The translations under genes and the position numbers were made by a program. Of a DNA stretch of 64,000 bases, positions 1 to 64,000 are shown piece by piece (the stretch's first letter is position 1; every line of letters starts with the position of its first letter). The stretch comes from Eledone cirrhosa. Taxonomy: Eukaryota. The notes beneath the pieces were generated by a model. That model was given only the letters and a program-made list of their open reading frames with translations. It made no database searches and was not told the DNA's origin. The stretch lies in NCBI GenBank assembly GCA_964016885.1, contig OZ024740.1, positions 392,336,001 to 392,400,000 of the forward strand, written 5' to 3'.

Positions 1-88
1 TGATAACTCAGCAATAAATTGTGAGATATTAGTAATGAAATAGTTTTGAGCTGGTTTGCAACAACAAATAAAGCTATTTGGATGTAAA

Positions 89-213
89 CTAATCTTTTCT
101 AGACTTATCACGTCTTCGTTTGGAAGCATCTTGTGAACTGGAATTTTCATTGGCATACAGCTCACGTATGAAACCAAATCGTTGTAAGAAGAAGCGCCAA
201 ACCAAATACCAGC
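89..213 (-). CDS. SMIM13: SMIM13-like, coding exon 2 (G-WYLVWRFFLQRFGFIRELYANENSSSQDASKRRRDKSRKD*)
   Basis: Polypyrimidine tract + CAG acceptor. GWYLVWRFFLQRFGFIREL resembles the recalled human SMIM13 motif GWYFVWHLFLSKFKFLREL. TAG stop at 89-91; spliced CDS 207 nt = 68 aa. Confidence 0.88.
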
Positions 214-639
214 CTGTGAAGAAAATTGGAAAAAAAAAAAAAAATATTTTAGTTACAACATAAAAAGGTACCAAATACTGTGTGTATACCCCAATGTAAA
301 AGACCACAAAATAGTTGTTCACTATAAATAGTGAGTAAATCGGGTAAAGCACCTCTGGAGACAAAAAAAGTGGACAGTGGCACCTGTGAGGAATCAATTA
401 CACAAGTCTTGCATGCCAGTGAGTGCATTAACCACTCAACTCCCATCTATTTAGAAAATTTTAAGCCTGTAACTAAAATGGCTGACTTAAGAAGCATTAG
501 AACTGTCTCCAAGAGTGCTTTACCTGATTTTCCCCAACTGTTTAAAAATGATTCAAATGTTCCTAAAGTTTTTGAAGTCAACAGTTATTTATATATATGA
601 TATATGAGTGCGTGTGTATATATGTATATAGTGTGTGTG

Positions 640-840
640 TGTGTATGTGAATTTCCTTTATCTAAAGATATACAGTACATTTAATAAATAAACATTTTAA
701 AAGTCCAACTATATTGAAAGGTTGACAGCTAGTGCCATCTAGCGGATTCCAGCAGAAGCACTGGGAGACAACTGTCTATGCACATTTTGAGTTTCTGGCT
801 TCCATTAGGACAGTGCTTCCCAGCTCTCTGCTGGAACTTA
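640..840 (-). mobile_element. Decayed Penelope-like terminal repeat with degenerate hammerhead (771-814)
   Basis: Reverse complement of 41615-41830; stem I ACTGTC/GACAGT intact, core decayed (CTAATGG...AAAA). Confidence 0.6.
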
Positions 841-959
841 AAAACAAGCGAAAATACATATTTTGTTTTGTGTGTTAGGTGAGTTGATTAGCCTTATTTG
901 CAAATGAAACTGTATAAGAAGGTTCAATTTAAAAGTAGAATTAAAATTTAGCTTCAGCA

Positions 960-2330
960 GGTGTTCTCTGGCCGTCTTGCGTGTGCCGGGCGGCTTGGAT
1001 CTCTGGAAAGGCACCTAAGCAGTGGCAATCGGGGGGTGATAATCACAATTTTCAAAAAGGGAGACAAGAGAGATTGTTCCAATTATAGAGGAATCTCCTT
1101 GTTAAGCCTCTCCGGTAATTATCTGGCAAAGAGATGTAGGGAGATTGTCGAGTCCAAGTGGTTTTCACCCTGCAAGCTAAGCAAATATTTACACTGCGGC
1201 AGGTCTTCGAGAAATCGTGGGAGTATTGCAAAGAGTTATATTCTTGTTTTGTAGACCTTGAAAAGGCACATGGTCACATTCCTCAGGACCTGCTGTGGAA
1301 AGTTCTGCAGGAGTATGGGATTGATGGCCAGCTTCTTGTTGCCCTGATGTGTCTATACAAATATTGGAGTATTTGTGTTCGGATAAATGGTGCTAAATCG
1401 AAACCATCCAATGTGGGAGTTGGACTCCACCAAGGGTGCATATTATTACCTATCCTGTTCATTATTTTCATGAACATGATTGACATTCGCAGCTGGGTTG
1501 GAAGTGGTATCATAACTGGCAAGTGTAAAATCAGTCAGCTGGAGCTAGCATATGACATGGTGTTACTTAACTTGACAAAACGTGATCCCTGTCTTGCATT
1601 CGATAGGTTTGATGCTAAGTGGTGCTTGGCTGGAATGAAAAATCAATGCTGCGAAAACTGAGACACTCTTCCTCTCAAGGAAGCCTGCACAGTGCACTCT
1701 ACATGTGAATGAAGTTCCACTGAAGCAAGTAGAGAAGTTCAAGTATCTCAGGGTCGTGTTCATGAGTGATGGAAGTCAGGAGGCTGAAGCAAGTACAAGA
1801 ATTGCAAAAGCTGGTGCAGTAATGTGCCAGCATCAGCATTCAGAAGGGAAGTAGGTGTAAAAGTTAAACTTGCTATCTTCAATTCAGTATTTGTGCCAAC
1901 CCTTACCTATGGTCATGAATCTTGGGTAATGACTGAAATAATACAATTGCAAATACAAGCGGCCAAAATGGGGTTCCTCTGAACGGTCTTTAAGGTAATG
2001 TTACTCAATAGAGTGCGTAGCTCAGAGAGTCACTCTCTAGGTAGTGCTGCTACCTCTCCGAATTGAGAGATCACAGCTCCAATACTATGGGCATGTGGTT
2101 AGAATGTCTCAGGAAAGAATCACTGGACAGATTTTATGGGCCAAACCAACTGGCAGGAGATCCAGAGGTGGATCCTGAGTAAGATGGTTGGATAACACCC
2201 ATAAGCTCAGCTGGTCTCGCTTAGGGATCCAGAAGGATCATTTGGAGACGGTTGCTTTCGACAGGACTTGATGGAAGGAGTGTTTGAGGCTCTGCCCCCA
2301 CGACCCTCTCAGGAATAAGTGGGCATAGAA
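960..2330 (+). mobile_element. 5'-truncated decayed RTE-clade LINE (Rex3/Expander-like RT)
   Basis: IFKKGDKRDCSNYRGISLLS, CFVDLEKA, GLHQGCIL, LTYGHESWVMTE, frameshifted; a related 3' piece lies at about 6780-6960. Confidence 0.85.
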
Positions 2331-2821
2331 CGTCAGAGGTCATCCATCTGTGCTCATGATATAGTCAGAGTGTACTATGATTGATAGAATTAAAAGCTAC
2401 TGGGAAATCCACAAAGCAAATTATGGTTTACTGTTGGTAGTTTGAATATTGATCTACGAGGCTTTAGCCTTAAGGAAACATCCAGTTATAACATACAGAC
2501 CTATTGTATGAAGCTATTCCAGCCATAGTATCTTTTTTTCTGGAATAGTGTACACCTGACATTATCCTGGGTGTCTCTTTTTTACGATGGTAGGATGTGT
2601 TGTGACGGAGTTATGGCTGCTATTTCTAGCAGATTTAGCGATCGCATAACTGGCTCGTTAAGCAACTGTTTTCGGTATATATATGATCTCAAACTAGATC
2701 AAACTTGTACGAGAATGGGAGGAGATTAGTGATCCAGAGAAACACAGCGTTTTTATAACAATCAGCCCAACTTGTGTCGTGCACGTATATACTATTTAAT
2801 GAGGAATTTCAGACAGAAGCA

Positions 2822-3035
2822 TTTCAAATCCCGCCGAGGTTGACTTTGCCTTTCATCCTTACGAGGTCGATAAAATAAAGTACCGTAATGCACTGGGTAA
2901 TTGCTGGCCTTGTGCCAAAAGTAGAAACAATTATTAGTGTAGATGCTTTCATCCTTACGGGGTCGATAAAATAAAGTACCAGTAATGCACTGGGTTTTTG
3001 CTGGCCTTGTGCCTAAAGTAGAAACAATTATTATT
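2822..3035 (+). mobile_element. tRNA-derived SINE family A (Meta/MESC-like core), 3' part locally duplicated
   Basis: TTCAAATCC B-box remnant, GCCTTTCATCCTTACGAGGTCGATAAAATAAAGTACC core, GGCCTTGTGCCAAAAGTAGAAACAATT tail twice. Confidence 0.8.
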
Positions 3036-4289
3036 AGTGTAGATGAGATATGTGCAGAAGTGTTAAGGATATGGAAGCGGATAAACACTCCAAACTCCGC
3101 ACATATGGAAGATAATATACTGCCTATTATACATTTTTTTATCACAAATGATACACACGCACATACAAGTGTTCATGTGATTGTTGAAACTATAAGCATC
3201 AAACAAACGTGAAATCATTATCATATCTGAATTAATTAATCGGGACAACCAGGCAGCTTTTAAGCGACCTCTCGACTTGCTAGAAATATCAGCCAAATCT
3301 TCTTAAATCAGACCATAGGTTGGAAACTGTAGTTCTAGTTATATAAAAAGACGGGATGGTCACAGCTGGAATGCCTTAGATCACAAATCTAGTCGACCAG
3401 TGGGCTGTCCTGAGGCTAATAGCATTGATTAGAATGTACTGAAATAATAAAACAGAGAGTTAATAATAATTTACAGTAATTAGTTTCGTTCATTGTAGTT
3501 CTGAGTTCAAATTTGGCTACGGCCAACTTTATCTTTTTTTTTTATATTTAACTTTCCAAGATCGATAAATGGTTAGTTTTACACCGGAGTCATGTAATCA
3601 ACAATTTTATCCCGGCAATAATCGGCCACGTGCTTATTGAAATTTCAAATAGGTTAACTTTGGAATAATCGTTATCGAAATTGGAGTGTTTTTCTTCTAC
3701 TTTCAGAAATTGACAATTTCCCATCCCTTAACACAATAACACTGCAATATAACATTATACAGTGACGTGTGAGCTACATATGTATACACATATGCCACTT
3801 AATGGAGCATCTATCTAATCTAGGATTATAATAATAAATAATGATAACTAACATAACAACAATGATAATATTAATAAAACATTAGGACAACACTATTATA
3901 AAAAAGAAAATACTCGAAAACTACTAGAGAGAAAGGTTCGGGGACTGAAGAGAAAATGTGAAAAAAAAGTTTTGAAGTGATTCACCAATCGGTAGAGAAG
4001 TTTGCAGAAGCATTTCAATTGGAATTATAGAAATAACTATATTTCAAAGTAATTGAATAGTAAAACTAGTAGAGATTTAGTAAACATTATACAACATATC
4101 GAGAAAAATAATTCGTACCCGTTTTTGTTTGTAAAAGAAAAATAGAAATGGGACAAAAAAAGTAAACAAAATCACACGGGAGTAAGTATGAACTATCCCA
4201 ACTACCGAGGAAAATAATATAGAAATGAACTTTAAAGAATTATACAGAGAAATTATTTAACAAAATTCAGCCAAGAGTATTGAACTTAC

Positions 4290-4371
4290 CTAATAAAATA
4301 AATAACAATACTATGAAGAAACAAAAGATAAATACACAGACGGAAATGAAAGTTGTTTGTACAGCAGTCAT
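4290..4371 (-). CDS. SMIM13: Small integral membrane protein 13-like, coding exon 1 (MTAVQTTFISVCVFIFCFFIVLLFILL-G)
   Basis: ATG at 4371 (minus), 27 mostly hydrophobic codons, then G|GTAAGT donor (ACTTAC at 4284-4289 on +). Phase 1 joins exactly to exon 89-213. Not in the ORF track in this frame. Confidence 0.85.
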
Positions 4372-5059
4372 TGCGTCTTACTACATTTCTTTCTGCTGCT
4401 GACAGATTTTTTAACACATGGCAGCAATTACCGTTCGCAGAGAGATACGTAATATCAACTAAAATACCTAAAGGATTCAAAACTCATATATCATTTAAAA
4501 AACCTGATAAAAAATGTACAAATATTTTAAAACTTTTAAATATTGTTGTTCTTTTGGTCAAATAACTAATTCTATATCAATATAAAATAAACTTCATTGT
4601 TAACAATTGTGTGCTGAATTTCATTTTCCGCTATTAAATAAAGAAAACGAAACCGGGTTGTAGTTTCTTTTGATGTGTATATATTCAGGTCGTTAAAATA
4701 AAGTACCAGTAATGCTATGTGAAATTGCTGGCCTTGTGCCAAAAGTAGAAACAATTATTTTTACATACCTTTGTTGTACTTTAGACATGAACTTATTGAC
4801 TATTTAATTATATTTTAGAATTAAAAAATTATAAACATTTAATTTTATTTTCAAATTTGCATAGATAATAAACTCTTTAATATCATTTTTTAGCTAAAAT
4901 AATTTTTCAAAGTATTTATTTGATTTTCAAAATATATAACCAAAATTACTTTTCTAATTCTTGACAAATTAGTTGGGTGATGATGAATGAAACCGGAACG
5001 GGAATATTTTAAAATTGATCTGCTTGACTTTTATTTCTGTTTCCGGTTTATTATCTAAA
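4372..5059. promoter_or_regulatory. Putative bidirectional promoter / 5'UTRs between SMIM13 and PSMB5
   Basis: Divergent ATGs at 4371 and 5060; ETS-like CCGGAA (4993-4998) and TTCCGG (5041-5046); YY1-like AAAATGGCG overlapping the PSMB5 ATG (5057-5065). Confidence 0.6.
4688..4758 (+). mobile_element. SINE A 3' fragment inside the bidirectional promoter
   Basis: AAAATAAAGTACCAGTAATGC...GGCCTTGTGCCAAAAGTAGAAACAATT. Confidence 0.75.
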
Positions 5060-5203
5060 ATGGCGTTACTAGATATTTGTGGACTATCTTCCGACTTCGG
5101 CAAAGATCATTATTCATTCACTGGTGGATCATTTAGTTCGAATTCACTGGCTAATGATGTTCTTTATTCAGCAGACCATTTCACGATTCCCGAAAATTTT
5201 GAT
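5060..5203 (+). CDS. PSMB5: Proteasome subunit beta type-5, exon 1 (propeptide MALLDICGLSS...IPENFD)
   Basis: ATG in AAAATGG context, 48 codons, GTAAGC donor at 5204; phase 0 into exon 2. Confidence 0.85.
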
Positions 5204-5654
5204 GTAAGCTGAATTATTTTCTACTATTATCTTATTTACTTAAACGGCTCTAGTTTGAAGGAAAATGCTTCATCATGTTGGTTCTATTTACGAATACACA
5301 TATCTATTATGATGTATTGTTTTTGTTTCTATAGCCAACGTTATCTTTCTCGCGCTCTCTCTCTCTATATATATTTTTCGTGTACTACCTGCTAATTTTA
5401 CTTCCGAACATACTGCGAAAGACTTTTCATGTGCTACCAACTAATATATAATCATAGTATTTTTAGTTAGAATTAAATCTCGTTCATCAATGGTTTAATC
5501 AAAGCTATCGATTCTATTTATCATAGGCTATTAATTTGTTCATTGGAATTATGTTTTAGTGGTTTTATCCAAGAAGTGGATGAGATCGATGTAATTGATA
5601 TTCATCTTAAACAATTGAGAATTCCTTGTAGGATAATCGGTATTATTATAGAAT

Positions 5655-5820
5655 AGAGTGGTTCCCAAAGTGGGTTCACAGACGAGTGTCTAGGCTTCCG
5701 TGAAAAAAGTAAAGGAGTATATTTATATTACAACCATATAACAGTATTAGACTTTTGGGTTCCCCCAAAAGTTTCTGAATCAAAAAGGTTTCTGCTTTTG
5801 AAAAAGTTTGGGAAACCTTG
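5655..5820. mobile_element. Degenerate hAT/Charlie-like MITE
   Basis: AGTGGTTCCCAAAGTGGG ... AAAAGTTTGGGAAACC imperfect TIRs. Confidence 0.45.
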
Positions 5821-6457
5821 TTATAGAAAGACACCTCACCTATTTCAATGCAAATAATTTATTTTCTTCGGATTTTCCGTGTGCTATCAATTAAACATAC
5901 CTCCAAATATAGCCCTATGGAATTTTTCCTCGGTAAAGGGATGGGGAGACTGGCGACCCTCGATCACTACACATCCCTTCCCCGAGTTCTCTTTACCATT
6001 TCGTTTCCCTTGTTTTTGTTTTTTTCGTTTACTACCTGCTAATCTTACTTCCGAACATACTGTGAAAGACTTTTCATGTGCGACCAACTAATATTACATA
6101 CGAACATGCTGCAAAGGACTTTTTTTCCTTGGAAAACGGAGGAGGAAGAGAGTGGACCCTCAGACTTTTCACCCCCCCCCCCCCTTCCAGGAGTTTAAGG
6201 TTAGAAAAAACTGTGGGAGAGGGAAAAAGTTCTTTGCAGCAAGTTCGTATGTAATGTTAGTTGGTAGTACACGAAAAAAAAACATGGGAAAATGAAATGG
6301 TAAAGAAAAGTCCGGTATGTGTTGGGGAGTCCGAGGAGCCCCACTGTGAAAAAGTCCTTAGGACCATACTAGGAGATGAGTTTAATTGATAGTATACGAA
6401 AAAAACGAAGAAAAAAAATTATTTCCCACTAAAATTGGTGGTGGTGTCTTTCTATAA
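5821..6457. mobile_element. Non-autonomous TIR element with internal direct and inverted subrepeats
   Basis: TTATAGAAAGACACC (5821-5835) / GGTGTCTTTCTATAA (6443-6457); internal inverted repeat 6080-6125 vs 6223-6270; a 60-bp piece is also copied at about 5384-5447. Confidence 0.55.
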
Positions 6458-7179
6458 ATTTACTGGATAGTCTTCCGGAAGGGAAGGATTAAGTATGTTG
6501 GTTAATGCAGGTCTTCAGAACAGGATGACAGTTATTCTGATTGGCCTGAGTGGAGGTGACAAGAGATCAGTTACCTCCGAGATGCGGAGGCCACATTATT
6601 GGCGATGGAAAAGGTAGAGGATGCCGCACGTCTATGGTTTGGCGTTTACAGGATGTAGTGCAAAATGTCGTATGTTTAGCAGCAGCACTGTCTTAGATAT
6701 ATGAGTATTATTTCAACCATCACAGCTCTGATATTACGTCATGTGGTTAGCATATTTCATGAAATAATAGCTATACAGATTATACAGGCAAAACCAACCA
6801 GCAATAGACCCCGAGAAGATGGTTGGATTAAATCCATAAGCTTGGTTGGTCTCACTTGGGGATCCAGCTTGATCAATTGGAGATGGTTGCTTCTGACAGG
6901 ACCCACTGGAAGGAGTGTTTGACGACTGTCTCCACATCCCTTTCAGGAGGGCGAAGAAGAAGAATAAACTGGTTAGTGTCAGGAAGGGCATTCATTTGTA
7001 AAACAATGCCTCAAAAATCCCCTGATGAACCCATTCCAGATATAAAAATGATGATACACAACAATTTGAACGTGTCTATTTCTGTACACCCACATTCTGG
7101 TGGCTACTGCATGCTTAGGCGAGGTAAGAATTGGTCAGAGCATGGCAGTTAGTGCTCTTCTGGATTTAACGCTAGTAAT

Positions 7180-7516
7180 GGAGGCACATGGCTTAGTGGT
7201 TAGAGCATTGGCCTTGCAATCGAAAGGTTGTGAGTTCAATTCTCAGACCGGGTATGTGTTGTTTCCTTGAGCAAGACACTTTATTTCACATTGCTCCAGT
7301 TTACTCAAACTGTAGAAATGAGATGATAGGGACTGGGGTCCATATCATTCCACTGCAAAGTGGTCGTGGAGGTGCCACGGCAAAAAAGCACCCAGCACTC
7401 ACTGGAAATGAGGTTGGTGTTAGGAAGGGCATCCAGCTGTAGAAATCAAGCTAGCATCAGTTCCCGTCCCACCCTTGCAAGCAGGGAAAAAGCGGACGTA
7501 AAATGAAATGATGATG
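7180..7516 (+). mobile_element. tRNA-derived SINE family B (CORE-like centre, RTE-derived 3' tail)
   Basis: A box TGGCTTAGTGG, B box GAGTTCAATTC, TCCTTGAGCAAGACACTT centre; 3' part shared with the RTE 3'UTR (14900-15160); (ATG)n tail. Confidence 0.85.
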
Positions 7517-7704
7517 AATGTGCATTTCTGTATAGGGATTTGCGCCAGTAAACCTATTGATGTAATAGCAATTTTTGCAGGCATGTGTTTTTTGTTAGTT
7601 TGGGCTGGGAATGAACAGCTAAATATCATAAAACCAGGGATGGTTTGGTATTAAAAGGGTGGAAAATAATTCTTTAAATCTGTTTTATGGAAATTCTTTT
7701 ATAG

Positions 7705-7849
7705 CCTGTTGAACATTTGAAGCAGTTTACAGATGAAAAAAGTGATGTGAAGATTCACTTCAATCATGGAACTACTACTCTAGCTTTTAAGTTTCAACAT
7801 GGTGTCATTGTAGCTGTAGATTCCCGTGCTACAGCTGGTGCCTATATTG
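7705..7849 (+). CDS. PSMB5: PSMB5 exon 2 (PVEHLKQF...[29 protein letters not shown])
   Basis: TAG acceptor and GTTAGT donor; contains the HG|TTT autocleavage site, catalytic Thr1 and the DSR motif. Confidence 0.97.
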
Positions 7850-8814
7850 GTTAGTAGAAGAATAATTTTATAAGCTTTTCTTTTTTGCTTAATTACACTT
7901 TCATACTGAAATAATCATTAACTTACCTGACATCATTTGAGATATACTCTGCACCTAAAAGGAAGAGTGTAATTGCTTGATGACTGTCAGATTCTTGCAC
8001 ATTGTTAGGTGTTTTCACTTAGTCACCCCACTGCCTTGCACAACTCTAATGCAGTTAGTGTTGGTCCTTAGTTGGGGGTTTATTGATTAGGTTGGGTGTT
8101 ATTTATAGTTTAGACATTGTTTTTATGACTGGATGCTATTTTGGAGAGTGGCTGGTGAATGTTAATTTCTGGATTGGTGCAATACTTCTCCTTTTCTTCA
8201 AGAAGAGTGATAAGTGCTGTTATAGTAAATACAGGGGTATCAGTTTAATAGACATTGCAGCCGAGATATTTGCCATCATTTTAATATAAAGATATCAGCA
8301 CAAGCATGATCACTACACAATCAAATTGTTATTTTTATCAGGGTTAAAGCTGCATAAATCAAATTTCTACATTGAATTCGTCTGTGTGTATGCTTTTTCA
8401 TGCACGGATGAAAATCAATGTGGCCTAGAAAAGGATAGTATCTGCTGGCTTCTTAGTCTTTGAAAGGGTTTGTCATACTCATTGGTGAGATTTTGAAAGA
8501 AGTTGATTATCTTGGCACAAGCCTCATTGTTGCAGGTCTAGGTAAATATAAGATTATCTGAATAAGTATACATGAACCTTTTCAAGTCCTCTGGGTTTGG
8601 TAGGATGAAGTTATCCTTGAAGTGAAAACCTGTCCAAATGCTTGTAAGAATTGAACTTGGTTAAACTCATCCAAAGACCAGGCAGGTATTGAAAACATGA
8701 ATTAGTTTGATCTTGAATTCATATTTGGTCCTTGCATATATGGTGTTCATTGGAATCACAATCAGTTGACAAGCTCTATGTTGGATGTCTAATCTTTTAT
8801 TTGATATATCCTAG

Positions 8815-8976
<162 letters not shown>

Positions 8977-9528
8977 TAGCCTTTTTTTTATATTTTATTA
9001 ATTTTGCTTTTTACTATTTTAGTCACCTGATTAGATAATTCTGATAATTTGATCTTGTGAATACTCTTGGGCTGCAGCCATGCTGAGGCACTGCCATATC
9101 TATATGTTTTCACGTGTGAGCAGGTGTTTGTGTGTAAAATGGTGACAAAATCTGTAGTTTGTAGTGCAGGCTGAGTTCTAAGATGTGCCATTACTCGTGT
9201 ATCTGCAATTTTTGGTCAATAATTTTGAGCAGGATGGGCTTCATCAAATTGATGTATGGAATGGATCTCTGTTGGTTTTGACAATAAATGTTCTACTTAT
9301 ATATTATAAATGAAATGGAAACTGTTCATAACTATGTGTGTGTGAGAGACCAACTGGCTGCTGGTTCAAGGTACTCCATCATTGGCTACATGTTCATGAG
9401 TTCAAACTTTAGTATTACCATCAGTTATATTCTTGTGTTAATTAAATGAATTATTAATTACTTCCTGTAGATACAAAATTCATCTTTGTATCCATACAAA
9501 TGAAATTACTAAACTCTCTTTCTTGTAG

Positions 9529-9628
9529 GATCTATGAACTAAGGAACAAGGAACGTATATCTGTAGCTGCAGCATCCAAATTGCTTGCCAATATCTTGTA
9601 CAATTATAAAGGAATGGGTCTTTCTCTT
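9529..9628 (+). CDS. PSMB5: PSMB5 exon 4 ([33 protein letters not shown])
   Basis: TTGTAG acceptor, GTAAGT donor, canonical beta-5 sequence. Confidence 0.97.
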
Positions 9629-10203
9629 GTAAGTTTTTTAAAATAATTTTCTTTTAATCTTCATTTCCCACGTAGTGAGTAATTAAAATTAATGTATATT
9701 CAATTTTTCCTGTAAGGGCTTGTTCAGAATGGATGTCATGCTGGGTGAAAAGGGCCTGATCTCAATTTAAAATGCTTTAGTTAAAAATTCTTGTTATGTT
9801 GACCTCCAAGTCAACCTGATCCAGCAGAGCAATGATGAGAATCCTTCAAGCAATGACCATCCAACCTTTTTTTTCACTAATTAGAGTTCCATGGACTACA
9901 TTATTCAATGTACCTATTTATATAATAGTAAGGTGTGGAACATGTGGCAGTTCTTACTCTTCTTATCATCACTGCTCCTTACCAGTACTGTTTCTTGTTG
10001 GTCTATGGCAGCTTATTTTGAGTCCTAAAGCTGTTTATCCTTCTATCAGCTGAGGTTGTACCAAATCAGAGTTAGCTAGGTGGGCTTCTTAATAATACAG
10101 TATTAAAACCTAACATATAACTTAACTGCAGTTTTATGAAAGGTGCAAATTTGTATATTTATATATTTGTGAAGATTTTTTTAATCCTTTTTTTTTTTTA
10201 TAG

Positions 10204-10239
10204 GGTACCATGATTTGTGGATGGGACAAAAACAAAGAC
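10204..10239 (+). CDS. PSMB5: PSMB5 exon 5, 36-nt (GTMICGWDKNKD)
   Basis: Poly-T tract + TAG acceptor, GTATGT donor, conserved GTMICGWDK. Confidence 0.93.
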
Positions 10240-10564
10240 GTATGTATTAAACTTATTTATTTCTTGTAAATTTAAATGTATGTAGTTTGATAGTGTCAGC
10301 TTACTTCTTCATGGTTTTATACCTATTTTTGGCTCTGTTATGTTTTTAAAGTCTGTATTATCTTTCTAAACTATAAATGGGCACCGTCAGTATAACTTAT
10401 ATGCAAGTATACACACTATATAATCATCAGTTTACATCCATTTTTTTTCCATGGATTGGATGGGTCTTTGCCAACACACCCTCCCCATACTTGTATTTCC
10501 TTATTATGTATGTATAATATATATGTAAAAAACAGTGTGTCAAGCATGTTAAACATTTCAGATG

Positions 10565-10631
10565 TATTCATAACACATCTGATGAGTTAACTCTGTTTAT
10601 GTTTAACAAAACCATTGGTAATGCATGAATA
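10565..10631 (+). ncRNA. Degenerate type-I hammerhead ribozyme (G12 to A) in PSMB5 intron 5
   Basis: TATTCAT..CAT-CTGATGA-GTTAA..TTAAC-AAAA-CCATTGG-TA-ATG.ATGAATA; all three stems present but GAAA reads AAAA. Confidence 0.6.
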
Positions 10632-10733
10632 AGTGAAACTGTTAATACATATATTCAGCTTCCTCATTATGTGTTGATTGCTCCTTTCATTTGTTTGAAC
10701 TCATACCTATCATTATATATGTGTGGGTGTATG

Positions 10734-10768
<35 letters not shown>

Positions 10769-10770
<2 letters not shown>

Positions 10771-11120
10771 AGGTTTGTCCCAAAAGTAAGGGTATTGATT
10801 TTCCTATGTCCAACTTGGTAACACAGCATCTCGTTGACGTATATAGGCATATTGGTTATACCTTTGGCTGCACGTACATGCTTCTTTCAACATGATCAAT
10901 TGAGTCAGTGGTGAGTTATTGCTGTTTATTTACTGATGTGTTTATAACCTCTGTTATGTTTCCAATGCTGGAAAGTATCAAACAATGGTACATGATCAAA
11001 TTATGTGTGAAACTCAACCGAAAGTTTTATAATTCTTTATCACAAGCTTATGGAGATCCCACTCTCTAGTGAAGTAAGGTTTTTTTAAGTGGTACAAAGC
11101 ATTCAAAGAGGGCTGAGAAA
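10769..11120 (+). mobile_element. Mariner transposon 5' remnant
   Basis: Starts after (TA)n with CAAGGTTTGTCCCAAAAGTA; decayed HTH coding (MIKLCVKL...QAYGD...KWYKAFKEG). Confidence 0.65.
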
Positions 11121-11427
11121 ATGCTGGAGAGGTACTTAGCTAAGAGTAAGCCATTGTATTGAGCTTTTGTAGATATGGAGAAGGCCTTTGACAGGGTCCC
11201 ACATTCTGTAATCTGAGGGGCACTTAGGAAGATAGGTGTAGCTGAATGGCTTGTAAGGTGGTGCAACCAGCAAAGTGAGAATTGGTAATGAGTACAGTGA
11301 TGAATGTGAAGTGCAAGTAGAGTCCATCAGAGCTCAGTCTATTCTGTTTATCAATGTCCTTCAGGCCATGACTGAGGAGTTTAAAACTGGCATTCCTTGG
11401 GAACTCCTATTTGCTGATGACCTAGTC
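11120..11427 (+). mobile_element. Old RTE LINE RT fragment, left half (split by hAT)
   Basis: AFVDMEKAFDRVP...EEFKTGIPWELLFADDLV; the reading continues at 17184+ as LVLIAESIELEAKFQAWK. Confidence 0.85.
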
Positions 11428-11763
11428 CAGTGGTCGCCAACATGGGTTCTGTGGAACCTTGGGGTTCCGTAAAACAAACTCCGGGTTCCTTAAAAAAATA
11501 AATATTTACATTACCATTAATATTTTGGGTTTTCTGAAAAAGGTGCAAAGAAAATGCCAAAGGTGCAATGTATAAATGAACAAGTATTATTGTAGTGTAC
11601 ACAGGTTCTCCACTCCAATTCGTGGAAAACACTACTTTCAGTTTCTCACTTGAATTAGCAGAAAAACACTGTTCTGAGATTCGTGAAAATTGAATACTTT
11701 CAATTTCACATCTATTCTTGGAAAGACAAAGTTTTCTGAATTCCGAGAATTTGACTACTACTG

Positions 11764-14700
11764 ATAATACACTAATTGTGGGAGACCCTTCCCTACGAGT
11801 GTCGACAAATGCCCAAAACTCTCAGTTGGTACCATCAATGTCGGCTCAATGAAAGGAAGAGCAGGAGAAATCGTAGAAATGCTAGAGCGAAAGGAAATTG
11901 ATGTATGCTGTGTGCAAGAGACTAGATGGAGAGGAGAGTCTGCCAGAGTCCTGGTAGGAAAGAGTCGGTGCTACAAATTTTTCTGGGTGGGAAATGACGA
12001 TGGGATGGGGGGTGTAGGTATACTACTAGCTGACAAGTGGGTAGATAAAGTAATCTCAGTGTACAGGGTAAATGCAAGAATCATTAAACTCAGACTAGTC
12101 CTGAATAAAACAATTACCACAATAATATCGGCTTACGCACCCCAATCGGGGCTGCCAGACGAACTTAAGGATAGGTTTTACGAGTCCCTAATGCACACTA
12201 CTGCTCTAACAGACGACAATGACTTCCTAATCATCGCAGGAGATTTTAACAGACACGTAGGTAAACACTGCGACGGCTTCAATAGAGTACATGGAGGCCA
12301 TGGGGTTGGCACAAGAAATGAGGAAGGATTCAGACTTCTAGAATTCTGCGACGCCAATGACATGTCGATATGTAACACAAACTTTTAAAAACCCGACAAC
12401 CACCTGATCACCTATAGATCAGGGGAGCACTCCAGTCAGATAGATTTTATCCTCACCAGAGGACGTGACAGATGGACGGTCGTAAACACAAAAGCCTTCC
12501 CTAGTGAGGAATGTACATCCCAACATAGCTTAGTTGTCAGCGACCTCACGGTCAGAACTAGTCAAACCTGGAAACAGAGGCCAACCTGGAGAAGAAAGAT
12601 CTGGAAGCTGAAAGTCCCCTCAACCAGTAACAGATTTAAAGATATTTTACTCAACGCCTACGACAGTAAAGAAGAACAGATAGAGACATTCAATGTAGAA
12701 GAGCACTGGGAGTTCCTAAAAAATAATTTACTAGAGGCGACAGATGAGGTCTGTGGCTGGAGTAAGACCTCAAGCAGGAGGAGAGTGACTTGGTGGTGGA
12801 ACAATAAGGTAGATGAAGCAGTTAAGGCCAAGAGACAGGTATGGAAAGAATGGAAGAACGGGGGGAGCAGGGTACATTACGTAGAGACCAAGAGGGAAGC
12901 TAGGCGACAAGTATACTTAGCTAGGAGAGAAGCAGAGGATAGAAAATTCAAGCATGTTTTGCAACGTGAGGACCAGAAACAGGAGGTATTCAAGATTGCG
13001 AGGCAGTGTGTCAGAGATAGTTGTGATGTCATTGGAGAGAAGTGTATCCGGAATGATAAAGGTGAGCTTGCCCTCACAAGTGCTGAGAAGAAAGATGCAT
13101 GGAAGAGTCATTATGATAGATTACTAAATGAGGAGAATGCATAGGAAGAAGAGACCCTACCCCAAGTAGACCCTATAGAGGGGCCAGCAGTACAAGTCAG
13201 CAGCAGCGTAGTAAGTAAGACAATCAAAGATATGAAGATCGGGAAGGCAACTGGTCCATCGGGTATAGCTGCCGAGATGCTGAAGGCATCTGGGTCTGTA
13301 GGTCACACTATAACCACACGTATTGTTAAGCAGGTAATACTAGAAGGTGTCATACCAAAAGATTGGTGCAGTAGCATCATTGTCAACTGCTTCAAAGGTA
13401 AAGGCGATGCACTAGGTAGAGGAAACTATAGAGGTATAAAGTTGATGGACCAGGTCATGAAAGTAACAGAAAGAGTTATAGCACAGTTGATTAGGGACCG
13501 GGTGAAAATAGACGAGATGCAATTTGGGTTTGTACCAGGAAGAGGCACCACTGATGCCCTCTTCCTTGTGAGGCAATTACAGGAAAAGTACCTAGCTAAA
13601 AGTAAGCCACTCTACTTGGCATTTGTTGACCTTGAGAAAGCCTTTGACAGAGTTCCACGTGCTGTAATCTGGTGGGCTCTTAGAAAACTAGGAGTAGATG
13701 AATGGCTTGTGAAAGCGGTACAAGCCATGTATAGGGGAGCAGTCAGCAAAGTTAGGATTAGCAATGAGTATAGCGAGGAATTTAGCGTACAGGTCGGGGT
13801 CCACCAGGGCTCAGTTCTTAGCCCCCTCCTATTCATCATAGTCCTGCAGGCAATAACGGAGGAGTTTAAGACCGGATGCCCATGGGAACTCCTGTATGCT
13901 GATGACCTCGCACTCCTAGCTGAATCTATGGTAGAACTAGAGAATAAATTCCAAACTTGGAAGCAGGGACTAGAAAGAAAGGGTCTCAAAGTCAACATGA
14001 CAAAGACTCAGGTCCTTGTAAGTAGACGAGAAAACAGAACCCAGATCCCCTCAGGAAAATGGCCTTGCTCAGTATGTAGGAAAGGTGTAGGTAGGAACTC
14101 CATTCTCTGCCCCAAATGCAAACAATGGGTACACAAGAGATGTAGCAGGATCTCAGGAAGCTTAATTAAGAATGTAGGCTTCACATGCAGCAGCTGTGCT
14201 GAGACAGCAAGCAGCAAACAGCCACAGGAAACAAGTACCACCAATCTCTGGGAGGGCTCTGTAGAAACAGTAGACAGCATCTGCTACCTAGGTGACCGAA
14301 TTAGCAGCGGAGGTGGGTGTTCAGAAAGTACAATAACTAGGGTAAGAACGGGATGGAAGAAGTTTAGGGAACTACTACCACTGCTAGCTGCAAAAGGCTT
14401 CTCCCTCAGAATGAAAGGCAGACTGTATGATGTGTGTATCTGAACAGCAATGTTGCATGGTAGTGAGACCTGGGCGCTGAAGGTGGAAGACTTACGTAGA
14501 TTAGAGAGAAACGAAGCCTGCATGCTCCGATGGATGTGTAACAGTAATATACGTGAACGACAAAGCATAAATGAATTGAGAGAGAGACTGAGCATAAGAG
14601 GTATCAAATGCTGTGTGCAGGAGAGGCGGTTGCGCTGGTATGGACATGTGATGCGTATGAAGGATGACAGCTGCATAAAAAGGTGCAGAGCACTAGAAGT

Positions 14701-15164
14701 TGATGGAAATCGCGGAGTGGGGAGACCCAAGATGACCTGGGATGAGGTGATAAAAGCCGACCTTACCCAATTACACCTCTCAAAGGCAATGACACACGAC
14801 CGTGACTTCTGGCGTCACGCAGTAATACTGAGTACCCGACCTCCCATGGGTACAAGCTGAAGCATATAGACAATATGCCCCCACACCCTCCACCGCAAGG
14901 TGGCCGTGGAGGTGCCACGGCAAAAAAGCACCCAGCCCACACTGTAAAGTGGACGTGTAGGCGCCACGAAAAAGCACCCAGCACTCACTGTAAATGAGGT
15001 TGGTGTTAGGAAGGGCATCCAGCTGTAGAAATCAAGCCAAATCAGTTCCTGTATGAGCAACGCATGGTCAGCCGACCAGACACTGCCCACAACAGGACAA
15101 CCCGTCTAACCCATGCTAGCGTGGAAGAACGGACGTAAAACGGTGATGATGAGGATGATGATGT
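11764..15164 (+). mobile_element. Younger RTE (BovB-like) LINE: APE endonuclease + RT + Cys-rich finger, single frame with 3 nonsense codons
   Basis: ORFs 11849, 12785, 13232 and 14450 are all in one frame; VQETRW, SAYAPQ, GDFN, QIDFIL, VHQGSVLSPLLF, YADD; (GAT)n tail; candidate TSD CTACTG at 11758-11763 and 15165-15170. Confidence 0.95.
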
Positions 15165-17030
15165 CTACTGCAAAGAAGCTGAAGTTAGATACCAGCAGTA
15201 AGGTTAGACAGTGGTGTGATGATTATGTTAGATATGGATTTCAAAAAGCTGACACTAAAAAAGATACACCAGATCAGCCCATGTGTTTGCTATGTTCAAA
15301 AGTTCTATCAAATAGCTGTTTAAATCCTGCAAAACTTAAAAGACACCTTCATACTAATCACACCAATGATGAAAGCAAGTCACTGGAATACTTTACTTCG
15401 CTGAAAAACAACATCAAAAAATCACAAGCTAATGTGTATGACTTGTTTTGTAAAAAGTCAGATAGAAATAAAGCTTTAACAAGAACATCTTTTGAAATTT
15501 CACATTTGATTGGTAAAAACAAGAAACCATATACATTAGGAGAACAGTTAATTCTGCCAAGTATAAAAATTGCTACAGAGAATCTTTTTGAAAGCTGCAG
15601 TATTAAGGACAAAGAAAAATTAAGCCAGTTACCATTGTCAGCAAATACCGTAAAAAGAAGGATAATTGATATTTCTTCTGATATAGAAAATCAGATACTA
15701 ACTGCACTAAAGAAAAGCACATGTTTTGGTCTGCAAGTGGACGAAACTACGGATATTAATAACAAGGCTCAATTAATTTGCTATGTACGGTTTGTAAAAA
15801 ATTATTAGTAGAAGAGTATTTGTTTTGTCTGGTATTAGACATCACAATTAAAGGTCAAGATATATTCAATAAAATTGAAGAGTATTTTTAAAAAAATGGT
15901 GTATCTTGGAGCAAGTTGACTTCAATAACAACAGATGGAGAAGCTGCAATGACTGGTAAAAATTCTGGTTTGATTGCAAAAATTAAAGAACAGAGCCCAA
16001 TTGTATTTCAAATCATTGTATGATTCATTGAGAGGTTTTGTGTTCAAAAAAATTCAAAGACAGAGATGCTCAAATATTAAATGACCAGCTGAAAGACATT
16101 GTCAACATTATCAATTTGATCCATGCAAGAGCAAAAAATTCTAGAATGTTTGAATCTATTTGTGAATCTTCTGGAAGTAATTATAATAGATTGTTATTGA
16201 ACAATGATGTGCGTTGGCTGTCTTTTGGGGATGCTATGAAGAAAGTTTTTGAACTGAGAGAAGAAATAATAGTTTTTATAAAAAAACAGAATGATGAAAG
16301 AGCAAGTGTATTAGAAACCAATGAATGGAATGTGCAACTCGCTTATTTAGTAGACATTTTTGGTGAACTGAACAAACTAAATAAGTGTCTTCAGGGTAAC
16401 AATGCAGATATTTTTACTTCAATCAATTTTATTACATATTTTCAATCAAAATTAAACATCTTTATAAAAAGAATTGAATCATTACTTTCAAACCTTGAAA
16501 TAGAGCTTAAAAAGAGAGAAGATTTTGACTCCAGCAATCTAAAGAAGATTATTCTTTCTCATTTAAATGTGCTTTCCACAAGTTTTTCAGATTATTTTGA
16601 CTTGATGGAAAAAGATATTGTTAGCGGAAATTTATGGATAAAAAACCTGTTCACCGAGATCGAGCAGTTAGTGTCAGAAAATGACACTGGAAATTGTAAA
16701 AATTTACTACCTGCACAATGCTTACATCAGTTGATGGATTTGAATTCAAACGAAGACCTAAAAGTGATATTCGAAAGCAGAAAGAAAGAACTATGGATCG
16801 ACTTATTCTTGATTGGGTAGTTTAATGAAATCAGCCAACTTGCATTGAAATATTTGACTTTATTCCCATCTAGCTACTTGTGCGAAGGGTTTTCGCAGTT
16901 GGTAGAAATCTGCACAAAGAAGATGAATAAACTGTCAGCAATTGACGAGTGTATGAGACTGGCATTAACTAGTGTTGAACCTCGATTTTCTAAACTCACT
17001 GATGAGGCGCAGCAGCAGAAAAGCCACTAG
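15165..17030 (+). pseudogene. Disrupted hAT/Buster (ZBED5/SCAND3-like) transposase
   Basis: BED finger CLLC...LKRHLHTNH, LQVDETTD, ITTDGEAAM, HCMIH, VRWLS, FPSSYLCE; stops and frameshifts split it into ORFs 15113-15808, 16038-16820 and 16845-17030. Confidence 0.92.
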
Positions 17031-17183
17031 TTAATTGTGTTCGATTACATACACACGCATGAAACACTAAAATAAATAAATACTTTATTATTTTTTTTTG
17101 AAAAGTTTTGTATTGTATAGGTTCTGTGAAGAATTCAAAATATTTAGAGGGTTCCTCGGTTTTAGAAAGGTTGGCGACCACTG

Positions 17184-18040
17184 ACCTAGTCCTTATAGCT
17201 GAATCCATAGAGTTAGAGGCAAAATTTCAAGCATGGAAGAAGAACCTAGAGTTGAAAGGCCTAATAATAAACTTAGCAAAGATGAAAGGCTTAATAAGTA
17301 GGAAAGAGGACAGGAGGATGGTATCATCAGGGAAATCGCCTTGTTTGATTTGTGAGAAAGGGGTGGGCAGAAATAAGGTGCACACAGTGTATAAGAGATG
17401 TAGTAGGATTGCAGGCAGGCTGACGGAAAAGATAGACTTTTTATGCTACAGATCCAGAGAAGTAAGCACTAAGAGCACACATGAAATAGATTCCTTCAGC
17501 TTCCAGGGAGGCTCCTTAAAAGTTGTCAACAGCTTTTGTTGCGTAGACAATCAAATAAGCTGTGGGGGAGGATGCCTTGAAAGTGATAGCTGGAAGAAGT
17601 TTAGAGAGCTGTTACCTATGCTGACAACAAAGAGCTTTTTTCTCAGAGTGAAGCATAGACTGCATGCGAACTGTAGTGCTACATGTCAGTGAAACATGCG
17701 CCTTGTCTACAGAAGACTTGCAGAGGCTGGAAAGAAACGAATTGAGTATGCCCCAATGGATATAGCATGGAAAATGGGCGTTAAACGATGATGATGTAAT
17801 ATTAGTGTGCATGAACAACGTAGCGGAAGCAAACTGAGGGAAAAACTTGACATAAGAAAAATTGGAGGTAGTGTGCAAGAGAGAAGACTGCATTGGTATG
17901 GACATGTGATACGTATGGAAGATATCAGCTGCATAAAAAATACAGAGAAACCCAGTAGCTGGGATCTAGGAAGACTTGGGATGAGGCTGTGAAGACTGAC
18001 CTTAAAAACTAAATCACACAACAGAAATGACAAAGGATTG
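17184..18040 (+). mobile_element. Old RTE LINE, right half
   Basis: Continues the RT after the hAT TSD; WKKFRELLPML, QERRLHWYGHVIRM. Confidence 0.85.
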
Positions 18041-18270
18041 CAAAGGTTGTTGCTATGTTGTGGTGATGCAAATAATTTGAGTATGGACATGCAGAAATAG
18101 GGATAGACTTCATTAAAAGAACTTCTACTGACAAATATTTTCTTTGGTTCCTCATAGGGCATCTAATTCTTCATTTACGGATTATTTTACCATCTTGGGA
18201 TATTGTTGTAAGCTGACATTTGTATTCATTTGTTATTTATTTTTAATTACGTTTCTTTCTTTTTAACTAG

Positions 18271-18475
18271 CGCCCTGGATTGTATTATGTAGATAACAAT
18301 GGAGAGCGAATGAGTAATGAAATGTTCTCTGTTGGGTCTGGTTCCACACATGCTTATGGTGTTATGGATAGTGGGTACCGTGAGGACTTATCAGAAGAAG
18401 AAGCATATGAATTGGGGAAGCGAGCCATTTACCATGCAACCTACAGAGATGCTTTCAGTGGTGGTGTTGTCAATT
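18271..18475 (+). CDS. PSMB5: PSMB5 exon 6 ([13 protein letters not shown]...[12 protein letters not shown]...[10 protein letters not shown])
   Basis: CTAG acceptor, GTGAGT donor; SVGSG and RDAxSGG motifs; overlaps track ORF 18280..18651. Confidence 0.97.
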
Positions 18476-18794
18476 GTGAGTATCACATTTTTTATGTAAC
18501 TATTAGGTTTGCTATTGTTTATGGCAAAATATTTAACTATACCTTTCTATGGCCATGTGGTTTAGAAGTTTGCCTTCAATCCTCTGGTTCTAAGTTCAAC
18601 CCTGTTGCACATCACCTTGGGCAAGTGTCTTCTACCATTACTTCGGGTTGACCCAAATCATGTGAGTAAAACTGGGTAAACAGAAACTGCAGAAGCCTGT
18701 TGGATAGACTGTAACTGTTCTTGGCTGATGGGTTTAATCCTCAGCTGCTTTGGTGCCTTTACTTTCTATTTTAAACCTATTTTTACCATACAAG

Positions 18795-18947
18795 TCATCA
18801 TCACTGTTTTACGTGCATTCTTCCACGCTAGCATGGGTTAGGCTGGTTGTCCTGTTGTAGGCAATGCCAGATCAGGTGACCATGTCTTGTTCATGCAGAA
18901 ATGATTTTGGCTTGATTTCTACAGCTGGATGTCCTTCCTAACACCAA
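18795..18947 (-). mobile_element. RTE 3'-end fragment
   Basis: Reverse complement of about 15000-15152. Confidence 0.8.
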
Positions 18948-20009
18948 GTCTGAGTGTTTTTTTTATGGATTTGTTGTAGCTGTTGTTTTTACAGCTAGAT
19001 ATTTTTTTCTAACTGCCAATCACCACCATCACTATTACTTCTACGACTATAGCCATTTAGCTGTAAAGTAAACTAGACAAGCAAACTACTTTACCTAAGG
19101 TATTAAGCAAATAAAAGCTAGAATCTGAAGAATTTAGCAGTAGTCTTCCTTGGTAACACATTTAATAAAGTTGACAAATTCCAACAATATCATATCTATG
19201 TGGTATAAATTATGAATTGGTATAAAATTAAATCGAGTTGCACTTGATTTAATGATTGCTTGACCTGCTAAAAATAGCACTTAAATCTTCCTTAAATTAT
19301 ACACTACAATATTAAAAAAGGAAGGATACATTGGATGATGTAGTCAAGAAGGAAAATGACAGTATGCTTATGATTGGAATCCTTTGATTATAGGTCTGTT
19401 TGTTCAAGGCCAACCTTGTTCTAAACAACATCTCCATATAGATTCAGTTGCTGCCAGTAATTGTAAGTGACTTATAATTAGTATATGAACTCTGAAAACT
19501 AACTACAATTTATGCTGTTTTTCTAGCATTGCCATTGTTTTATAGTTTACTAGCTATATGATATAATTTGTGATTTTTAAGCCATCAGATTGTATACTGG
19601 AATTACACTGTTCGTTACTGATTTAACTTTTTTGATACCTATCTGCCTAAGATCAACCCTGGTTCCATGATACAAATATTTTCATCCTAAATTGTTTATA
19701 TTTAAATAAAAACCTTACATCATAAGAACTGTTTAAGTTTTATGTCAGATATCAGCTTATTAATCTGGTGTTTGGAGCATAAGAAAGTTTCATCATCATC
19801 ATCATCATCATCATCAACGTTTAACGTCCGTGTTCCACGCTTGCATGGGTTTGGACGGGGGTTTCTTACATAAAATTATGATGGAAGGTTTTTAGGTAAA
19901 TATAAACACTATAAACAAACTGCTCAATATAAAAAAAAAAACGGGCGGTTTTGGGTGGTTTGGTATCAAAAGGGTTAAATTTGCTACAATTACATGTGCC
20001 ACTAATAGT

Positions 20010-20205
20010 GGTTTCTGATTTAGGCACAAGGCCAACAACTGGTGGAAAGGGCAAATCGATTAAATCGACCCACGAGCATTACTGGTACTTTATTTTATTG
20101 ACTCCGAAAGGATGAAAGGCAAAACCAACCGTGGTGGGATTTGAACGTAAAGGGCCGCAACTCTATGCTGCTAAGCATGATATCCGACGCTCTACCGATT
20201 CTGTC
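20010..20205 (-). mobile_element. SINE A, diverged
   Basis: GGCACAAGGCC...ACTGGTACTTTATTTTATTGACTCCGAAAGGATGAAAGGCAAA...GGATTTGAAC. Confidence 0.75.
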
Positions 20206-20985
20206 TTGTACCACTAATAATAAACACTGCATCACATTTAACCTATGAGGAAGCATTTAACTCAGCCTGCAAGAAATAGCAGCCAAAACTTTCTCATATC
20301 ACATCCTACTATCATAAAACTGGACATGAATAATGTACTCTTTTTCTTATTCATTGGAAACATAGGATGCTCATAGCTGCAAAGATTTTCATGATAGGTC
20401 CACTCAGTCATAGTTGAAAGGAAAAGGGTCCTTAACTCCTGATGGAGCGCTGTACTGATGATACACTGCATGTCTTGGGCATTTTAAACCTGGTGCAGCT
20501 TATCCTTCTCCAGGTTTACTGAGTCCACACTTCATTTATAAACTCTGGACGGATGAAAGGCAAAGTTAAGTTGAGTGCAGTGAGCCAGAATAAATACCAA
20601 GACACTCTAATGACCTTGCTAATGCAGTGCCTTATCAGTGTTGACCTGGGGCTACTCAAAACCAGCAACTGCAACAAAAGAACAAATTTAAAAAAACGCT
20701 GCAATATTAAATTGTTTAAGGGGAGATAATGTCAACGAATTTACTTTTTTCATCTTAATTTCTTGATGTAAAACAATTAACATAATTTCTTGCCTTATTC
20801 CATATTCTACATTTAATGACATTGTCCTTCACTGTGTGTTGGAGACAGTCAGACATCTACCTTTCTAGCAGTTTCAGTACTTGTCTGGATTTAAGAGTTT
20901 ATTTGTTTTTTCATCTGAATCAATATATTTTATATTTATCATCTATATAACTGAACAATTATTATTTTGCTTTTTATTTCTACAG

Positions 20986-21092
20986 TGTATCACATGAAGA
21001 AGACTGGATGGGAGTTTGTATCGCATACTAATGTACTAGATTTGCATTACAAGTATGAAGCTGAGAAAAAAAATAGTCAGGGAAGCAAATAA
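20986..21092 (+). CDS. PSMB5: PSMB5 exon 7 (LYHMKKTGWEFVSHTNVLDLHYKYEAEKKNSQGSK*)
   Basis: TACAG acceptor, phase 1, TAA at 21090-21092. Total spliced CDS 849 nt = 282 aa. Confidence 0.95.
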
Positions 21093-21157
21093 CTTTCTTT
21101 TCACAACACAGTCATCTGTAATTTTTCTATATTACTCTGTACTTCACTATTGTTCTC

Positions 21158-21163
21158 AATAAA
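21158..21163 (+). terminator. Polyadenylation signal AATAAA of PSMB5
   Basis: First AATAAA about 65 nt after the stop codon, followed by T-rich sequence. Confidence 0.6.
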
Positions 21164-21519
21164 TATCTAATCATATGGTTTCACTCTGAAAACCTGAGCA
21201 ATTAAATTTTTATTTATGTTCTTTTTGTTATTGAATTTTAATCAAGATAGGTTATCTTTTACGTCCCCCATCCCACCTGAAAATGCTTTTAAGGCTGGAT
21301 AACTTTTTGTTTGTGAAATAGGAATGGATTCTTTGGTTACCAGAGTCTCTGAAGCCAGCAATGTTATGTGCCCTACTCCGAGTAGCAGTATAATGGCTGT
21401 AGTAGGATTTGATCTCTGGTTAACAGTCATTGTGCCTCATTTCTATGAATTAATAAAAGAATTAATTCATGTGATAAGCACTGCAGTGAATTTAAAGTTG
21501 ACAAACCTTTTGGAGATGC

Positions 21520-22425
21520 TCTATTAGATGAGATGCAGTTTGGTTTCATGCATGGGGAAAGTACTACAGATGCTCTCTTCTTAGTAAGGCAACTAGAAGA
21601 GAAGTTCCTAGCTAAGAAAAAACCACTATATTTAGCTTTTATTGATCTAGAAAAGGTCTTTGACAGAATACCTTGATCTATTATCTGATAGTCCTTAAGG
21701 AGATTAGGCTTGTGAGAGTAGGAAGTGAGTCTAGTGAGAAATTCAAGGTACAGGTAGGTGTTCATCAAGTTTGGGATCTTAGACTACTACTGTTCGTCAT
21801 AGTTCTCGAGGGAAGATTGTCTGATATAAACTTCTTCAAGTTACAAGAAGGGTTCATAGAAGTGGTTGATAGCTTCTGCTATTTAGGTGACTTAATTAGC
21901 AGCAGAGGAGGGTGCTCTGAGAGCATAAAAGCTAGAAGAATAGGATGGAAGAAGTTTAGAGAGTTACTCCCACTGTTGACAACAAAAAGTTTCTCTTTAT
22001 GTACAAAAGGACGACTATGATGCCTTGTGTGTGAAGTGATGCTGCATGGTAATAAGACATGGGTATAGACTGGAGAGAAATGAAACAGCCATGCTTTGTT
22101 GGATGTGCAATGTAAATGTGAGAGAAAGGCAGAGCTTGGATGAACTGAGAAGCTGTGTTTAAAAGGAATCTGAGGTGGTGTACAGGAGAGAAGATTGCAT
22201 TGGTATGGACATGTGATGACCGATGAATGAGGAAATACCAGTGCAAGGAAGCTGCAGTAGAGGTAGACCAAGACAGACCTGGGCTGTGAAGGTGAGAGCT
22301 AACTTCAAATCACTGAAACTCACAGACAAGAAGACAAAGAAACGTGGAGAGATGCTGTGCTGAGAAGGACCCATCTAACCCAGGCAAAGTGTGGAAAAAC
22401 ACATAAAAGCGATATTGATGATGTA
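21520..22425 (+). mobile_element. Decayed, internally deleted RTE LINE
   Basis: DEMQFGF, LAFIDLEKVFDRIP, GWKKFRELLPLL, LHWYGHVM. Confidence 0.85.
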
Positions 22426-22692
22426 TCATCATTTAACGTCCATTTTCCATGCTAGCATGAGTTAGCATGAGTTATAGGGCATCCAGCTGTAGAAATCGAG
22501 CCAGAATCAGTTCCCGTCCCATCCTTGCAAGCAGGGAAAAAGTGGACATAAAATGAAATGATGATGATGATCACGTGAGACAGCCAGGTCGAAGGACTGT
22601 TTTGCTTATACAGAACTGATTTTGGCTTGGTTCCTATGGCTGGATGCCCTTCCTAATGTATGTATGTGAAAAGTCGAGTAAAAACAAGAGAA

Positions 22693-23022
22693 CATCATTT
22701 CATTTTACGTCCGCTTTTTCCCTGTTTGCAAGGGTGGGATGGGAACTGTCCCACTTGATTTCTACAGCTGGATGCCCTTCCTAACCAACCTCATTTACAG
22801 TGAGTGCTGGGTGCTTTTTTGCCGTGGCACCTCCACGACCACTTTGCAGTGGAATGATATGGACCCCAGTCCCTATCATCTCATTTCTACAGCTGAGTAA
22901 ACTGGAGCAATGTGAAATAAAGTGTCTTGCTCAAGGAAACAACACATCACCCGGTCTGAGAATTGAACTCACAACCTTTCGATTGCAAGGCCAATGCTCT
23001 AACCACTAAGCCATGTGCCTCC
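22693..23022 (-). mobile_element. SINE family B, second full copy
   Basis: Near-identical reverse complement of 7180-7516. Confidence 0.85.
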
Positions 23023-23364
23023 ATACAATACAGAACACTACAATAAAATGATGTTATTAGTTTAATCATAATCTTTTAAAGCTCAGTGTGTGGTCATGCT
23101 CCTTCGTGATAGAAATCTACGATATAGAATTTCTTCAATTGAAATTTACAATTCAGTATTCGAAATAGTTTCAATTGCGTCTTGATGCAGATAATTTTTT
23201 CAATTTCACCCACAATTACGCAAAAAATAGATAAAACTCAATATTTTACGATTTTTTTCTCTCATTTAAACTGCTGAACTCTTTCTACTACCATTCAAAA
23301 TCTATACAACTTCATACTTTCTGCTACTTTCTCTTTCCAAGCTTGATGGTGATACTGTCCGTTC

Positions 23365-23582
23365 ACACCACTCCCTACTGTCTTAAATTTAGAAAACACA
23401 TCCTCTATGAGGTTACTAAACCTGCTAGAAACAGCAGCTAACTCTCCCCCATATCACACCACTCCCTACTGTCTTAAATTTAGAAAACACATATCCTCTA
23501 TGAGGTCACTAAACCTGCTAGAAACAACAGCTAACTCTCCCTCATATCACAACCCTCCCTACTGTCTTAAATTTAGAAAACA
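23365..23582 (+). repeat. About 90-bp tandem repeat (about 2.4 copies) derived from a dispersed repeat
   Basis: CTCCCTACTGTCTTAAATTTAGAAAACA three times; the CCTGCTAGAAAYAGCAGC motif also occurs at about 3280, 19265, 20270, 25800 and 28360. Confidence 0.8.
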
Positions 23583-24553
23583 TGCAGAACAACTCCATCG
23601 CAGCTCTGTTGTTCGGCTGGCATCGTCTACGCGCGTGTTGCGCAAGTACTGTGAAACAATAAATTTCAACACTTTTTGCACAGAGATAATATCCATAGGC
23701 GAAACTACAATTGTCACTGCTGGCGCAGCTCCTGCTTCCAGGTCTGCAATTCATTCACCCAGTGCCTGGCAGACAAAAAAGTGCTGCCATAAAATGGGTG
23801 GTGCAACCTAACTTTGGTAACTTAATGACCCCGAGCAACACCAGGCTTTAATGCTAGTGCTTAATATAATAGGAAAAGAGTCTTAAATTTTCCAGTGTTA
23901 GTTCTTCACTGGAAGATAGAATGAGAGTATATGTATATGTTTCATGGACACACAGTTTAGCATAAATGTTCTCCTTTTCACTTGCCAGTAGAAGAAATAT
24001 AAGGATAGACAAAAGGAAGAAATGAAAAAAGTTTTTTTTCCACAGAAGCAAAGCATGGGTGTGTTTAGTCAGCCATTTTGGAGAAGTGTCATATAAGGCT
24101 ATTTGTTATATGACTGAAGTTTGGAAGTATACATTCGCCACTGGGCATCAGATAAATAAATAATATGTAAATGCATTAATAAAAACAAGTGAATTCATTA
24201 TACCTTTATCTGACTAAACCATAACATTGCTCATGCTCAAACATCACAAATGTAGTATTAAATAAAACACCTATTTGAGAAAAAGGAAAAATAAAACAGA
24301 ATTTGAGAAAAGGAATATGTTTATATATGTTTATTCCATTATATCAACAGCAAAAGTGTAACTTTGGAGAAATGCTTTAAGCAGATGACTTACTTATGTG
24401 TGTGTGTATGTACATTCCCACTTCAGTGTTTGTTTCTTTCTAACTCACTTCTAACTACCTGCTATTTTAGTTAGTATATATACTTCTACATCAACCCACA
24501 TGTTAATCCCTCTATCTCATTTTTATTCTCTTTTCCTCTCTTGCTATATTATA

Positions 24554-24797
24554 CTAGACCACCCATGACCCATTGGGTCACGTTCACTTCAAAATAATTT
24601 TTTAAAATCATGTCCAATCATAAAATCATGTCCAACCCTTGCAAGCAGGGAAAAGTGGACGTAAAATGATGATGATGATCATCATTTAAAAATGATTTTT
24701 AAATAATTAAAATATACACAGACATGTATATAATAAGAAATGAAACTGGAAGGCCCATATATATATGTGTGTGTATGTATATATTTAAATATATGTG

Positions 24798-24828
<31 letters not shown>

Positions 24829-25193
24829 GTGGGCATCTGTGATCTATATGCACTGGTCATAGATACACACTCATATATACGTATATATATACACAATACC
24901 ACCACCAGGTCTCTTCCATTCTCCTTCTCTGTCTCCTCTCCCCCTCTCTGTTTCTCTTTCAGTCTATTCTTTCACAACCACTATCTCTTGCTCTCTATCT
25001 TTCTCTCTCTTTGTGTATGAAGGTACCTGGAAAAGCCCCATATCTCGAGAATCCGTGGTCCGATTTACACAAAACTTGTTTTATTCCATTTGTATTCCCA
25101 TTTCAGGGGCAACTTCCTTTCAAAGTATTTTCCTATTATGTGTCCTTTACAGACAAGCAAGCAAGCAATCACAGACTTTTAGTAATATATAGA
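24554..25193 (-). mobile_element. Non-autonomous Helitron
   Basis: Minus strand begins A|TCTATATATTACTAAAAG...(TTGC)n and ends with hairpin TGACCCA-A-TGGGTCA shortly before CTAG|T; no TSD. Confidence 0.65.
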
Positions 25194-25869
25194 TAGCTAA
25201 AGCATGACATCTCACACTAGATCAACCAACCAGCCAGCCATTGGCTATTATATATATATATATATATATACCCAGATTGTCGCTTTGGATGAAATTATTT
25301 TAGAGTGGATACTGGTTCATATAGGGATAATTCTAGCTCAACACTGCAGTTTGGGTAGTTACATGTTAATCATACAATGTCCTCCATGAGATATATCATA
25401 CTTATGCAGGTTGAAGTTTTTGCCAGGAACACATTTACTATGTTAGTAATGTTATATGAGATTGTTGCCCTTTCAAGCATGTTGACTCAGTGATTAGAAT
25501 GTTAAGAATTATTTGAGCTATTAAACTTATCTTTTTCAGTGACCAGTGACTTTAATAGATAAAAGCATCCTTAGATGTATGATAAATGTCCATGATTTTA
25601 ATTCCTAGATGTAGATTCCTGCCAGTGTCTTTAATTACTATTCCTAGAATAGTGTTTACTCTAAACTAGCAACCTAGATATCATTGCTCCCAAAACATTG
25701 GATTCACCTGTCTTGCCGTCCTCCATAACTGTTAACACTTTACTCAGTTCTTCTTTCTTAAAACATTGACTCCATTAACCTGCATGTTGATCAAACTGCT
25801 AGAAATAGCAGCCAAATTTTCCCTAAATCTTTATACCATCTTAAAAATTGGAAGGTCATAATAAATAAT

Positions 25870-26053
25870 TGTTACTACTTTTGCCACAAGGCCAGCAAAT
25901 ATCCCAGTGTATTACTGGTACTTTATTTTATCGACCCTGTAAGGATGAAAGGCAAAGTTAACCTTGGCAGGATTTGAACTCAGATCATAAAGGGCTGTAA
26001 CTCTTTGCTGCAAAGTATTGCGCATACCCTCTACCAATACTGCCAATCCACCT
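25870..26053 (-). mobile_element. SINE A
   Basis: Full head, core and tail similar to 35552-35736. Confidence 0.8.
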
Positions 26054-26911
26054 ACATACTCCCTAAAATACAGGTGTTCCTGGTTGGAATATTGTTGTCC
26101 ACCTGGCACTAGACAGCAACCTCACTAATTTAGGAAACCTGGCAAGGAACCATTAGTTCTGTTGTTCTTCCATGGAGTTACTAATAAACAAAATATGCAA
26201 AATAAAGCACTTTAGGGTTTGTGGAAAGCAGTTACAATGTGTTCCTGATACTGACCATCACTGTTTTAACCCTGATCTTTCAATGTTGGCATGATTTGGA
26301 TGAGTCTGACATGCATCATGTTATTAATCATTTCTCTTTTGCCACCTTACATGACAAACCCATACCATATCTTTGCACATCTTCCTTGGTTTTCTTCTTC
26401 AAGAGATACTCACCATTAACAACACATGGGCTTTTTTGTTTCTTTTTCTCTATCATTGGCTTTTATATATTAACCATTTCATGACTGTATTTCTAATGAA
26501 ATACAATCTATAATCTATCCAATTAATTAATGAAACATTTTCAGGGATTTACTGAAATTATTAATTATTTCATTACTAAGATAGTATTTTAACATATATT
26601 TCTTAAATAAAACTGTTGGAAGATTTAAATTTAAATAGGATCACTTCAAAATGAGTGGTTTTGTTTAATTGGACCCAAGCCAGTTTTGGCTGAGTTGGTA
26701 ATGAAAGCGTTAAATCCACATAAATGCTCTTATATCTCCTGCACACTTTGGCCAATGCTTGTATGACCATATTTTGAATAAGAAACACTGGCTATAAGCT
26801 TTAATTAATTGAAAAAAAAAAAATCGAAAATTTGGAATGCTTTCTACTATAACATGTAACTTTTTATTATTTAGTTAGTGTTTAGAACAAAGTATTTTTA
26901 CATAAAATTAT

Positions 26912-27090
26912 AATTGTTTCTACTATTGGCACAAGGCCAGCAATTACTCAGTACATTACTGGTACTTTATTTTATCGACCCCGTAAGGATGAAAGGCAAA
27001 GTTAACCTTGGCGGGATTTGAACTCAGAATGGCAACAGCCGTAACTCAATGCGTCAAGCAAGGCGTCCGACCCTCTACCGATACTGCCAA
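26912..27090 (-). mobile_element. SINE A
   Basis: High identity to 35552-35736. Confidence 0.85.
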
Positions 27091-29014
27091 GTCAAAAATT
27101 ATAATAGAGGCCAATTGTTATCAAAATACTTAATACTCTCTCAGCTCATTAAAATATAGAAAAAAGCACAATAAATATTTATAGTACTTTTCAAGAACAG
27201 TATTTTTAGATTCCATGTTATCCTTCTCCAAACAATGCAGTATCTTTTAGATATAGCTGATTCATACTTGCTTACATGTGGCCTAGTGGTTGGGGTTTGG
27301 ACTTACGATACAATTTTGCTTTCAATTTCTTGACCAGATTGGGCTTTATGTTTTTGAGAAGACATTTCATGCTTTTCATAAGACTCAAGAAACCTATAAG
27401 ATATAACTTTGTAGGGGGTTTGCTAAACCTGCATAGGTAAGCGTTATAAATCTAATTTAATTTTCATATACATTTAAGTTGCACGCCAATAAACAGGATT
27501 ATTGAAGAAATTATAACTTCAACATACTAGTCTAAAAAGGTTCGCCATTTCTGCAATAACAATACACAAAATTCCAACACTTTAGAACATTCTGAGTTGT
27601 CTCCCTTTATGTAATATATTTGATAATTTAGAAATAACCCTGGCTAAATTTATTGTGCATTTTGTTATTTCTTCTAAAAGAGGGAAATGTAAGCCACCTC
27701 CATTTTCATACACTTTCCTTTAATGATGCCAACTGAGTTTGCAACAGGACAATCACTAATTCATTGTATTTCTAACACAAATATTAAAATGAGAGTGTCT
27801 GTAACTTGGAGCAAAGGACTTTGCTATAAGCACCAGTGAAAGATAACAAATACGCTATATTTTTCTGTCTATCAAATTCAACTCACAGAGTACTGGTCAA
27901 CCAAAAAATATGACAGAAGATATTTGCCCAAGATGCTGCATGCACAGTGGATTGAAAGTTGGAGCTACATGGTTGCAAAGCAAACTTCTTAAACATGCAG
28001 GCATGCCTGATGACTCTGGAGTACTACTAACAACGTATCAAGTTCAAATAGGCCGTGTTATTCTTAAGATTCAAAAAAGTTTAATGGTGAGGCAATGCTT
28101 TTGGTGGAATAATTGAAACTTATATTTATTCCTATCTCTCTACTTTCTGAGTTCTAATTTAAATGGAGGCATTGATAAAATAAGCATTACAATCAATTTA
28201 ATTGATTCTAATTCTATCTTTTAAATGCTAAATTTTGTGTTAATGTAACAAATTAAAATTATTTTTCATGTCCTGAATATCTTGGAAGAATTTGAGTTCA
28301 GAATTGCAACATATATATCAGCTATATAGTGGAGCTTCTACATGATTGCTTGCCCTACTAAAAGTAGCAGCCAAGATTCCTTCATCATCATCATCATCAT
28401 CATCTTCGTTTAACGTCCATCTTCCACGCTAGCATGGGTTACACTATATTGAAAAAAAAAATGGATATATATATTGCATAAAATAGTCCTGAATTTAATG
28501 TCAGAAAGGAAGATGGGATGATGGGATGATCACAGGTTGAATGTTGTCAAATGATAAACATTTAACAGAGAAACTGTTAAAAGAACATGTTTCAAAATGG
28601 AGATGAACTTATAAAAAATCAACTTTGCGCAAATAGATACAGAGTTGCAGCAAGTGTCATGCTTTGACTGAGTCCAACTGGCCTGCTTTCATTGTAGCTA
28701 CCACAATAATCTATAAGCATACAGAAATACATTGCACAGCTGTGGAAGAGAGAGAGAGTATATAATATCTAGACTGTCACATTGCACCACTCCATACATT
28801 TGTATGTTAGATTGTACATAATGATCTTCAACTTGACAGAGATATCTTATATCTTCAACAATAGATATATGTGTTGTATATACCATATTTGGTGGCATAT
28901 AAGAAGACCCTCCCCCCTAATCGGATTTTAAAATGTATTATATTGAATTTATTGAATAAATTCAGTAATACATCAATACTCCCCCACCCCATATATATAT
29001 ATATATAATCTCTT

Positions 29015-29052
<38 letters not shown>

Positions 29053-29059
29053 GTAATCT

Positions 29060-29117
<58 letters not shown>

Positions 29118-29118
<1 letters not shown>

Positions 29119-30265
29119 GACAAAATTGACGGAAGCGATGGAGTAGGAAGGCCTAGGAAAATTTAGGATGAGGTGATTAAAGCTGACCATACACAATTGC
29201 ACCTCTCAAAGATGATGACACAGGACCATGATCTCTGGTGTTATGCAGTAATACAAAAGACCTGATTTTCCATGTGCATGGGTTGAGGTATACATCTAGT
29301 ATGCACCACTTCCCCTCCATCACCCCTTTCATACAGCTCTCTCATTGTAACAACCCACCCATGTCCTAATATCCCACCCACATCGTAAAACCCTGCCCCA
29401 CCCATACCTCTAGATCTATCTGCCTCATCTCCATGCATTTCCCCCACCCATGTCCCCAGTCCACACTGCAAAGTGATTTTTCTGGTGCCACGACAAGGAG
29501 CGCCCATGACAAAAATCACCCAGCACATACTGTAAATGTGGTTGGCATTAGGAAGGGCATCCTGCTGTAGAAATCAACCCCAAATCAGTTCTATATGAGT
29601 GAAACATGGTCCTCCAACTTGATCTATCACAAAGGGACACCCTGTGCTACCCATGCTAGCATGGAAAATGGATGTTAAATGATGATGATGATATGACAAA
29701 ACTGATGGAAGCTATGGAGTAGGAAGACTGGGATGAGGTGATAAAAGCTGACCATGCACAATTGCATCTCTCAAAGGTGATGACACAGGACCGTGATCTC
29801 TGGCATGATGCAGTATACAGAAGACTTGCCCTCCCGTGTGCATGGGCTGAGGCATACATCTAGTATGTGTCACTTTCTCCTCCATCACCCTTTCCATACA
29901 CCTCCCACATTGTAACAGCCCACCCCCACGTCCTAACACCCCACCCTCACCCATACTCCTAGATCTAACCCCCCCCCCCCATCTCCACGCACCTCCCCAC
30001 CCTTGTCCCCAGTCCGTACTGTAAAGTAGTTGTTTTGGTAACATGAGAAAAAGTGCCCACCCCACACTATAATGTGGTCATGTAGGTGTCCTGACAAAAA
30101 GCACCCACTACACACAGTAAATGTAGTTGGTATTAGAAACGGCATCAAGCCATAGAAACCATGCTAAAATCAGTTCTGTATGAGAAAAACATGGTCACCC
30201 AACCTGGCTTGTCTCACAGTGGGTCCGCTCATCTAATCTGTGCTAGCATGGAAAATGACGTTAAA
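29118..30265 (+). mobile_element. Two tandem RTE 3'-end copies (about 570 bp each) with the same 5' start
   Basis: Both start TATGACAAAAYTGAYGGAAGC (about 29116 and 29692) and match 14700-15160. Confidence 0.8.
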
Positions 30266-30779
30266 CAGTGATGATGATGATGTTGATGACGATAGGCTTC
30301 TGCCGTTTCCATTTACCAAATGTTATTAGCAAGTCACTGGTTATAGAAGAGACTTGCCCAAGGTGCCACACTAGAAGTGAACATGAAACTGCATATGTGT
30401 GAATCAAACACCTTAACCCCACAGCCATTCCTGTGGCTGCTGACAAATTTTACATAAGATGCATGTGATTCAAAAGTAAAGCTGGCTAGGATGATTAGTG
30501 ATTTTAGTCTAAAGCTTTCTTATGAAGTAATTTTCTTTCAAGTTTGCAAGCCTTAACAGCAACCCTTGAGTCCAGGTCTTGCAAGTTTATAAAGTACATG
30601 TTGAGTTGATTCCTTAAAATTATTTCTTAATTTGCAAGCTAAAAATAACTTGTATGTCTTCATCATTTTGGTTGATTCAATTGTAATATTTTCATTATTA
30701 TTTTAAATTTTTCCTACTCTTTCTATTTCTATGCTTACAAATTTGCATTTTTCAAGAAGGTTTCTGGACTTTTGTTTTC

Positions 30780-31930
30780 ATTATCATCATCATCATCGTT
30801 TAACCTCTATCTTCCACGCTAGCACGGGTTAGACAGGAATTGTCCCACTTGAGGCAAGATTGATCGGGTGACTGTGTCTCACTCATATAGGACTGTATCT
30901 GGCAGGTTTTCTATGGCTGGATGCCCTTCCTAACACCAACCACATTAACAGTGTGGACTGGGAGCCATTTTATTGACTCCTACATGACCACTTTACAGCA
31001 TAAACTGGGTGTTTTTTTGTTGTGGCGCCTACACAACCTCTTTAGTTTGGACTGGATGTTGTGATACCAACATAACTTTACAGAGAAAGGGTGGTATTGG
31101 TGGGAGTGGGAGGATGGAGTAGGGGTAGTGGGTTGGGTGTATATTTGTTTTCATTGTCTGCATTTCAATAATCTGTTGAGCCATATATATCATCGTCACC
31201 ATCACCATCATCATCATCATCATTTAACATCTATCTTCCATGCTTGCATGGGTAAGACAGGTTGTCATGTTATGAAATAAGTCAGGTCAGGTGATCATGT
31301 CTTTCTTATATGGAACTGCTTCTGGCTTGGGTTTTATGGCTTGTTGCCCTTCTTAATGCCAACCATTTTATAGCATGGATTCCATGGATTCGGAGCTTTT
31401 CATCATGGCATCAAAACAACCACCTGATAGGTACCAGTACAACCCCCTACAGAATGGATTGGGTGCTTTTTGTTGTATAACCTGCACAACCACCTTATAA
31501 GGTGGGCTGTGCTCTTTTTGTCATAGCACCAGCACACCCATCTACAGGGTGGATAGGGTGCTGTTTGTTGTGTCACTAGCATGGTTACCTTACAGGGTGG
31601 ACTGGATGCTTTGTGTAGTTGTGGCACCAGCCCTATCACTATATCATCATCATTGTTTAACATCTATTTTCTATGCTTGCATGGGTTAAATGAGCTGTCA
31701 TGTTCTGAGGCTTGGCAGGTCAGGTGACCTTGTCGTGTTATTACATTTCACATTTGGCTTGGTTTTCTATGACTGGATGCTCTTCCTAGCACCAACCACT
31801 TTACAGCATGTACTGAGAGCTTTTTTGTGGCACCAGCACTACCACCTTATGGGTGGACTGGGTACTTTTTGTTGTGGCCCCAGAACAATTACCTTACAGA
31901 GTAAACTGAGTACATTTGTAGTAGCACCAG
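30780..31930 (-). mobile_element. Three RTE 3'-end fragments with amplified about 45-bp 3'UTR subrepeat
   Basis: (CAT)n-TTTAAC..TCTTCCAYGCTWGCAYGGGTTA starts at about 30785, 31210 and 31645. Confidence 0.75.
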
Positions 31931-34257
31931 TACTATATATATATTAAAGGCTTAGAGGAAAAGATTGTGCATACGACCTTTTTTGCAAGACCTCTAAGAC
32001 TTGTATTGAAAAAGGGAGAACATATGGGTTATCCTTATAGTCTTAACTACACAGTCATTAATCTACTTTATAGCTTTATGGACCAACTGCCTGATGCCAA
32101 ATGGTGTTCCTATGTGATCAGCGGACAAACATTAGCCGCATTAAGAATAGTTACCAGGTAATGATGCTCACCTTTGTAGAACACTTTGACTGCTCTAAAG
32201 TTATCTGAATTCCACCAAAGATAGATCTACATCTAATTTTTTCTACAAGGTTAAGGAGGGGGTGGAGGTCGTTCTAATTAAATCTTTGTGAGTTTGTTGT
32301 ACAGACCTGATGACACTAATAGAGAATAGCTGACAGACTTGTATATCTCAGAGGAACATATTTTTTTTTCAGAAACGTTATCAGTTGCCAGCATCCACTT
32401 TGGTTGGGAGTGATTTTGTGATGTAATGGCTGAGGACATAAGAGAGAAAAAGAAGGGGACTTACCATGAGCATCATGTTTTTTTTACATGTCCAAAAATT
32501 ATCTGTAAGAAAGACATTACATCCGTAAGAACTTACCCACATCTGCGGGTAATTATCTCATTATAAATGTGTATATATTTTATTGTGTTTTAATGAACAT
32601 TGTTTTGTTTTGTTTTCTGGAGGAGTTCCTTTTTTGTTAGCATAAAGTTTTTATCTTCCCTCTTTCCCCAAACCATCCATTTGCTTCAGGCTGCCCTTCC
32701 GAACAGTTGTGAATGTAGTCGGAAATTATTATTTTTACCAGTTTTTAGGTATTTCAGCAAGATCATTTTTTAGCTTTCTAACTACCATATATACTAAAAT
32801 ATAAGTGGACTCCCCTATTTTATGTCTGAGAAATAGGCAAAAATCCAAACCCATTTTTAAGCCAAGGCAGCTAATCAACACATGTTTAGATGACATGGTT
32901 TTGAAATTCTCAGTAGTGGAGAAAATATTAATGAAGTTTTAATATTTTGATACTTAAGATGTTTTTAGTGTATAGTTTTTGTTTCAGAACTCCATTACTG
33001 TTCTTTTACCAATTTCTGATCATTAAAAACATAAAAAAACAATAGGAAATAGAAATTTCATGTCAAAAGTGAAACTGGTATAATATTCAGCCCCAAAGTG
33101 AAATCACTGTAATATTCACACAAAGCAAAAATACTTTTGCATCTCATTTACAAAGAATTTTGAAGTTGGGAAAAATCGACAAAATATTGACCCCGAACAT
33201 ATGCCACCCCCATCTTATTTTACTATGAATGTTTTTGTCACACATTTCTTGACTTATATATGAATATATATGGTAATTTTAGTCTAGTGAAGAGAGATAG
33301 TGTTCCTAACCATTGGAATTATTCCCAGATTGGTGAGATTGAAGCTGGTGATGTTCAGCTAAATCATTTGTTGCTCAATGTTCACAGGAGAAGCATTAGT
33401 AGGGAGGAAATTCCAGAGGGTTGCAATACTATTGCAACTAGGAGTTGTATTTCCCACAAAGCTTGATGGGGTAATATTAAGTGGACAGACACATAAATCT
33501 AGGTGAAGATATGCAGCTTGTCCAGAAAAATATATACTGAAAAACAGAATGTTTGACCCTTTTCTGCAATTAGAACTGTTTTATCTATTTTATTGATGTT
33601 GTTTAGCTTAGGTCATTTCTAATAAGCAGACCTATAACTAAAGACATTTTTGTTATTATCCTCTTGGCATGGTGTTTCCAGTATTGTTATTCAATGTGTG
33701 ACTGTTTGGGCTGTTTTTTGTCTTATTAATTTTGTTTTCAATTTTGAGGACAGAAAGTCTTCATGTGTCCTCTACTGTCCAATATGAAGCAGTGTGGATT
33801 TTGTGACTTTCTTTACTTGCCTCACACTCCTGGTCTCTGGCTTTCTCATGGAGAAAACACGGGAAATGGCTGGACATTTCCAAAGCATAACACTAATCTT
33901 AAAAAAATATTCATATTTACCTCTATTCATATTCAATCTTACCTATTAATTGGGGTTGAGTAGGCTATCTCTCCTAAATATATTGTGAAGGCCAGGGTAT
34001 ATCAAGGGACACATGTATTGGTACCTCTTTTATTATTCTACCCTCATAAATGTTTTCTATCTATACAGATAGGACCACACTAGCATCTTTCTTCCTTCTT
34101 TATTCTTAATCAGGATCATTTGTTAACAAATATAATTTTGTTGAAAAGTTTTGAAGATTATCAAATCTGTACATTTTTATAATAATCAAAACATGGAAAA
34201 GTTGAAAATCAACGTACCTATTTTGAATTTTTGAAATTGCCACAGTAAAATATATAT

Positions 34258-34640
34258 AAGGGTCAGCTGAAAGGTTCATAGACTGACCAAGATACTCTCA
34301 TGCAATGCAAGCAAATGAGGTTTATTTTTCAACTGAGTCCCTCTTGCGGTCCACACACTACTTCCATTGATGTTTAAGTGCTTGGATCTCATTGGTGAAG
34401 AAGCTTTTATCCTGTTGGTAAAAGAAATTCTTCAACAGCAGATATGACATCATCATCACTGTGATACTGGTTACCAGCCACTGTTTTTTTTCACGTTGGA
34501 GAACAGATGAAAGTCAGATGGGGCCAAACTAGAAGAATAGTTCAAAGCCACTGTCACACACAGCAGCCATTGAAACCAAGGACTTGTGTGCTGGAGAATT
34601 GCCCTGATGAATATAAGACCCCTTTCATCAGATTTCCTGG
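34258..34640 (-). mobile_element. Mariner transposase 3' remnant
   Basis: YSSSLAPSDFHLF matches the mariner YSPDLAPSDFHLF motif; TA-flanked TIR-like end near 34258. Confidence 0.7.
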
Positions 34641-35495
34641 ATGTTTGCAAAAGATATTTAGGTTTGAAGTAGGTAGGCCAGTTCAATTCAAATTGTCATA
34701 TGCTGGACAAGTTATAGGAAAAGCAAAATGTTCATATACATGAATTACATTCATATAAGTGTTCATACAGGGCCAGCGCCATGCACTAGCCATACTAGGA
34801 GGCTTAGATCTAGAGATGCTATACAAATTCTGATCAACATAGATAATATTTCTTAACAGAACATGACAATTTAGTAACAAAAAGAGTAGAGGAGGTTACT
34901 GTTGGAACAAGGGTGTGGAGGACTGGAGTGGGATGGGATGGAGAGGGGAATGTTGTTATGACCTGTCACATTAACTAGCATAGGTGAGTGTGAAAGGGAA
35001 AATATTGGCTCAGTGATTGTTTTAGTGTTGTCTGAGCAAGAAGTGTGAAGAACTCAGTTCACCAGCTTACTAAACTATAAATTGAAATTATTCTATTTGG
35101 AAGAAAGGGCACATATTGTTGGCTTGTTGATTATATACAACAACAACAACAACTACTACTACTACTCCTTTTCCTGGAATTAAATAGGTTAACCACCGAT
35201 AAAATGAATTAATGCTTCTGAATTTTGAGTAATGGTTCATCAAAGACAAATTGTTTAGATTTTCAAACTGTTCAAATTGAATACTCCCACCCAAATACCA
35301 CAACCCAAATAAAATAAAACAAAACAATAAACATTGAAAATATTGACTTTGCAAGTATTTTGAGTATTTTTGTTTCTTAAAATCTATAGTCAGAACATAT
35401 ACAATTGTAAAAAAGCTAGCAAGTGTTTTGTGTTATTAAATATATTAGAATGTCAAATTGACCACGTAAAAAGCAAGATTGTGACAATGATGACG

Positions 35496-35544
<49 letters not shown>

Positions 35545-35551
35545 TAATAAT

Positions 35552-35736
35552 AATTGTTTCTACTTTTGGCACAAGGCCAACAATTACCCAGTGTATTACT
35601 GGTACATTATTTTTCGACCTCGTAAGGATAAAAGGCAAAGTTAACCTTGGCGGGATTTGAACTCAGAATGGCAAGGGCCGTAACTCTATGCGTCAAAGCA
35701 TGGCGTCCGACCCTCTACCGATACTGCCAATCCACC
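35552..35736 (-). mobile_element. SINE A, full length with (ATT)n tail
   Basis: A box TGGCAGTATCGG, B box GAGTTCAAATCC, core, tail; (AAT)n at 35497-35552. Confidence 0.88.
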
Positions 35737-35767
35737 AATAATAATAGTAATAATAATAATAATAATG

Positions 35768-38700
35768 CTTTCTTTATTAACCACAAGGGCTGACACAAAG
35801 TATAACATTAAGGACAATACAGGACAATACAAATGGGCATTTCTGCGTGTAAAAAAAAAACAGTGTGACAAAAGGAAACAATGAAAAATTCCCAAAAGGG
35901 GGAGACCTCCGAGGGTTGCTCGTGGAGATAGCCCACAAGAAAAGCCACGGTTACCCTGACCACTAGGGCAAATGCCCTCTTCTAGTTTTCCTCCTACAAT
36001 GCTACAAGCATTGCTCAAGGTAGGCCCATTCACACGGGCCATTCTTGCCTCTCTAACCCACCTTTCAACAAACTGGCTGTAAGTCAGCACTTCCCTCTCC
36101 ACCCTGATTTTCCTCTTCAGGTGAAACCTGAAAAAGTTAATGAGGGCGTCACCGAAGAGGAAAGTACCGGTCTTCAACCCTTTCAGACGTGTCCACCATA
36201 CGATCTCTTTTAACATGGCCACCAGACAGATAAAAACTGCCTGCCCTTCTCGGCTAAAGGAAGGCGGCGGGGCAATCTTCACGATGGACTCAGCTGATAG
36301 CTGGATCCGTTTTACACGTGACAGCAGGTATTCGGCATAAACCCACAAGTCAGCAATGCTCGGACACTGGACGAGTGCGTGCAGGACGGTTTCATCGCCC
36401 TGTGCGCATCTCAGACAGGCTTGGCTGACGGCACTTCCATGCCTGTAGAGTTTATCCCGAACTGGCAAGGCTCCTCGGTAGCACTGCCAGGCCAGTGATT
36501 TCTGGAAGTTGTCCATGGGCCCCGGCCCGAAAGTTCTCCCGAAGAGATTGGCTAGTTGGTTTTCGTCGACACCTAGAGTCTCCTCAAGGACGTCGTTGCT
36601 CTTCCACTAATCCTCTATAGAAAGCCAAGGTGGAGTTTCCAGCGATTGTATTGCTCGACTGGTCGAGGGCTGTAAGCGCCTGAAGACATTCTAGTCTCCA
36701 AGCGCTTCCTCTCGGTCTTTGCTTGACCCAGGACTGCAACTCCGCCAAGGAGACAAGCTGGGGAAACATGTGTCTAGCAAAGGGTGACCACACCTGATCA
36801 CCGTCGAGGAAGAGGTGGAGATGCCGTAGCCTGAGCGCATGTCTGCGCATCATCAGCCACGGTATGCCCAGCCCTCCGCGTAGCGGGTGTTGACAGCAGA
36901 TGGACCGCCTAACCATCGGAGCACGTCCCTTCCACAAAAAGCGAAAGAGCAAACGCTCCAGTGCAGTCAGGTGAGGCTTAGGACAAGGCACGACGGTCAG
37001 GCGGTAGTAGATGACGGACGCGATGTACGCATTCGCCACTTCTGCTCGACCTTTCAGGGATAGCTTCTTCTCGGCTCATACCTGGGTGAGAGATAACACA
37101 TTGCTCGTGACCTCCTCCCAGTTTTTGTCCGTCTGGAGGTCCGGACCGAACCAGACCCCTAGCAATTTAACCGGCCCGTCCGTCCAGCGCCCGATGACGC
37201 TGTTGGGCGGCATGGACCTGCCTCTCCAGGTGCCGTGTTGCAGGCCTACTGATTTTTCCTGGTTGATCATTGCTTCTGTCACTACCTCGTATTCTCTTAG
37301 TGTGGTGCCGATTGCCTCGATATGTTTGGTGTTCGACACCACTACGGTGATGTCGTCTGCATAAGCTGACACTGTTCTTCCGCATCCTAGTTCACGTGGG
37401 ATCCCCCTCAAAGTCTCCAGTTTGTGCAGTAATGGCTCAAGAGTCAATATGTACAACAAGGACGAGAGAGGACATCCCTGGCGGATCGAGCGCATGATGT
37501 TGAAAGTTTCCGAAAGGTGACCGTTCACTATCACCACAGAGCAGATGTCGCTGTGCATGGCAGCAATCCAGCCCCTGAAGACAGGCCCAAAGCCAGCTGC
37601 TCTTAGGACTGCTGCCAGATAACGATGGTCGACCCTATCGAAAGCTTTTGACTGATCTAAATTGATCAAAGACCCACCCATGCCAGATTCCATAGCAACC
37701 CTCTCTATGATGTATCGCATGAGGTGGAAGTTGTCGTGGATGGATCTGTCTGGAATGGCGCATGTTTGCGCCTCTCCCACCAGACCACCAACGACAAGCG
37801 CCAACCTCTTTGCTAGCACCTTAGCCAAAATCTTGAAGTCTGTGTTTAGCAGAGTTATGGGCTTGAAATTTTCTATGTTATCCCCCTTGTTCGGATCCTT
37901 TTTCAGCAGCGCCACCGCTGCTCGGCTCACAGAGCTGGGAATTCTCTCGTTCTGCTGCCAGTTGCAGTAGACGTCTGCCAAGAGGTCTTCGAACAAGTCT
38001 GGCATATATATGTAAAATTCGTAGGGCAGACCATCCAAACCAGGCGATTTTCCCATTGTGCAGCTAGTCATTGCCTCCCGTACCTCAGCAGCTGTTATCG
38101 GCCTTTCGCAACACTCCGCCCCAGTGGCCGAGAGCTGCGGCAGTCCGTCGAGGTAGGAACTGAAGTCCATTCCGCGATGCGGCCCGCCATTGCCCCCGAA
38201 TAGCTAAGCAAAGTGCTGCTGAAAAGCCGCACACATCTGCCCGGGATCGAGTATCATGTGCCCGTCGTGGTTCGCCAAAGACCGGATCGTGGCTTTGTTG
38301 CCACGACGCTCCTCCGCCACTCGGGCCCATTGAACGGCTTTTGTCCCCTATTATCTGAGAGCACGCACCCTAGCTCTGACAATACAGCCTTTGTGCTTAG
38401 CGTTGAAAAATTGGTCGAGAACCAATTTCGCCGCAAGCACGTCGGTCGCGATGCCTTTACTAAGCGCCTCGTCTAATTTCTTAACTAGATTTCCTTCTGC
38501 TCTATTTTTCTCTGTTACTAGCGCTTTACTAAACCTAATGGACTCTATTCTAATCTTTTCATGGAAAACCACCATTTGGTGTTGACGATGGCCCCTGTCA
38601 AAGCCGGCTTAACTAAATCGCTAATCCGGTCTCTGTAAGCTTTGCGCGCTGTTAACGACGCGTTTAGTTTCCAGTAGCCGGGTCCCTGTCTATGAAGCCT

Positions 38701-39560
38701 ATCTAAGTCAACCACACAGATCACGAATTTGTGGTCCGTGTAGCTGACTATCTTGAATTGTGGACAGCCTATGCTAGACCTATCTATTTCCCTACAAAAT
38801 ACTCTATCTAGATATGATCTGGATGGCCCGATACGGTTTGTCCAAGTCCACATTGGCACATTCGGGAAATTCAATCGGTACCTGTCCGACAGTTGAAAAC
38901 GCCTGAGTAGGTTTGTGAGGCTTTTACACCTTCCTCCCCTATCCGCTAATACCACACAATCCCAGCGTGCATCTAAGATCCCGTTCCAGTCGCCACTAAC
39001 ACTAGAGAGCGGGACGTTCCAAGAAAGGTCTCCAGACGCCGGAAGAATTCAGGCCGTGCTGCTCCTGTTGGGGCATAGGCGGCCACTAGCCTGAAAGCTT
39101 GTCCTTGTCCGCTGGTCACCAGTACCACCAACTTACCCTCTGGGTCCAAGAAGATCCAGACTTGTCTGGAACAACACAACCCCCCCCCCCCGATCCGGGA
39201 CGGCTTGGTGATGTGTACACCTCGTAGCCGCCGAAAATGGGTGCCAATGCCTGTGCCTCAGAGATTCTGGTCTCGCTGATGGCCACCACATCTATGTTTA
39301 GCGACCTGAGATCGTTCAGCAGGTGGCCCTGCTTCCAAGACGACCCCAGGCCACGTGCATTTATGCTACCTATTCTGAGAGAAGCCATGTTGGCTAGGAT
39401 AGGAGGAAACCAAGTGAGAGGGGAGAGGTACAAAAATTACCTGTGGCTCTTGTTTAGGAAGGAGGTGGGTGATCCATCCCTCCGACCATGTGTGGGTTTC
39501 TCCACGAGAATATCCGTGAATATTCTTTTGGTGATGTTCCCTCGGTAGTCTCCAATTGAT
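35768..39560 (-). mobile_element. Tx1/L1-clade LINE, ORF2 nearly complete but frameshifted
   Basis: ORF2 start MASLRIGSINARGL at 39388; ISETR, AAYAP, SYLDR, TDHK endonuclease motifs; KSPGLDG, LDQSKAFDRVDH, RQGCPLS, YADD RT motifs; CLRC...ETVLHALVQC zinc knuckle; AATAAA (35773-35778) and (ATT)n tail. Confidence 0.93.
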
Positions 39561-39637
39561 GTGGGGAACATTTTATTTAGTGTTATGTAATTTTTGTGTG
39601 TAATTTCTATTATTTTTATGTGTGTGTGTGGGGTGTG

Positions 39638-39674
<37 letters not shown>

Positions 39675-41614
39675 AATTTTGGTGGTTTGTATGTAGTTTG
39701 TTTCTGTGATGTTGGTGTGGTGTTGAATGTAAATTAAAAGCTTTGTGTTGTCTGTGTCTATGGCTGTGTATTGTGTCTGCTGTTGGGGGTGTTCCTTTTC
39801 ATTCTTTATATTTATTGTTCATCTCAAGCGTCAAGATTATAACAATACTTAACCACCATATTTGCAAGCATGCAATTCAATCTATCTTGAATGACGCACC
39901 CTTCTATGGACATCTAATTAGAAGCTACACTTTTCACACCGATGATTCAGCTATTTTAGTTCGTTAATAGGATTATAAATAATTAAAATTCTTTCTTCCT
40001 TGCTCACCCACTCACTGCTCTCACCTTCTCCCTCTTCATCGTGGCATTCTGCCAAATATTTCAGCAAAGTTTTCGGAGAGTAGTATTTTGCCAATTCCTG
40101 CTCTAACTAATGAATACTTTATGCTTGTACTTAGCAGAGGCTAAATGACCAGGTAGATAAGTTATTTTACTCTCAGCTCATGGATTGTAAGATCAAATAC
40201 ACTCCAGCCATTTCATTGTGGTTTTGATCAGAATATGAAGCTTATTTTGCTTCATTGAAATAGAGCGGATTATATTAAATATCCTGGTATTTGTTTCAGC
40301 TCCCATCGAAGTTAATTTTGCTATTCATCTTTTCGGAGTCAGTAAATAAAGTACCAGTGAATTGCTGGAAGAGTCGAACTGGGTGCCTTGTAGAATCTGG
40401 TTTTGTGAGTCCTGGTCGGAAATCCTGCCTCCTTCTGCCAGGAGTTATGACCAGCAGATAGCAGTGGCAAGACAATGGTCCTTAGCCCGATCTTACGATC
40501 GGCCCGTTTTCCTTTTTGAGGGGCAATAGAACTACAGAGTCAGTTACATGTATGATGCATGTATAATCTTAGTAAATCTATTAAATAACTCTAACAATTA
40601 ACTCTAAAAAATAACTCTCGCATCGTGTTCGATGAATGAGGATTTCAGTTGTTGGATTAAGGGAACAACCTATATGTGGTATTATAGTCTCAGTGACTAA
40701 CCATTCCACAGATATTTCTACTTGTTATGTAATTTTCAAACAAATTATTGTGTGTGGCAAGACTGGGCATTCGAATTACTGGTATAATCCATTTAATGGG
40801 GCCTTTGAATTACTGGTACAATCTTATCCAACGGGCTTCCAGAAAGTTGCCGTGTAATCGAAAACCTCAGTCACAAACTGTGGAATTCAATTACTATAAC
40901 CAGAAATATTGTTAGCAAACAGTTATTGTTATCCCACTTTGGCTCCAAAAGGTACTCAGGATATTGTTATATTTTGTGCTGAAAGTTATCGGTCAATTAT
41001 AGTTATTTACTCTACAAATAGTAAAATAGTAGAATCTGATGAAGGAAATTATGTTCCCAGTGGGGGAAAAGTACTTGTCTTATCATTATGGATGTATGAA
41101 TGACAATGAGAAAATGAAAGAAGTAGAAGAGGGAGTTGACAAGAATTACTTGGTATGCGCATGGAGGATGATCATTGGGTAAAGAAGTGCCAAGAAATCC
41201 CAGTGGAAGAAAGACGCAGTAGAGGAAGACCACGAAAATCATGGGCGGAGGTGGTGAGAGCTAACCTCAGATCGCTGAAGCTCATAGAGATGACGAAGGA
41301 CTGTGACGAATGGAGAGATGCTGTGCTGAAACAAAGGAGGTAAATCTGGCTTGAAATCTGTTGGTTTCATGTTTGTCCACGTGCCCCAATGAAGAACCAG
41401 TTTAAAAGTGCCTCCTCTAATATACCGTGGTGGCCATAACTGGACCCCGAAACCAATGGTCACACACATATGTTAAGTTATGAAACATTGTTTATACTAT
41501 ATATTTATTATAAGAACAGATTAAAGTTTATATATAATACAGCTTCATATGCAAATAAGTATAATCAGCCCTCCTACACAGGCGAAAAAACTATACATTT
41601 TCGCCTGTTTCCAG

Positions 41615-41802
41615 GTCCAGCAGAGAGCAGGGAAGCACTGTCCTGAAGAGAACTAGAAGCTCGAAGTGCACATAGACAGTTGTCCCCCATTGCTTCTGTC
41701 GGAATCCGCTAGACGGCGCTTGCCATCAGCCTTTCAATATTCATAGCTAGGCTTTCAAAATGTCTATTTATTAAACATACCATATATCTTTAGATATACA
41801 AA

Positions 41803-41830
<28 letters not shown>
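41615..41830 (+). mobile_element. Penelope-like terminal repeat fragment ending in (CA)n(TA)n
   Basis: Homologous to 640-840 (inverted); carries a hammerhead motif. Confidence 0.6.
41637..41680 (+). ncRNA. Minimal type-I hammerhead ribozyme, slightly decayed
   Basis: ACTGTC-CTGAAGA-GAACT aga AGCTC-GAAG-TGCAC-ATA-GACAGT. Confidence 0.65.
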
Positions 41831-41895
<65 letters not shown>

Positions 41896-43473
41896 TTTAT
41901 GTACACACACTTGGATATATACATGAATACATTGTATTCTGCTGACAATTAGGACACATGATAAACAACGACTGCCTCGAGGCACACAAATTTCAAGTTT
42001 CGCAGCTAGTCACTCAAATCTATCTACTTGTATAAATCTTTAGGAGGATGACTACTACTGCCGCCGCCGCCACTATCACCGCCTCTACTACTACTACCAC
42101 CACCACTGCACTACTACTACTACCACTACCACCACTACTACTACCACTACAAATTATTTTTTTTTATTATTACATCGTTTTCTTTCAATATTTTTCGCTG
42201 TCTCCGGCCGATTTACAATATAGCTGTTCGATTTTAGGCTACAAGCAAAACATCATTTATGAAGAAAACATGTACTAAATTGGTTATTGCCGGAAGCATA
42301 ACTTTTGTTTAAATGTACATTAAATATTTTTCTTATGAGAATTATCTTTAATTAATATTTCTTTCCCGAGCATATTATTGATTTTTTTAAAAGGTAAGCA
42401 CGAGTTCTTAAACCGGGCAACAGAAACAATCGATTTAATCGTCCCTCAGTACATAACTGGTATTTAATTTATCGTTGTTTCACAAGAGAAGAAATTTCTT
42501 ACCCACCCCAAAGTGAGTGGGAGATCTCCCCGTCGGTCGTTTAGAGTTGACAGGTCTGTAATTTCAAAGCTCCCTGGAATTATTTAGTATGCGGCTGGCC
42601 ATTTGATGAGACACATCCTATGCGGCCCACTGCTCGAAAAAGGTTGTCCATGCCTGATTTAAACAATTCCTTTACATTTTCTATTTGTATATCAACCTCG
42701 CATTCTTTATTTTATCAATATTCGAAGTTGAACAGCAAAATCAGCTTCGGTCTCGTTCCAGTTCCGGGCAGTTATCATGAACTACATAGGTTTGTTGTTG
42801 TTGTTGTTCTTGCTTTTAATCTTACGCACAAGCATGTGATTGTGACTAAAAGCTTAGCTTTTCAAACAAGTTGTTCCAGGTTTTATCTCATTGGGCGGTA
42901 CTTTGGGCGTCTTCAACTATAGCTTTAGGAACAGAATTAGGTACACGAGAACTCGAAGTTTCAGGCATTCTATAAACTACCTGAGTTTCCCACAATGCCA
43001 GTAACAGACAATATATATTTAGCGGGGGTAATGATAAATATTGATTTGGTGATGGTGTGGTTATCAGATGGATTTGTTCATTTGTAGAGATAGGGATGAA
43101 GTACAAAGATAATAAGTGAGTAGCTTGTTGGTCGAGTAATAGCAAGTGAGTAAATGGAGTATGTCTCAGTGAGTCGAGGGAAGTTTTGCCTTGTTCGAGG
43201 AAACAAGTATTTGTACTGGCTTGTTGTGGGGGTGAAGTTATTTTCCCAAATCACATCGATAAGAATTAACAAATGAACACGATACCGCCAATTTTAATGG
43301 TTTTCTTTATAACATGATTTACTTCGAAATCATGTGCAGCAATGAACAACGGAAAAACGATGCAAGTATAGATGCCGTATGTGTGCAAATGTGGAATACC
43401 AAGGTAGTGATATTTACTAACCTGTATTGGTAGCAATCTCAGCTATTACCAATCTCAGCAAGGCTGGCTAGTG

Positions 43474-43576
<103 letters not shown>

Positions 43577-44319
43577 CTACATCGTCTGGATGGCCAAACA
43601 AGCTATCTGTTGCAGAATCGGGAAGCAGATTGTATTTTGCGGAGTCGAGAAGCACACTATCATGGGGGTCGAAAACCTAATAAGTAATTAGGTTGCTTAG
43701 AAACATTAAACAGATGGCCTTTTAAACTGTCTTCTTTTCGAACACCCTGGTGACATGAGATTCCTACAAGAGAACATTATCTAATTTTTTTGGCTCTGAG
43801 TTCACAGGTTGTCATGTGTGGCAGGCTAAGAAAACAATCGTGGGAAAAGTATGTCGAGGTTTCGGTACATATATATTTGTTCTACGGGTTTATACATATT
43901 ATCGCTAGATAAGGTGTGAAAATATAACAACCACAAAAATAAAAGTTAAATTATTTAAAGCTATAGTGGAATCGATCTTACTGTATTCTCGTAAATCATA
44001 ATTAGTGACACTACCTATCACCAAAGCTTTAGGTAGTTGCTACACCCGAATGATAAGAAGGATAAAAAAGTACTTCTCGACAGTGTTACAACAAAATTCT
44101 CTATGGCAACCTCCCATCCATTAGTCATACCATCCGTATCAGGTGTCCTCAACTTGCAGGTTATGTCGTTAGAATCAATGAACCTGCTACAAAACCTTTT
44201 ACTATGGGGGGGGGGGGGCATTAATGTGAAATGCAAACGTGGAAAACCTCTCAAGACATTAAAGAGAGTCATTGAGGAAGATACAGAATTGTCCAGTCAG
44301 CAGGGTTCTCCTAAACACA

Positions 44320-44780
44320 ATGGAACCCTCTGTGTTCAGAGAACGGGAAGCCACCTGTGAGACGGGGGACCGGCTGGGACTCAGCCCAGTAGACGTCCCA
44401 CCTCCTTCTCCCACTGCTGACGTCAAGTCCCCCAAAGCATCTGGGATGCCACTTGCAGCGACACTTTCTCCAGCCGCAACCTAGTGCAGTCTGCGACTAA
44501 CCCAGGTTCTGATGCACGTCGGGCTGATGAGACCAAACTCTCCAAATACCGGTCGTTCTCCGACACGTTTGCGGTCGTATCCTTGGCAGTGGAGACTTCT
44601 GGTGTCCTCGGCCCTAGGGATACCTCCCTACTCACCACAATAGGTGCTGAGCTGGCCAGCCGCAGGTACGAGCCTCGCGAGTTGGAATGGCTCTTCCAGC
44701 GCATCTCTCTTACCATCCTCCGGGGAAACGCCTTCTCCATTCTATCCGCCAGGGCTGTCGGGAGACCAGCGCGTGGGACC
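44320..44780 (+). mobile_element. CRE-clade non-LTR retrotransposon 3' fragment (restriction-like endonuclease)
   Basis: WDATCSDTF...KLSKY...AVETSGVLG...FQRISLTILRGNA; lies within a decayed RTE-type 3' end (about 43950-44830). Confidence 0.8.
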
Positions 44781-45502
44781 CAATTTGCTCACCATACGGA
44801 GAGATGGGGAGGGCCAGAGAGATGGAGGCGATGACAGTGGGAGTTCGACTGACTGATTCTTGTAGCATTCATTTTCCGTTGCAACATTCGTGATCTACCT
44901 TATATAACCTACAGGTTTATCTACAGGGCCATTTTCGCCACATTCGCCCACCTTTCAGCGAATTTACTGGAGTGTAGCACCTCCACCCTTATCTTCCTTC
45001 TGAAGTGGTATTAATAGCTAAAATAGATAGCTGTCCAGGAAGAAACACAACGGACGATGGAAGAAGAAAAAAACACAAAGAAAGAAAGAAAAAAACGACA
45101 TACCGATATGGAACGGGAAAAATACGAAGACGGCAGCACACATATGTGTGGTTAGTAACCATAGGAAAGGTTAATAAAAGTGGTTGGACATAAGTTCTGA
45201 AATTGTATTAACAAGACGGGAAGAAAAAGTCGACTGGTCAGTTAGACGGCCAGATCGTATAATGAGGAAACAAAGGTTGAACGGAAGTTGAGTAGGTAGG
45301 ATGAACAAGAACGGATGGAAAGGAGGAGTAAGAGAACTGAGAGAGAGGGAAGAATAATGGTATATAGTAAGAGAGAAAGAGAATCAGAAAGAAGAAAAAG
45401 AGAGGTCACAGCAGTAAAATAATGTAGAATTAAAAATGAGGTTGTGTGGTTACAAATAAATATTATTAAAAAAACCCCCCAAAACACGAGAGTGAAAACA
45501 CG

Positions 45503-45543
<41 letters not shown>

Positions 45544-45907
45544 TACTTGGGGAGGGTCATATTTGTGTAATATTGCCAGAATTAATAGCAGAACACACTC
45601 ACTGTTTGGTTGGTTTTCGCTTTTCGCTTCTGTGTCTTTTATATCGGTAATCTAATTTATTCGGTCCTCAATGTTGCCATTGACTGACCAGCGGTCAAAA
45701 ATAATACAGATACAATATAGACACAAACACATATATATAGTTTATCAAAGTTCTTTCGTTGCACATCTGCAACATCGTCAGTGGTGCTATTGTTTCCTCC
45801 CGTTACATTGTATTTTCTATGCCATCTATATTTAGTCTGTTTATATATTTATTTATTTGTTTATTTTATTTTGTCTTCTTTGCGCATGCGTTTGCGTGTG
45901 TGTATAG

Positions 45908-46218
45908 TGCAGAAACATGACAACATACATAGGCGAGACAGCTCGTAGCATAGGTGAAAGGATAGACCAAAACTGGGGGGGGGGGGACTAAAAGGACGAA
46001 AAAACGGGTCAGTACTATACGAACATGCCAGACAACAACACGGCGGTAACATAGACAACATAGAAATTAGAATAATATCTAAACATAGAAATGACCCAGC
46101 AGATAGGCAAATCAGAGAGGCCAGTGAAATAGAACTTAGAAGGCCAAGGCTAAACAGAAAGAATGAATGGAATAACAACAACACCCAAACAAACAACACT
46201 GACCTAAGAGAAGTATAA
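45908..46218 (+). pseudogene. GIY-YIG endonuclease C-terminal remnant
   Basis: TYIGETARSIGERI (G12-run frameshift) SVLYEHARQQHGG...RQIREASEIELRRPRLNRKNEW; absent from the ORF track. Confidence 0.85.
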
Positions 46219-46474
46219 ATAAATAAATAGATAAATAAATAAATAAATACATACACAAGCACAATAACAACAAACACATATAAACACACACTAGTAAAGA
46301 TAGAATACATTAACCAATACACAGTCACCCAATCACGAACACACATCAAACAAAACACTATACACACACGCAAACGCATGCGCAAAGAAGACAAAATAAA
46401 ATAAACAAATAAATAAATATATAAACAGATTAAATAAAGATGGCGTAGAAAATACAATGTAACGGGAGGAAACA

Positions 46475-46528
46475 ATAGTACCACTGACGATGTTGCAGAT
46501 GTGCAACGAAAGAACTTTGATAAACTAT
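46475..46528 (+). ncRNA. Hammerhead-like motif (mirror copy 45737-45790, minus)
   Basis: CTGACGA-T-GTTGCA gatg TGCAAC-GAAA-GAACTT; stem II perfect, stem I weak. Confidence 0.55.
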
Positions 46529-46768
46529 ATATATGTGTTTGTGTCAATATTGTATCTGTATTATTTTTGACCGCTGGTCAGTCAATGGCAACATTGAGGA
46601 CTGAATAAATTAGATTACCGATATAAAAGACACAGAAGCGAAAAGCGAAAACCAACCAAACAGTGAGTGTGTTCTGTTATTAATTCTGGCAATATTACAC
46701 AAATATGACCCTCCCCAAGTATAACAATATTTGTTTCGACACACAATTTCATCTAAAAAACCTCGCAA

Positions 46769-46839
<71 letters not shown>

Positions 46840-46842
<3 letters not shown>

Positions 46843-47046
46843 GGGCGGTAGAAGCATTTCTGAATTGGAGATGTCAAATTTGTTCAATTTAGTAGCACTC
46901 TAAAATGGTCAGAAAACTTCGATATGCGATAAACATAACATATACATAAATTGTAACGCATATACAAATAAATGTGAGTTTTGGCAGTTTGGGGGAGGAA
47001 AATATAATTAAGGGCGGGGGCATGCCCCTACCCAGTTCTACTGCCC

Positions 47047-47049
<3 letters not shown>
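46840..47049. mobile_element. MITE inserted in (TA)n
   Basis: TIRs CAGGGGCGGTAGAA / TTCTACTGCCCCTG. Confidence 0.75.
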
Positions 47050-47104
<55 letters not shown>

Positions 47105-47151
47105 AAGGAAAAGCGAAGTAGTTTCAGATGTTCAAGTCCTTTAATAATAAT

Positions 47152-47225
47152 GCTGTGATATATATTTCAATGGCGACACTGGCCACACTGTTCTGTGTGC
47201 GAGTGTCGTGACATCATCAGACAGC
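47152..47225 (-). ncRNA. Type-I hammerhead ribozyme, mirror copy
   Basis: Reverse complement of 48803-48876 with one substitution in stem II. Confidence 0.8.
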
Positions 47226-48802
47226 TTGTTACATAATAAGGTTATGTTTCCGAGGCAATCCAAATTGAATCGACATGGGAACGGATGAAATGCGTGCTTT
47301 TGGGTTTCTCACCCGTTCCCCTGTGAGTACCAATTCACCCCCACCGGTCTGCGCGTGCGCATGTCCGAAGGAAGTTGACCATTAGCTACCGCGGATTTCA
47401 ACGAAATTCGCTTAGTCAGTTCACCTCTCAGTCACACAATGGCCCGTACCATAGTTTACTGCTACCCATCTCGACTGTGGTAGTCAGTCGAAAGCCAGAG
47501 GGGATGGAGAGTGTTAGTTTTTACAGGTCATAATACTACCTCTCACCTAGCGTGGACAGTACGACTGACCATCAACTCAAAGGGAAAATAAACTTAATTC
47601 TAGGTATCATGGTTTTACATTGTAAGTTAAGAGTGAGAGTTTGAAATAAAAATTAAAGTCCTAAATCAAGTATCAGAAATTATAAATGAAACAATTAAAA
47701 AATTAACAATTAGAAATTAAAAGTTAGAAATTTTTTTCAAGTGAGAATTCGGATTGAGGTGAGTAAAAAAAATTATAGATTGAAGTGAGTAAATAATATG
47801 GAGAGAGCTGTTTAAGTAAGAAGTTTTGAGAGGGGTTCTAGTGTCACAGTTACTATATCGACATATTGAACGACAGTGCCGTACATTAGAACGGAGGGTA
47901 AGCTACAGCATTCAAGGCATTAGTCAATCTGGTACACAGTCATAATTTCCATCACATGGAACAATACCAAAGAAAAACATACATAGAAGAAAAAATGCAA
48001 AAACACAGAGTACATATATGCAAAATGATCCATATGATTGTCAATCTGTCCATGTATAGATTGAATTGAGGGGGCTTCTGTTCAAATGCGATTTGGTGCA
48101 GGGAAATAGGGGTTTATCTTATTTTTTGTTTCCGTGTATTTATCCTGCCGAAAGTTACTATTATGTCCGTCCAGTTTCAGGGGTTTCCATCCCCATGGTA
48201 GAGGGAATTTCCGGGGCAGCTCATGGTTGGTTCCTCTCTTCTCCACCATATCGGTTACATCATAGAGCGCTCAACTAACTGGAGCTAAATTATTAGGGTA
48301 AATATTGATGCAATTCAATTCAAGCACTCAACGTACTTTTTCCACATAGGAGTGACGGAGTAAATATCGAATAAGGAAAAGCGAAGTAGTTATAAAGTAC
48401 TTACAATGTAAAACCATGATACCTAGAATTAAGTTTATTTTCCCTTTGAGTTGATGGTCAGTCGTACTGTCCACGCTAGGTGAGAGGTAGTATTATGACC
48501 TGTAAAAACTAACACTCTCCCACCCCCTCTGGCTTTCGACTGACTACCACAGTCGAGATGGGTAGCAGTAAACTATGGTACGGGCCATTGTGTGACTGAG
48601 AGGGTGAACTGACTAAGCGAATTTCGTTGAAATCTGCGGTAGCTAATGGTCAACTTCCTTCGGACATGCGCACGCGCAGACCGGTGGGGGTGAATTGGTA
48701 CTCACAGGGGAACGGGTGAGAAACCCAAAAGCACGCATTTCATCCGTTCCCATGTCGATTCAATTTGGATTGCCTCGGAAACATAACCTTATTATGTAAC
48801 AA

Positions 48803-48876
48803 GCTGTCTGATGATGTCACGACACTCGCACACAGAACAGTGTGGCAAGTGTCGCCATTGAAATATATATCACAGC
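48803..48876 (+). ncRNA. Type-I hammerhead ribozyme, intact core
   Basis: GCTGT-CTGATGA-[CGACACT..CACAC agaaca GTGTG..AGTGTCG]-GAAA-TATAT-ATC^ACAGC; predicted cleavage after 48871. Confidence 0.8.
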
Positions 48877-48999
48877 ATTATTATTAAAGGACTTGAACAT
48901 CTGAAACTACTTCGCTTTTCCTTATTCGATATTTACTCCGTCAATCCCATGTGGAAAAAGTACGTTGAGTGCTTGAATTGAATTGCATCAATATTAACC

Positions 49000-50595
<1,596 letters not shown>

Positions 50596-50652
50596 TTTGA
50601 TCTCTTTCTTAATATATTTATATATATATTAACATATTTCATTCGTAATCAC

Positions 50653-50740
50653 GCGTATCACGAGTATCGCAAATAACCAGCTCGGAGCCTTAATTGATTT
50701 CGATTAGCTCGACTCAAAAATCAATTTGCTCATCAGACGC
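50653..50740 (-). ncRNA. Degenerate hammerhead in a further pLTR fragment
   Basis: GCGT-CTGATGA-GCAAAT...ATTTGC-GATA-CTCGTGAT-ACGC. Confidence 0.45.
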
Positions 50741-50940
50741 AAGAGATTAAAATCAGATATTCATGTCGTTGAGTGACTGCACATTTCGTAATGTATATAT
50801 AATCAATGTATGAAAAGGAAAACAACATATTCTTCGTTCATATGATACGAACTTGCGCCAACATATTTGATTTTGCAGTTTACTTTATTTGATTCAACAA
50901 TATTCATTCTTTACAGGACAGACACACAGACATTGTTATA

Positions 50941-51388
50941 CAGGGTGGTCCGAAAGTCTTGTCACCCCTTATCACATATTGTTTTAACTTTCATTCCCGC
51001 CGAGGTTAACTTTGCCTTTCATTCTTACGAGGTCGATAAAATAAAGTACCAGTAATGCACTGGGATAATTACTGGCCTTGTGCCAAAAGTAGACATAATT
51101 ATTTTTTGTTTTAATAATATAATATATAATATCATTAATTATAATATATAATAATGATAATAATATAATTTTCTATTTCAGAGCTCCTACAGTTTGAAGG
51201 GAAGCTGCTTGCAAGTGTATGGACACATGATCGTGTGCATGCTGGCAAGAGCATGGAGGATGTGCGACATGACTTCACTGCAAGATTCGGCAAACCAGCT
51301 CGTCCGAAGAAGATGCTACTGCGATGGGAACATAAACTGTTTCTCATTACTTTTAGGTAGGGGGTGACTAGACTTTCGGACCACCCTG
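50941..51388 (+). mobile_element. Tc1/mariner deletion derivative with nested SINE A (50995-51102)
   Basis: 29-bp TIRs CAGGGTGGTCCGAAAGTCTWGTCACCCCT, TA TSD; residual HTH-like coding (VRHDFTARFGKPARPKKMLLRWEHKLF). Confidence 0.85.
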
Positions 51389-52512
51389 TATATATATTTA
51401 GTTATAGAAGACGTGTATACACTCACACACATGTATGTATAAATATCTTTCGCCGACGCCTATCAAAATGCACTACAGCATTTCCCCGGCCGAGTTACAC
51501 ACTTCCTTGTCACTCTTGTCGATACGTTTGCATTCAATATGTAACATTTTGTGGAACGACAAGAGAGCAAATAGCTATATTCTTGAAAAATTCTTGCTAC
51601 ATAAGAGGAGCACAACATTCATATGAAAGTTACTAAAATCCGCAAAATATTTCTCCACAATCAGCCACAAAATGCCCTACATCGAGTTAGAAGATTATTG
51701 CTGCGCTTAAAATAAAGTTAAGCCTGAGGCAATTAAAGTTTGATTCATAATCTTGGAAGCACATACGATTCAATCGGTAAGCTTGGTGTAGAGAGTGCTT
51801 TCATTGGACTGATCGTTTCGAGAAAAAGAGATTGAAGTATAAGAATCTGCTGGGCTCTAGAGCAAACCTTTATTAATGAGCGCTCATACGTGATTCTCCC
51901 CCTACCACACACACAAAGCTCAATTTATAGTATTCTATTTTGTCTTTTTCCTGAGATTAAAACTTATTCCTAATGTTTTAAAATAATTAAAGATGTCTAT
52001 ATCAGTTATATCTCTTCCTCACCCATGTTGTCTTGTAATACACATCTTAAGAACTTATTGAAATTTATCATTTCATCTTAACTAACTTATTCTAATCTTT
52101 ACATTGTCTTTTTACATTTTAAATACCTAAAAATTGCTTTTAAATTGTTTTACTTTGGGAGGGTCATGCTGCCAATAAAAAGCACACGCACCTATTGGTT
52201 TTTCACTTCAATTTATTACAAATTTTCGGTTGTCTGGTTCTATAACCGGATGGTTGTTTATATATTGTCAAAGCTCTTTCGTCACACATTCTGTGACCTC
52301 CTCAGTGACATATTTGTTATTTTAAAATTAACTTACTTATAAATAACCTTTTTAACAGATTATTTTCCGTGATGTACAGCCATATGACACTTATTTAATT
52401 ATGTCTTTTAGCCTGTAGAAATTGACTAGACAAATAGTTAACTACACAGAATTAGGTACAAAATAGAAGTTTGAAGAAAAAATGCACATAAATTTTACCA
52501 AAATTCTCTTAG

Positions 52513-52595
52513 TCTCTACCACCGGTGGTTTCGTTCTGCTTTTTGGATATACCCAGTCTTGGATAAATCCACGAGGCTTGGAACTCATCAGGAGA
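52513..52595 (-). ncRNA. Type-I hammerhead ribozyme, intact core
   Basis: TCTC-CTGATGA-GTTC...GAAC-GAAA-CCACCGGTG-GTA^GAGA; stem III is the perfect palindrome ACCACCGGTGGT. Confidence 0.78.
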
Positions 52596-52876
52596 TACCC
52601 CAGACTGGACTAAGTTTCTTCTACCATGATCCTCACCAGAAATGAATTCAAAATGGCTAAGAACTATCACGTGGCTAGCGGTCAAGGCAGAAAGTTTGTG
52701 ATTGGTGCCTGTCGGCGAGTACGCTGGTTGCTAGAAAGCGCAGCCGAATACTGCCTACAAATTTACTCAACCTTACGGGAGTATATATTAAATTCAAAGG
52801 TATATATATATACACTTAGATATAGTCACAGACACATCCACATCTACGTGGATTTATATTTAGTAGGTTTGGAAAA

Positions 52877-52956
52877 GCTATCTGAAGCGCTATATCTTTC
52901 CATTGGAAATTCTCTGAATTTCCATTCATTTGATTAGCGAAACCGTCGGTCATGGC
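52877..52956 (+). ncRNA. Type-I hammerhead variant (A9 to C)
   Basis: GCTAT-CTGAAGC-GCTA...TAGC-GAAA-CCGTCG-GTC^ATGGC. Confidence 0.62.
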
Positions 52957-53097
52957 ACTAGAAGAGGTAAATATTTAAATCGTATTTTAATTTATTTAAA
53001 AGATTGTTTAATGTTTACTTGTTCCGCTCATATATGTATATATATAAAATAAAATAAAATAAATAAGTCAAATGTTTAAAATTTGGCTTCGTTTATT

Positions 53098-53152
53098 ACT
53101 GCTATATATATTTCGGTGACAGCCATCTTTGGCTGTGACCTCTTCAGGCAGT
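53098..53152 (-). ncRNA. Type-I hammerhead ribozyme, mirror copy
   Basis: Exact reverse complement of 53385-53439. Confidence 0.85.
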
Positions 53153-53384
53153 CCGAATTATTGTGGTAGAGACGAGTACACATGTTGTTGAGGTGTTTAA
53201 CTTTGTCAATACTCTGATATGCCCAGTTCCTGGTTGGATTGTTATTTCACTGAGGAACTGGAATCATATATGATTCCAGTTCCTCAGTGAAATAACAATC
53301 AAACCAGGAACTGGGCATATCAGAGTATTGACAAAGTTAAACACCTCAACAACATGTGTACTCGTCTCTACCACAATAATTCGG

Positions 53385-53439
53385 ACTGCCTGAAGAGGTC
53401 ACAGCCAAAGATGGCTGTCACCGAAATATATATAGCAGT
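53385..53439 (+). ncRNA. Type-I hammerhead ribozyme, intact core
   Basis: ACTGC-CTGAAGA-GGT.ACAGCCA aaga TGGCTGT.ACC-GAAA-TATAT-ATA^GCAGT; predicted cleavage after 53434. Confidence 0.85.
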
Positions 53440-54111
53440 AATAAACGAAGCCAAATTTTAAACATTTGACTTATTTATTTTATTTTATTTTACATTACTC
53501 CGTAGTAACCAAACCAACCTGCGCACTTCGTTGAGTGCTCCAATCTGCATACTAAGGTGTTGGTATACAACCAATATATACTCAATATATATATATATAT
53601 ATATTTCTATATAGTCTCCCGGAGTTTTTAACTGTTGGTCAATCAATGATAAACATTGATTGCCAGCTAAATTAACTATAGGGATATAAAATAAACGGAA
53701 GCAAAAACCAACCCAAACCAAACAGTGAGTGTGTTTTATTATATATTTCTGGCAATATTATAACAACATGACCCTCCCCAAATATAACAATATTTGTTTC
53801 AACACACGATTTCATATCAAAAACCTTGCAAAACAAATATATATGTACTAGCTGAATAATAATAATTCAACTATAACAATTATATAAAAATATAACAATT
53901 ATGTAAAATATATTTATTTAATATTGATTGTTTTTTGTAGTAATTTATATTAAAAGTCTGAAAATATTTTTATACATCTTACAATAATATTTATAAGATC
54001 ATTTATAAAATAACAATTATATAATCTAATTACATTACAACGATAAGTTATTATTAATATATATCATGTTTAACTAGAGTTATTAGAAGCGTTGCCTTAA
54101 AAAAATATTAA

Positions 54112-54587
54112 ACTAGACCTGAAAAATGCGCAAGCTCAAAAGAGCCACAGAATGTTATAATTGTTTCTACTTTTGGCACAAGGCCAGCAATTACCCCAGT
54201 GTTTTACTGCTACTTTATTTTATCGACTCCGTAAGGTTGAAAAGCAAAGTTAACCTCGGCGGGATTTGAACTCAGACCATAAAGGGCCATAACTCTTTGC
54301 TGAAAGGCATGGCTACCGATACTGCCAATCCATAATATAGAATTCGAGTTAAGTGCATTTCGTATTAATCATTACTAAACATCTAATATGAGATATTGAA
54401 CATTAGCTTAAATAATTATCGTGTCGTCTTTAGTTCGTTATGAGTCTCTTTTTTTATAAAAGGATGCCACAGAGTATACGATAGATAATGATTACAATAT
54501 TTTTGAGCAACAACTCTAGATCCACACTTTTGAAGGTTTATTATAACATTGTGTGGCTTTTTTGAGCTTGCGCATTTTTCAGGTCTA

Positions 54588-54589
<2 letters not shown>
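54112..54589. mobile_element. MITE with 49-bp TIRs and nested SINE A (54159-54331)
   Basis: ACTAGACCTGAAAAATGCGCAAGCTCAAAAGAGCCACAGAATGTTATAA (54112-54160) vs its inverse at 54541-54589. Confidence 0.8.
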
Positions 54590-54632
<43 letters not shown>

Positions 54633-54683
54633 ATTCTTTGTCTCTCTGTTTGTCTTTTCCTTATGCATTCTCAAACGGGTCGA

Positions 54684-54747
<64 letters not shown>

Positions 54748-54877
54748 CTTCTGCAGGACGAGAACTGTTTCATTCGTATGAAATCATCTGGAATGACATA
54801 TAACTTCTGTATTTACAGATGTCTTTGGGGTAGATAATAAATGGCTTATTATCTAACTCAGAGAAGGAAAGAAACAA

Positions 54878-54946
<69 letters not shown>

Positions 54947-55544
54947 GGGAGAGAGAGAGGGAGTATGTACTCGGTTACATTGTTTCATATGTTTCTAAAC
55001 CGCATATCGGTTTATGTGTCTGTCTGTGTGTCTGTGTGTCTGTGTGTATGAATTAATGTGAATGAATTTCTGGCTATTGTTACAAAAATATATAAAAATA
55101 TATTTCTGCAGATACGTACACACGCAGACACATATATATTGGTAGAAGCTGTTTTTCTATATGATATATGCCATTGAATATTTCTGGCAATAAATAGAAT
55201 ATTGGAGGGACCCCAAATTTAATTTATATCTATTTAACTAGTTCCTTGCTACCATACGGTGAAACGAATTTCTACTTTATGTTATTTTGTCTCTTTGCCA
55301 ATTATTAATTACATTGAAACTTTATTGTGTAGCTCCGATATTTATAAAATACACTAACACATCTCATATGTATTTAGAAATTGGAATTATGTTAGCAATA
55401 GCATATTGAGTTCTAACATAAGCAAAAGGATAGGCATTTTGGAAAGAGGGTACAGTGGAATCGATAGACTATAGTACTATTTTTAATGGTTTGGTTTGGA
55501 GGAAGAGCAGGCAGTAAACCACCTTCAAGCAGTAAGGTTTACAG

Positions 55545-55835
55545 TATAATCCCGTAACTGCTGATAGAGTTGTAGGGGCGCTGTATTGACATACGGCATT
55601 TCTTGGGCATCTTAAGCCTGGCGGAGTCTATCCTTCTCCAGGCCTGAATACAGCAGATTTCTTCCAGAGAGAGGAAGAATCGACCGCAATACTAGACTGG
55701 TACTTTTTTTCATCGATCTCGAAAGGATGAAAAGCAAAATTGATCTCGGCAGGATTTGAAGTCAGATTGATGAGAGCCGGAAGAATACCATAAAGCATTC
55801 TATCCGTCGTTTTAATGACTGCAAATTCGCCGCCA
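55545..55835 (-). mobile_element. SINE family C (A-type head and core, different tail)
   Basis: Reverse-complement homolog of 56566-56889. Confidence 0.7.
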
Positions 55836-56565
55836 TAGTTTACTGTAATAACTGTAAAAGCGCCGGAGTGGTAAAGAGTTAATAGTTTGGGTAAGCAGCT
55901 TCACACTAATTAGTCGGTTGTTTATTTTTTAGGATGCGGTTTATTAATTGTTGAGAGCTAAAGTATTTTCTGGTCCTGAAATAGCAGGCCAGTTTTAGAG
56001 ATGAAGTGTTTGTTATGTTGAGGATATGAGATCATTAGTGATGGTAAAACCTAGGACTTTTCACGATTTTAAGGGTTTTATTGACACGTTTTTCACCCTT
56101 AAAAAGTGCAGGTGGAATACGGTATTGTTTTCGTTATATTTATAGTCTCTATATGACTTTAGGCTGCTGAAGGCAACAAGAGACATGAGATCTTTAAAAG
56201 ATGCTTACGCGGTTACTGTTCATAGAATCAATGCATATTTGGCGTGAGGTGTCAAGGTTGCATGTAGATGATGCTTGCGTGAAGAAGGTAGTATCATCTT
56301 CATAGACTTAGACTTTGTTTCAAGTGTCAACTAATAGTTCTTTCATGTATAGGTGGAAGAGTGTGGGAAATATAACTGAACCTTGTGGCACAGTAGCGTT
56401 GATAGAGTGTGGGAAAGAAAGAGTTACTTCAGCACATGGTGTATTGGTGCGATATGACATGAAACCTTTAATCCAAGAAATAACATACGAATGGAACATA
56501 TAGGCAAGACGTTTAGGCATGATAGGCACGGTTGAATGCTTTTCTAATGTCTAGTGCAACAATAT

Positions 56566-56889
56566 AGGAGGCGAATTGGCAGAGTCGTTAGAACGTCGGA
56601 TAATGCTTTATGGTATTCGGGCTCTCAAATCCCATCGAGGTCAACTTTGCCTTTCATCCTTTCGAGGTCGATAAAAAAGTACCAGTCTAGTACTGGGATC
56701 GATTCTTCTTCTATATCTCTTTCTCATTTCCTCTCTCTCACTTTCTATCTTTCTATGGAGGAAATCTGCTGTACTCAAGCCTGGAGCGGGATGGGCTCCA
56801 CCAGGCTTAAAATGCCCAAGAAACGCCGTATGTCAATATGGCGGCCTTACGACTCTATCAGGAGTTACGGGACCATATCACCACACCAA
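56566..56889 (+). mobile_element. SINE family C with 14-bp TSD
   Basis: TSD TAGTGCAACAATAT at 56552-56565 and 56890-56903; tRNA-like head, GCCTTTCATCCTTTCGAGGTCGATAAA core, novel tail. Confidence 0.8.
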
Positions 56890-56914
56890 TAGTGCAACAA
56901 TATTATATGCGCTT

Positions 56915-57342
56915 TCTCCAGCCGCAACCTGGTGCAGTCTGCGACTAACCCAGGTTCTGCTCTTCAAATACCGGTTGCTCTCCGACAGGTTTGCGGTCCT
57001 ACCCTTGGCAGTGGAGACTTCTGGTGTCCTCGGCCCTAGGGATACCTCCCTACCCACCCCATAGGCGCTGAACTTGCCAGCCGCAGGTGTGAGCCTCGCA
57101 AGTTGGAATGGCTCTTCCAGCGCGTCTCACTTGCCGTCCTCCAGGGAAACTCCTTCTCCATTCTGTCCACCAGGGCTGTGGGGAGGCCACCAATATGATT
57201 GACTGACTTGTCATTTTATCAGTCAACTGTTGATGTCGTTAACAAATTAACGTATCTTCAAACAGTTATACAATTATATATATATCTAACATAACTAGTT
57301 AACATGTATTTGTGATAGATGACCCAAAAACCCCCAATAAAC
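56915..57342 (+). mobile_element. 5'-truncated CRE-like retrotransposon with 13-bp TSD
   Basis: Homologous to 44465-44770; ends AATAAAC; TSD ATTATATGCGCTT at 56902-56914 and 57343-57355. Confidence 0.82.
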
Positions 57343-58196
57343 ATTATATGCGCTTAATTTCGTGAGGGCGAGTGCCTTTGGTGAATGGCATAGAAGAGCA
57401 GATCTTTAGTAGATCTGGCATTACTGAAGCTGCACTAATGGTCATTAAGGGGAAGATCCAACGTATTGAAGAATGCGCTTATTAATGTCTTTCTTTAGAA
57501 TAGGATATATTGTTGTGTGTTTCCAAAGATCGCGATAGATCCCTGGAGAGAGAGAGTGAGAGAGAGAGATTGAAGAGTTTGGCGAGGGTATGGTCTAGTT
57601 CTAGGGTGAATTGTTTGAAGGCAATGGAAGAGATATTGTCAGGGCTGGGATTCTAGATAGTTTGAAACGACCATCGTTCCTTTCGTAGTTGGTGTGTACG
57701 TGGTAGTGATACTGGTGGAGTAGAAAGGGACATTTTTGGAAGAGCTTTATTTAGTGTGTGCTGTGTGGAATTGTCTGCAATGAAGACAGACAATTTGGAG
57801 GCTTTCTCAGTGGCAGTACTGCTTACAGAATCATCATTGTCGAGAAATAAAGTGAAGGAAAATTGCAAAAGGTTGGCTGAGATGCTTTTGGAAAAGGATT
57901 TAAATGATGATCGACTGAAGATTGGGAGGTAGAAACCTTGTGGTCTGTGCATTGCACGAAGACGTCTTTACGTTTTAGATAATTGTCTTGCATGAGTAGA
58001 ATCCATCAAATTTGTCGGGAATGGTCGTTAATACTTACTCTATCAACCTCGGAAAGAAGAAAAGTATTGATTCGACTGGATTTGAATTCAGAACATAAAG
58101 TGGCGTAACGAACTACTGCATGGTATTTTGTCCACCGCTTTACCGACCTACCAATCCCAGCCCTTATATGGGTTGTAACCTAAACACAAGACCACA

Positions 58197-58294
<98 letters not shown>

Positions 58295-58408
58295 AGGAGG
58301 TGTGGTAAGGAACCAGATGGATCATAACGCACCAGAGTACTCAATACTTAGGGTTGTAGAGTGGTAGTAGAAACGGCTTGAGCTCTGTCGTCGGGGTCAA
58401 ACATTTTC

Positions 58409-58439
<31 letters not shown>

Positions 58440-59259
58440 AAGAAAGAGAGAGAGAAACTAAAAAGGAAGACTAAAACAGCTGTCTGCCAAGAGTGAAAAG
58501 TATTTTCCAATTGGCAAAAGAATTCTGAGTAAAAACTTCATTTAGGAAAATCTTCGATTGGGTAAGATAACGCACCAAAATGTCGTCTGCATGAATATGG
58601 CATGAATTTGGACGATCAAATTAATTATCCACATTTCCAAATGTCCTGTCTTAAGTCAATAGGGCTACCCTGTTAACTTCGGCTAGGGGTTCCCCCAACT
58701 CCCCATTCGATGGTATATGGAAGCGATATGTTATCTTTATCATTACATTTCCCTCAATATTTTCGTCGGATAATGGGAACACAACTGATTTGACTTTTTC
58801 TTGTACTGGTTAACCTCAAGTGGCTTCTGATCTACAACAAATGAAAGAACATTGTTGTTGTTGTTAGTGGTGCTCTTTGCTGGCGATGGTGGCATTATTT
58901 TTGATGTCTGTAGTGGTGGTGGTGGTAGTGATATTGTTGTCATTTTTTCTTCAGAGTGCTGCCCGAATTGATTTCGTGATGCACGCTTTTTTCGAGAATT
59001 TTACCGCATTGGCTGGATTTGGAGGGGGTGTAACCCCACGCCAATGTTTTTTTCACAAAATTTTATGGTACGATTTCAAATTTAAAGTTCATATATTAAA
59101 GTTCATATATTTGGATCCAAGGCCCAAATATTATGGGGATTCCTTCTTCAGAGCAAAGACTAAAGCTTTATGTCCCCTTTGTAACAAAATCTTTAAACAA
59201 AATACCGAAACAAAACCTATGGAGCGAAAAAAGGCGCGGTTCAGAGACACATAATGATA

Positions 59260-59839
59260 ATGGTTTCTTATATAGGCACAAGGCCATCAATTTTGGGGGA
59301 GAGCAAAGTCGATTAAATCAATCCCATTGCGTTACTGGTACTTTATTTTATCGACCCTGTAAGGGTGAAAGGTAAAGCTAAATTCGGTGGGATTTGAACT
59401 CAGAACGTAAAGAGCCGTAATTAAGAATAATTGTTTCTACTTTAAGCACAGCAAATTGGTGGAGAGGAAAGTTGATTAAATCGACTCAGTTCATTACTGG
59501 TACTTTATTTTATATGAAAGGCAAAGTCAACCTCAGCGGGATTTGAACTCAGAACGTAAAGCACTGTCACAATATGCTGCAATGCAGGGTGTTCGACACT
59601 ACCGATCCACCGCTCTTATAATAATGGTTTCTACTATAGGCACAAGGCCAGTAATTTGGGGGGAGGGGAAAGTCGATTAAATCGACCCCAGCGCGTGACT
59701 GGTACTTTATTTTATCGACCCCATAAGGATGAAAGGCAAAGTTAATCTTGGTGGTATTTGAACTCAGACCGTAAAGGGCCGTAAATCTATGCTGCAAAGC
59801 ATGGTGTGTGACGCTCTACCGATACTGCCAATCCACCGC
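59260..59839 (-). mobile_element. Three tandem SINE A-like copies
   Basis: ACTGGTACTTTATTTTAT...GGATTTGAACTCAGA units start at about 59260, 59428 and 59625. Confidence 0.8.
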
Positions 59840-60804
59840 CCTATCACCGCTCTTATAATAATAATAAATCTACATAAAAAATGTAGAATATTAAAATAAA
59901 TATATGAACGAGTTGAATATGACGAAGAAGAAAGGGAAAGAAGATGGAAGAAGGATAAGAATATGTAAGTAAAAGTAGCAAAAGACGCAAATAAAAAAAA
60001 AAGAACAAAGCTTAAAGAAGGAGAAGAAAAAAAAGAATGTCGAACATATGAATAAAGGTATGGAGTAGAAGAAAGATGGACTATGTCGACGGAAAGAGGA
60101 ATAAGGAAAGAGAAAGAAAAGAAAGAATACTTATAGTCTGCTTTAGATCATTAGCGTCTGTACAAGTGTCGATTTTCTCTGAGACGACAAAATGTTGCCA
60201 AGCTATTGGGGCACGGAGCCAAATATTAGATTTGAAATTATCCATTTGAAACGATGAAAACCTTGAAATACCATATTTTATGTTCAATATTGCTCGGAAA
60301 TTGCTTTGAAATAAATAAGAAATTATTTTCTAGTTGTGATTAAACGTTATAGAAAAGAAATGGCTGGGTTGATAGGTAATTGTATTACTACTCGTGTGTC
60401 ACAAGTTCAAATATGCTGCTGGCATTCTGTTTTTGAGTTGCTCTCAGATTGCTTTCATTTCATCTAGATTGTAACAGGTAGCAGATCTTTATCTTGGGAT
60501 CTGATTAACGTTCTATCTGGGAAGAGATTACGATTTCATGAGCCTCAATGAAACCAAAAACAAGTATCAGTTGTCAAGGTATTACACAGTAAAGACTTTA
60601 ATTGAAAAAAAAAAGCTTTGGAGATATTTTTGGTAAATGTTTTTTGGGTATTTTAAAAACAACCTTTTTAGGAGGAAGGTATTCACAAGTTTTTTTAAGG
60701 GTATCCAAAACTGCTGGGAAGGAGGAAGATATCACCAAACCGGAGATTTTATCAGAATGTTTGCGACAGAGTTGGTTCTGCTTAAAGTACCCTAGGGCCA
60801 AATG

Positions 60805-60998
60805 CAGACCTGTCAAATCTCCCCGCCTGCCGGGGTGATCTCCCTCTCATTTTGGGGGTAGATGAGAGATGTCTTCTCTTGTGAAAATGGGTATAGCTTT
60901 CATTATGTAAAATCTTCCTATATTGCCTCATTTCTCCACGTTTGGGGCACTTGTTTTCATGGTACTCTCCGTTTGGGTGTTTAGAGGTAGGCAGGTCT
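60805..60998. mobile_element. About 194-bp MITE (CAGACCTGYCAAC TIR)
   Basis: Other copies at 62405-62598, 62931-63027, 63235-63428 and 42480-42558. Confidence 0.8.
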
Positions 60999-61313
60999 GA
61001 AAATGGGCATGCCACACAGAGGGACAGGTAATGACTACCACCCACGTAGGCCACGACATGATTTATACTCACAACACAAATTACTTTATTTTATTGACCC
61101 CGGAAAGATGAAAAGCAAAGTTGGCCTTGCTGGGTCTAAATTCAAAACCTAAAGAGCCGCATTAAAAAACAAAAAATTCAAAAACGTCGTTCTGGCGTCT
61201 TACACTAAGTCTTATCTCTTTCACCTAGAACCTTCTCTAACAGAGGAACCGGACAATACACGTACCTCGTGCTGACTGGATCAAACGAGCTAACCATTAC
61301 ATTCACGGCTCAT

Positions 61314-61348
<35 letters not shown>

Positions 61349-62025
61349 TAAAAAGAATAAAGAGAAGTAAAAGATGACAAAAACAAAGAAGCCGATGAAA
61401 AGATAAGGCTTACTAATTAATAGTCAGCGGTTTGTTACATCACTAATTACCATCAAGTGTTATTTTGTGGAAAAATACCGGAAGAAGTTTGAAGTAAAAA
61501 AACAAACAAACGAACAAAAGAAAAAAATAGCGATCGACAGTTAATTAAAGATAATAATGAGTTTAGAGAAGTTAATGTAGTGGAAAAGACAAAATGTTAT
61601 AAAATATACAGAAAATATCGAAAATTATCATGCTGAGCGTAGTAGAGCAAGTGGTAAGCTTTCAACGATCTTGAACACATATATACACAAAAATATTCGC
61701 AACACACACACACATGTATGTATGTATGTGTATATATATGTTTGTGTATATATATATATATATGTATGTGTGTATATATATATGTGTGTCTATGTATGTA
61801 TATATATATATGTATATATGTATGTGTATATATATATGTGTGTCTATGTATATATATATATGTATATATGTATATGTGCGTGTATATATATATTTATATA
61901 TATATATGTGTGTGTGTGTGTGTATGTGAGTGTATATATATACATATATATATATATTTCAGAAGATCCCGTTAAGGGTGAAAGCAGCGATTCTTTGCTT
62001 AAACTTTAATCTGTTATTTTAATAA

Positions 62026-62057
<32 letters not shown>

Positions 62058-62404
62058 TGTATTAGTAAGGCATAATTGTCAAAAGATATAACACTATAAT
62101 TTGAATCTAACGTTTAAGTATTTCAAAATACTTCTCAAGATATAAAGTTAATTGCTGTTAAAAGAGGCGTCCGACCGAAGTTCCCTATGTGTGTTTTCAC
62201 ATCTGCTTAAGTAGAACTGTTATTGTTTAGCTTTGGATCGAATTTCTTTATAAAATATTTATCCTTTTCTTGTCAGTACTTTGGATCATTCCTTGAACAT
62301 TTATAAAACAGGAATATTTTGAATTTGTTATTCCTGCATACTTCTAATTGTTCATTCAATGAAATTTTTCTTGGTTCTAGCTTTTGTATCTGTTATTTGC
62401 AAAA

Positions 62405-63428
62405 TAGACCTGTCAACCCTCCCCGTCCGACGGGGAGATCTCCCACCCACTTTGCGGTGGGTGAGAGATGTCTTCTCTTGTGAAAATGGGTATAGCTTTC
62501 ATTATGTGAAATCTCCCCATTTTGCCTCATTTCTCCCCGTTTGGGGCACTTTTTTTCATGGTACTCCTCATTTGGGTTTTTAGAGGTTGGCAGGTCTGCA
62601 AAAAGCGTACAGGACTGACTGATATAATGCTCTTTACAGCCATGGCAGACGTTTTGTTTTGCTTTTCAATTCTGCATTTATTTTTATGGATTGTCTATTT
62701 AAATCTTTTTATTGCGGCATCAGTTTTCTAATAGGCATAATCAAAGAACCTCAAAAAGGTTTAACAATGGCAAAATTTACCCCAGAAAATAATTCTACAT
62801 TTTCCCAGACCTGTCAACTTATTTTGTCTTTTTCCTGAGATTAAAACATATTCTTAATGTTTTAAAACAGTTAAAGATGTCTATATCAGTTATATTTCTT
62901 CCTAACCTCCATGTTGTCTTGTAATACACACAGACCTGCCAACCTCTAAAAACCCAAACGGGGAGTACCATGAAAAAAAGTGCCCCAAAACGGGGAGAAA
63001 TGAGGCAAAATGGGGAGATTTTACATAATTGTTTCTACTTTTGGCACAAGGCCAGCAATTACCCAGTGCATTACTGGTATTTTATTTTATCGACCCCGTA
63101 AGGATGAAAGGCAAAGTTAACCTCGGCGTGATTTGAACTCAGAATGGCAAGGACCGTAACTCTATGCGTCAAAGCATGGCGTCCGACCCTCTACCGATAT
63201 AGTTTGTCTCAGCAACAAAGAGAACTACAACGGTCAAACTGTCAACTGTCCCCGTCCGATGAGGAGATCTCCCTGTTTGACTCATTTCTTCATGTCTCCC
63301 CGTTTTTGTGAAAATGTGTATAGCTTTCATTATGTAAAGTCTTCCCATTTTGCCCCATCTCTCCCCATTTTGGGACACTTTTATTCATGGAACCCCCCCG
63401 TTTGGGTTTGTAGAGGTTGGCAGGTCTG
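62405..63428. mobile_element. Cluster of the same MITE (3 copies) with SINE A at 63027-63200
   Basis: AGACCTGTCAAC...GTTGGCAGGTCTG termini and shared internal GTGAAAATGKGTATAGCTTTCATTATGT. Confidence 0.78.
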
Positions 63429-63899
63429 GATTGGTAACCCCTTATGTAAACAAGTCAGAATTCACACACAACAGATACAAAAATCAGAACTAAAGAAAAT
63501 CCTACTGAGTGAAGATTTAGAAATTTGCGGGAACAACAAATTCAAAATATTCCCTATTGAAGGGATTCGAAATACCGACAAAAGATGTGAGAATAGACAG
63601 AAAAATTTTGGTTGGACTATGTTTTATTATCATATCAAGTAGCGAACATGCCTGTACAAACACATAGACAAAGCATGAAAACACACACACATACGTAAAC
63701 CCAAATACACACACATATCTAATACAGAACACATACGCAAAATAGACACATTAATTTCAAACATCCAGAAAAAATATGAAAATGTAGCTGGAATCAGTAG
63801 GATTTGAGCTTCCAAAAGAATATTTTATTTAACTCGGCATCTTACTGACTTCATCATACTCTCGCCCTCATGTTTAATAAATTTTAGTTTTTGTTGACT

Positions 63900-63959
63900 A
63901 AGTACTAAAGCCCTATGTTAAGTACTAAAGCCCTATGTTAAGTACTAAAGCCCTATGTT
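63900..63959. repeat. 20-bp tandem repeat x3
   Basis: AAGTACTAAAGCCCTATGTT three times, no spacers. Confidence 0.9.
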
Positions 63960-64000
63960 TGGGTTTTTAGAGGTTGGGTTGATAGTGTCGGATCTTTACT

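Follow-up and report, generated by a model that had tools for sequence, protein, structure and literature searches.

The 64-kb window analysed here (64,000 nucleotides of contig OZ024740.1 from Eledone cirrhosa) contains, at 53045-53492, a spacerless palindrome that is most probably a single non-coding insertion of the 3' end (pseudo-LTR, pLTR) of an EN+ Penelope-like element (PLE) into a TA microsatellite, in which a tail-less inverted copy is joined head-to-head with a tailed forward copy. The insertion is referred to below as E1, and its neighbours at 47093-49003, 45535-46771 and 49081-50487 as E2, E3 and E5.

An inverted-repeat search and base-by-base comparison placed the two arms of E1 at 53045-53268 and 53269-53492 (448 bp in total), with 0 nt between them. 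Pairing outward from 53268/53269 contains one mismatch in 224 pairs (53236 G / 53301 A; 99.6% identity) and, by base-by-base comparison from the centre, ends at 53044/53493. This bears out the sequence-only reading of the window, which had described a 448-bp spacerless palindrome with an identical hammerhead on each strand and this single arm difference. E1 is the sole non-microsatellite perfect palindrome in the window (arms of at least 15 bp, spacer of 0-6 nt). Sequence comparison identifies the left arm (minus strand) as an inverted, 5'-truncated copy of the element end that lacks the tail, and the right arm (plus strand), about one pLTR long, as a sense copy differing from the left only at 53301. 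The arms meet in the self-complementary centre CATATATG (53265-53272), the head-to-head junction, which in other copies is 2 nt shorter. Sequence and folding suggest a putative internal hairpin at 53276-53314 (+), with a 9-bp stem formed by 53276-53284 and 53306-53314; the 132-nt stretch around it folds no better than shuffles (z = -0.20).

The insertion as a whole is asymmetric. An unpaired 3' tail of about 92-94 nt (53493-53586, +) follows the right arm only, with no mirror image on the left, and carries TTACTCCGT at 53495 and CGTTGAGTGCT at 53529, both of which also occur in the sister element E2. TA runs lie at both ends: an interrupted run at 53030-53044 forms the left target site and a (TA)n run at 53585-53604 the right one, the TA at 53045-53046 being assignable either to the target or to the element. 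Neither the tail on one side, nor the TA runs at both ends, nor the three sister insertions within 8 kb had been noted from the sequence before. Classification as a MITE or Foldback DNA transposon, with symmetric terminal inverted repeats and a target-site duplication (TSD), is ruled out by the 92-94-nt one-sided tail that E1 has in common with its sister element. CTCA is present on both sides of E1, where both flanks are TA runs, and an 18-bp TSD was considered; it was rejected because the right-hand CTCA aligns with the element-derived tail of E2. A TSD is optional in PLEs.

Four inverted structures of like layout were found within 45535-53604, with spacers of 446 (E3), 771 (E2), 1080 (E5) and 0 bp (E1). 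In E2, E3 and E5 the left arm abuts a TA run, the tail is on the right arm only and TA runs flank the structure. The tail lies on the right-hand side in all four inverted insertions of this interval, an outcome with a chance of one in eight if sides are random. E1 and E2 align from hammerhead to tail (local score 100.5, compared with 59.9 +/- 7.3 and a maximum of 80 in 100 shuffles), have the same stem III and the two tail motifs in common (3 matches, 0 expected), and their inverted arms terminate within about 3 nt of each other. The distance from the cut site to TTACTCC, a motif occurring 8 times in the window, is 61 nt in E1, 62 nt in E2 and 64 nt in E5.

In E2, the minus-strand copy is long and tail-less and includes an internal arm-end plus tail (48291-48391), and the forward copy is short and tailed; hammerheads lie at 48808-48871 (+) and 47157-47220 (-). 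E5 has inverted arms of 90% identity and a 92-nt tail; its hammerhead is decayed, the palindromic stem III measuring 8 nt. E3 has 369-bp inverted arms, a decayed hammerhead near 46485-46518 and a tail of about 45 nt, together with a weaker GIY-YIG-like remnant at about 45926-46215. Further PLE-like pieces are located at 52130-52340 (-), with a hammerhead at 52305 (-); at 52515-52600 (-), with a hammerhead at 52591 (-) whose stem II is long and whose palindromic stem III spans 12 nt; and at 53588-53847 (+), where a 3' end like that of E3 has the TA run at 53585 in common with E1. An interpretation of the first and last of these pieces as two arms of one host element was rejected (57% identity, score 76.5 against a shuffle maximum of 75.5).

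At the protein level, a 94-residue frame of E5 at 50003-50284 (-) matched GIY-YIG clusters of a protein atlas with a score of 0.92, and HMMER (phmmer) with this frame returned 1990 relatives, including 720- and 759-aa proteins matched at their C-terminus. Read by eye, the long homologues contain what we take to be RT-like motifs followed by a Cys motif and then a GIY-YIG/CCHH domain, as in Neptune/Nematis PLEs. The E5 fragment itself has a Cys motif before GIY-YIG, like Neptune/Nematis, for which PMC8557442 describes this order as a feature. Pfam assigned no GIY-YIG family to the E5 frame and no family at E <= 0.01 to any of six long homologues, and a word-index protein search with the frame gave no match. 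An HMM built from 150 homologues of the frame matched only at 50003-50284, with no match in E1. The E1 arm contains no long frame and shows no coding similarity (Pfam, no family above cut-off for its two frames), E1 has no RT or endonuclease ORF, and its 3' end gave no alignment with that of E5 above chance (43 versus 36.4 +/- 6.1). With no coding similarity and a 3' end that does not align with E5, E1 is thus tied to PLEs by layout and spacing and not by protein: it has a hammerhead in a terminal repeat, an adjacent inverted 5'-truncated copy at its 5' end, a tail at one end only and an AT-rich/(TA)n target. E1 is classed here as a PLE-derived non-autonomous insertion, not an autonomous PLE.

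This layout has close counterparts among described complex insertions of EN+ PLEs. For Naiads, PMC8557442 reports (TA)n targets, a tail of 30-40 bp confined to one end and an inverted, 5'-truncated copy lying alongside. PMC3846280 describes rotifer pLTRs of 193-218 bp, one inverted pLTR bearing a tail; it also records palindromes of 18 and 38 bp at the 5' ends of pLTRs and numerous palindromes where inverted copies meet. E1 shares with these insertions the head-to-head inverted 5'-truncated copy, the one-end tail, the junction palindrome, the AT-rich or (TA)n target and an arm length near that of the rotifer pLTRs. It differs from them in having no ORF between the arms, a tail of 92-94 nt instead of 30-40 bp and no definable TSD, and its two copies are truncated at the same point, so that the entire insertion is one perfect palindrome. 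The tail-less inverted copy, the palindromic junctions and the opposite-strand hammerhead pairs are all known already for PLEs. Fully spacerless PLE palindromes were not found in a literature search by title and abstract opening that covered few subscription papers.

Each arm of E1 carries a type I minimal hammerhead, at 53385-53439 (+) with a predicted cut after A53434 and, as a mirror copy, at 53098-53152 (-) with a predicted cut site at 53103. Stem I is ACTGC/GCAGT (5 bp), the core is CTGAAGA, GAA follows stem II and H17 is A53434. Stem II (53397-53422) has 11 positions, made up of 10 pairs and one C.C mismatch, with a 4-nt loop, and stem III (53426-53433) is the palindrome ATATATAT. These helices agree with the earlier description of a 5-bp stem I, a stem II of about 10 bp and a palindromic stem III. 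The core is complete (C3-A9, G12-A15.1, U16.1, H17 and the three-way junction), and G10.1-C11.1, the long helix II, the short helix I and the palindromic helix III are those of the type I minimal class. An unpaired base between positions 9 and 10.1, which is a common but not a catalytic trait of this class, is absent from the E1 motif, in which G53397 pairs directly with C53422.

Strict scanning for hammerheads returned 3 matches in the 64-kb window, the two E1 copies and one at 52305 (-), and 0 in 20 shuffles; a relaxed scan gave 3 matches in the window and 1 in 10 shuffles. The 55-nt E1 motif folds with z = -3.09, and 0 of 200 shuffles folded as well. Rfam returned no match at the gathering score for the window and none at E <= 10 for the right arm. 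The exact 24-nt hammerhead pattern had 0 matches in metagenome contigs, and degenerate patterns matched 14 metagenome and at least 120 viral loci. These were dismissed as chance matches, since 2 of the 134 listed pass a loose hammerhead filter and none is arm-like beyond one 18-nt match.

Metazoan PLE minimal hammerheads, as described in PMC4209133 and reviewed in PMC6765202, likewise combine a long helix II with a short, 5-bp helix I, G10.1-C11.1 and a tiny palindromic helix III, and those of Schistosoma occur in opposite-strand pairs 100-700 bp apart, an opposite-strand pairing that E1 shares. The E1 motif departs from them in its helix II (11 positions versus 7-8 bp) and in having no unpaired base between 9 and 10.1, and its two copies sit within a perfect duplex. 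As part of the inserted element end, the hammerheads would be passengers of the pLTR.

The presence of an intact motif on each strand had been read as a switch, in which a transcript could form either a 224-bp duplex or the ribozyme as mutually exclusive folds. Folding of the full E1 hairpin gave -394.6 kcal/mol, compared with -314.7 kcal/mol with the hammerhead enforced, the duplex being more stable by 79.9 kcal/mol, and three sampled hammerhead pairs had a probability of 0.0 in a read-through transcript. In a single arm with its tail, hammerhead pair probabilities were 0.14 for stem I and 0.999 and 0.685 for stem II. Stem III was modelled at 0.0 kcal/mol as a monomer and -3.2 kcal/mol as a dimer, and each strand of E1 contains one sense ribozyme, transcribed after its antisense copy. 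The switch is therefore not supported; read-through from either strand is predicted to give the 224-bp hairpin rather than the ribozyme. The core nucleotides are nevertheless all intact and stem II reaches 0.999 in the single arm, as would be expected of a functional ribozyme/duplex switch or of a non-LTR retrozyme unit yielding self-cleaved or circular RNA. Against such a function stand the pairing of 0.0 in read-through, a stem I of just 0.14 even in the single arm with tail, a stem III that does not form as a monomer, the transcription of the antisense copy ahead of the lone sense ribozyme on each strand and the want of any head-to-tail repeat, and we regard it as extremely improbable. PMC4209133 reports that a single minimal PLE hammerhead shows no detectable cleavage as a monomer in vitro and low cleavage as dimers, so failure of a single-arm RNA to cleave would not be a valid disproof of the sequence-only reading.

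That reading had classed E1 as a PLE/retrozyme fold-back insertion; the fold-back derived from a PLE stands, and the retrozyme has to be dropped. Retrozymes are described as tandem repeats (PMC7229834; bioRxiv 10.64898/2026.07.22.740005). According to the same sources, non-LTR retrozymes resemble E1 in being short, non-coding, equipped with a type I hammerhead and likely PLE-derived, but they form head-to-tail repeats with canonical hammerheads and circular RNA, whereas in E1 a minimal hammerhead and a PLE-type tail go with a head-to-head arrangement. The window contains no direct repeat of the E1 arm, and E1 has a helix I of 5 bp and a helix II of 11 positions, compared with 6 bp and 4 bp with a loop-loop contact in canonical retrozyme hammerheads. 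E1 is not a retrozyme.

Given a PLE origin, we put the chance that the two copies were joined through dual priming of both target strands at slightly better than even. In this pathway, PLE protein acting in trans would nick both strands of the TA target, and each 3' end would prime reverse transcription on element RNA, one at an inner start site (53492) to give the tail-less arm, the other at an outer site (~53586) to give the arm plus tail. Two such cDNAs have the same polarity and could therefore be joined only via complementary ends. Both would halt at the short self-complementary (AT)n stretch, anneal through it and be filled in, and stopping at a self-complementary stretch would leave zero spacer; joins at two differing sites would give the spacers of E2, E3 and E5. 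We infer a natural palindrome in the parent at the E1 centre. PMC11167929 reports that PLE protein nicks and extends both target strands in vitro, that two RT start sites bracket the tail, and that hammerhead cleavage is not needed in vitro.

A PLE origin is also compatible with a single cDNA that folded back at the (AT)n site and self-primed a second strand, which stopped at the tail boundary; in a variant proposed in PMC3846280, self-priming occurs on an antisense template. Zero spacer and near-identical arms would follow directly from such copy-back, PMC3846280 interprets junction palindromes as self-priming, and the E2 junction contains an exact 8-bp palindrome centred at 48399, on the start of the forward copy. 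In E2 and E5, however, the tail-bearing copy is the shorter one and thus is not a plain fold-back copy of the tail-less cDNA. These arm lengths favour dual priming over simple copy-back, which an extra template jump could rescue, and the extension of both target strands by an active PLE in vitro (PMC11167929) also speaks against copy-back. We consider copy-back unlikely. The E1 copy, having no ORF, was likely dead on arrival.

E1 was further compared with contigs, as opposed to raw reads, from four of ten runs, X1, X4, X5 and X6, of which X1 may be the source sample; the comparison omitted 53025-53073 and 53464-53618, which hold both outer junctions of E1. A fold-back chimeric read that doubled one arm during library preparation or assembly could account for the zero spacer and the 99.6% arm identity, and no contig among those listed spans the whole locus. 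Such an artefact is nonetheless very improbable, since there is no reason to expect a chimeric fold-back to break off at a tail boundary shared with E2 and then return to unrelated flank. The duplication in E1 halts at this boundary, also the end of the E2 inverted arm, with unrelated flanks resuming on both sides; in addition, the arms differ at one base, and contigs in three of the four runs, under two organism labels, cross the centre.

The arms differ at 1 of 224 positions in E1, by 4 mismatches and 2 gap columns in 530 in E2, and at 7 of 369 positions in E3. The rate in E1 is not significantly below that of E2 (p = 0.68, with 5 events counted for E2) or E3 (p = 0.27), so the earlier description of the insertion as very young is plausible without making it exceptional among its neighbours. 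Arm identity would understate age if an older, spaced inverted insertion had lost its spacer, or if hairpin-mediated gene conversion had kept the arms alike. In run X1, two letters present in both arms are in fact uncommon in the family: another letter is shown by 323573 of 323804 depth units at 53238 and by 150922 of 152230 at 53376, and the C.C mismatch in stem II is common to both arms. A small young subfamily accounts equally well for the shared letters, however, and the arm difference rate matches that of the spaced neighbours. Long palindromes usually acquire central asymmetry and seldom lose it, which also counts against spacer loss. Loss of a spacer or conversion is on this evidence improbable.

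In X1, the summed depth over the arms was about 1e5-6e5, compared with 4.3 at 52060-52129; this ratio is not a copy number, and points to a high-copy family. A centre shorter by 2 nt (2 nt left out at 53266) was found in 17 contigs of X1, one of X4, one of X6 and none of X5, indicating that other copies, under two organism labels, match on both sides of the centre. X1 and X6 each have a single diverged contig whose end falls at the E1 centre. A joint of 53146 with 53385 in X1 may stem either from a further fold-back or from a short deletion; none of the 15 joints listed, out of 272, is an empty site. Because two organisms have contigs running across this centre, fold-back may recur there; the centre-crossing contigs fit many fold-backs at one site and a short natural palindrome in the parent equally well. 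As a tentative proposal, about which we remain doubtful, the (AT)n centre may serve the entire family as a fixed point of fold-back, where this high-copy PLE family keeps producing perfect, spacerless palindromes in more than one species.

Elsewhere in the window, the exons of a proteasome beta-subunit-like gene lie at 7768-20988 (+) (Pfam Proteasome, E 4.9e-17 for 18271-18648; motifs at 7768 and 20988). LINE-like and transposase-like remnants are found in its introns, and the E1 locus lies outside this gene, whose last exon is near 20988. Broken frames at 11768-14860 (+), 15110-16820 (+), 35686-39436 (-) and 44421-44834 (+) are similar to LINE reverse transcriptases, to a hAT-like transposase and to a restriction-like endonuclease; Pfam gave no family for the frame at 44421-44834 (+). 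An inverted pair of 336 bp and 96% identity, at 7178-7513 and 22693-23024, is 15 kb apart and has no TA-run flanks, and is more like a dispersed repeat than a PLE unit.

As a single locus, E1 matters little: it shows a known insertion layout with unusual clarity. Should its centre recur in many copies, junction statistics within the family could be used to test the way in which PLEs attach the inverted copy, which neither PMC11167929 nor PMC8557442 settles. Long double-stranded RNA might also arise from such insertions, if they are transcribed through. In the account of PMC5625713, octopus and frog have an exceptionally high share of near-perfect double-stranded loci, and PLEs are the one other heavily edited LINE-type repeat, in lizard. 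The palindromic Harbinger repeats and PLE copies described there as ADAR substrates are like E1 in being repeats that would self-fold to long double-stranded RNA if transcribed; E1 differs in being retroelement-derived and asymmetric, and is known here from DNA sequence alone. Should the (AT)n centre be a family-wide fold-back site, the copies of the PLE family would provide long hairpins, ready-made and in large numbers, and would document the joining of two PLE cDNAs as it occurs in nature.
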